In this document: positions 1 to 13,418 of the stretch, piece after piece
Position numbering within the stretch: position 1 is the first letter of the stretch
How the letters are laid out: the number at the start of each line of letters is the position of its first letter
NCBI GenBank assembly: GCA_035289485.1
Contig: DATDXA010000052.1
Span: forward strand, 1-13,418
Length of the DNA: 13,418 nt
Reading direction: 5' to 3'
DNA from: an archaeon
Lineage (GTDB): Archaea; Iainarchaeota; Iainarchaeia; Iainarchaeales; Iainarchaeaceae
The notes under the pieces: generated by a model
Told to the model about the DNA's origin: nothing
The model's database searches: none
What the model saw: the letters and a program-made list of their open reading frames with translations, nothing else
Program-made: the position numbers and the translations under genes

Positions 1-270
1 GGCAAGGTGAATGTGACCGATGAAGGAACAACCCCTCCTGCGCACTACAACGCAACTGTGAGCAACGGAGCAGTCACACAAGTTTCCACTGGCGATGCGC
101 AGAACCCGAAATATACTGTGGTTGTTTCCGCATCTGCGAGCGCGGCGATTAAAGCATCATCCGACCCGCTAAAGGAAGCTTTGAAGCAATACAAGAACGG
201 GCAGGTAACGGTTACTACAAATGACATCATTGCGAACCTGCAGCTGTTTGTGTTCAAGTTCTTTATCTGA
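1..270 (+). CDS. C-terminal part of a hypothetical protein, possibly SCP2-like fold; 5' end lies outside the window
   Basis: Frame is open from base 1 (GGC AAG GTG...) to TGA at 268-270. The pattern 'V.NGAV..V..G....P..TV......A....DP...L..Y.NG.V.V' loosely resembles SCP2-like domains. Confidence 0.6.
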   Translation, partial: GKVNVTDEGTTPPAHYNATVSNGAVTQVSTGDAQNPKYTVVVSASASAAIKASSDPLKEALKQYKNGQVTVTTNDIIANLQLFVFKFFI

Positions 271-276
271 GAAAGT

Positions 277-669
277 TTAATCCTTTGGGATTGCCCGTTG
301 ATCTTTTAATTGACGCAACCTAGCCTTATGAAAAGTCTTCTTACTAGTATCTTCATCTCTGACAAGCCTTAACGGGTCAGAACTCGCCCCTCTTGCATCG
401 ATTATTTCATCAAATAGCAGCCTGCGCACATCTTTCAAAAACCTAAATTGCCGCTCATAAGATTCACGAAAATCGCGTTTATCAGCAGGGCTGGATTTTT
501 TCCACTTCTGCCGGAGAGCATGAAGTTTGAGTTCAATCTTTTTTTTATCAGAGATAGCTATCTTTAGATCATAAACACTAGCGCCAGGATTGAATTCTTT
601 CCAGCCGCGCATTTGCAGAAGTCTTTCACGAGCAGCCTTAGAAATTTTTAGAGGAATCCTTCGCGCCAT
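277..669 (-). CDS. Basic K/R-rich hypothetical protein (130 aa, MARRIPLK...)
   Basis: The track ORF 277-747 overlaps tRNA-Gln. The in-frame ATG at 669 avoids the overlap and has an AT-rich TATA-like stretch (TTTATCAATAA on minus, ~699-689) upstream. No family recognised. Confidence 0.6.
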   Translation of the reverse strand: MARRIPLKISKAARERLLQMRGWKEFNPGASVYDLKIAISDKKKIELKLHALRQKWKKSSPADKRDFRESYERQFRFLKDVRRLLFDEIIDARGASSDPLRLVRDEDTSKKTFHKARLRQLKDQRAIPKD

Positions 670-708
670 AAAGCATAAGTGAATTCCTTTATTGATAAAT
701 ATTAGCAT

Positions 709-781
709 TAGCCCCGCCCGGATTCGAACCGGGGTATTCAGGTCCAAAGCCTGACATCCTTGGCCACTAGACGACGGGGCT
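709..781 (-). tRNA. tRNA-Gln (anticodon UUG)
   Basis: Minus strand reads AGCCCCG TC GTCTAGTGGCCAAGGAT G TCAGG CT-TTG-GA CCTGA ATAC CCCGG TTCGAAT CCGGG CGGGGCT A. Full cloverleaf, anticodon at 747-745, A1-U72 pair typical of archaeal tRNA-Gln, CCA not encoded. Confidence 0.97.
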
Positions 782-819
782 GTATCTTGCCTTCTACTCT
801 TGCCCTCTTTCTTTTTCCC

Positions 820-859
820 CAGGCTTTTTCTTTCTCTGCAAGGAGAAAGAAAAAGGCTG
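820..859. repeat. Inverted repeat / hairpin (13-bp perfect stem, one mismatch, then 3 bp; loop TGCAAG)
   Basis: CAGGCTTTTTCTTTCTC (820-836) is complementary to GAGAAAGAAAAAGGCTG (843-859) at 16 of 17 positions. Confidence 0.85.
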
Positions 860-874
860 CTAGGCGACGGGGCT
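860..874 (-). repeat. Direct repeat of the first 15 nt of tRNA-Gln
   Basis: CTAGGCGACGGGGCT (860-874) matches CTAGACGACGGGGCT (767-781) at 14 of 15 positions. Confidence 0.85.
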
Positions 875-955
875 AAATTGCACTTAATTATGTGCTGCGC
901 ATAAGGTTTTTAACGCAAAGCAGCAATGCTAGCTATAGCACTTGAAAGGGTTTTT

Positions 956-1660
956 ATGCAAGCAAAACTTTCAGGCCCACTGCCAGGGTCATTTTTTGGC
1001 AAGGTCGTGCTCGAACCATCTTCCATATCGCTACTCGCTTCAAATCTTCTTGTAATAGCACTTGCGGTGCTGCAGAACTGGAGCATTCTAACAATCATGC
1101 TCATTTACTGGATGCAGAGCGTAACAATTGGGATTTTCACATTTGCAAAGATTATGCTCATGAGAAACTACTCTAACGAAACGGTTTACATAAACGGCAA
1201 GCCCACAGAGCTCGCCGGCATGGGCTTTTTGGCTGGAAAAATTTTCATGGCAGGATTTTTTGCGGTTCATTACGGGACGTTCCATTTGGTGTACCTTGTA
1301 TTTATGCTCGGGTTTGCATTCTCAACGCCCGAATTTGGCGGGCCTGCCACAGGAATAGATTTTACAGGCGCATTCGCAACAGGGCTTTTATTCTTTCTAA
1401 ACCACCTTTTCTCATTTGTGCAAAACTACAGGCGCGACATCAATTATTCAAGCGGGGTAAGCGACATTGGCGCAACATTCATGGCGCCATACGCGAGAAT
1501 TATACCAATGCACCTGACAATCATTTTCGGCTTTGGCTTCTCATTCATTTTTCCAGGGAGCATATTCCCGCTCGTGCTTTTCATGCTGCTAAAAACATAT
1601 GCAGACCTTGCAACCCATTCAAATAAGCACTTTGTTGGAAACAGCACAGCAAGCCAATAA
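956..1660 (+). CDS. DUF6498-like multi-pass membrane protein
   Basis: Hydrophobic ORF with the motifs YWxQSxxIG, FFxxHYGxFHxVY and PYxRIIPMH that I associate with DUF6498. Start is ATG 956 or 926. Confidence 0.8.
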   Translation: MQAKLSGPLPGSFFGKVVLEPSSISLLASNLLVIALAVLQNWSILTIMLIYWMQSVTIGIFTFAKIMLMRNYSNETVYINGKPTELAGMGFLAGKIFMAGFFAVHYGTFHLVYLVFMLGFAFSTPEFGGPATGIDFTGAFATGLLFFLNHLFSFVQNYRRDINYSSGVSDIGATFMAPYARIIPMHLTIIFGFGFSFIFPGSIFPLVLFMLLKTYADLATHSNKHFVGNSTASQ

Positions 1661-1681
1661 AATGGCAATATTGGCTGTTTT
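1652..1681 (+). terminator. Possible hairpin + T-tract terminator after the DUF6498-like gene
   Basis: AGCCAATA (1652-1659) pairs with TATTGGCT (1669-1676) and is followed by GTTTT. Confidence 0.35.
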
Positions 1682-1766
1682 AGGCATTGCCGCTTCACAG
1701 CCTTTAAAAGAGTTTGCGAGTAGAATTCACTTTTAGCAAAGCCTGTTTTAAGGCTAAATTAAATTT

Positions 1767-1867
1767 GGAAGAGTGGCGCAGCCTGGTAGCGCACATGACT
1801 GATAACATCAGTAAAATGCAGTATGTCAGCAATCATGTGGTCGCAGGTTCAAATCCTGCCTCTTCCA
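1767..1867 (+). tRNA. tRNA-Ile (anticodon GAU) with a 27-nt intron at position 37/38 (intron 1805-1831)
   Basis: Acceptor stem GGAAGAG/CTCTTCC, D-arm GCGC..GCGC, anticodon stem CATGA/TCATG, CT-GAT-A, T-arm GCAGG-TTCAAAT-CCTGC. Canonical bulge-helix-bulge: CTGA (1799-1802)/TCAG (1826-1829) helix with 3-nt bulges TAA (1803-1805) and CAA (1830-1832). Confidence 0.95.
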
Positions 1868-1872
1868 TTTTA

Positions 1873-2991
1873 CTACGACAGATAAGAGTTAATCGCCCCC
1901 ATCAATTTTTTCTGCTTATCCAAGCCGATGAATCCGATTCGCTCATAAAATTTTATGAGGTTTTGTTTTCCGCTTATTTTTAATTCATAGTATTTTTCCT
2001 TGTAAGGGCCATGAAATTTGCATTCAATCTCAAAACACTTCAGCAGCTCAATCAATTCGAGCACGCCGTTCTTGTTTATCAGCATCATGCTTATCACTCG
2101 GTCTAGGTTTTTTCCATGAGGACTGAACACGACACTTCCCTCATCATCAAAGAAAGCCCGAAGGTAGCTAGCCTTGGCATTAGCATCCCCTGTTTTGACA
2201 AAATATGGAACTTCCCAGTCTATTGAGTAAAACTTTATGCCTCGAAGGAATTTTTTGACGCCTTTATTTGCAAACCCGGCACAATAAAGCCCTGGTTGCT
2301 TACAAGTCCGCCAAGGCTTTACTTTAAACAATTTCAGTGCAACATCAGAAAACTCGAATATTAAATGCAAATTCTGATTAGCGTAGGAAAATGTATTGGT
2401 ATTTTTGGGCTGGCAACCGTCCGCCTGCACATGCGCAATGAATTTTGCCAAGTTTTCACAAAAACCCGCACCGGCCTGATGTTCTATCGGATAATATTCT
2501 TCGACGGACTTCACACGAATTTTTTCTTTTGGCTGTTTCAGAAAGGTATGTATTATTCCATTTCTAATATCAGTTCTGTGTAAATTTTTGACACGCTTTA
2601 TTTCCCTTATTCTGGCGAAATAAGTAGCCCTTTCATCAATCAGGCTGGATGCCGCAAATCCGCCTTTTCTTGCACCCCAATTCAGCGGCATCTCTTTTTC
2701 TATGAATTTCTTAAATTCATTCGCGCTTTCATCGACAGATATGAGTTTTTGGAAAGTTGACAATCTGATATTGTTCTTTTCTGAAAAATAATCTCTCGCA
2801 GTGGTTTTTGAAACCTTGATTAGCCGCCCGAATGCAGTAATGCCAAGTGAGTGTCTCTGCATAAAATTTGCCAACAGTTCCCTCTGCTTCCCTTTCTGGA
2901 AAACGAGCCTTTTGTCCTCTATTCTCCCACCACAACAAGAACGGTTTTCCGGCTTAAAAGGAAACTGGGGGAGTTCGGTGCCGGTGCGCAT
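1873..2991 (-). CDS. Free-standing two-motif LAGLIDADG endonuclease-family protein with N-terminal HTH
   Basis: LAGLIDADG helices LAKFIAHVQADG and YLRAFFDDEGSV, C-terminal 'Y.LKISG..NL..FYE.IGF...KQ.KL' signature, and an N-terminal XRE-like HTH (GITAFGRLIKVSKTTARDY). No intein splice motifs. Start uncertain: GTG 3003, ATG 2991 (TAATG overlap) or ATA 2922. Confidence 0.88.
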   Translation of the reverse strand: MRTGTELPQFPFKPENRSCCGGRIEDKRLVFQKGKQRELLANFMQRHSLGITAFGRLIKVSKTTARDYFSEKNNIRLSTFQKLISVDESANEFKKFIEKEMPLNWGARKGGFAASSLIDERATYFARIREIKRVKNLHRTDIRNGIIHTFLKQPKEKIRVKSVEEYYPIEHQAGAGFCENLAKFIAHVQADGCQPKNTNTFSYANQNLHLIFEFSDVALKLFKVKPWRTCKQPGLYCAGFANKGVKKFLRGIKFYSIDWEVPYFVKTGDANAKASYLRAFFDDEGSVVFSPHGKNLDRVISMMLINKNGVLELIELLKCFEIECKFHGPYKEKYYELKISGKQNLIKFYERIGFIGLDKQKKLMGAINSYLS

Positions 2992-3140
2992 TAAAACCAC
3001 CACGCGAAAGAAATTCCTAGGAAAAAGCCGATTGTGCAGTTGAGAACAAAATCGGCTTGCTTTGGAAAACCAAAGAATTCCAGAATCGCAACGGAGTAAA
3101 TAATTCCTGCTCCAAGCAAAATGATTGAGAGAGGATTCAT
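2991..3140 (-). CDS. Small 49-aa two-TM membrane protein (not in ORF track)
   Basis: MNPLSIILLGAGIIYSVAILEFFGFPKQADFVLNCTIGFFLGISFAWWF*. GGAGG SD upstream, ATGA overlap with the upstream ORF, TAATG overlap with the LAGLIDADG ORF. Confidence 0.6.
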   Translation of the reverse strand: MNPLSIILLGAGIIYSVAILEFFGFPKQADFVLNCTIGFFLGISFAWWF

Positions 3141-3241
3141 TTTGAATCCTCCTTCATGTTCGCGAGTATTTGTGCGAATGTCCTGCCTTCTGCAAAAGGG
3201 CTTCCCCTCTGCGTTACTTTAGTTTGATAATGAAAACTCAT
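3137..3241 (-). CDS. Small 34-aa leader ORF (not in ORF track)
   Basis: MSFHYQTKVTQRGSPFAEGRTFAQILANMKEDSK*. Strong SD GGAGGTGA (3254-3247) just upstream of ATG 3241. Its stop overlaps the next ATG. Confidence 0.5.
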   Translation of the reverse strand: MSFHYQTKVTQRGSPFAEGRTFAQILANMKEDSK

Positions 3242-3481
3242 TCCAATCACCTCCAGCGCGGAAAACGAGTTTTTCCTAAAAAAAGCCGGTTACGGGCTTT
3301 GGGCGTATTAAATCCCTACAGCCCAAGCGACCCTTCCCAAGAAGGGGAAGGGTTTAAACGCACAAAGACCGAGGCTTTTGGAAAAACTCGGGGCTGGAGG
3401 TGGAAGGAGTTTCCATAGTTTAATGACCGGCACCTTAATAGAACCAAAAACCTATTTAATCGGAAGAATTACAATGGTTAC

Positions 3482-4360
3482 ATGTTCTCTGTTTGTGTGC
3501 CCGTTTATAGGGAGGAGGGCGCAATGCGCTTCATTGCGGATGAAATAAGAAAACAAGGCATCTGGAAGGAAAACAAGGACAAGGAACTCATCTTCTGCAT
3601 AAATGGAACAGGGGAACCTGGTTATGACAACAGCGTCAAGATTGCTGAAGAATTAGCTAAGGAGGATCCGGCCATTAAGGTCATCACACTTCAAGAAAAA
3701 GGAAAAAACTACGCTTGCAATGAATTGGTAAGAAGAAGCCGCAAAGACTCTGAAGTGCTGTTTTTCATCGATGCCGATGTAAAGTTAAGAGAAGGAACAT
3801 TAGATGCACTTAACAGAGCCCTTATTGGAAACCCTAGGCTTGCGGCAGCCGGAGCCATATCAGTTTTTGCAAAAGAGCCTACAAAAAAACATGAGTTTCT
3901 GAAAAGGCGCATTATGGATTCCAAGAATGATCCGGCTAGCTCGACACAGAGGGTAATAAACGGCAGATGTTATGCAATCAGGAAAAGCGAGGCAGAAAAA
4001 ATAAGAATGCCAAAGGACCAGCGAATCCATGAAGACGATTTTTTAACCCTAAAATTATGGGACAGGTTCAGGGTAGTCAAGGAAGCGGTTGTTTATTCCC
4101 ATGCCCCGAATGTGGCAGACGCCCTTAGACTCCAGAGAAGAACAGAAGTGTCAAGCACCCTGCTTAGAAGAAATTATCCTAAACTAGCCCCAATACTTGA
4201 TGGCCTCATAAGCACACCCGTGCCGTTCAAAGGAAGACAAATAAGACGGGTTATGAAAACTGGAGTAAGTATGTTCAGGAAAGTTTCAGGGAAAGTGGCG
4301 TTAATGCATGGTGTTGATACCTGGCCGAAAATGAAATCCACAAAACGCCCGTGGAAATAA
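3482..4360 (+). CDS. Glycosyltransferase family 2 (GT-A fold)
   Basis: N-terminal SVCVPVYRE, 'GKNYACN', DxD motif FFIDADV, and downstream 'GRCYAIRK' and 'HEDDFL'. TATA-like TATTTAAT at 3453-3460. Confidence 0.88.
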   Translation: MFSVCVPVYREEGAMRFIADEIRKQGIWKENKDKELIFCINGTGEPGYDNSVKIAEELAKEDPAIKVITLQEKGKNYACNELVRRSRKDSEVLFFIDADVKLREGTLDALNRALIGNPRLAAAGAISVFAKEPTKKHEFLKRRIMDSKNDPASSTQRVINGRCYAIRKSEAEKIRMPKDQRIHEDDFLTLKLWDRFRVVKEAVVYSHAPNVADALRLQRRTEVSSTLLRRNYPKLAPILDGLISTPVPFKGRQIRRVMKTGVSMFRKVSGKVALMHGVDTWPKMKSTKRPWK

Positions 4361-4362
4361 CC

Positions 4363-4899
4363 CTAAATTTCTTCCCACACCTCAACAAAGTTATCCACCA
4401 TCTCATCTAGGAAACTTCTGCGGTAATCAACAAGCAGCGTTGCAACGCGGTCCTTGTCTGCGACCTTGAAATAAGTCCTTCTCCCGCGCTTCGCCTTCTC
4501 AACTATTCCGCTCTCTGAGAGCTTGTCAAGATGCCATGAAGTTGTAGAAGGGCTCAGGGCAACGCCTGAGGAAATGGTTGTGTTGGTTGCAAAGCGCTTT
4601 TGCGTGAGAAACACAATAATTTTTCTCATGCTCTCCTGCCGCAGAAGCGACATAAGCTCCGTGTCCTCAAAATCCTGCCTCACAAGGTAGTAGCGCATGA
4701 ACTTTGTTTCCTTCTCGGTTTTGAGAAGGTGGCGCTTTACCAAAAAATCCAGGTGGTATTGCAGAGCGCCCGTTGCGATTCCAACACGCCTCTGAAGCTC
4801 GCGAAAATGAAGGCCGGGATTGCGCTTTATGGTGTTGTAGATTTTTTTCCGGATATCAAGCTGCAGCGCAGACTCAAGCACGTCATCCATTGCCACCAC
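4363..4899 (-). CDS. Double winged-HTH transcriptional regulator (archaeal COG3398/HVO_0163-like)
   Basis: Two ArsR/MarR-like wHTH units: R.KIY..I..NPGLHFREL...VGIATGALQYHL..L and R.I...L......T...IS..V.LSPSTTSWHL.KL...GIV. ATG 4890 with GGTG SD is an alternative start. Confidence 0.88.
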   Translation of the reverse strand: MVAMDDVLESALQLDIRKKIYNTIKRNPGLHFRELQRRVGIATGALQYHLDFLVKRHLLKTEKETKFMRYYLVRQDFEDTELMSLLRQESMRKIIVFLTQKRFATNTTISSGVALSPSTTSWHLDKLSESGIVEKAKRGRRTYFKVADKDRVATLLVDYRRSFLDEMVDNFVEVWEEI

Positions 4900-5300
4900 T
4901 AGTTCGCGTTTTCCTTTTCGAAAAACCTGCTCCAGGATTTACGGTAGAAAAGCGCGACGAGAAGCGAGAGCAATATCCCAAGCTCGAAAATGTTCTCAAC
5001 GGAATCCGATATGAAGTTGCCAGGCGAATAATAAATATCAATAATCTTCACGGCCCACTTTAGCGTGAAAAGCAGGAATGCGATTGAAACAAGCAGGATG
5101 CGCTTTGATTTTGACTTGGAATATGCGAGCACAGAAACTGAAAAAATCGCAAGTGAGAGCAGGAACACGACAACTTTTACAGGGAGATCAAGTGACTCTG
5201 CTAGCTGGACTTCGAGCCTTAAATAATCCCATAAATTATCCTGCGCAAAAACCGCAGAGGAGAGCAGCACCAAAAATAAAACAGGGAGGAACTTTTTCAT
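4899..5300 (-). CDS. Small membrane protein (signal peptide + ~3 TM) coupled to the wHTH regulator
   Basis: MKK + hydrophobic stretch + VFA signal, three further hydrophobic segments. Its stop abuts or overlaps the regulator start. Confidence 0.8.
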   Translation of the reverse strand: MKKFLPVLFLVLLSSAVFAQDNLWDYLRLEVQLAESLDLPVKVVVFLLSLAIFSVSVLAYSKSKSKRILLVSIAFLLFTLKWAVKIIDIYYSPGNFISDSVENIFELGILLSLLVALFYRKSWSRFFEKENAN

Positions 5301-5327
5301 ATTACCACTTTAATGGATAACCAAAAA

Positions 5328-5383
5328 GAAGAAAAAAGGAACAAAGGGAGGTGTGAGGTGAATATAGCCTTTGGTTCCTCTTC
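5328..5383 (-). terminator. Hairpin + U-tract (attenuator or small RNA) upstream of the 5300 gene
   Basis: GGAACAAAGG (5338-5347) pairs with CCTTTGGTTCC (5368-5378, one bulge). On the minus strand it is followed by TTTTTTCTTCTTTTT, and the palindromic TATA ATTTATAAAT lies at 5404-5413. Confidence 0.45.
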
Positions 5384-5592
5384 TGTACACATTGCCTTTG
5401 GCCATTTATAAATCAATTTTGGTACAACAACTATAAACCGTGTGAATAATGTACAAAAATTGCTTATTTTGCCGTTTTCCTTACTGAGTTAATATTAGGA
5501 CTCTAGGTAACTTTTAACCTCGGCACGCATCGAAAACTTTATTAACACTAAACACACTATATTTAGTGCAAACATCTTGGAGGTGTTTTTTC

Positions 5593-5835
5593 ATGGGTAG
5601 TGCAACTTTAACCTTGGCTATTCCGGACAAACTCAAGAAAGAGATTTCCGAAATAAAAGGAGTAAATTGGAGTGAAGAAACCAGACAATTTTTAGAGGAG
5701 CGTGTAAAGCGGCTCAAAATCCTCAAAAAGCTTGACGAACTCACCAAAGACAGCGACCTCACAGAGGAAGATGTAGTTGAGTTTGGGGACAAGATAAAAA
5801 GAGGAATTGCAAAAAGGCACGGTTTGGAAGCTTGA
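5593..5835 (+). CDS. Antitoxin, RHH/CopG-like (VapB-type)
   Basis: GGAGGTG SD at 5579-5585 before ATG 5593. 'TLTLAIPDKLKKEI.....VNWSE..R.FL' is an archaeal RHH antitoxin pattern. Lies directly upstream of a PIN gene. Confidence 0.8.
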   Translation: MGSATLTLAIPDKLKKEISEIKGVNWSEETRQFLEERVKRLKILKKLDELTKDSDLTEEDVVEFGDKIKRGIAKRHGLEA

Positions 5836-5853
5836 ATTGGAAAGTGATTCTCC

Positions 5854-6276
5854 TTGGCCCCAAGCACTCTTGTGGTTGACGCAAATATAGTAGTCGCAGC
5901 CTTGCTCAAGGATTCCACTTCTAGAAAACTCTTGTTGAGAGTCAAAAAACCAAAGCTATTCACACCAGAATTCATTAACGAGGAATTGTCAAAGTACCTC
6001 GGCGAGTTCTCCAAAAGGCTCAATGTCAAAGAAGCCGAGTTAAAGTTTGCTGTTGAGCAACTTATATTAGAATCAAAAATGGAAGTGGTTCCATTGCACG
6101 AGTACTCCGGATTTATAGCCCAAGCCACGGAAATAACCCCTGACTTGAAAGATGCCGAGTATTTCGCATTGGCACTCAAGCTCGGCTGCCCACTCTGGTC
6201 GCAGGACTCCAAACTCAAAAAACAGCCAAAGGTCAAAGTGCTTTCAACCAAAGAGCTCATTGAAAAAATGAAATAA
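5854..6276 (+). CDS. PIN-domain ribonuclease toxin (VapC-like)
   Basis: PIN acidic motifs VVDANIV, EEL, DLKDAEYFALA and LWSQDSKL. 140 aa, TTG start. Confidence 0.9.
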   Translation: MAPSTLVVDANIVVAALLKDSTSRKLLLRVKKPKLFTPEFINEELSKYLGEFSKRLNVKEAELKFAVEQLILESKMEVVPLHEYSGFIAQATEITPDLKDAEYFALALKLGCPLWSQDSKLKKQPKVKVLSTKELIEKMK

Positions 6277-6450
6277 AGATGTGATTTTATGTCAAAAAAG
6301 GTTTCGATGAAAACAGAAAAACAAAAACCGGATTTCATACAGGGCGAACTGGCATTGCGGCAATGTTGAAATTTGTGTTAATTTTCATTGCCAATCTTTG
6401 AAAATTTTCAGAAAATACCATTTAAAAAAAGAATTGAGATTTTACTATTT

Positions 6451-7194
6451 GTGAAAAAATTTGAAATAATGGAGTTTTTAGGTATCTTGGTAATAGGATT
6501 AATTTTTATTTCGGGTTGTACGTCAACCCAAACTCAACAGCAAATACAGAATCCTGGAAATTCTGCCAATAACATTCAACAAAATAACAATGATTCAATC
6601 TCTCCTGAAAAAGAGACTGACGGGAAATGTTCGATTGAATTTTCAAAAGGCCTTGAAGCATATGATAAATGTATTATTGATTTGGCTAAAACCCAGATGG
6701 ATGAAAAAAATTGTGATTTGATTAAAGAAGATGCAAGCAGTTATGGTCGTAATTATGCTCTTTTTGACAGGGATTTGTGTTTCTTGGGAGTGGCAATTGC
6801 AAAAAAAGATGGTTCACTGTGCAGTAGGATAGTAGATGCATTCTATAAGTCAAATTGTGAATCGACAGTTTCCAATAAGAGTAATTACAGCATTCAATAT
6901 TGTGATAGTGTTGGCAACGATAATAGCGCCAAAGATTTATGCCTTGCTGAGCTTGCTGCAAATTTAAAAGATGCTTCCATTTGCGGAAAAATTTCCGGTT
7001 CAGCTGCTGCACTTGTTAAACCTCAATGCTACGCAAAAGTGGCAATGGCAACAGATGATGTTAGTATCTGCGATAATTCTGGTAGCGTGAGGGATTGGTG
7101 CTATTTATACCTTGCCGAACTCAAAAAAGACAGTAGTTTATGTGACAATGTTCCAAAATCTATGCAGAATGATTGCATGCTGACCGCCAGTTAG
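6451..7194 (+). CDS. Cys-rich repeat lipoprotein
   Basis: GTG 6451 gives MKKFEIMEFLGILVIGLIFISGC (lipobox ISGC; ATG 6469 is an alternative). A Q/N-rich linker is followed by five exact C-x4-A-x4-D-x3-C repeats. Confidence 0.82.
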   Translation: MKKFEIMEFLGILVIGLIFISGCTSTQTQQQIQNPGNSANNIQQNNNDSISPEKETDGKCSIEFSKGLEAYDKCIIDLAKTQMDEKNCDLIKEDASSYGRNYALFDRDLCFLGVAIAKKDGSLCSRIVDAFYKSNCESTVSNKSNYSIQYCDSVGNDNSAKDLCLAELAANLKDASICGKISGSAAALVKPQCYAKVAMATDDVSICDNSGSVRDWCYLYLAELKKDSSLCDNVPKSMQNDCMLTAS

Positions 7195-7232
7195 ACAAAT
7201 TAGTTGTGCCATATTTTAGGGTTTGAGTTTAT

Positions 7233-7850
7233 ATGGATTATTCTTGGATTGGACGAAATGCAGATTTAGGCATTAGCGCAGCAATAGAAATATCGGCTGT
7301 ATTGGCGTTTCTGAGTCTTTCATTTCCAGTTACCGGGGCTTTGGCATTTTTTATTTTGCTTAGGCTAATTACTTGGTCGTTTGAATACCTAAAGTTCTGT
7401 GCGTTTCTTTTTTCCACGGTGAATAATTCAAGCGAAATTCAAAATACATTTATACTTGGGTTACCAATGGTTTTCGTCGGACTTTGCTGGCTGTTTAACC
7501 TTGGAATTGCATCACTTTTTTATGCGGTTACTGGTAAAATGCAAAACTTAGTGGAAATTGTTTCACTCACACCAAAGGAACTTCACCTGCAACTTGCCGT
7601 CGGCATTATTTCAGGTTTAATTTTTCTATCTTTATTTTTCATACAAAAACGTTATCAGTCAAAAATGGATTTGAGCATTTTAATTTCGGCAATCTTGATG
7701 CCGTTCACTACACTTGCAATCATTTTGATACTTATTTTACCAAGCATATTTTTGGGACCTGCACAAATAACTGCAGCACTATTTTTTATTTTAATAGTTA
7801 CAGACAAACTTGCCCTCTACTGGTTCAGAAAAAAACAAAACCACAACTAG
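7233..7850 (+). CDS. Hypothetical multi-pass membrane protein
   Basis: 205-aa ORF with about 6 hydrophobic segments, followed by a terminator-like hairpin. Confidence 0.75.
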   Translation: MDYSWIGRNADLGISAAIEISAVLAFLSLSFPVTGALAFFILLRLITWSFEYLKFCAFLFSTVNNSSEIQNTFILGLPMVFVGLCWLFNLGIASLFYAVTGKMQNLVEIVSLTPKELHLQLAVGIISGLIFLSLFFIQKRYQSKMDLSILISAILMPFTTLAIILILILPSIFLGPAQITAALFFILIVTDKLALYWFRKKQNHN

Positions 7851-7880
7851 CCAAACCAACATTATTTGGTTTGGTTTTAT
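7851..7880 (+). terminator. Hairpin + T-tract terminator
   Basis: CCAAACCAA (7851-7859) and TTGGTTTGG (7866-7874) form a perfect 9-bp stem followed by TTTTAT, immediately after the stop codon. Confidence 0.6.
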
Positions 7881-8094
7881 CTTAAACTTTAAACCAACTT
7901 ACAAGACTGAAAATTGAAAATACAATCTCTCGTAAAGGGGTGTTCAACAAAAGAAATCCATGAACAACTCAACAAGTGACCTCAACATCAAGGAACGGCG
8001 AAAATGGCAAGATTAGTCAATTTTATAAATCAAAACAGGTACAACAGCGCCCCTAAACCCTCAAAACTAAGCCTTTTAAGGCAAAAACGCCAAA

Positions 8095-8622
8095 ATGGTA
8101 GGTATGCACTCAATACGCTTTTTGACGATTTTTGCAATATTGGGGGTTTTTGCACTACTTTTGGCAGGATGCACAGAACCGCAGTCAAGCAATGTGGATG
8201 TTTTCTTCTGCCCCCAGGACCAGTGCGAGGACCGCGCAGTTGCCGCCATAGGAGCTGCGCAGACTTCGGTTGATGTTGCAATGTACTCATTCACATCAAA
8301 AGAACTCTTCTCAGAGCTTGAAAAGGCATCCGCGCGCGGAGTGAGGGTAAGAGTTGTTGCAGATTATACGCAGTCGGCTGGCCAGAGCTCGGTTGTTCCC
8401 TGGCTTGATGGGAACGGGATTCCTGCAAGGGTTTATACAAAAAGCATAACCATGCACGACAAGTTCGCGGTAATAGACAACAAAATAGTTCTCACGGGGT
8501 CGTACAACTGGACAACAAATGGGGATGAGAGAAACCGCGAGAACCTCGCGATAATAACTGATAGCGCAATCGCGGAGCAGTACAGCGAGGAATTCTTCAG
8601 GCTCTGGGCGGAAGCGGATTAG
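8095..8622 (+). CDS. Phospholipase D-family single-HKD protein (Nuc-like nuclease/PLD), predicted lipoprotein
   Basis: HxKxxxxD...GSxN motif (HDKFAVIDNKIVLTGSYNWT), 'DVAMYSFT', 'RGVRVRVV', 'N.EN', and lipobox LAGC. Confidence 0.9.
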   Translation: MVGMHSIRFLTIFAILGVFALLLAGCTEPQSSNVDVFFCPQDQCEDRAVAAIGAAQTSVDVAMYSFTSKELFSELEKASARGVRVRVVADYTQSAGQSSVVPWLDGNGIPARVYTKSITMHDKFAVIDNKIVLTGSYNWTTNGDERNRENLAIITDSAIAEQYSEEFFRLWAEAD

Positions 8623-8652
8623 AAGCAAATTAACTAAAACCCACACTCGAAA

Positions 8653-10047
8653 TTATTTCATTTCTTCAAGTATTTTCTGCACCGCGCGCGCATCCGCCTT
8701 GCCTTTCATTTTGCGCATCACGGTTCCGATTAGAAAGTTCATGGATTTTGAATTTCCCGTTTTGAATTCGGTGAAAGCAGAAGCATTTTCCGCAACCGCT
8801 TCCTTGACCGCTTTTTCCAAATCGCCAGAAGACACATCAATTAGGAGTTTATTCTTCTCCAAAAATTCCTTAGGCTCAATTCCTTCAAGAGCGTACTTTA
8901 TGAGCGATTCTTTAGCGTTCTTGTCGCTGACCTTTCCGCCCTTTAGAAGAGCCACGAGAGCTGAAATCCCCTTTGCAGTTATTTTAGTGTCCGCAAGGCC
9001 TAAGGAATTATAGTTCAGAATCCCTAGCAGCTCTCTTGAAACAATCCTTGCTGCAATCTGCACATCAACTTTGGCAGCATCCTCAAAAATCTGGGCAATG
9101 TCTTTGTTCTGCGCGAGAACCTTTGCATCGTACTCCTTCAGGCCGAATTCACCCATGAAGCGCTTCGCTTTTTCTTCTGACATTTCAGGGAGTTCTTTCC
9201 TGATTTTTTCCAGCCAACTTGCATCAATTTGCGTTGGAACCAAATCCGCATCCACAATAAACCCATAATCCTCTTCGGATTCCTTTTTCCTCAAAGTATA
9301 GGTTGTTCCGCTTGCCTCATCAAAGCCGCGCGTTTCCATTTCAATTTTCCCGCCTTCAGTTATCACAGTTTTCTGCCGCTCCAATTCGTGCAGCAATACA
9401 AGCTCCACATTTTTTGTCCCGGTGACATTCTTGACCTCAACCCTTTCTCCGCCCTTGATTGAGATGTTGGTATCGGCCTTTATTACAAATTTGCCGGAAT
9501 TGAAAATTCCAAGATAATCGACAATTAGATTCAGCTTATCAAGAAATTCTTTTGCCTCTTCTTTTGAAGATATATCAGGTTCGGTCACAACTTCACAGAG
9601 AGGAACACCGGACCTATTGTAATCTACCAAGACATACATTGAACCGTGCATTCCTGATTCATGAACCAGTGCTCCGGGGTCTTCCTCAAGATGAACTCGT
9701 CTAATTTTGATTTTTTTGCCGCTGTCAAGTGCGATGAACCCATTATTCCCAAGCGGAGCGTCATACTGGCTTATCTGAAAATTTTTGGCGAGGTCCGGGT
9801 AAAAATATGTTTTTCTCGAAAAGACAATTTCTTTTTCAACCCGGCAATTTAGGGCAAGCGCCAATTTAATGGCATAATCAACGGCTTTTTTGTTTAGAAC
9901 TGGTTTGCTGCCTGGATGCCCAAGGCAAATGGGGCAGGTGGCAGTATTTGGCTCCGCATCTTTTTGGACAATTGGGCAACTGCAAAAGAGCTTACTCTCA
10001 CAGTCCAGAGGCAGATGTAATTCGAAGCCACAGATGAATTCTCCCAT
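8653..10047 (-). CDS. gatB: Asp/Glu-tRNA amidotransferase subunit B
   Basis: GFELH, SKLFC, CPICLGHPGSKPVLN, FSRKTYFYPDL.KNFQISQY, HLEEDPG, DYNRSGVPL.EVVTEP, and a C-terminal YqeY-like domain (FLIG.VMR.MKGKAD). At 464 aa it lacks the GatE insertion. Confidence 0.96.
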   Translation of the reverse strand: MGEFICGFELHLPLDCESKLFCSCPIVQKDAEPNTATCPICLGHPGSKPVLNKKAVDYAIKLALALNCRVEKEIVFSRKTYFYPDLAKNFQISQYDAPLGNNGFIALDSGKKIKIRRVHLEEDPGALVHESGMHGSMYVLVDYNRSGVPLCEVVTEPDISSKEEAKEFLDKLNLIVDYLGIFNSGKFVIKADTNISIKGGERVEVKNVTGTKNVELVLLHELERQKTVITEGGKIEMETRGFDEASGTTYTLRKKESEEDYGFIVDADLVPTQIDASWLEKIRKELPEMSEEKAKRFMGEFGLKEYDAKVLAQNKDIAQIFEDAAKVDVQIAARIVSRELLGILNYNSLGLADTKITAKGISALVALLKGGKVSDKNAKESLIKYALEGIEPKEFLEKNKLLIDVSSGDLEKAVKEAVAENASAFTEFKTGNSKSMNFLIGTVMRKMKGKADARAVQKILEEMK

Positions 10048-10074
10048 AGGAGAATATTGCCTGATTAGATTTAA

Positions 10075-11295
10075 TTAGCTTTTTATGCCGAAAACCCTGC
10101 CATTTCGCCATCCAATTCGCTTTACTTCAACTAGCCCCAACTCAAGAAGACCCTTTATTCGTCTACCTTGAAGGTTATACCCAATCAGTTGGTCTCTTAA
10201 GTTTCCGGTTCCGATGTTAAGCAGGTACCCAAGTTCTTTTATCGTAAGATCCTGTTTTCTAAGAAGCTTCAGAATTTCTGCTTTTGTATGCCCTCGGTGG
10301 CGGTTATACCATTTTCTATTTTTTAGAGTGAAATGTTTCAAAAAAGCCGCCTGCTTTGAAGGAATGACAAAATCGCCCATGTCTTCTTTTATCATATCAA
10401 AACTTTTAACGGAAATAATTGCTGACTTTTTGTAATTCTGGACTTGGTAACCAAGTTTTTTGCACAACCTACGAGACACCTCGGTAAGACATGATTTTGG
10501 CGAGAATAATATTTCGATTCCACCATCGCCTATCCTACCTTCGTCTATAATTATCGCCTTTAACAATTCAACAAGAAATGGCCTAGGGTAAGAAAATATT
10601 TGTTCTGGGAAAACTACTTTTCCAGTCCTGAAATCCAGTATTTGAAAATATTTTTTTAGTATTTTTGGGACAATTTTTGCAACAATTACCCTCCAATGCT
10701 TTTTCAAAATTGAGTGGTCTACATCCCCAAAAGACACTTTCAATTTTACAATGAAATTATCCATTGCCTCAGGACTTTTACTTATATAGCATGCATTTCC
10801 CTTCTCCCCACCATAGCCGTCAGATAAAAAATGCGCCAATACTGCAAACGTTTCGGGAATTATCTGCAAGGGCAATTGCGGTTTTATTATTATTCCGGCT
10901 CTTGAACTAGCCTTGATTTCTTGAACCTGATTTTGCAAGGAATTTATTTCCAAACCGAGTGCATAACAGAGTTTCTTTAAGCTAGTAATATGAATGAACC
11001 GATTTACTTTACCGTGCTTTTTCAGTTCAAAACCATTTTTCCACGAATATAAGCTGCTGCCCTTGATTTTGAGCTCTTTTCTAGCTAATCCAAGAGAGCC
11101 ATATTTTTCTTCCAATTGTGAAAAGATAATTTTTCTGGCATTTTTTTCAAGAAGAATGCAAGTATCTTCAGGAAAATCTGATAAGTTCAAATAATACAAT
11201 TCCCCACCATCACAAAAGTTGTTCTTGACAATATATTGCTCTTTGCAGGGAGTGCACTGCCGGTGCGAACCTGAAGAAGAGAGGCGATGCATCAT
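10075..11295 (-). CDS. Free-standing two-motif LAGLIDADG endonuclease-family protein with N-terminal HTH and C-terminal wHTH
   Basis: LAGLIDADG helices VLAHFLSDG and LLKAIIIDEGRI, N-terminal HTH (YGSLGLARKELKIKGSSLYSWKNG), and C-terminal ArsR-like wHTH (EILKLL...LTIKELGYLLNI....LR..L...L.ELGLVE). Start is ATG 11295 (ATGA overlap) or TTG 11199. Confidence 0.82.
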   Translation of the reverse strand: MMHRLSSSGSHRQCTPCKEQYIVKNNFCDGGELYYLNLSDFPEDTCILLEKNARKIIFSQLEEKYGSLGLARKELKIKGSSLYSWKNGFELKKHGKVNRFIHITSLKKLCYALGLEINSLQNQVQEIKASSRAGIIIKPQLPLQIIPETFAVLAHFLSDGYGGEKGNACYISKSPEAMDNFIVKLKVSFGDVDHSILKKHWRVIVAKIVPKILKKYFQILDFRTGKVVFPEQIFSYPRPFLVELLKAIIIDEGRIGDGGIEILFSPKSCLTEVSRRLCKKLGYQVQNYKKSAIISVKSFDMIKEDMGDFVIPSKQAAFLKHFTLKNRKWYNRHRGHTKAEILKLLRKQDLTIKELGYLLNIGTGNLRDQLIGYNLQGRRIKGLLELGLVEVKRIGWRNGRVFGIKS

Positions 11296-11640
11296 TCATC
11301 GCCTCCGAACTCTTGCAGAATCCACAGTTCCCTGTCTGTGAGTTCCTCTCCGTGCTCATAGGAGAGCATTGCATTTAGTATCTCCCTTCTGTTTGGGAGC
11401 TGAATATTTTCGATTTTCATGAGCCAACCACCTCCAAAGGGTTGAATTTTTTCGTGGACGTCTCTGCTGCTTTTGGAGGCATTAAATATTTAGGCTCAGC
11501 CGACCCATCCCAAGATGGGTAAATGTTTAAGCCGAGAAAAGCAGAGTCCTTCGAAAAAATTCCTTAGGGAGGTGGTTGTGGAAATTGCTTGCCAAAATGA
11601 ATTAACCGTATTTTACAAAGGGCTCTTTGTGTAATTGGCA
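11248..11640. ncRNA. Putative structured RNA / cis-element, copy 2 (LAGLIDADG-associated)
   Basis: Contains the 20-nt motif shared with 2969-2988, local hairpins (11281-11305, 11323-11340, 11346-11366, 11382-11399), and a long hairpin 11411-11587 with the same apex as copy 1. Confidence 0.55.
11292..11420 (-). CDS. Small 42-aa acidic leader ORF (not in ORF track)
   Basis: MKIENIQLPNRREILNAMLSYEHGEELTDRELWILQEFGGDE*. SD GGAGGTG (11435-11429) lies 8 nt upstream of ATG 11420. Its TGA overlaps ATG 11295 of the LAGLIDADG ORF. Confidence 0.55.
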   Translation of the reverse strand: MKIENIQLPNRREILNAMLSYEHGEELTDRELWILQEFGGDE

Positions 11641-11654
11641 AATAAGCCGAGTTA

Positions 11655-12524
11655 CTATGAAATTACTACTGTTTGTAGTATGATGAATATGACTATCCAA
11701 ATTAGTATTAGCGCAAATTCTAAAAACATTAAAATTTTTGCTAACAGCGCAGTTTTTGTTCCATCCACTTCAGGGGTTATATGTTTTAAGGCAAAGAAAC
11801 TCAGAATTGGCTGTAACAAAACAACGGCCATTAGCGCTATTGGCGCAAAAATTGTGAAAATGAAGGTAAGGATGTAGGCTAAAATCCACAGTGCGAGTTT
11901 TGCAATGTAGAATTTCTTTTTGGAAAATCCCTTTACTAAAATAGGTAATACCAAATAAGTTGCTGCTATCAGCAAAATCAATAAAAGCGAAAACAGAAAA
12001 CCCGCAAAGTTTGTGTTCCCTGCAACAGATGGGTTAAGTGCCGGTCCTGGTGTTGTATCTCCAAGCACAACCAAACAGGCTCTTTCGGTTTTTGTCAAAT
12101 CAAAGGCGCAATCGTTCTTCAAATCAACGAATTGAAAATTAGGGTTATTGTAAGATGAAAGATCACCTTCGAATTCATTCATGCGGTCGCAGATAACTGT
12201 AGTGCTGACACGATAATTTCCGAGAGGCTGGATTATCCTGCCTTTTTCAATGATTTTGAATGTGTTTTCTGTCTTATTTTTTCCAATCGAAATGCAAACT
12301 TGTTCACTTGATAGGACTTTCGAATTTTTTGCAATAATATATGAGGAAAGATTACTGTCACTGTAAACAACCGCATTTGAATCGTTTGGAATTCCAAGTT
12401 GGTTTATTGTCATTTTGATTTCGTTAGCAAAAAACTCATTCCCTCCAATTTGCGCTATTGGCGTTCCAAGAACAAACGAAAAAAGCAGTACAAGACAAAT
12501 TGAGAAATAAAGGTAATTTTTCAT
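11655..12524 (-). CDS. Hypothetical membrane protein (signal peptide, extracellular Cys-containing domain, 3-4 C-terminal TM helices)
   Basis: 289-aa ORF with an N-terminal signal, a soluble domain with 4 Cys, and a hydrophobic C-terminus. Confidence 0.78.
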   Translation of the reverse strand: MKNYLYFSICLVLLFSFVLGTPIAQIGGNEFFANEIKMTINQLGIPNDSNAVVYSDSNLSSYIIAKNSKVLSSEQVCISIGKNKTENTFKIIEKGRIIQPLGNYRVSTTVICDRMNEFEGDLSSYNNPNFQFVDLKNDCAFDLTKTERACLVVLGDTTPGPALNPSVAGNTNFAGFLFSLLLILLIAATYLVLPILVKGFSKKKFYIAKLALWILAYILTFIFTIFAPIALMAVVLLQPILSFFALKHITPEVDGTKTALLAKILMFLEFALILIWIVIFIILQTVVIS

Positions 12525-12586
12525 GTAATTAGTATCAATTCCCAGAAGTTAATACTTTCCATAGGCACTAGGCGACAATTAACCAT

Positions 12587-13354
12587 TCAAACCCTCTCCA
12601 GATGCTTCAAAATGCCTTCGTGCAAAACCTTGTTCGTTGCAAGGAAATGCCCAGAATTTAACCCGGCTTCCTCGCCATTTATGTCAGTTACCCTTCCGCC
12701 CGCTTCGCGAACTATTAGCATTGCCGCGGCTACATCCCAGGGCTTCAAATCATACTCAAAAAACCCGTCGCAAATCCCATGCGCAACAAAGCACATATCC
12801 AAGGAAGCCGACCCAAATCGCCTAATATCCTGGCAGTTGTCCCTTAGGGCAATTATTGATTTGTAGGTCTTCTCCTTGAGGCTCTCACTTTCATAAGGAA
12901 AGCCGCTCACAAGAAGCGATTGCAGCATATCCGAAGTTTTGGAAACGTGAATCTTGTTCTTGTTAAGGAACGCGCCTTTGCCAAGCTGCGCGGAGTACAA
13001 ATTCTTTGTAACGGGGTTGTATACGCAGCCGCACTGCACAATCCCATTTTTTACAAATGCCACCGAAACAGCGAACTGCTCAACTCCGTGGAAGAAATTC
13101 GTGGTCCCGTCAATCGGGTCAATTACCCAGAGGTTTTGCTGATCGCCATGCATTCCGCCTTCCTCTCCTAAAAATCCGTGCGAAGGGAAATCATTTGCAA
13201 TCACTGCCCTGATTTTCTTTTCGCACTCAACATCGGCCTTTGTAACAATGCTGCGGTCGCTTTTGAAATCGGCTCCGATGCCTGTTCTGAAATATTTCAT
13301 CGCAATATCCCCTGCGCGGATGCATGCAAGCTTTGCGGTTTCGATTTCGTTCAT
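12587..13354 (-). CDS. suhB: Inositol monophosphatase family protein (IMPase/FBPase)
   Basis: Motifs VTKAD..CE, GEE, WVIDPIDGTTNF, RRFGSASLD.C.VA.G..DGF.E..LKPWDVAA..LIV.EAGG. GGAGG SD upstream. Confidence 0.93.
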   Translation of the reverse strand: MNEIETAKLACIRAGDIAMKYFRTGIGADFKSDRSIVTKADVECEKKIRAVIANDFPSHGFLGEEGGMHGDQQNLWVIDPIDGTTNFFHGVEQFAVSVAFVKNGIVQCGCVYNPVTKNLYSAQLGKGAFLNKNKIHVSKTSDMLQSLLVSGFPYESESLKEKTYKSIIALRDNCQDIRRFGSASLDMCFVAHGICDGFFEYDLKPWDVAAAMLIVREAGGRVTDINGEEAGLNSGHFLATNKVLHEGILKHLERV

Positions 13355-13416
13355 TTCAGCGCCTCCATCACAACAGTTCCGGCTGTTGGGTACGGATGTC
13401 CCGTCTGCGACGGGAC
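13351..13416 (-). CDS. Possible 3' end of an upstream ORF truncated by the window edge
   Basis: Open frame ...VPSQTGHPYPTAGTVVMEALK* ends in an ATGA overlap with suhB. Too short to identify. Confidence 0.35.
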   Translation of the reverse strand, partial: VPSQTGHPYPTAGTVVMEALK

Positions 13417-13418
13417 GC

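Follow-up and report, generated by a model that had tools for sequence, protein, structure and literature searches.

The question raised by this locus is why two predicted LAGLIDADG homing endonuclease genes, both lying within one window (the whole 13,418-nucleotide stretch of archaeal DNA that was analysed), are headed by the same upstream layout. The best explanation, to which we give rather better than even support when the expression gate described below is counted as part of it, is that each of the two stretches is a copy of one modular, mobile type of homing-endonuclease cassette, frequent in this DPANN (Iainarchaeota-type) lineage. Read 5' to 3' on the minus strand, the cassette consists of a hairpin of ~160 nt, one or two micro-ORFs, a second small hairpin, a promoter, and a single-chain LAGLIDADG gene. 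Every item of the layout listed in an earlier, sequence-only reading of this DNA was found in its place, on the minus strand, in the two window copies, which are referred to here as cassettes a and b. The features of cassette a are as follows.

3241..3402, minus strand: long hairpin (head RNA), predicted fold of -85.1 kcal/mol, z -6.1, 146.6 bits with model R1, covariation in 34 copies
3246..3254, minus strand: putative Shine-Dalgarno (SD) site for micro-ORF A, GGAGGTGAT, at the hairpin's 3' base and paired with CCACCTCC at its 5' base
3137..3241, minus strand: micro-ORF of type A, MSFHYQTKV... (34 aa), with conservation across the 7 copies in alignment A6
3125..3155, minus strand: short junction hairpin, z -4.2, hiding both an SD-like AGGAGG and the initial codons of the ORF that follows
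2991..3140, minus strand: optional hydrophobic two-segment micro-ORF, 49 aa, with similar ORFs (~50 aa) in about 9 of 35 copies
2969..2988, minus strand: upstream box of a generic promoter, CGCACCGGCACCGAACTCCC, with a TATA-like box at 2953-2959
2926..2932, minus strand: SD-like TGGTGGG, followed in frame by the codon ATA, as against ATG in the G004 orthologue
1873..2991, minus strand: predicted LAGLIDADG endonuclease gene a, 372 aa, Pfam LAGLIDADG_3 (E 3e-7), its ATG overlapping the preceding stop codon as TAATG

Cassette b carries the corresponding parts.

11422..11580, minus strand: long hairpin, predicted fold of -71.9 kcal/mol, z -5.3, 146 bits with model R1
11427..11435, minus strand: putative SD site GGAGGTGGT of micro-ORF B, within the 3' base of the hairpin
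11292..11420, minus strand: micro-ORF of type B, 42 aa, ...ELTDRELWILQEFGGDE, with a 14-sequence alignment (A5), a codon-position pattern and a two-helix model (pLDDT 87)
11281..11306, minus strand: short junction hairpin, z -4.7, hiding GGAGG, with the overlapping stop/start ATGAATGATG in its loop
11248..11267, minus strand: box of a generic promoter, CGCACCGGCAGTGCACTCCC, with a TATA-like box at 11230-11237
11203..11209, minus strand: SD-like TGGTGGG, followed in frame by TTG
10075..11295, minus strand: predicted LAGLIDADG endonuclease gene b, 406 aa when counted from the upstream ATG, structure model with pLDDT 83.9

The long hairpin is real, as had been proposed from the sequence, and none of 200 shuffles of either window copy folded as well as the native sequence. 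Across 34 full copies drawn from 30 genomes, pairing extends to 90.5% of cells, with compensatory changes in 38 of the 53 pairs, in an alignment that was fitted to the model; this covariation is strong, with none of 500 shuffles reaching the observed level of the pairing statistic and slid controls attaining 57% at most. RNAalifold missed the long hairpin in a first alignment that included two truncated copies, and recovered it when the five full copies were used alone. At the gathering score, the only matches to Rfam 15 in the window were two tRNAs, and a search of both leaders at E values up to 10 returned nothing relevant, the best matches having E values of at least 1 (about 15 bits). The description of a conserved apex has to be reversed, as the apex is the most variable part of the structure across the family, and it is the sub-apical core and the stems that are conserved. 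Likewise, conservation is absent from the outer 50-60 nt (11581-11640) that had been included in the element, and the hairpin itself forms the left border of conservation. The hairpin is present once per cassette, at the 5' border only, rather than as a repeat at both element ends of the MITE or IS type, and nothing related to it was found at the 3' end of the cassette. In cassette a, outer pairing of the hairpin may reach about 3236-3416.

The GGAGGTG motif reported in the hairpin stem was located in the 3' stem, where in the RNA GGAGGUG pairs with CCACCUCC; the SD stem pairs (7-15 with 199-205) are 94-100% paired in the 34 copies. The ORF controlled by this embedded SD is the micro-ORF, whose ATG lies 5-8 nt further on, and not the nuclease gene. 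The small ORFs are real conserved micro-protein genes of two types, and the micro-ORF is judged to be coding by its codon-position variation, which is 0.39 at position 3, versus 0.19 and 0.13 at positions 1 and 2. Family matches were found neither for the type A micro-ORF nor for the hydrophobic 49-aa ORF, and a search of Pfam and PHROGs with the micro-proteins, a 67-aa ORF, ORF289 and the cargo of locus L049 returned nothing beyond one match (0.0015) to crAss001_48 by one of 14 members. In addition, the ESM Atlas yielded no usable match, and the micro-protein profile, run against the sequences of solved structures, found nothing meaningful. The short SD-containing hairpin noted previously is placed at the stop/start junction, with the overlap ATGA in its loop in the case of cassette a. 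Such junction hairpins have z < -2 in 12 of 30 copies, the other 18 junctions being without a significant hairpin. In 25 of 35 copies, overlapping stop/start ORFs form an unbroken chain between the hairpin SD (SD1) and the long ORF; in the other 10 the chain is broken by the criteria of the script used.

Part of the shared layout has a more general origin. The CGCACCGGCA motif with its TATA box, previously counted as a feature of the module, recurs ahead of unrelated genes at 28 genomic sites, as against one site in a reversed-sequence control, and on this distribution it is the generic promoter of the genome and not module-specific. Since the two ORFs run through the motif in different frames, it is a DNA signal rather than coding sequence. 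The TGGTGGG element looks like an SD site. The claim of a common upstream layout is thereby narrowed: the co-occurrence of head and nuclease stands, and part of the layout is the lineage's generic promoter and an SD-like element. In addition, the nuclease gene carries its own promoter of this generic kind, and in several copies a Met codon lies about 30 nt past the TATA box of this promoter, a spacing that suggests a leaderless nuclease mRNA, which could bypass the gate. Directly upstream of the hairpin there is no enrichment of TATA-like boxes, one being found at -30..-11 in 8 of 33 copies. Within the 3' arm of the hairpin, the invariant core TTTAAT is TATA-like and is 3.3-fold enriched at -36..-26 of ORF starts, although any AT-rich palindrome would have such hexamers; a near-identical box is found at position 46631 of contig C3.

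For gene a, the acidic residues are kept in both motifs (...QADG and ...DDEG), and the orthologue in G004 is 62% identical at the amino acid level; a sequence search of solved structures with this protein gave no meaningful match. Gene b has no Pfam match, but its predicted fold is LAGLIDADG, and the top Foldseek matches of the model are PI-PkoII, I-DmoI, I-Tsp061I and WhiA. Comparison with its 12 homologues in the protein database searched shows D159/G160 and D251 to be invariant, and E252/G253 nearly so; residues 1-31 are encoded by the promoter region and are predicted to be disordered. Both genes are thus predicted to specify two LAGLIDADG core domains with a conserved acidic residue in each motif, as read from the sequence for gene a and from the model and the homologues for gene b.

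The two cassettes adjoin conserved genes, which together with the 3' junction of cassette b are located as follows.

1767..1867, plus strand: tRNA-Ile(GAT) with a 27-nt intron, Rfam tRNA 61.1 bits, found by ARAGORN with introns allowed
10048..10077, minus strand: 3' junction of cassette b, with a TTAAAT box that overlaps the stop codon of the nuclease gene and lies 28 nt ahead of the gatB ATG
8653..10047, minus strand: gatB, the host gene directly behind cassette b, Pfam GatB_N (1e-88), with empty sites in G002, G004 and G005

Nuclease gene a ends 5 nt from the 3' end of tRNA-Ile(GAT), on the opposite strand. Cassette a is found in G000 and G004, and no cassette lies behind tRNA-Ile in G002. 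Cassette b is present in G000 and G001, while in the three sister genomes with empty sites the IMPase gene and gatB abut; the cassettes are therefore insertions beside conserved genes, namely at the gatB start and at tRNA-Ile. The ends of the host genes at inserts differ from those at empty sites. The TTAAAT box at the gatB junction, also present in G001 and G003, is a hexamer that is 7.3-fold enriched at -36..-26 of ORF starts, and is likely a replacement promoter for gatB. Other nuclease genes end at tRNA-Arg genes, at a gene read as methionyl-tRNA synthetase or, on contig C27, beside an ORF without an assigned function. DNA contigs from four other public sequencing runs have the same arrangement and are broken at the hairpins, and in none of them does a joint bypass a cassette.

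The hairpin is not scattered through the genome regardless of LAGLIDADG genes, as six of its seven genomic copies are followed by a LAGLIDADG-type gene. With the covariance model, it was detected in 38 of 100 related genomes, and in a sample of the phylum in 60 of 150. An ORF of at least 150 aa starts within 700 nt of the hairpin in 33 of 35 copies, and LAGLIDADG or Hom_end Pfam matches were obtained for 19 of these 33 and for 26 of 44 long ORFs in a second sample (45 of 77 in the relatives). A long ORF is rarely missing behind a head (2 of 35 copies in one sample and 6 of 50 in the other), and in some of these cases a contig end cuts the locus short. A loose pattern scan of genome contigs gave 80 loci, of which 17 are chance matches in bacteria, and the exact core pattern had no match in viral contigs. 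Cargo other than a nuclease consists of a 67-75-aa ORF (C20 and L056), an ArdC/IrrE-like gene (L057), or an ORF without a family match (L049). The heads of cassettes C34 and C52a are 97% identical, apex included, and their nucleases, which sit at tRNA-Arg(CCT) and tRNA-Ile, are 24% identical; the G004 orthologue of nuclease a has a head that is only 71% identical. Between cassettes, heads have been shuffled or homogenised. As the sequence-only reading had supposed, non-coding head and nuclease gene make up a co-occurring module; none of the three outcomes named there as refuting it (occurrence regardless of LAGLIDADG genes, a match to an existing family, absence of covariation) was seen, and of its two suggestions for such a module, the data fit a mobile element with built-in expression control.

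We consider it most likely, with somewhat more confidence than doubt, that the head is a portable expression-control unit, an insulated translational gate that keeps the nuclease tightly switched. From the structure, covariation, LAGLIDADG link, micro-ORF coding, stop/start chains, presence and absence at sites, and head shuffling observed here, we infer its gene-expression steps as follows. Read-through transcripts from host genes would carry the full hairpin, in which SD1 is closed; the micro-ORF would then go untranslated, the junction hairpin would stay closed, and the coupled nuclease ORF would not be made. In many copies the second small hairpin would bury the next SD together with its AUG. 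From transcripts lacking the 5' arm, which could begin at the TATA-like core in the 3' arm of the hairpin, the micro-protein would be translated, and the nuclease would follow by coupling. In addition, the invariant U/A runs of both arms may stop incoming transcription from either side. Counting against the gate are the nuclease's own promoter with its suggested leaderless mRNA, the lack of enriched TATA-like boxes just ahead of the hairpin, the equally good or better folding of the opposite strand, and the copies with a broken chain or no significant junction hairpin.

Other readings of the head have to be weighed against this gate. The hairpin could instead be a DNA signal or a two-way transcription signal, that is, a bidirectional terminator or insulator, a back-to-back promoter pair, or a recombination-promoting cruciform, a reading that is partly compatible with the gate rather than exclusive of it, and one that we regard as unlikely yet deserving of some weight. 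Because the opposite strand of the hairpin folds as well or better in five of five full copies, a DNA-level or antisense role is possible. Oligo-T is found on both strands, and in 33-34 of 34 copies the U5-6/A5-6 runs and the TTAAA/TTTAA cores do not vary, in contrast to the other pairs, which covary; each core is a hexamer with 3-6 fold enrichment at -36..-26 of ORF starts; the position of the hairpin at the left border of conservation, the shuffling or homogenisation of heads, and the breaking of assemblies at hairpins also favour such a signal. However, the outermost stem is made up of the SD of a translated micro-ORF and its complement, neither of which a DNA signal needs, and 53 covarying base pairs are likewise superfluous for a terminator or a promoter. 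Moreover, the conserved bulges and internal loop are asymmetric, and on the sense strand G-U pairs exceed A-C mismatches by 37 to 18 in well-paired columns, which is only a twofold excess among related sequences. It is quite unlikely, in our estimation, that the hairpin (as RNA or as a DNA cruciform), the two-helix micro-protein, or both work with the LAGLIDADG enzyme, as cofactor, inhibitor or immunity factor, or recombination hotspot, in a module exchanged between nucleases; if true, such an active head module would amount to a composite mobile element of a new kind in archaea.

A very unlikely reading is that the head is an independent small gene unit, consisting of a regulated micro-protein gene that is accompanied in some cases by a small membrane peptide and is possibly addiction-like. 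LAGLIDADG genes would repeatedly land behind it, and the head would serve them as a landing pad rather than belong to the endonuclease element. The nuclease-less heads of C20, L056, L057 and L049, the separate promoter of the nuclease, the different histories of heads and nucleases, and the optional hydrophobic ORF all speak for it, but the empty sites of G002, G004 and G005 have neither head nor nuclease and G001 has both, and head and nuclease therefore arrive together. The stop/start chain that ties the nuclease ORF to the micro-ORF in most copies, and the scarcity of heads lacking a long ORF, also count against it. The other suggestion of the sequence-only reading, an endonuclease plus RNA in the manner of HEARO/omega-RNA and IscB, would make the hairpin a cofactor or guide of the LAGLIDADG enzyme. 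A conserved structured RNA does adjoin the nuclease gene across the whole lineage, with a variable apex, but nearly identical heads precede the dissimilar C34 and C52a nucleases at different tRNA targets, the head of the G004 orthologue has diverged, the hairpin also heads non-nuclease cargo, and its 3' base is the SD of a translated ORF. The long DNA sites of LAGLIDADG enzymes are recognised by the protein surface itself. The decoupling of heads and nucleases led to rejection of the guide-RNA idea, and we hold this reading as a whole to be exceedingly improbable.

Returning to the translational gate, the principle of an RBS-hiding hairpin is already known from phage T4 endonuclease genes, and the portable head would be a new variant of it. 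RBS-sequestering hairpins with embedded promoters are described as controlling I-TevI, I-TevII, I-TevIII and segB of T4 and mobE of Aeh1, where transcripts from upstream are silent and those from the promoter inside the hairpin are translated (PMC2988022), and in fractured-gene loci 15 of 16 free-standing endonuclease genes are stated to have a hairpin upstream (PMC2677866). As in the phage leaders described in these sources, a stable RNA hairpin buries the SD, and the endonuclease gene lies beside or inside conserved host genes; by analogy, the arrangement with an embedded promoter may apply here also. Unlike those leaders, the cassettes have an archaeal host and a LAGLIDADG nuclease, and their hairpin is 3-5 times longer (about 160 nt and 53 pairs), conserved in sequence lineage-wide, and common to unrelated nuclease genes. 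It would also gate a conserved micro-protein gene rather than the nuclease directly, with the nuclease reached through stop/start coupling and a second hairpin.

Insertion beside highly conserved genes, presence or absence among close relatives, and host-gene ends that differ between inserts and empty sites are shared with the free-standing seg and mob genes of T-even phages ('intronless homing'). The double-motif LAGLIDADG fold is that of the archaeal single-chain enzymes I-DmoI, which is intron-encoded, and I-Tsp061I, which is intron-encoded according to the title of the Foldseek match, whereas the cassette genes are free-standing and have extra predicted helix-turn-helix or winged-helix parts together with the head module. 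HEARO/omega-RNA with IscB or TnpB is similar in that a structured RNA adjoins the nuclease gene of a mobile element, but in the cassettes no guide-like segment tracks the target, the RNA is an SD-containing mRNA leader without an Rfam match, and the nuclease belongs to another family. The LAGLIDADG-1 and LAGLIDADG-2 RNA motifs reportedly come from a 2017 paper. No paper describing a hairpin-headed cassette was found in a literature search whose coverage left out most subscription journals.

The long hairpin constitutes a new structured-RNA family of about 160 nt that covaries strongly, has no entry in Rfam and numbers more than 100 copies among the sampled genomes, and two new micro-protein families are defined alongside it. 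Together, the RNA and the micro-proteins stand at the front of the free-standing homing-endonuclease genes with which the small genomes of these DPANN archaea are riddled. The head can serve as an annotation marker, both for the cassettes and for the remodelled ends of adjoining essential genes and tRNAs, and is a candidate for a compact natural expression gate in archaeal genetics. These findings suggest that selfish nuclease genes in archaea have reached the same solution as phage T4, a hairpin-hidden ribosome site with expression from chosen transcripts, the archaeal form being packaged as a swappable module with a leader micro-protein.

Both copies of the cassette in the window show, on the minus strand, the layout that the sequence-only reading had described. 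The features of copy a (C52a) and copy b (C52b) are as follows.

3241-3402, minus strand: copy a, long hairpin (-85.1 kcal/mol, z -6.1)
3' base of that hairpin, minus strand: copy a, Shine-Dalgarno site (SD1) GGAGGTGAT
3137-3241, minus strand: copy a, 34-codon ORF
2991-3140, minus strand: copy a, 49-codon hydrophobic ORF, its ATG overlapping the preceding stop
2969-2988, minus strand: copy a, motif CGCACCGGCACCGAACTCCC, then a TATA-like box and TGGTGGG
end at 1873, minus strand: copy a, 372-codon ORF, 5 nt from the 3' end of the convergent tRNA-Ile(GAT)
11422-11580, minus strand: copy b, hairpin (-71.9 kcal/mol, z -5.3)
11292-11420, minus strand: copy b, 42-codon ORF
11248-11267, minus strand: copy b, motif
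end at 10075, minus strand: copy b, 406-codon ORF, 27 nt before the gatB start

The product of gene a is a LAGLIDADG_3 protein (Pfam, E 3e-7). Gene b has no Pfam match, and a model of its product built from 12 homologues (pLDDT 83.9) matches the structures of PI-PkoII (E 1e-8), I-DmoI, I-Tsp061I and WhiA, with residues 1-31, which are coded by the motif/TATA region, predicted to be disordered.

As a family, the hairpin is real, structured and widespread. The window's own genome (G000; 1.16 Mb, 64 contigs) holds seven copies, of which five are full (C52a, C52b, C34, C5 and C21) and two are partial, C27 being cut by a contig start and C20 by a contig end. A covariance model of the five full copies finds matches in 38 of 100 related genomes (E up to 0.01), at 1-12 copies per genome, and in 60 of 150 other genomes sampled across the phylum, with scores of 60-130 bits on the sense strand versus about 30-44 bits on the reverse strand. 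When 34 full copies from 30 genomes are aligned by fitting to the model, 90.5% of cells are paired and both sides change at 38 of 53 pairs; none of 500 shuffles does as well, and sliding the partners by 1-3 columns gives at most 57%. A MAFFT alignment of the five G000 copies, which is independent of the model, gives 89% pairing and 13 compensatory pairs. On the cassette strand, G-U pairs outnumber A-C mismatches in well-paired columns (37 versus 18), which is a modest sign of RNA on that strand; the opposite strand folds equally well or better. The hairpin has no match in Rfam and its exact core pattern none in viral contigs. A similar pattern occurs in 96 stretches of one-genome-per-species contigs, and the covariance model confirmed 63 of the 80 that were fetched; by record title, 55 of these are Iainarchaeum, ainarchaeum or archaeon, and the remaining eight come from four MAGs with bacterial titles. 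Since nothing upstream of the hairpin is conserved, it is the left border of the module.

The window holds other repeated hairpins. Behind tRNA-Gln (800-860) lies a palindrome of ~55 nt, made of a T/C-rich arm and its complement around a short loop, and copies 81-93% identical occur on many contigs of G000 and of all six genus relatives; this second repeated hairpin family is unrelated to the first and is possibly a terminator or REP-like element. The final 58 nt of the contig (13361-13418) close with a GC-rich hairpin; copies 82-95% identical occur on several further contigs of G000 and its relatives, one of them at the end of C31, and this repeat too may break the assembly.

The small ORFs that follow SD1 are genes. 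Two families of micro-protein are seen, type A with the consensus MSFxxKVSxRxNPF... (7 aligned) and type B with ...PSxEEI...EELTDRELWILxEFGGD (14 aligned), and neither has a match in Pfam, PHROGs, solved structures or Atlas. Variation in type B is highest at the third codon position (0.39, versus 0.19 at the first and 0.13 at the second), pN/pS is 0.24 in one close pair, and structure prediction confidently gives two helices in a hairpin (pLDDT 87). A script traced a continuous series of ORFs beginning with ATG from SD1 through to the long ORF in 25 of 35 copies, every start lying no more than 5 nt from the preceding stop (ATGA, TAATG, TGATG); C52b and its G001 orthologue, missed by the script, were read by eye as chained. 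The first junction carries a short hairpin in which an SD-like GGAGG is paired to the opening codons of the following ORF and the stop/start sits in the loop, an arrangement that is classic for translational coupling. The z scores of this junction hairpin are -4.2 and -4.7 in the window copies, and across 30 copies the mean is -1.6, with 12 below -2. By eye, about 9 of the 35 copies have one more ORF, hydrophobic and ~50 aa long, placed after the micro-ORF and ahead of the nuclease gene.

Downstream of the hairpin, a LAGLIDADG-type ORF lies within about 100-350 nt at six of the seven G000 copies, the call resting on Pfam for C52a, C34 and C21, on fold for C52b, and on motif reading only for C5 and C27; C20 is followed by a 67-aa ORF instead. 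Within 700 nt, 33 of 35 copies have the start of an ORF 150 aa or longer, 19 of these 33 ORFs matching LAGLIDADG_3 or Hom_end; of 50 additional, non-identical copies 44 carry one, 26 of the 44 with LAGLIDADG-type matches. Most of the remaining cargo ORFs fall in families that, like gene b, resemble divergent LAGLIDADG proteins. In other cases the cargo is different, as evidenced by L057 (G059:C29), where a hairpin and type A micro-ORF precede an anti-restriction-like ArdC-N and IrrE-peptidase gene and no nuclease gene, by L049 (an unknown 274-aa ORF), by L080 (an HTH-only ORF), and by the 67-75-aa ORFs of C20 and L056. About seven free-standing LAGLIDADG genes in G000, read by eye, have no hairpin, and the link between hairpin and LAGLIDADG is one-way only. 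At L043 (G042:C13), the LAGLIDADG gene behind the head is frameshifted into ORFs of 70 and 298 aa, which points to decay of this copy or to a fault in the assembly.

The head, meaning the hairpin and its micro-ORF, has a history separate from that of the nuclease. For instance, the heads of C34 and C52a are 97% identical over 159 positions and the two nucleases 24%; the stretch common to these cassettes stops near the end of the micro-ORF. In G004, the orthologue of nuclease a has 62% protein identity with a head of only 71%, and C52b has 80% head identity to a G002 copy with nucleases that have no mutual BLASTP match. Because these identities are decoupled, the head is a portable unit, swapped or homogenised between cassettes. 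Such exchange disfavours a guide-RNA role, and the 'endonuclease plus RNA' suggestion of the sequence-only reading is not supported, near-identical heads standing before such different enzymes.

The cassettes are insertions. At the site of cassette b, which G000 and G001 share at 78% DNA identity, the IMPase stop abuts the gatB start in G002, G004 and G005 (TGAATG, or 5 nt apart). A 289-codon ORF (11655-12524) between IMPase and cassette b in G000, with no Pfam or PHROG match, is a second insertion there, as it is missing at the corresponding site in G001, G002, G004 and G005. In the case of G003 (L064, G003:C10, about 115,760-116,040), no cassette is present; a TTAAAT box lies 28-29 nt before gatB as in the occupied allele, and the unusual gatB N-terminus EFICGFELHLPL is found in G000, G001 and G003 (window 10048-10100) versus VIGLEIHVQL at empty sites. 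Since both are kept, G003 resembles an allele from which the nuclease gene has been lost, a cassette remnant and possibly a cleavage-resistant allele. The TTAAAT box and the nuclease stop codon overlap, and no hexamer is more enriched at promoter distance (7.3-fold); cassette b probably supplies a new promoter for gatB, cut off from its operon by the insertion. In both G000 and G004, tRNA-Ile has cassette a behind it, and the empty locus in G002 runs from tRNA through about 230 bp to the next gene. The tRNA-Ile sequence differs markedly between occupied and empty genomes; among three genus members the divergence is strong, notably in the acceptor and T arms, and tRNA-Ile(GAT) (window 1767-1867, missed by a default ARAGORN run) has a 27-nt intron in G000 and none in G002 and G004. 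Four of the five remaining G000 hairpin copies carry a nuclease gene, ending inside tRNA-Arg(CCT), inside tRNA-Arg(TCG), before a putative methionyl-tRNA synthetase gene and before an unknown ORF.

The motif, TATA-like box and TGGTGGG of the shared layout are present as claimed, but motif and TATA are not specific to the module. The 8-mer CACCGGCA occurs 65 times in G000 versus about 35 expected. A TATA-like box follows 28 of these occurrences 16-38 nt downstream, versus 1 of 17 when the genome is reversed as a control; the box GCACCGGCACCGAACCCT with its TATA box marks 28 promoters genome-wide (e.g. C4:10273, C14:15699, C47:13348, C43:13475). About 16 of the 28 have an ORF start 28-33 nt past the TATA box, which is leaderless-mRNA geometry. 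About 9 (about a third) belong to LAGLIDADG genes, some with the hairpin and some lacking it; other N-termini read as UvrB-, PIN- and AbrB-like, and one gene bears an intein. Given the 28 sites and the varied genes behind them, the pair is the generic promoter of the lineage, and these promoters may form the regulon of one transcription factor. The motif precedes the nuclease gene, and its reading frame differs between the two window ORFs. TGGTGGG lies where an SD would be expected for a promoter-proximal start, with TTG next to follow in copy b and ATA in copy a; in G004, the orthologue of a has ATG there.

How the head might act is suggested by phage endonuclease genes. In these (PMC2988022, PMC2677866), the RBS is buried in a stable hairpin when transcription starts at an upstream promoter, and translatable transcripts arise from a promoter within the hairpin. 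With the RBS-hiding leader as model, we favour, with moderate confidence, a portable expression-control head in the archaeal cassettes. The full hairpin would silence SD1; with the micro-ORF untranslated, the junction hairpin would stay shut and the coupled nuclease ORF silent. Transcription coming from either side may be halted by the U/A runs, which are invariant in both arms, and the TTTAAT core of the 3' arm, also invariant, may act as an embedded promoter; the nuclease gene's own promoter could bypass the gate. The observation is confirmed, and the proposal of a new system stands in part. What is new is a module, made up of a structured RNA and a micro-protein, that belongs to mobile LAGLIDADG cassettes; it is a variation on a regulatory principle known already and not an RNA-guided nuclease.

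Follow-up and report, generated by a model that had tools for sequence, protein, structure and literature searches.

Background

Homing endonuclease genes of phage T4, among them I-TevI and mobE, carry hairpins that sequester their ribosome binding sites. Another way of making the translation of a gene depend on its surroundings is termination-reinitiation coupling at ATGA and TGATG overlaps, which is described for both archaea and bacteria by Huber et al. (2019, PMC6728339).

The locus presented here lies in a stretch of 13,418 nucleotides (contig DATDXA010000052.1 of assembly GCA_035289485.1) from an archaeon of the family Iainarchaeaceae. This whole stretch is referred to as the window, and all positions are those of the window. 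A preliminary description of it, made from the letters alone, proposed that ribosomes are relayed through a cascade of two hidden leader ORFs to a gene of LAGLIDADG nuclease, and that this arrangement constitutes multi-layer repression.

Our present results describe an old, conserved head, probably acting by translational coupling, behind which a young, species-only insertion has been placed. We consider it probable that ORF2, the frame running through this insertion, bridges the conserved head to the nuclease as a relay, and that a promoter designated P2 provides the second route to the same gene.

Results

Layout of the leader region

All features of this region are located on the minus strand. 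A Shine-Dalgarno (SD) sequence, GGAGGTGA (3254-3247), precedes ORF1 (3241-3137; ATG at 3241, TGA at 3139-3137), a conserved small protein gene of 34 aa, for which an in-frame GTG at 3250 is an alternative start that would give 37 aa. ORF2 begins on the stop codon of ORF1 (ATG 3140-3138), forming an ATGA overlap (3140-3137), and codes for 49 hydrophobic aa (3140-2991, TAA at 2993-2991). Its stop in turn shares one base with ATG 2991-2989 in a TAATG overlap (2993-2989), and this ATG opens the long frame of the HTH and LAGLIDADG gene (1873..2991, 372 aa). The two junctions are thus overlaps of co-directional frames, of 4 nt and 1 nt, respectively. The hairpin GAGGATTCA-AAA-TGAATCCTC (3151-3131, 9 bp) encloses SD (GGAGG) and AUG of the cistron that follows ORF1. 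Reading of the sequence therefore confirmed every element that the preliminary description had listed: SD, ORF1, ATGA, ORF2, TAATG, LAGLIDADG frame and 9-bp hairpin.

Placement of the second SD and its ATG in the hairpin was also borne out, as the 9-bp stem at 3151-3131 belongs to the minimum-free-energy fold and contains GGAGG and the UG of AUG, forming a stable stem over SD and start. The first SD had been placed within a long stem; in the fold, the outer stem takes in no more than its first two G. This pairing is a weak observation, because the 5' arm (3289-3285) lies at or before the inferred transcription start. A search of the whole window against Rfam returned two tRNAs only, leaving 2991-3480 without known RNA family.

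ORF1 and the head module

The median dN/dS of ORF1 is 0.31 over 92 pairs, and the entropy of its third codon position is 1.27, versus 0.81 and 0.71 at the other two. Searches against Pfam and PHROG gave no family match and the ESM Atlas nothing usable; an ORF1 profile collected 25 cluster representatives at E<=0.001 among 1.84 billion proteins. Judged by this substitution pattern, ORF1 is evidently a real protein gene of an unannotated family of 33-35 aa. The module is present in 12 of the 196 genomes of the order (the genome of the window, G000, and 11 related ones), where it heads operons of ArdC-like or nuclease genes in the related genomes. Profile search detected three copies of ORF1 in G000; positions 3213-3400 are covered by reads at 4-5 times the depth.

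Sequences upstream of ORF1 are rich in repeated and palindromic words. A TATA-like box, TTTAATA (3306..3312), marks P1, a candidate promoter of the ORF1 transcript, which would start near 3285-3281; GGATTTAAT(A/G)C is kept approximately 55-60 nt 5' of the SD in most ORF1 copies. Further upstream lies CCGAGTTTTTCC (3380..3391), an inverted copy of the word GGAAAAACTCGG, which recurs in the 5'UTR, so that the TATA-like box of P1 is flanked by two word copies that look like operators. Relatives retain the region of the inverted copy, as does the paralogue G000:C34 (88.8% over 241 nt). Palindromes around the promoter region of ORF1 read GGAAAAACTCG. The 5'UTR itself contains a palindrome, GGAAAAACTCGTTTTCC (3260..3276), that folds into a hairpin of 6 bp and whose core, AAAAACTCGTTT, is nearly invariant among aligned ORF1 copies; GGAGGTG is found 12-16 nt 5' of the ORF1 start in all of them.

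Stop-start overlap and hairpin across copies

In 18 of 18 complete homologues the stop of ORF1 overlaps the next start. ATGA accounts for 13 of these overlaps, GTGA/TGATG and TTGA for one each, and the remaining three are -1 overlaps. Since all 18 end in this way, the leader arrangement is more than chance, with the reservation that copy counts overstate independence, the compared copies being related. At all 12 junctions of this type that were folded, SD and AUG are enclosed in a hairpin, with energies from -11.0 to -23.3 kcal/mol; 90.7% of hairpin cells are paired, a fraction that drops to 44-68% on sliding the partner. Such a hairpin also forms behind an unrelated upstream gene of 66-67 aa. 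Covariation in the stem is no more than suggestive: three of its nine pairs changed on both sides, a count equalled in 102 of 500 shuffles, the covariation score was equalled in 23 of 500, and the stem is also constrained by the two coding frames that it overlaps.

In all seven uninserted nuclease copies linked to ORF1, an open frame leads from the coupled start into the gene body without a shift, and the same is true of the second nuclease gene of the window. This is so even though three different reading frames are used across the P2 element in these copies. The nuclease frame follows MNP or MNPL, encoded by the first 3-4 codons, which is also how the ArdC-like gene starts in sister modules.

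A species-specific insertion and the origin of ORF2

The window locus and G004:C30 are orthologues and have the same tRNA gene on their downstream side. Alignment of the two reveals a gap in G004:C30 that corresponds to a T-rich, species-specific insertion of 137 nt in the window (2991..3127, with borders ambiguous by a few bases). The insertion is likewise absent from G021:C9, G016:C13 and G004:C19, the four loci representing three genera, and in all four the coupled start runs directly into the nuclease frame. ORF2 is the ancestral coupled-start frame (MNPL) read through the insertion. A search of 196 genomes from the order produced no homologue of it (lowest non-self E-value 0.005), and comparison with Pfam gave nothing usable. 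By these comparisons, ORF2 is evidently a species-only frame created by the insertion and not a conserved leader. By the test that the preliminary description had proposed, retention of the overlaps in homologues, the overlap of the ORF1 stop with the start following it is upheld; the two-ORF cascade and the TAATG fail, because ORF2 has no homologue and the insertion is absent from relatives. Neither is ORF2 hidden, its exact 49-aa product being already a called gene on eight public contigs.

No second copy of the insertion was found in G000 (next best match E 0.15), and the insertion part of the query had no match in 23 family genomes. As a candidate MITE or insertion sequence it was rejected, multiple copies being found neither in G000 nor in these 23 genomes. 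Contigs of three DNA runs span the insertion without differences, and none of them contains a joint lacking it. A metagenome scan for intermediate forms returned only two contigs, neither of which differs from the window in this region.

In one relative, G018:C25, this site is occupied by another insertion, with no in-frame restart; similarity of the two insertions is not significant, as at least the same score was obtained in 46 of 500 shuffles. Because G018:C25 retains a P2-type leaderless start behind its broken link, members of the family can apparently do without coupling.

Nuclease gene, its start codon and the P2 element

The gene downstream of ORF2 contains Pfam domain LAGLIDADG_3 (PF14528; 30.9 bits, cut-off 22.5), and two acidic-ended motif helices can be read in its translation, ...VQADG... 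and ...FFDDEG..., the acidic residues of which we take to be catalytic, as in the LAGLIDADG family. Comparison with G004:C30 gives pN 0.21 and pS 0.77. The G004 gene occupies the same place beside the same neighbouring tRNA gene, and the gene is matched in 20 of 61 related genomes. No remainder of ArdC was found downstream of the nuclease gene at the window locus; the tRNA gene is there instead.

The nuclease gene appears to have its own promoter, P2 (2987-2953), directly downstream of ORF2. It consists of an upstream element, GCACCGGCACCGAACTC (2971..2987), with 27 such sites in G000, and a TATA-like box, TTTTAAG (2953..2959), 28 nt past the element start. Many genes share what looks like a fixed spacing of element, TATA-like box and gene start: of 35 sites with the exact core, 23 have a TATA-like box between +25 and +31, and an ORF of at least 60 aa starts 52-58 nt past the element at 18 of 40 P2 sites. 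The core together with the TATA-like box occurs in 21 of 23 family genomes, and the reversed control pattern in none. NurA, Hef, UvrB, DHH/RecJ-like and MCM genes are among the P2 genes, as are several LAGLIDADG genes. Membership of the regulon is not uniform, because the regions upstream of uvrB differ among the six genomes compared: the exact element is present only in G000, an element with one mismatch in G003 and G006, and none was found in G001, G002 and G018. A thin literature search found no published description of the element. Its occurrence at both replication/repair and LAGLIDADG genes makes regulation in this uncultured lineage testable.

Behind P2, an SD-like GGTGGGAGA is followed by ATA (2920..2931), where relatives have a start codon directly before conserved EDKRL. 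The codon equivalent to 2922 is ATG in G004:C30, G021:C9 and G003:C21, TTG in G016:C13, GTG in G004:C19 and ATA in the window; ATA is a listed start of table 11. A start at 2922 behind a promoter of its own, the alternative to relay named in the preliminary description, is thus what relatives have, with ATA as its codon here. Public records annotate the start of the nuclease in two ways, and neither is the one conserved in relatives. NCBI selects ATG 2862 (329 aa, beginning MQRHS), which would drop 20 residues containing invariant alignment columns. Gene callers other than that of NCBI start at 2991 (P0001, 372 aa), and the resulting frame begins MRTGTEL and contains TGTELPQFPFKPENR; the SD before ATG 2991 is weak (GGTGG).

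Discussion

We propose that the region consists of two layers of different age. The old one would comprise P1 with its flanking copies of a palindromic word, the strong SD and ORF1. SD and AUG of the next cistron would be closed in the hairpin until a ribosome terminating on ORF1 opens it and reinitiates, that is, by translational coupling. In relatives, the coupled cistron would be either the nuclease gene, entered in frame via a short N-terminal extension, or an ArdC-like operon. The young layer is the 137-nt insertion after codon 4 of the coupled cistron, which broke the frame and left ORF2 open. Because the stop of ORF2 shares a base with a new ATG that opens the nuclease frame, the flow of ribosomes from ORF1 could still reach the nuclease. 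As the second route, the nuclease would be transcribed from its own P2. Since the start codon behind P2 is ATA here, the relay may be the main route to full-length protein; on the other hand, P2 alone may suffice, because ATA is a permitted start and NCBI picks the ATG at 2862. From the conserved stop-start overlap of ORF1, the species-only insertion and the putative promoter P2 we conclude that the relay from ORF1 to ORF2 is most likely a patch peculiar to this lineage, rather than multi-layer repression by design.

The latter would require both ORFs to be dedicated leaders, evolved for repression of a homing endonuclease. Both overlaps and the hairpin exist, the coupling of ORF1 is conserved, and ORF2 is open over 49 codons, with its end falling precisely on an ATG in frame with the nuclease, an openness expected by chance in approximately 12% of cases according to an estimate from base composition. 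Nevertheless, such a system is improbable, given that ORF2 and the TAATG occur in one species only, that relatives need just one relay step and that the nuclease gene has its own predicted promoter. It is possible, if somewhat doubtful, that the insertion simply uncoupled the nuclease. The relay would then be unused and the protein made from P2 only, starting at ATA 2922 or ATG 2862, with ORF2 as a by-product or not translated at all. Conservation of the P2 architecture, persistence of G018:C25 despite its broken link and the NCBI start at 2862 agree with this, and hydrophobicity of ORF2 follows from a T content of 40%. Yet the canonical start behind P2 has been lost, the start at 2862 deletes residues that are invariant in the alignment, and an exact restart in the right frame at TAATG would have to be a coincidence.

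Two further explanations concern the insertion itself. ORF2 could be a true gene of a small membrane protein, for example a toxin-like hydrophobic peptide, inserted as a gene; it has two hydrophobic stretches with a polar loop between them, gene callers recognize it and it is free of polymorphism in the three runs. We regard this as very unlikely, with no homologue of ORF2 in 196 genomes and no further copy in its own. Moreover, the start of ORF2 did not come with the insertion, but is the ancestral MNPL start with its SD. Least expected of all is that the 137 nt are spliced out as a bulge-helix-bulge intron or bypassed by the ribosome, giving the ancestral MNPL-...TGTE protein. Removal of 137 nt would restore the frame of G004:C30, and the adjoining tRNA gene gained an intron in this lineage. 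However, no bulge-helix-bulge (two 3-nt bulges, 4-bp helix) was found at the insertion borders. The highest-scoring candidate is located within the insertion and would remove 106 nt without restoring the frame; its score of 9 is in the range given by 200 shuffles (mean 5.4, maximum 11). Reading of the sequence disclosed no matched take-off and landing codons for bypassing, and the length of the insertion in G018:C25 is not frame-restoring either.

Returning to the two-layer reading, we put forward a broader role for the head only tentatively and consider it unlikely as a whole. ORF1 might be a conserved leader peptide gating the cargo of mobile modules, with either the ribosome (in cis) or the promoter palindromes (in trans) as its target. 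LAGLIDADG genes might share a regulon with the MCM, UvrB, Hef, NurA and RecJ-like genes via GCACCGGCACCGAAC, with cutting timed to repair capacity, and the window copy, having lost its start, might survive on a relay ORF born from the insertion. Whatever its function, ORF1 represents a newly defined, unannotated gene family standing at the head of ArdC-like and nuclease operons of uncultured DPANN archaea. The two-layer reading would also make the locus a natural example of coupling kept despite a disruptive insertion, one that happens to be open in the incoming frame and to provide a stop-start overlap in the outgoing frame.

As in I-TevI and mobE of phage T4, a hairpin covers SD and start of a nuclease gene, and translation would need its opening. 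Unlike in T4, the host is an archaeon, the proposed opener is an upstream terminating ribosome and not a differently started transcript, and the hairpin is not specific for nucleases, because the same hairpin precedes ArdC-like genes. With coupling as described by Huber et al. (2019), the locus shares co-directional genes, -4 or -1 overlaps and a downstream SD inside the upstream gene. It differs from the pairs treated there in that the upstream gene is an ORF of 34 codons heading variable cargo, that a start-sequestering hairpin is added, that a second ORF has been born from an insertion, and that the coupling is here predicted from sequence.

Organization of the locus

Two small open reading frames precede the LAGLIDADG nuclease gene on the minus strand of the window. 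ORF1 (34 aa, ATG 3241 to TGA 3139-3137), preceded by the Shine-Dalgarno (SD) sequence GGAGGTGA (3254-3247), ends in an ATGA overlap with the start of ORF2 (49 aa, ATG 3140, TAA 2993-2991), which in turn ends in a TAATG overlap with a 372-aa frame (2991-1873) containing a LAGLIDADG_3 domain (30.9 bits, Pfam cut-off 22.5). The minimum-free-energy fold of 3290-2960 (-102 kcal/mol, z -2.66) contains a 9-bp hairpin (3151-3131, minus) and is equalled by 2 of 100 shuffles. All these elements lie where the preliminary description had placed them. It had also located the first SD in the stem of the long hairpin; the first two G are indeed paired in the outer stem, but the remaining SD bases are unpaired there. 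ORF2, which it had called hidden, is already annotated as a gene on 8 public contigs.

In the 1.16-Mb assembly G000, with 64 contigs and 90% completeness, the window corresponds to contig C52; the nearest named homologue comes from 'Candidatus Diapherotrites archaeon'. The neighbours of the nuclease gene are a gene for a glycosyltransferase (3482-4360, plus) and a tRNA gene with an intron (1767-1867, plus). The latter is detected by Rfam and missed by ARAGORN; a segment of about 27 nt, absent from the orthologous tRNA gene of relative G004 (contig C30), seems to be an intron that was either acquired or lost inside the genus.

ORF1 belongs to a repeated head module

Further copies of the stretch 3405-3168 occur in the same genome on contig C34 (88.8% identity, 241 nt) and at the end of C20 (82.1%, 168 nt). 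Among 23 genomes of the family 13 contain the stretch, and among 196 of the order 12 do. Public contigs break within 3213-3400, where their depth is 4-5x that of the flanks. Every copy contains a TTTAAT box, the word AAAAACTCGTTT, GGAGGTG and an ORF of 33-35 aa. The ORF1 family has the consensus MSFHYQTKVSQRGNPFxEGxTFAxxLxxMKRxxx, a median dN/dS of 0.31 (92 pairs) and an entropy of 1.27 at third codon positions versus 0.81 and 0.71 at the other two; judged by these patterns of substitution, ORF1 is a real gene under purifying selection. A profile search of 1.84 billion proteins (E<=0.001) retrieved 25 cluster representatives, mostly of 32-56 aa, and no match was found among Pfam and PHROG families.

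The TATA-like box of P1, the putative promoter before ORF1, lies between two occurrences of the word GGAAAAACTCG(G) (3391-3380 and 3276-3260, about 105 nt apart), one of which is inverted. This is the layout expected of operators at an autoregulated promoter, and the words are putative operators. The module of the window (3405-3215) and its paralogue on C34 (7182-6990) are near-identical through promoter, 5'UTR and the first 9 ORF1 codons, beyond which they diverge sharply; all ORF1 synonymous sites differ. The pattern is suggestive of gene conversion or recombination whose breakpoint fell within ORF1. Two decayed modules were also observed in relatives (L042 on G005:C17 and L046 on G002:C2), one ORF1 being truncated after 15 codons and adjoining tRNA genes, the other carrying a 1-nt deletion.

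Conserved stop-start overlap and hairpin

All 18 complete copies of ORF1 end in a stop that overlaps a start codon (13 ATGA, one GTGA/TGATG, one TTGA and three with a -1 overlap). The preliminary description had looked to homologous loci for conservation of the overlaps: that of ORF1 is kept throughout, but a search of 196 genomes yielded no ORF2 homologue. Overlaps of this type are reported to couple translation in archaea (PMC6728339). ORF1 is followed by a gene of 66-67 aa and then, at -4, by a gene for an ArdC-N and M78-peptidase protein, or directly by an ArdC-like gene or an HTH-LAGLIDADG gene. At five loci of relatives (L052, L044, L054, L053 and L058) the module heads an operon of ORF1, a conserved 66-67-aa protein (MKVKEI...) and the ArdC-N/M78-peptidase protein; the joining of this operon throughout by ATGA overlaps points to an integrated mobile element.

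A hairpin around SD and AUG folds at all 12 junctions whose coupled start reads MNP or MSP; three of these junctions lie behind the unrelated 66-67-aa gene. In the alignment 90.7% of cells are paired, versus 44-68% with the partner slid, and three of nine pairs are altered on both sides. The stem lies within two coding frames, and shuffles reached its covariation score in 23 of 500 cases and its pair count in 102 of 500. The pattern is suggestive of a functional hairpin that would be opened by the ribosome.

The window contains a second LAGLIDADG-like gene (10075-11295, minus), whose analogous head (11480-11195, minus) comprises a TTTAAT box, GGAGGTG and a different ORF of 42 aa (11420-11292) ending in a TGATG overlap.

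ORF2 as an insertion

The closest nuclease homologue (G004:C30, 67% identical) adjoins an orthologous tRNA gene. There, ORF1, ATGA and the same hairpin are followed by MNPL-C-RTGNEPP, which runs directly into the gene. Between ATGAATCCTCTCT and GCGCACCGGCA the window has 137 additional bases. G016:C13 (MNPCTGTEP), G021:C9 and G004:C19 are likewise uninserted. From coupled start to next conserved word there are 11-19 nt in the four uninserted relatives versus 154 nt in the window. ORF2 is the insertion read through in the ancestral coupled frame. Its best non-self hit among the 196 genomes has E 0.005, and its hydrophobic codons are sufficiently explained by the 40% T of the segment.

The insertion is fixed. 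Across the region two metagenome contigs match the window exactly, contigs of three runs span the insertion with zero differences, and no joint skipping it was seen. No second copy of the 137 nt was found in G000, and a bulge-helix-bulge intron was ruled out by motif scan. At the same site G018:C25 carries a different T-rich segment of 118 nt without in-frame restart, whose likeness to the window insertion is not significant (46 of 500 shuffles as high).

A putative promoter element before the nuclease gene

The insertion is followed by GCACCGGCA and then CCGAAC. This word reads as TG, PA or HR in different copies of the nuclease family, so it is the DNA sequence and not the protein sequence that is conserved. 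The nuclease gene is predicted to possess its own promoter, P2, composed of this element (2987-2971, minus) and a TATA-like box (2959-2953, minus). An SD-like GGTGGGAGA (2931-2923, minus) follows; the codon directly before the conserved EDKRL is ATG (three copies), GTG or TTG in relatives and ATA, at 2922, in the window. Behind its 42-aa ORF the second nuclease gene has the same element (11266-11230, minus), with GGTGGGGAA and then TTG.

G000 contains 35 exact sites of the word; at 23 of them a TATA-like box follows the word start at a distance of 25-31 nt. When up to one mismatch was allowed and the box required, 40 sites were found, and 18 of these are followed by an ORF (60 aa or longer) that begins at +52 to +58, as would be expected for leaderless or near-leaderless messages. 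The consensus of 27 sites is GCACCGGCACCGAAC..C, with TTTAAA about 8 nt downstream; core plus TATA pattern occurs in 21 of 23 family genomes, the reversed control pattern in 0. Among the genes that follow these sites are NurA, a Hef-type helicase-nuclease, UvrB, a DHH/RecJ-like protein, an intein-bearing MCM, PIN proteins and several LAGLIDADG genes. The region before uvrB carries an exact copy of the element in G000 and a one-mismatch version in G003 and G006, whereas three other genomes lack it there. The class defined by GCACCGGCACCGAAC and the TATA-like box may be the signature of a regulon for replication and repair. Five sites (C27:301, C29:30244, C34:6884, C43:14402 and C24:12886 of G000) share the additional upstream word TTTGCCATACTTG, which suggests that they form a subclass or derive from the duplicated end of a cassette.

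Start of nuclease translation

Public records disagree on the nuclease start: non-NCBI sources give the 372-aa start, NCBI 329 aa from ATG 2862. Residues between 2922 and 2862 include invariant alignment columns, and pN is 0.21 and pS 0.77 against G004:C30, so a start at 2862 is unlikely to yield the conserved protein. Translation could instead begin at ATA 2922 on P2 transcripts, or at ATG 2991 on P1 transcripts, reached by ribosomes relayed from ORF1 through ORF2.

Expression from P2 only is the main rival of the relay and in our estimate rather improbable. In all seven ORF1-linked uninserted nuclease copies, and in the second nuclease gene of the window, one uninterrupted reading frame leads from the coupled start into the gene body. 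These copies are related, yet they read the P2 element in differing frames, so that continuity from the coupled start itself seems to be selected. In the window the insertion broke this continuity; the incoming frame stays open for 49 codons, a run with a chance of about 12% as estimated from base composition, until its stop sits on an ATG in the outgoing frame. We favour the relay, taken as a lineage-specific patch, and consider this picture as a whole reasonably probable.

Relation to known systems

What is new is the small-gene family heading these modules, the insertion-born second relay step and, beyond the finding proper, the putative promoter element linking nuclease genes with replication and repair genes. 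The predicted mechanism is of a known kind, combining coupling at overlapping stop and start codons with a hairpin that would sequester the ribosome binding site.

Follow-up and report, generated by a model that had tools for sequence, protein, structure and literature searches.

The window analysed here, a 13,418-nt stretch of DNA from an archaeon of the family Iainarchaeaceae (GenBank assembly GCA_035289485.1, contig DATDXA010000052.1), carries two copies of a long imperfect hairpin, both assigned to the minus strand, which is that of the genes they precede. Copy 1 (3230..3416) is of type A and copy 2 (11411..11587) of type B. Behind copy 1 lies a small ORF of 34 aa (peptide family A; 3137..3241, minus strand), and behind copy 2 one of 42 aa (peptide family B; 11292..11420, minus strand). 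The Shine-Dalgarno (SD) sequence of each small ORF, GGAGGTG, is itself part of the hairpin: in copy 1 it occupies 3248..3254 on the minus strand and pairs in the basal stem with 3396-3402, the anti-SD arm (3396..3402, CACCTCC on the minus strand), and in copy 2 it occupies 11429..11435 on the minus strand, 8 nt before the ATG, and pairs with 11568-11574. The stop of the first small ORF is overlapped by a hydrophobic ORF of 49 aa with its own AGGAGG (2991..3140, minus strand), for which no Pfam family reaches its cut-off, and a LAGLIDADG-type nuclease gene of 376 aa follows (1873..3003, minus strand; PF14528, E 3.4e-7). The stop of the second small ORF overlaps the start of the next gene (ATGA), and here the nuclease gene encodes a LAGLIDADG-like protein of 406 aa (10075..11295, minus strand) that gave no hit in Pfam, and both of its LAGLIDADG-type motifs align with those of the first.

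The hairpin of copy 1 had been proposed from the letters of the sequence as a series of nested pairings, and all of these were found at the positions listed, including CACCTCCAGC at 3248-3257/3393-3402, the outer pairing ATGAAAACTC at 3230-3239/3407-3416 and the apex at 3331-3346. Folding energies were compared with those of dinucleotide-shuffled sequences. For copy 1 (3225-3420) the plus strand folds at -88.0 kcal/mol (z -8.12) and the minus strand at -85.4 kcal/mol (z -8.40), with 0 of 200 shuffles as good on either strand; for copy 2 (11405-11600) the values are -77.1 kcal/mol (z -6.22) and -65.0 kcal/mol (z -5.39), respectively. Both copies thus fold better than all shuffles on both strands, as an element under structural selection had been expected to do. 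The two copies share a mean column identity of 77%, and the T-A to A-T swap that had been read as compensatory in their apices is genuine: RNAalifold applied to the two copies returned 48 pairs, of which 11, the swap among them, are changed on both sides. Within the window the apex motif CGACCCWTCCCAAGAWGGG has two exact occurrences, at 3328 and at 11501 (expected number 0.00), and the rest of the 1.16-Mb, 64-contig genome contains none.

A covariance model built from the two copies in the window (R1) scored copy 1 at 194.6 bits (3240-3408) and copy 2 at 176.4 bits (11421-11584), and was used to define the wider family. In the same genome it recovered five full copies and one that is cut by a contig end (on contigs C52, twice, C34, C21, C5 and C27). 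Matches were found in 38 of 101 related genomes sampled, at one to eight copies per genome, and in 16 of the 22 genomes of the same taxonomic family; in a phylum-wide sample 59 of 151 genomes matched, and every match fell within the same order or closer. Across copies the stem comprises ~50 pairs over ~170 nt, with folding energies of -44 to -88 kcal/mol. Rfam 15, searched with the window at gathering scores, gave just two tRNA matches and none to the hairpin, and in a search of 3150-3500 at E values up to 10 the sole matches were two of 13-17 bits, which is chance level where the cut-offs are 44-45. With its strong covariation, its length of ~170 nt and no counterpart in Rfam, the structure is therefore a good candidate for a new archaeal cis-regulatory RNA family.

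Covariation was assessed on two sets of copies, both aligned by fitting to the model and hence biased towards it. In the set of 34, which consists of one best hit per genome together with the copies from the window's own genome, 92.8% of cells are paired, compared with 59.6% and 59.2% when partners are slid by one column, and both partners have changed in 41 of 48 pairs. In the set of 74 the corresponding figure is 91.0%, falling to 61.3% for partners slid by -1 and to 59.4% for +1, and 45 of the 48 pairs are changed on both sides in a total of 404 cells; none of 500 shuffles reached the observed values. The apex stems differ wholly in sequence and length between copies, yet are always paired. 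Despite the model-fitted alignment, the slid controls and these wholly different apex stems leave little doubt that the hairpin covaries. The original prediction had included a covarying CCAA apex; across the family the CCAA apex proved to be the most variable part, conservation lying in the lower stems. Its broader suggestion that selection acts on a folded structure is borne out by the 74 copies, in which the apex sequence drifts freely whilst the arms remain paired. Homologues that kept the apex and lost arm pairing would have spoken against such selection; those found show the reverse.

The blocks that are conserved are the basal CACCTCC/GGAGGTG helix, a T-run/A-run block (GAATTTTTTC/GAAAAAATTC), a 3x3 internal loop of GGA/GAG and a TTAAA/TTTAA helix. 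The same invariant blocks are met in both arms when these are read outward, in the order TTTAA box, A-run block and GGAGGTG. The TTAAA/TTTAA helix barely varies: in 74 copies two of its five pairs never change and the other three are identical in 72-73. On the gene-proximal arm this helix contains an invariant TTTAAT box, found on the minus strand at 3307..3312 in copy 1 (paired with TTTAAA at 3353-3358) and at 11481..11486 in copy 2 (paired with TTTAAG at 11526-11531), which lies ~66 nt before the ATG of the small ORF and may be an internal TATA box. For comparison, the genome contains 24 tRNA genes; a TTTAAA box was found ~34-38 nt upstream of the five that were measured, and similar boxes lie upstream of several more. 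The hairpin box differs from the tRNA-gene box at its sixth base. The 90 nt upstream of the hairpin (34 copies) contain no shared box at a fixed distance. Known motifs were also sought by eye in the folds: the symmetric 3x3 GGA/GAG loop does not qualify as a K-turn, and the bulges of the hairpin do not have the canonical bulge-helix-bulge form.

The position of the hairpin relative to the translation signals is nearly constant. GGAGG is present no more than 18 nt upstream of the start codon in 72 of 74 copies, at a spacing of 6-11 nt in 70 of these 72, and the SD helix is ~90% paired over the 74 copies. Measured from the edge of the modelled hairpin the start codon falls between -7 and +9 nt, and for 64 of the 74 between -3 and +2; with few exceptions the stem runs up to the start codon and no further. 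Although its sequence as such serves no function, the spacer from SD to AUG is paired in the family and covaries (helix 1, in which all three pairs show double changes). The ORF that is drawn into the hairpin appears to be a small peptide gene, with a LAGLIDADG gene usually following it. The length of the small ORF ranges from 27 to 61 aa, and two peptide families, A with 26 members and B with 39, account for 65 of the 74 copies; in 5 copies the small ORF is truncated or degenerate, and in 4 a long ORF begins directly at the hairpin. Among 23 within-group pairs, 142 of 326 differing codons are synonymous, which suggests purifying selection, and by its peptide families and codon pattern the ORF behind the hairpin is judged to be a real gene. 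The small peptides found nothing at cut-off in Pfam (the best match, crAss001_48, reached 18.8 bits, below its cut-off of 24.8, with E 0.0015) and no usable hit in the ESM Atlas. Behind the GGAGGTG of the other arm there is no consistent ORF or start codon; bidirectional use of this second site was considered and set aside, the few starts at -4 to -12 resembling over-extended ORF calls.

The genes further downstream were surveyed in a set of 63 ORFs, each of at least 150 aa. Pfam assigned 40 of them to LAGLIDADG-type families, six to ArdC_N plus Peptidase_M78 and one to an Eco57I-type methylase; two had other hits and 14 had none, and in several of these 14 LAGLIDADG motifs can be seen by eye. 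Where a long ORF stands directly at the hairpin (n=4), Pfam identifies one as LAGLIDADG-type (L098) and one as containing a Pif1 helicase domain (L111), and the other two, L007 and L104, show a LAGLIDADG-type motif by eye. The gene after the small ORF often overlaps the stop of the latter. To judge from their domains, then, the genes downstream of the hairpin are of selfish types.

That such units are inserted DNA can be read most directly from cassette 2. In 13 of the 20 other genomes of the family that contain gatB, the end of an inositol monophosphatase (IMPase) gene lies no more than ~30 nt from the gatB start, and the junctions inspected show a TGA/ATG overlap with the SD inside the IMPase gene. 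In two genomes (G000 and G001) a hairpin, a small ORF and a nuclease gene stand between IMPase and gatB, together in G000 with an additional membrane-protein gene. Remnants are found elsewhere: the junction in G008 retains a single hairpin arm and the final codons of the nuclease gene, and in G003 just a 3' scar is left. Comparison of these junctions identifies cassette 2 as an insertion between IMPase and gatB genes that appear formerly to have overlapped. With the cassette in this position, IMPase transcription would run straight into the hairpin. At the 3' end of the cassette (10048..10090, minus strand), which replaces the ancestral IMPase/gatB overlap, a TTAAAT box begins 27 nt before the gatB ATG; the filled genomes have this box at the same distance and a different gatB N-terminus, and the box looks like a replacement promoter delivered by the cassette. 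For cassette 1 no empty site was found in relatives: there the glycosyltransferase and DUF6498 genes of the flanks have diverged too far or are missing. Contigs assembled from reads (runs X3, X4, X5 and X7), when compared with the window, contained no joint that skips either cassette. These contigs are short and often end at hairpins. Of the eight sequencing runs in which the stretch occurs, none is listed as an RNA run.

The hairpin and the small ORF also stand apart from the rest of the cassette in their conservation. Between G000 and G001 the identity of cassette 2 is 89.7% in the hairpin and 93.8% in the small ORF, compared with 76.7% in the nuclease gene and 58% in the upstream DNA. Copy 1 and the copy on contig C34 are 88.8% identical over 241 nt, a length that comprises the hairpin plus ~70 nt of the small ORF, and nothing is shared beyond it. 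From these patterns of identity the hairpin and small ORF are taken to be a module of their own.

The two strands were also compared for their folding. With RNA parameters the antisense strand of the ORFs has the lower energy in 60 of 74 copies (28 of 34 in the smaller set), with a mean difference of 4.9 kcal/mol; with DNA parameters it has the lower energy in 67 of 74. The number of pairs is equal on both strands, and the energy gap arises from the bases left unpaired, which are rich in purines on the antisense strand (per copy, A 26.2 and G 13.0) and in pyrimidines on the sense strand; counts for the hairpin loops of the plus strand are 303 A, 139 C, 107 G and 73 U. Functional RNA folds typically have loops rich in A. 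With R1 and R2, each a model of one strand, the two strands obtain similar scores. A count of G-U against A-C cells was also tried as a strand test: on the alignment to R1, a plus-strand model, it gave 152 versus 88 cells (65 versus 37 in the 34-copy set), and on the alignment of the same copies to the sense-strand model R2 it gave 108 G-U and 40 A-C for the sense strand. The outcome follows the alignment model, and the test was therefore discarded as an alignment artefact; two of its columns (103/192 and 107/190 of alignment A5) are a register artefact.

We favour, with moderate confidence, an interpretation of the hairpin as an mRNA leader that masks a ribosome-binding site (RBS) and has T-runs and possibly a TATA-like box in its stem. 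In this reading, to which we give about an even chance, the hairpin constitutes the conserved 5' head of a mobile cassette, in which hairpin, small ORF and usually a LAGLIDADG gene follow one another on the minus strand. The sequences themselves show the structure with its covariation, the placing of SD and start codon, the genes that follow and the insertion of cassette 2; we infer that the molecule that folds is the sense RNA, that its folding blocks translation and that the hairpin contains a promoter. In a transcript that enters from upstream the two arms would pair, and the start region of the small ORF, from the GGAGGTG SD through the spacer to the AUG, would be buried in a stem of ~50 pairs (-60 to -88 kcal/mol). 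The small ORF would then go untranslated in the masked transcript and, with translation often coupled between the two, so would the nuclease gene. The T-runs of the arms might in addition stop incoming archaeal RNA polymerase, adding a layer of transcriptional insulation. The stems are too stable to open at equilibrium and the genes are conserved, and so some transcript must exist that lacks the distal arm. Expression would require a transcript that starts inside the hairpin, downstream of the TTTAAT box, and from which the masking arm is absent; the predicted starts on the minus strand lie at ~3276-3287 in copy 1 and ~11453-11461 in copy 2. The TTTAAT of the gene-proximal arm, likened to the TTTAAA boxes of tRNA genes, is the obvious candidate for the internal promoter. 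The cassette would probably be silent unless transcribed from its own start.

Several observations sit uneasily with a masking leader. Stretches of five to seven consecutive U occur in the sense RNA; these are archaeal termination signals and would be expected to limit the amount of full-length leader RNA. A stem of ~50 pairs far exceeds what is needed to mask an SD, the antisense strand is the better folder in most copies, and the candidate box departs from the tRNA-gene TTTAAA at its sixth base. By a crude ORF call the upstream neighbour of the hairpin is divergent in 42 of 74 copies and co-directional in 32, and read-through from a neighbour can hence not be the sole reason for masking.

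Two readings dispense with a folded RNA altogether. A DNA-level palindrome, acting as a bidirectional terminator or insulator with internal TATA-like restarts, or as a palindrome prone to recombination, its two arms held alike by gene conversion, would account for the outward-read blocks shared by both arms (TTTAA box, A-run block and GGAGGTG), for T-runs on both strands, for the equal scores of the two strands with R1 and R2, and for the position of the element at cassette boundaries beside host genes that need signals of their own, as where cassette 2 gives gatB a TATA-like box. We regard this as unlikely, given that a conserved ORF is found on one side only and the other GGAGGTG has no consistent start codon. 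A function in the duplex would also not need apex stems that differ wholly to pair in every copy, nor orthologues at 77% nuclease-gene identity to keep their pairing, and homogenisation of the arms by conversion would not end at the start codon. It is barely credible, by contrast, that the hairpin is a miniature inverted-repeat transposable element (MITE) or an attC-like site of an integron that lies near these genes by chance. Its palindromic form, its one to eight copies per genome and its location at the boundaries of inserted DNA would suit such an element, but the copies within the genome (five full and one truncated) have diverged, as the 77% mean column identity of copies 1 and 2 illustrates, and they keep a constant register with SD, start codon and conserved ORF. 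The genome's only tyrosine recombinase matches are on other contigs (C43 and C10), and the two copies in the window, separated by 8 kb that include housekeeping genes, do not form a cassette array.

The asymmetry between strands is the starting point for the other two readings. The plus strand might encode a stand-alone structured antisense RNA that targets the SD region of its own cassette and, through the CACCUCC/GGAGGUG blocks common to all copies, acts on other cassettes as well. Its purine- and A-rich loops, its lower folding energy and the 3x3 GGA/GAG loop, which can form tandem G-A pairs on that strand only, are in keeping with this, yet we consider it highly improbable: no promoter or terminator is conserved at the flanks of the plus-strand unit, six T in a row stand ~30 nt into it, the DNA that precedes it is, on this strand, antisense to a coding region, and the G-U versus A-C support reversed with the sense-strand model alignment. 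Alternatively, the hairpin could be a single-stranded-DNA promoter, the archaeal counterpart of the plasmid elements Frpo and ssi. The plus strand, as template, would fold when made single-stranded by uptake, transfer or resection, the TATA-like box would become duplex and be used by RNA polymerase, and the small ORF and the nuclease or anti-restriction gene would be expressed before a complementary strand exists. The strand that folds better is indeed the template of the downstream genes (by RNA parameters in 60 of 74 copies, by DNA parameters in 67 of 74), no helix is more invariant than TTAAA/TTTAA, which is paired and stands at a workable promoter distance of ~66 nt before the ATG, and the T-runs there would template A-runs in the RNA and so pose no termination problem; among the 63 downstream ORFs, moreover, are six ArdC-like anti-restriction genes and one Eco57I-type methylase. 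Such an origin is nevertheless improbable, since there is no sign that chromosomal cassettes pass through a single-stranded stage, no genes for conjugation or uptake were recognised in the window, and archaeal TBP, TFB and RNA polymerase are not known to transcribe from hairpin DNA. It also leaves unexplained why the stem covers SD and spacer and ends at the start codon, and the strand asymmetry rests solely on the purine content of unpaired bases. Were it true, incoming DNA could cut the resident chromosome and home into it, and the hairpin would be the first Frpo-like element outside bacteria and offer homing endonucleases a new route of spread.

Taken as an RBS-masking leader, the hairpin addresses a general requirement, namely that homing endonuclease genes must be nearly harmless to their neighbours, for which phages use short RBS-hiding hairpins. 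These tiny archaea, with genomes of ~1 Mb, appear to own a standard portable front end made up of the hairpin and a small protein gene, which is common to dozens of unrelated nuclease genes and to some anti-restriction genes and whose conservation exceeds that of the nucleases. None of the small peptides reaches the curated cut-off of a Pfam family. The hairpin also marks, in DPANN genomes, mobile cassettes that gene callers otherwise take for ordinary intergenic DNA. No paper on the element was found among the matches listed in the openly accessible literature on DPANN, Iainarchaeota and archaeal homing endonucleases.

Among known systems, integron attC sites resemble the hairpin in being imperfect palindromes that conserve structure over sequence and are attached to mobile gene cassettes. 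The archaeal hairpin differs in that it has no integron integrase nearby and forms no array of sites beside one, and in that it lies on the 5' side of its genes in a fixed register with SD and start codon; nor are its copies the many near-identical non-coding repeats that typify MITEs, as each is in register with an ORF. Frpo elements, from the leading regions of conjugative plasmids, are long imperfect hairpins with promoter boxes in the stem; on the transferred strand they precede genes for anti-defence functions, SSB and methylases (PMC11541004). The likeness of Frpo and ssi to the archaeal hairpin extends to a position just upstream of entry genes, such as anti-restriction genes and methylases, and to a template strand that is the better-folding one, whereas their boxes are bacterial sigma-70 boxes on a transferred plasmid strand; the archaeal hairpin is chromosomal, no transfer machinery is seen with it, and its stem reaches over SD and start codon.

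Closer parallels are provided by homing endonuclease genes themselves. In marine metagenomes, similar hairpins are described before 15 of 16 free-standing endonuclease genes located in the 'fractured genes' of Dassa et al. 2009 (PMC2677866). As described there, these too stand upstream of free-standing endonuclease genes that invade host genes, have complementary conserved motifs on both arms with a promoter box within, and belong to cassettes that preserve a start for the downstream host gene, as at gatB here. They differ in being phage-like and bacterial, in carrying GIY-YIG or Vsr-like nucleases and a phage late-promoter box, and in having no small ORF; their sequences as given there bear no relation to the archaeal hairpin. 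The T4 genes I-TevI, I-TevII, I-TevIII and segB and the gene mobE of Aeromonas phage Aeh1 are reported to be regulated by RBS-sequestering hairpins with a promoter inside (PMC2988022). In the archaeal family, likewise, SD and start codon are paired in a stable stem directly 5' of an ORF, and this stem buries the SD of a homing endonuclease cassette set among host genes; a promoter element within the T4 and Aeh1 hairpins lets self-initiated transcripts escape, a role for which the archaeal hairpin has just a candidate box. Compared with what that source describes, the host here is archaeal and a TATA-type box would take the place of the T4 late promoter, the hairpin has ~50 pairs over ~170 nt and forms one covarying sequence family across an order, and it is common to many unrelated nuclease genes and covers a small ORF ahead of the nuclease. 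The hairpin may accordingly be regarded, with the odds roughly balanced, as an archaeal analogue of the T4-type homing endonuclease hairpins, belonging to a class of elements that work alike and are not homologous.

The ancestral arrangement at gatB is one in which the stop codon of the inositol monophosphatase (IMPase) gene overlaps the gatB start codon, as it does in 13 of 20 relatives. Cassette 2, which is headed by the second hairpin, is inserted between these two genes and seems to supply the host gatB with a replacement start and promoter. When loci L054-L074 were compared (window 10048-10090), the window's own genome (G000) and the genomes G001, G008 and G003 were found to have a different gatB N-terminus, and in all four a TTAAAT box begins 27 nt before the gatB ATG. 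In two further relatives, gatB carries an insertion near residue 30 (L067, G007:C46; L068, G012:C65), giving open frames of 651 or 641 aa, ~190 aa above the 464-aa gatB; this insertion may be a mini-intein.

The gene that follows the hairpin and small ORF is not always a nuclease gene. At six loci (L025, L031, L076, L082, L096 and L106) its place is taken by an ArdC-like gene, which consists of ArdC_N plus an IrrE/M78-type peptidase, and at L089 the position is occupied by an Eco57I-type methylase gene. Contigs of this organism in the public metagenome runs X3-X5 tend to end at both hairpins (window 3245-3405 and 11340-11458), and palindromes of this type may break up assemblies of these genomes.

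Several tRNA genes also have features of their own. Convergent with nuclease gene 1, and with its 3' end 6 nt from the stop codon of that gene (1873), lies a tRNA-Ile (anticodon GAU; window 1767-1867, plus strand) with a 28-nt intron placed after the anticodon loop; it was not called by ARAGORN, though Rfam scores it at 61.1 bits. The 5' end (762-781) of the minus-strand tRNA-Gln gene (709-781) has a 20-nt second copy, 85% identical, at 855-874, 93 nt upstream of the gene, and between the two copies is an inverted repeat with 17-nt arms that are 94% complementary (820-859). This upstream repeat may have been left by an integration event or may be a promoter-proximal palindrome. Palindromes like it are present upstream of each of the genome's three tRNA-Ser genes, and its tRNA Ile, Lys and Trp genes have in common a conserved stretch of ~25 nt, which lies 30-55 nt ahead of the mature 5' end (contigs C36:~4610-4668, C43:~10870-10929 and C49:~10436-10495).

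Elsewhere in the window, the plus-strand segment 5566-6276 contains a small ORF and, after it, a PIN-domain gene (PF10130, E 8e-23), which are likely to represent a toxin-antitoxin pair.

Follow-up and report, generated by a model that had tools for sequence, protein, structure and literature searches.

Genes and features of the locus

The window, a stretch of 13,418 nucleotides (contig DATDXA010000052.1, positions 1 to 13,418), carries two copies of a long hairpin on the minus strand, each at the head of a gene cassette (Table 1). The 406-aa protein of the copy 2 cassette is the nuclease of the initial annotation. No match to it was obtained among Pfam, NCBIfam or PDB sequences. Profile–profile comparison with the hairpin-linked LAGLIDADG family gave a probability of 82% (E = 1e-05, 251 columns), and the FLSDG and IDEG stretches of the protein were aligned to both LAGLIDADG motifs. 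Of 1.84 billion cluster representatives, 86 belong to the family A leader ORF, with lengths of 25–92 aa. In Pfam, family A found one weak, sub-threshold match (crAss001_48, 2 of 21 members), and NCBIfam returned no match for the family A and family B leader ORFs of the window.

The copy 2 cassette interrupts a junction at which the IMPase gene directly adjoins gatB in 12 of 20 family relatives. This site is polymorphic for the insertion: the cassette is present in genomes G000 and G001, a remnant is left in G008, and the uninterrupted IMPase–gatB sites have no hairpin. Both the G001 cassette and the G008 remnant kept the cassette tail, including the TATA-like box over the endonuclease stop codon. 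Among the DNA contigs of four runs, compared over 8600–13418, no contig joining across the cassette (an empty site) was found, and a single 1-nt deletion variant was detected at 11464. No RNA run was found that contains the locus (10078–11700).

The link to the genes recurs across copies. A leader ORF follows the hairpin in 34 copies; it is complete in 31 (32–61 aa, beginning 4–12 nt past the Shine–Dalgarno (SD) sequence), cut by a contig end in one, and fused to a long ORF in two. Its stop codon often overlaps the next ATG. Among 33 downstream proteins, 18 match PF14528 at E ≤ 0.01 (17 above the Pfam cut-off), and 27 fall into one BLASTP-linked LAGLIDADG cluster. N-terminal HTH domains occur in many of them. 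A conserved TATA-like box lies 3′ of the leader ORF (11230–11237 in the window).

Table 1. Coordinates of the hairpin elements, their parts and the linked genes in the window
Feature	Position	Strand	Remark
Outer stem	11411-11419 / 11579-11587		two G-T wobbles on the + strand
SD-complement stem	11425-11435 / 11568-11578		11 perfect pairs
T6/A6 block	11444-11454 / 11552-11562		paired
GGAC/GTCC			paired block of copy 2
Stem	11467-11474 / 11537-11544		paired
TTAAA stem	11482-11486 / 11526-11530		paired
Apical stem	11503-11520		paired
Whole hairpin, copy 2	11411..11587	-	gene-sense strand is the minus strand of the window
Anti-SD CCACCTCC, distal (5′) arm	11568..11575	-	pairs with SD 11429-11435; helix covaries among 66 distinct copies
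T6 run, distal arm	11554..11559	-	faces polymerase coming from upstream; candidate oligo-T terminator
Mirror TATA-like box, TTTAAG with AAAGG-type BRE	11525..11531	+	outward-pointing; weak
Variable apex	11491..11520	-	7-bp stem with 4-nt loop (11503-11520); mini-hairpin 11493-11501
BRE-like A-rich stretch and TATA box (TTTAAT 11481-11486)	11481..11492	-	predicted cassette promoter, directed at the leader ORF
Predicted transcription start	11455..11459	-	inferred, 27-31 nt from the initial T of the TATA box
Leader A6 (T6 on the + strand)	11447..11452	-	faces polymerase arriving from the gene side; near-invariant pairs
Shine-Dalgarno GGAGGTG	11429..11435	-	8 nt ahead of start codon 11418-11420
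Leader ORF, family A, 42 aa	11292..11420	-	C-terminal TDRELWIL.EFGGD; stop overlaps ATG of the next gene
406-aa divergent LAGLIDADG-like gene	10075..11295	-	
TATA-like box over the endonuclease stop codon	10069..10077	-	27 nt ahead of gatB ATG (10047); predicted leaderless host-gene promoter in the cassette tail
Copy 1 (second sequence subfamily)	3228..3419	-	177.1 bits, covariance model
Copy 1 cassette	1873..3241	-	leader ORF, family B, 3137-3241; 49-aa membrane ORF 2991-3140; LAGLIDADG_3 gene 1873-3003, 372-376 aa

Fold, distribution and covariation of the hairpin

Every pairing that the initial annotation had listed for the imperfect hairpin at 11411–11587 is present. The region 11400–11600 folds with −77.1 kcal/mol (z = −6.23) on the + strand and −65.0 kcal/mol (z = −4.51) on the minus strand, and none of 200 dinucleotide shuffles folded as well on either strand. 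The corresponding region of copy 1 (3220–3425) gave z values of −8.23 and −7.51. This genome holds five full and two contig-cut copies of the element, and matches were found in 40 of 101 and in 61 of 151 related genomes, the latter set being Iainarchaeota (DPANN), tiny archaea that are uncultured. Because the same architecture recurs within the genome and in its relatives, the hairpin is not a chance palindrome.

The element measures about 180 bases, with arms of about 80 nt, and reaches up to 10 copies per genome. Its sequence is kept across the whole archaeal order, and so are the bulges and the 6-nt proximal-arm insert that make its arms asymmetric. The apex comprises several unrelated sequence types of 21–52 nt. 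The element is polar, as covariance-model scores were 74–181 bits on the forward strand and 23–47 bits on the reverse strand. For copy 2, model R1 yielded 170.6 bits on the minus strand (11409–11594) and only 34.9 bits on the + strand. A cmscan of the whole window against Rfam (E ≤ 1) returned two tRNAs and one weak snoRNA-like match, with none at 3228–3419 or 11409–11594. IMG/VR gave no match to the strict core pattern or to a looser one. At the level of abstracts, no description of the element was found in the literature on Iainarchaeota and DPANN, on archaeal free-standing LAGLIDADG enzymes or on homing-endonuclease hairpins.

Further candidates were rejected. A riboswitch or another ligand-sensing leader would need a conserved unpaired core, and the only large unpaired part is the apex, which varies in type. 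Extra 16-mer sites in relatives (≤1 mismatch), which might have been solo proximal arms, turned out to be either coding sequence or ordinary SD/start regions of the opposite strand. Partial model matches that suggested a core-only class (G096:C4, G069:C106, G132:C35 and C27 of this genome) were contig-cut or diverged copies.

A multi-copy palindrome at which assemblies break (contig C20 ends and C27 starts in a copy, and unitigs end at 11458–11487) might be an independent MITE-like repeat, or a functionless, decaying relic that merely lies near these genes. We regard this as very improbable. Exact matches to the proximal-arm core lie within full elements in 40 of 43 cases, the other three being unrelated sequence, and the orientation and spacing to the SD, the leader ORF and the gene are fixed. 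The absence of the hairpin from the empty IMPase–gatB sites argues in the same direction. Moreover, the core is far better conserved than the proteins encoded behind it (13–43% identity to the first protein of set A6).

Among 66 distinct copies, the two arms change together. Paired cells amount to 91.2%, as against 81.9% in shuffles, and double changes occur in 38 of 48 pairs, as against 19.1. The observed covariation score of 0.225 was reached by none of 500 shuffles, and slid controls remained at or below 0.056. Variation is lowest among the pairs of the T6/A6 and TATA blocks, those of the T6 block being kept in 63–65 of the 66 copies. The SD/anti-SD helix (helix 1) covaries, and complementarity extends beyond the T6 runs to the SD and the variable stretches beside it.

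The initial annotation had taken the G-U wobbles as a hint that the folded strand is antisense to the nuclease gene. Copy 2 alone does have more of these on the + strand (four versus one), but the argument fails across the family: 65 distinct copies hold 107 sense and 102 antisense wobbles (58 and 62, respectively, in covariance-model columns), with 27 copies biased to sense, 22 to antisense and 16 tied. A different asymmetry is strong. Purine–purine mismatches lie on the antisense (+) strand in all 65 copies, and pyrimidine–pyrimidine mismatches on the gene-sense strand (604 versus 122). Because of these purine–purine mismatches, the antisense strand computes as the more stable one in 55 of 64 copies (−68.2 versus −63.1 kcal/mol).

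The + strand RNA of the initial annotation thus lost its G-U support and gained mismatch polarity and computed stability; on balance, this reading is weakened. It would place the functional fold in a structured or cis-antisense RNA running back over the leader ORF and the SD. Internal loops of structured RNAs are usually made up of purine–purine mismatches, and the TATA-like box at 11230–11237 could in principle fire backwards. In the copies inspected, however, boxes of this type have their A-rich BRE on the sense side, and an in-frame ATG follows 22–37 nt past the box in 21 of 64 copies, so that they look like sense promoters. A + strand transcript would also meet a T6 run (11447–11452) on entering the element, the apex is not conserved, and no Rfam family matches. 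We therefore consider a functional antisense fold improbable.

Candidate promoter, termination and SD signals in the two arms

The host genome is mostly leaderless. The spacing from TATA box to ATG peaks between −30 and −26, with the TATA peak at −30, and TTTAAT is enriched 4.4-fold at −37 to −27 of genes. A weight matrix built from the genome's own BRE/TATA signals fits the proximal arm in the outward direction, with a mean score of 8.0 over 65 copies as compared with 2.27 inward; the reference mean for 179 leaderless promoters of the same genome is 8.83. In most of 62 copies, the predicted start lies 20–24 nt ahead of the SD. The promoter consensus predicts, then, that the cassette's own mRNA starts within the hairpin and runs outward, which is the arrangement that the initial annotation had named as speaking against an RNA with both arms.

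The distal arm mirrors this box weakly. Its BRE-only score favors the outward direction (+1.80 versus −1.0 inward), but the full-site score of 3.35 is below 4.85, the mean of all TTTAA sites. The initial annotation had also considered two divergent TTTAA promoters that flank a palindromic operator. Of this proposal, the outward BRE/TATA fit holds for both arms, well for the proximal and weakly for the distal one; the variable apex offers no conserved operator. We also dismissed the possibility that the mirror arm drives a divergent host gene. Of the 55 copies with a mirrored SD, 48 have on the other strand either no ORF opened by it or one of at most 25 codons, and 13 of 23 divergent neighbors have their own TATA box. 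As the mirrored SD opens no real ORF, the distal stretch is a complement and not a start site.

An operator of another kind could lie in the palindrome or its apex if the endonuclease, through its HTH domains, or the leader protein bound there and repressed the promoter, by analogy with I-TevI, for which autorepression at its own late promoter is documented (PMC2988022). The many N-terminal HTH domains downstream, and the position of the apex between two BRE/TATA boxes, are consistent with such autoregulation. Apex type is, however, independent of endonuclease type, the same apex standing before unrelated proteins (as in copy 2 of the window and L014), and a single operator would be much shorter than the conserved blocks. 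We rate this reading as low as the antisense one.

Oligo-T runs are archaeal transcription termination signals. In this genome, runs of T5 or more are enriched just past stop codons, with 158 in the first 25 nt as compared with 43–58 per bin within genes. Similarly to such terminators, the T6 of the element meets, on the transcribed strand, a polymerase from either side. The distal run (11554–11559) is a candidate terminator for the 289-aa gene, which ends at 11655. For termination alone, a 180-nt palindrome and an anti-SD would be superfluous.

The upstream neighbor is divergent in 36 of 62 copies, as judged by a crude call of orientation based on stop-to-stop frames ≥110 aa long. No host gene reads into these copies, and so an internal promoter is needed for them. 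Preservation of the anti-SD arm did not differ between the two settings, being 10.06/14 beside divergent and 10.04/14 beside co-directional neighbors. Equal upkeep beside divergent neighbors is unexpected if silencing of read-through were the sole job of this arm.

These observations raise the possibility that the element is a DNA-level insulator, that is, a symmetric terminator–promoter block (T6 entrances and outward BRE/TATA boxes on both strands) that isolates the selfish cassette from transcription of its neighborhood, whichever the direction. Its complementarity would then be kept by DNA processes, such as quasi-palindrome template switching or the formation of cruciforms or single-strand hairpins, and not by an RNA fold. 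The strand-neutral G-U/A-C mismatches, which one would expect where both strands, or the duplex, are important, fit this account, as do the low variability of the T6/A6 and TATA blocks, the outward BRE consensus in both arms, the equal upkeep of the distal arm and the T5+ runs that mark gene ends in this genome. It leaves unexplained why complementarity and covariation reach beyond the T6 runs to the SD and the variable stretches beside it, and it does not predict the strong mismatch polarity. The mirror promoter is weak and lacks an evident client, and the order-wide asymmetries of the arms indicate that these are not simply homogenized. Overall, we see the insulator as unlikely, although it is the most serious of the alternatives.

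Less probable still is a palindrome that acts as DNA, or on both strands, as a self-contained, orientation-independent transcriptional insulator of selfish genes, with two outward promoters set back to back in the 180-bp quasi-palindrome, in which extrusion hides both TATA boxes and makes cassette expression self-limiting. Negative supercoiling from the firing of its own promoters, or single-stranded DNA during homing repair, could trigger the extrusion. If so, the extruded structure would have left its mark in the conserved polarity of the purine–purine mismatches and in the strand neutrality of the G-U counts.

The accessibility of the SD was computed for two RNAs in 62 copies. In the predicted own transcript, the SD is left unpaired with a probability of 0.53; in the read-through RNA, this value drops to 0.037 and lies below 0.1 in 53 of the 62 copies. 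For copy 2, the values are 0.43 and 0.00, respectively. The start codon gains no pairing in the read-through RNA, being unpaired with a probability of 0.44 there and of 0.29 in the short transcript. The other proposal of the initial annotation, a minus-strand leader with its SD masked by the CACCUCC arm, is borne out as far as the pairing is conserved and covarying and the SD is buried in the computed folds, and it is limited to RNA that enters from upstream.

A proposed control module for a mobile endonuclease gene

With the above results in hand, the reading that we favor, tentatively and at somewhat less than an even chance, is that the hairpin serves a mobile homing-endonuclease cassette as its portable 5′ control module, with an outward promoter of its own, in which read-through from host genes is stopped or silenced. 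The cassette would be ordered as hairpin, leader ORF, LAGLIDADG/HTH gene and outgoing promoter for the displaced host gene. The BRE/TATA in the gene-proximal arm is predicted to fire outward on the minus strand, from about 11455–11459, giving a cassette mRNA with a leader of about 35 nt and a free SD. A polymerase coming from an upstream host gene would transcribe the anti-SD first and then run into T6 after about 35 nt of the element; most transcripts should end there. Any read-through RNA with both arms would fold into the long hairpin and bury the SD, and the endonuclease would stay untranslated from host messages. The promoter region may be mirrored in the distal arm because the anti-SD/SD contact needs a paired stem and not a loop of more than 100 nt. 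Of this picture, the sequences show the structure with its polarity and covariation, the link to the genes, the promoter-consensus fit and the polymorphic insertion, from which start sites, termination and in vivo masking are inferred.

Several observations count against this control-module reading. The near-invariant T6 at each entrance would halt most polymerases before a two-armed RNA forms. The equal upkeep of the anti-SD arm beside divergent neighbors and the unburied start codon also speak against it. The polarity of the mismatches makes the antisense strand, and not the sense strand, the more stable one. A helix selected on one RNA strand usually tolerates G-U far more than A-C, and here the two are at parity.

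Most likely, the element controls the timing of endonuclease-gene expression, much as hairpins of phage T4 do. As outlined in PMC2988022, the RBS-sequestering hairpins of T4 I-TevI, I-TevII, I-TevIII and segB and of Aeh1 mobE form only on upstream transcripts, the promoters being placed so that own transcripts lack the inhibitory arm; endonuclease genes of T-even phages also have embedded promoters for downstream host genes. Similarly, the present element lies directly 5′ of a free-standing homing-endonuclease cassette (with the leader ORF intervening), and an upstream complementary segment pairs with the SD. Here, too, a promoter is predicted inside the paired region, own transcripts would lack the inhibitory arm, and the cassette brings a predicted promoter for the displaced downstream host gene. 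Unlike the phage systems, the host is an archaeon, and the promoter is of the BRE/TATA type and not a T4 late promoter. The arms of about 80 nt contrast with the short stems in phages, the opposite arm repeats the whole promoter as a mirror image, both entrances have oligo-T runs, and a conserved small leader ORF separates hairpin and endonuclease. The archaeal element is also distinguished by its order-wide conservation and its up to 10 copies per genome.

A second parallel is given by the ‘fractured genes’ of marine metagenomes, in which hairpins lie 5′ of free-standing endonuclease genes (Dassa et al. 2009, PMC2677866). According to that study, these are likewise conserved 5′ hairpins at many insertion sites with a promoter element within, and a hairpin is left at a locus that lost its endonuclease, which may be compared with the G008 remnant. 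They differ in that the loci are of phage type, the late promoter is that of T4/Aeh1 (TATAAATA) and the enzymes, Vsr-like or GIY-YIG, lie within split inteins (PMC2677866). Here, LAGLIDADG/HTH enzymes are combined with an archaeal promoter, and the insertion sites seen are mostly intergenic.

The hairpin element is among the best-conserved non-coding sequences of Iainarchaeota, and its hundreds of copies can be used as a metagenome marker for the cassettes. Its strand asymmetries make it a useful case for telling RNA-level from DNA-level selection on palindromes. It lends itself to the study of SD-dependent translation control and of oligo-T termination in DPANN archaea in a natural setting, and could serve archaeal genetics as a compact and portable promoter/insulator part. 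If the control-module reading is true, selfish endonuclease genes of archaea and of phage T4 would have reached one solution, their own promoter inside a translation-silencing hairpin, made here of archaeal parts (BRE/TATA and oligo-T) in a genome with mostly leaderless genes.

A covarying hairpin and its distribution

All pairings that the initial annotation listed for copy 2 were found in the sequence at their coordinates, and the long imperfect hairpin is confirmed. The segment 11400-11600 folded with -77.1 kcal/mol (z -6.23) on the + strand and -65.0 kcal/mol (z -4.51) on the minus strand, and none of 200 dinucleotide shuffles matched the fold on either strand. The segment of copy 1 (3220-3425) folded likewise (z -8.23 and -7.51). 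Scanning the window against Rfam (E ≤ 1) yielded no family for either copy, the only matches being two tRNAs and a weak snoRNA-like one. The copy 1 endonuclease gene ends 6 nt from a tRNA gene whose 28-nt intron identifies the organism as an archaeon. For the snoRNA-like match, an archaeal C/D sRNA and a chance hit are both conceivable.

Five copies, read on the gene-sense strand (the minus strand of the window), went into a covariance model of the element, R1. With BLASTN and R1, five full copies were located in this genome of 1.16 Mb and 64 contigs, and two more cut by contig ends. R1 matched in 40 of 101 relatives and in 61 of 151 genomes sampled over the whole phylum; one of the relatives has 10 matches. 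All matching genomes listed bear a label of the same order or of a closer rank, and families f33-f37, represented by 11 genomes, gave no match. Assemblies and unitigs break within the copies (end of contig C20, start of C27, window 11458-11487), so counts of copies in draft genomes are minimum values. The element is polar though palindromic, since forward scores were 74-181 bits, against reverse scores of 23-47 at these loci. In a collection of species-representative genomes, an exact core pattern of two motifs occurred at 44 loci, including the complete genome CP010424.1; the titles read Candidatus Iainarchaeum or 'archaeon' for nearly all of them. IMG/VR had no match to the pattern. A few contigs with this pattern belong to MAGs labelled as bacterial (L045, L049, L055, L059, L068, L069 and L072; Falkowbacteria, Peregrinibacteria, Chloroflexi), probably through mis-binning. 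Our literature search found no paper on this element. Hairpin control of this kind is documented for T-even phages (PMC2988022) and marine fractured genes (PMC2677866).

Covariation was analyzed for the 66 distinct copies among 78 matches. The alignment was fitted to R1, which favours structure; the margin was nevertheless large. Paired cells amounted to 91.2% (81.9% in shuffles), and 38 of 48 pairs had both sides changed (19.1 in shuffles). The covariation score of 0.225 (0.092 in shuffles) was reached by none of 500 shuffles, and sliding the partner by 1-3 columns lowered it to 0.056 or less. The T6/A6 and TTAAA/TTTAA pairs were almost invariant (63-66 of 66 copies).

The proposed bias of G-U pairs toward the + strand held for copy 2 (4 vs 1) but not for the family, in which arm-to-arm alignment gave 107 sense and 102 antisense pairs, and the model columns 58 and 62. 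An antisense RNA, as the initial annotation had suggested, is thus left without support from the G-U counts. It is favoured by the mismatch polarity: on the gene-sense strand, pyrimidine-pyrimidine mismatches outnumbered purine-purine ones in 65 of 65 copies (604 vs 122), for which reason the antisense strand has the greater computed stability in 55 of 64. We consider this reading improbable. As an argument rather than a result, single G-U or A-C mismatches may be nearly neutral in a very long helix, which would blunt the G-U neutrality.

Predicted promoters and transcripts of the hairpin arms

The arms (distal, 5'; proximal, gene-side) are imperfect mirror images whose differences are conserved throughout the order: additional bases lie around the TATA box, an internal loop is rich in pyrimidines, and the proximal arm has an insert of about 6 nt. 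The apex, 21-52 nt long, comprises several sequence types unrelated to one another.

Features of the window and of one further contig; parts 1-10 of copy 2 are ordered along the gene-sense strand
Feature	Position	Strand	Remarks
Part 1, anti-SD (complement of the Shine-Dalgarno sequence, SD)	11568-11575	minus	CCACCTCC
Part 2, T6 run	11554-11559	minus	
Part 3, covarying stem		minus	between T6 run and near-invariant block
Part 4, near-invariant block		minus	5' of apex; TTAAAC at its end
Part 5, variable apex	11491-11520	minus	
Part 6, AAAGG-type BRE + TTTAAT	11481-11486 (TTTAAT)	minus	
Part 7, conserved stretch, ~30 nt		minus	between TTTAAT and A6; GTCCACG at its end
Part 8, A6	11447-11452	minus	
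Part 9, SD	11429-11435	minus	GGAGGTG
Part 10, ATG	11418-11420	minus	
Predicted transcription start, copy 2 cassette	11455-11459	minus	by usual TATA spacing
Second conserved box, copy 2	11230-11265	minus	
Second conserved box, copy 1	~2966-2985		
49-aa hydrophobic ORF, copy 1	2991-3140	minus	ends ..WWF; between leader ORF B and LAGLIDADG gene
IMPase-gatB region	8653-13354		loci L087-L107
Endonuclease stop	10075-10077	minus	
TATA-like box	10069-10077	minus	
gatB ATG	10045-10047	minus	
tRNA gene	1767-1867	+	intron in anticodon loop; Rfam 61 bits; missed by ARAGORN
SNORD51, C/D-box snoRNA-like	7817-7892	minus	intergenic; 29.9 bits, under gathering score; E 0.085
Variant cassette, contig C20 of this genome (G000)	24587-24790		

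The genome is mostly leaderless. Upstream of 702 long ORFs, TATA-like hexamers were concentrated at -40..-26 from the ATG (66, 80 and 164 per 5-nt bin; 8-44 elsewhere), and SD-like pentamers were few. The consensus of 179 leaderless promoters was A-rich at -6..-4, followed by two free bases and TTTAAA(A/T); TTTAAT and TTTAAG were enriched 4.4-fold and 7.2-fold in the promoter window. With a matrix from these 179 promoters (8.83 for real promoters, 4.85 for all TTTAA sites), the full site of the proximal arm scored 8.0 toward the leader ORF and 2.27 inward over 65 copies. These scores make the proximal arm a candidate promoter directed at the leader ORF. The distal arm had an outward BRE (+1.80 vs -1.0) and a weak full site (3.35). 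The distance from predicted start to SD was 20-24 nt in most of 62 copies. By a crude orientation call, the upstream neighbour was divergent in 36 of 62 copies; these cassettes need their own promoter, as read-through is unavailable to them. Divergent neighbours mostly own a TATA (13 of 23), so the mirror promoter in the distal arm has no obvious client.

We observed a second conserved box, CACCGG(C/A)A .. CAAAG NN TTTAAAAG, between leader ORF and endonuclease body in 46 of 64 copies. In 21 of 64, an ORF of 150 aa or more begins at an ATG 22-37 nt past the TATA-like portion of the box. This points to a second promoter of the leaderless type, from which a shorter isoform of the endonuclease would be made. 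The corresponding ATG of copy 2 is out of frame; other copies translate the box as an N-terminal ..APA.. peptide.

Masking of the SD was computed for the cassette's own transcript, from the predicted start, and for a longer RNA beginning 30 nt upstream of the element. The SD core was unpaired with a probability of 0.53 in the former and 0.037 in the latter, where 53 of 62 copies remained below 0.1. Pairing of the start codon was no higher in the read-through RNA. On the other strand, 55 of 63 copies have the SD in mirrored form; 48 of the 55 had no ORF or one of at most 25 codons behind it (42-112 codons in the remaining 7), so this stretch is kept as a complement and not as a start site. Anti-SD preservation was equal beside divergent (10.06/14) and co-directional neighbours (10.04/14), their orientation being called crudely. 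Runs of T5+ were enriched directly past stop codons, where the first 25 nt had 158, compared with 43-58 per bin inside genes; this enrichment fits oligo-T termination. The first such run past the upstream 289-aa gene is the T6 within the distal arm. A T6 at each entrance should halt most polymerases before both arms are transcribed.

The best-supported mechanism, to which we give a little under an even chance, would be a T4-like control module made of archaeal parts. G-U neutrality, mismatch polarity, the entrance T6, the anti-SD kept beside divergent neighbours, the start codon and the clientless mirror promoter all fit it imperfectly. Its main rival, an insulator acting at the DNA level or on two strands, is rather unlikely.

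Insertion site and cassette genes

In 12 of 20 family relatives, the gene for inositol monophosphatase (IMPase) runs directly into gatB, the stop codon of the former abutting or overlapping the start of the latter. In this genome and the relative G001, a hairpin, a leader ORF and a 406-aa gene lie between them, together with the extra 289-aa gene in this genome; in G008, only the distal arm and the cassette tail remain. As read from these loci, the hairpin cassette is an insertion. A different small insertion occupies the site in G003. The endonuclease stop falls within a TATA-like box that precedes the gatB ATG by 27 nt. The tail of the cassette thus appears to supply a leaderless promoter to gatB, a host gene severed from its operon. 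Both G001 and the G008 remnant retain this TATA-bearing tail. The arrangement of this candidate promoter matches that of T4, in which host promoters are likewise embedded in endonuclease genes (PMC2988022).

A complete small ORF of 32-61 aa follows the SD by 4-12 nt in 31 of 34 copies; one exception is contig-cut and two are continuous with the long ORF. Leader ORF family A (22 copies; ..PSxEEI..ELTDRELWIL.EFGGD) had no credible Pfam match; a set of 1.84 billion proteins contained 86 cluster representatives of it, each 25-92 aa long. Family B (MSF.YQTKVSQRGNPF..) comprises 9 copies and the contig-cut one. Of the 33 next genes, 18 matched PF14528 (LAGLIDADG_3) at E ≤ 0.01, and HTH domains at the N-terminus were frequent; 27 of the 33 proteins form one BLASTP-linked cluster, and one is ArdC-like. 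The 406-aa gene behind copy 2 had no sequence match in Pfam, NCBIfam or PDB. Its protein aligned to the profile of this hairpin-linked family with a probability of 82% (E 1e-05), and the two LAGLIDADG-like motifs fell in register. The five best profile matches in this genome are precisely the hairpin-preceded genes; eleven weaker ones, free-standing genes or inteins, have no hairpin. Small membrane ORFs resembling, by eye, the 49-aa ORF of copy 1 were seen in some relatives (L023, L034).

At L037, L130 and the C20 locus, a small protein (67 aa at C20; MKVKEI..VSQK..NF.SK.F.LS) takes the place of the endonuclease behind the hairpin and leader ORF B, and at L041 an ArdC_N plus M78-peptidase gene stands behind the hairpin module. 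Use of the module therefore extends to other mobile genes.
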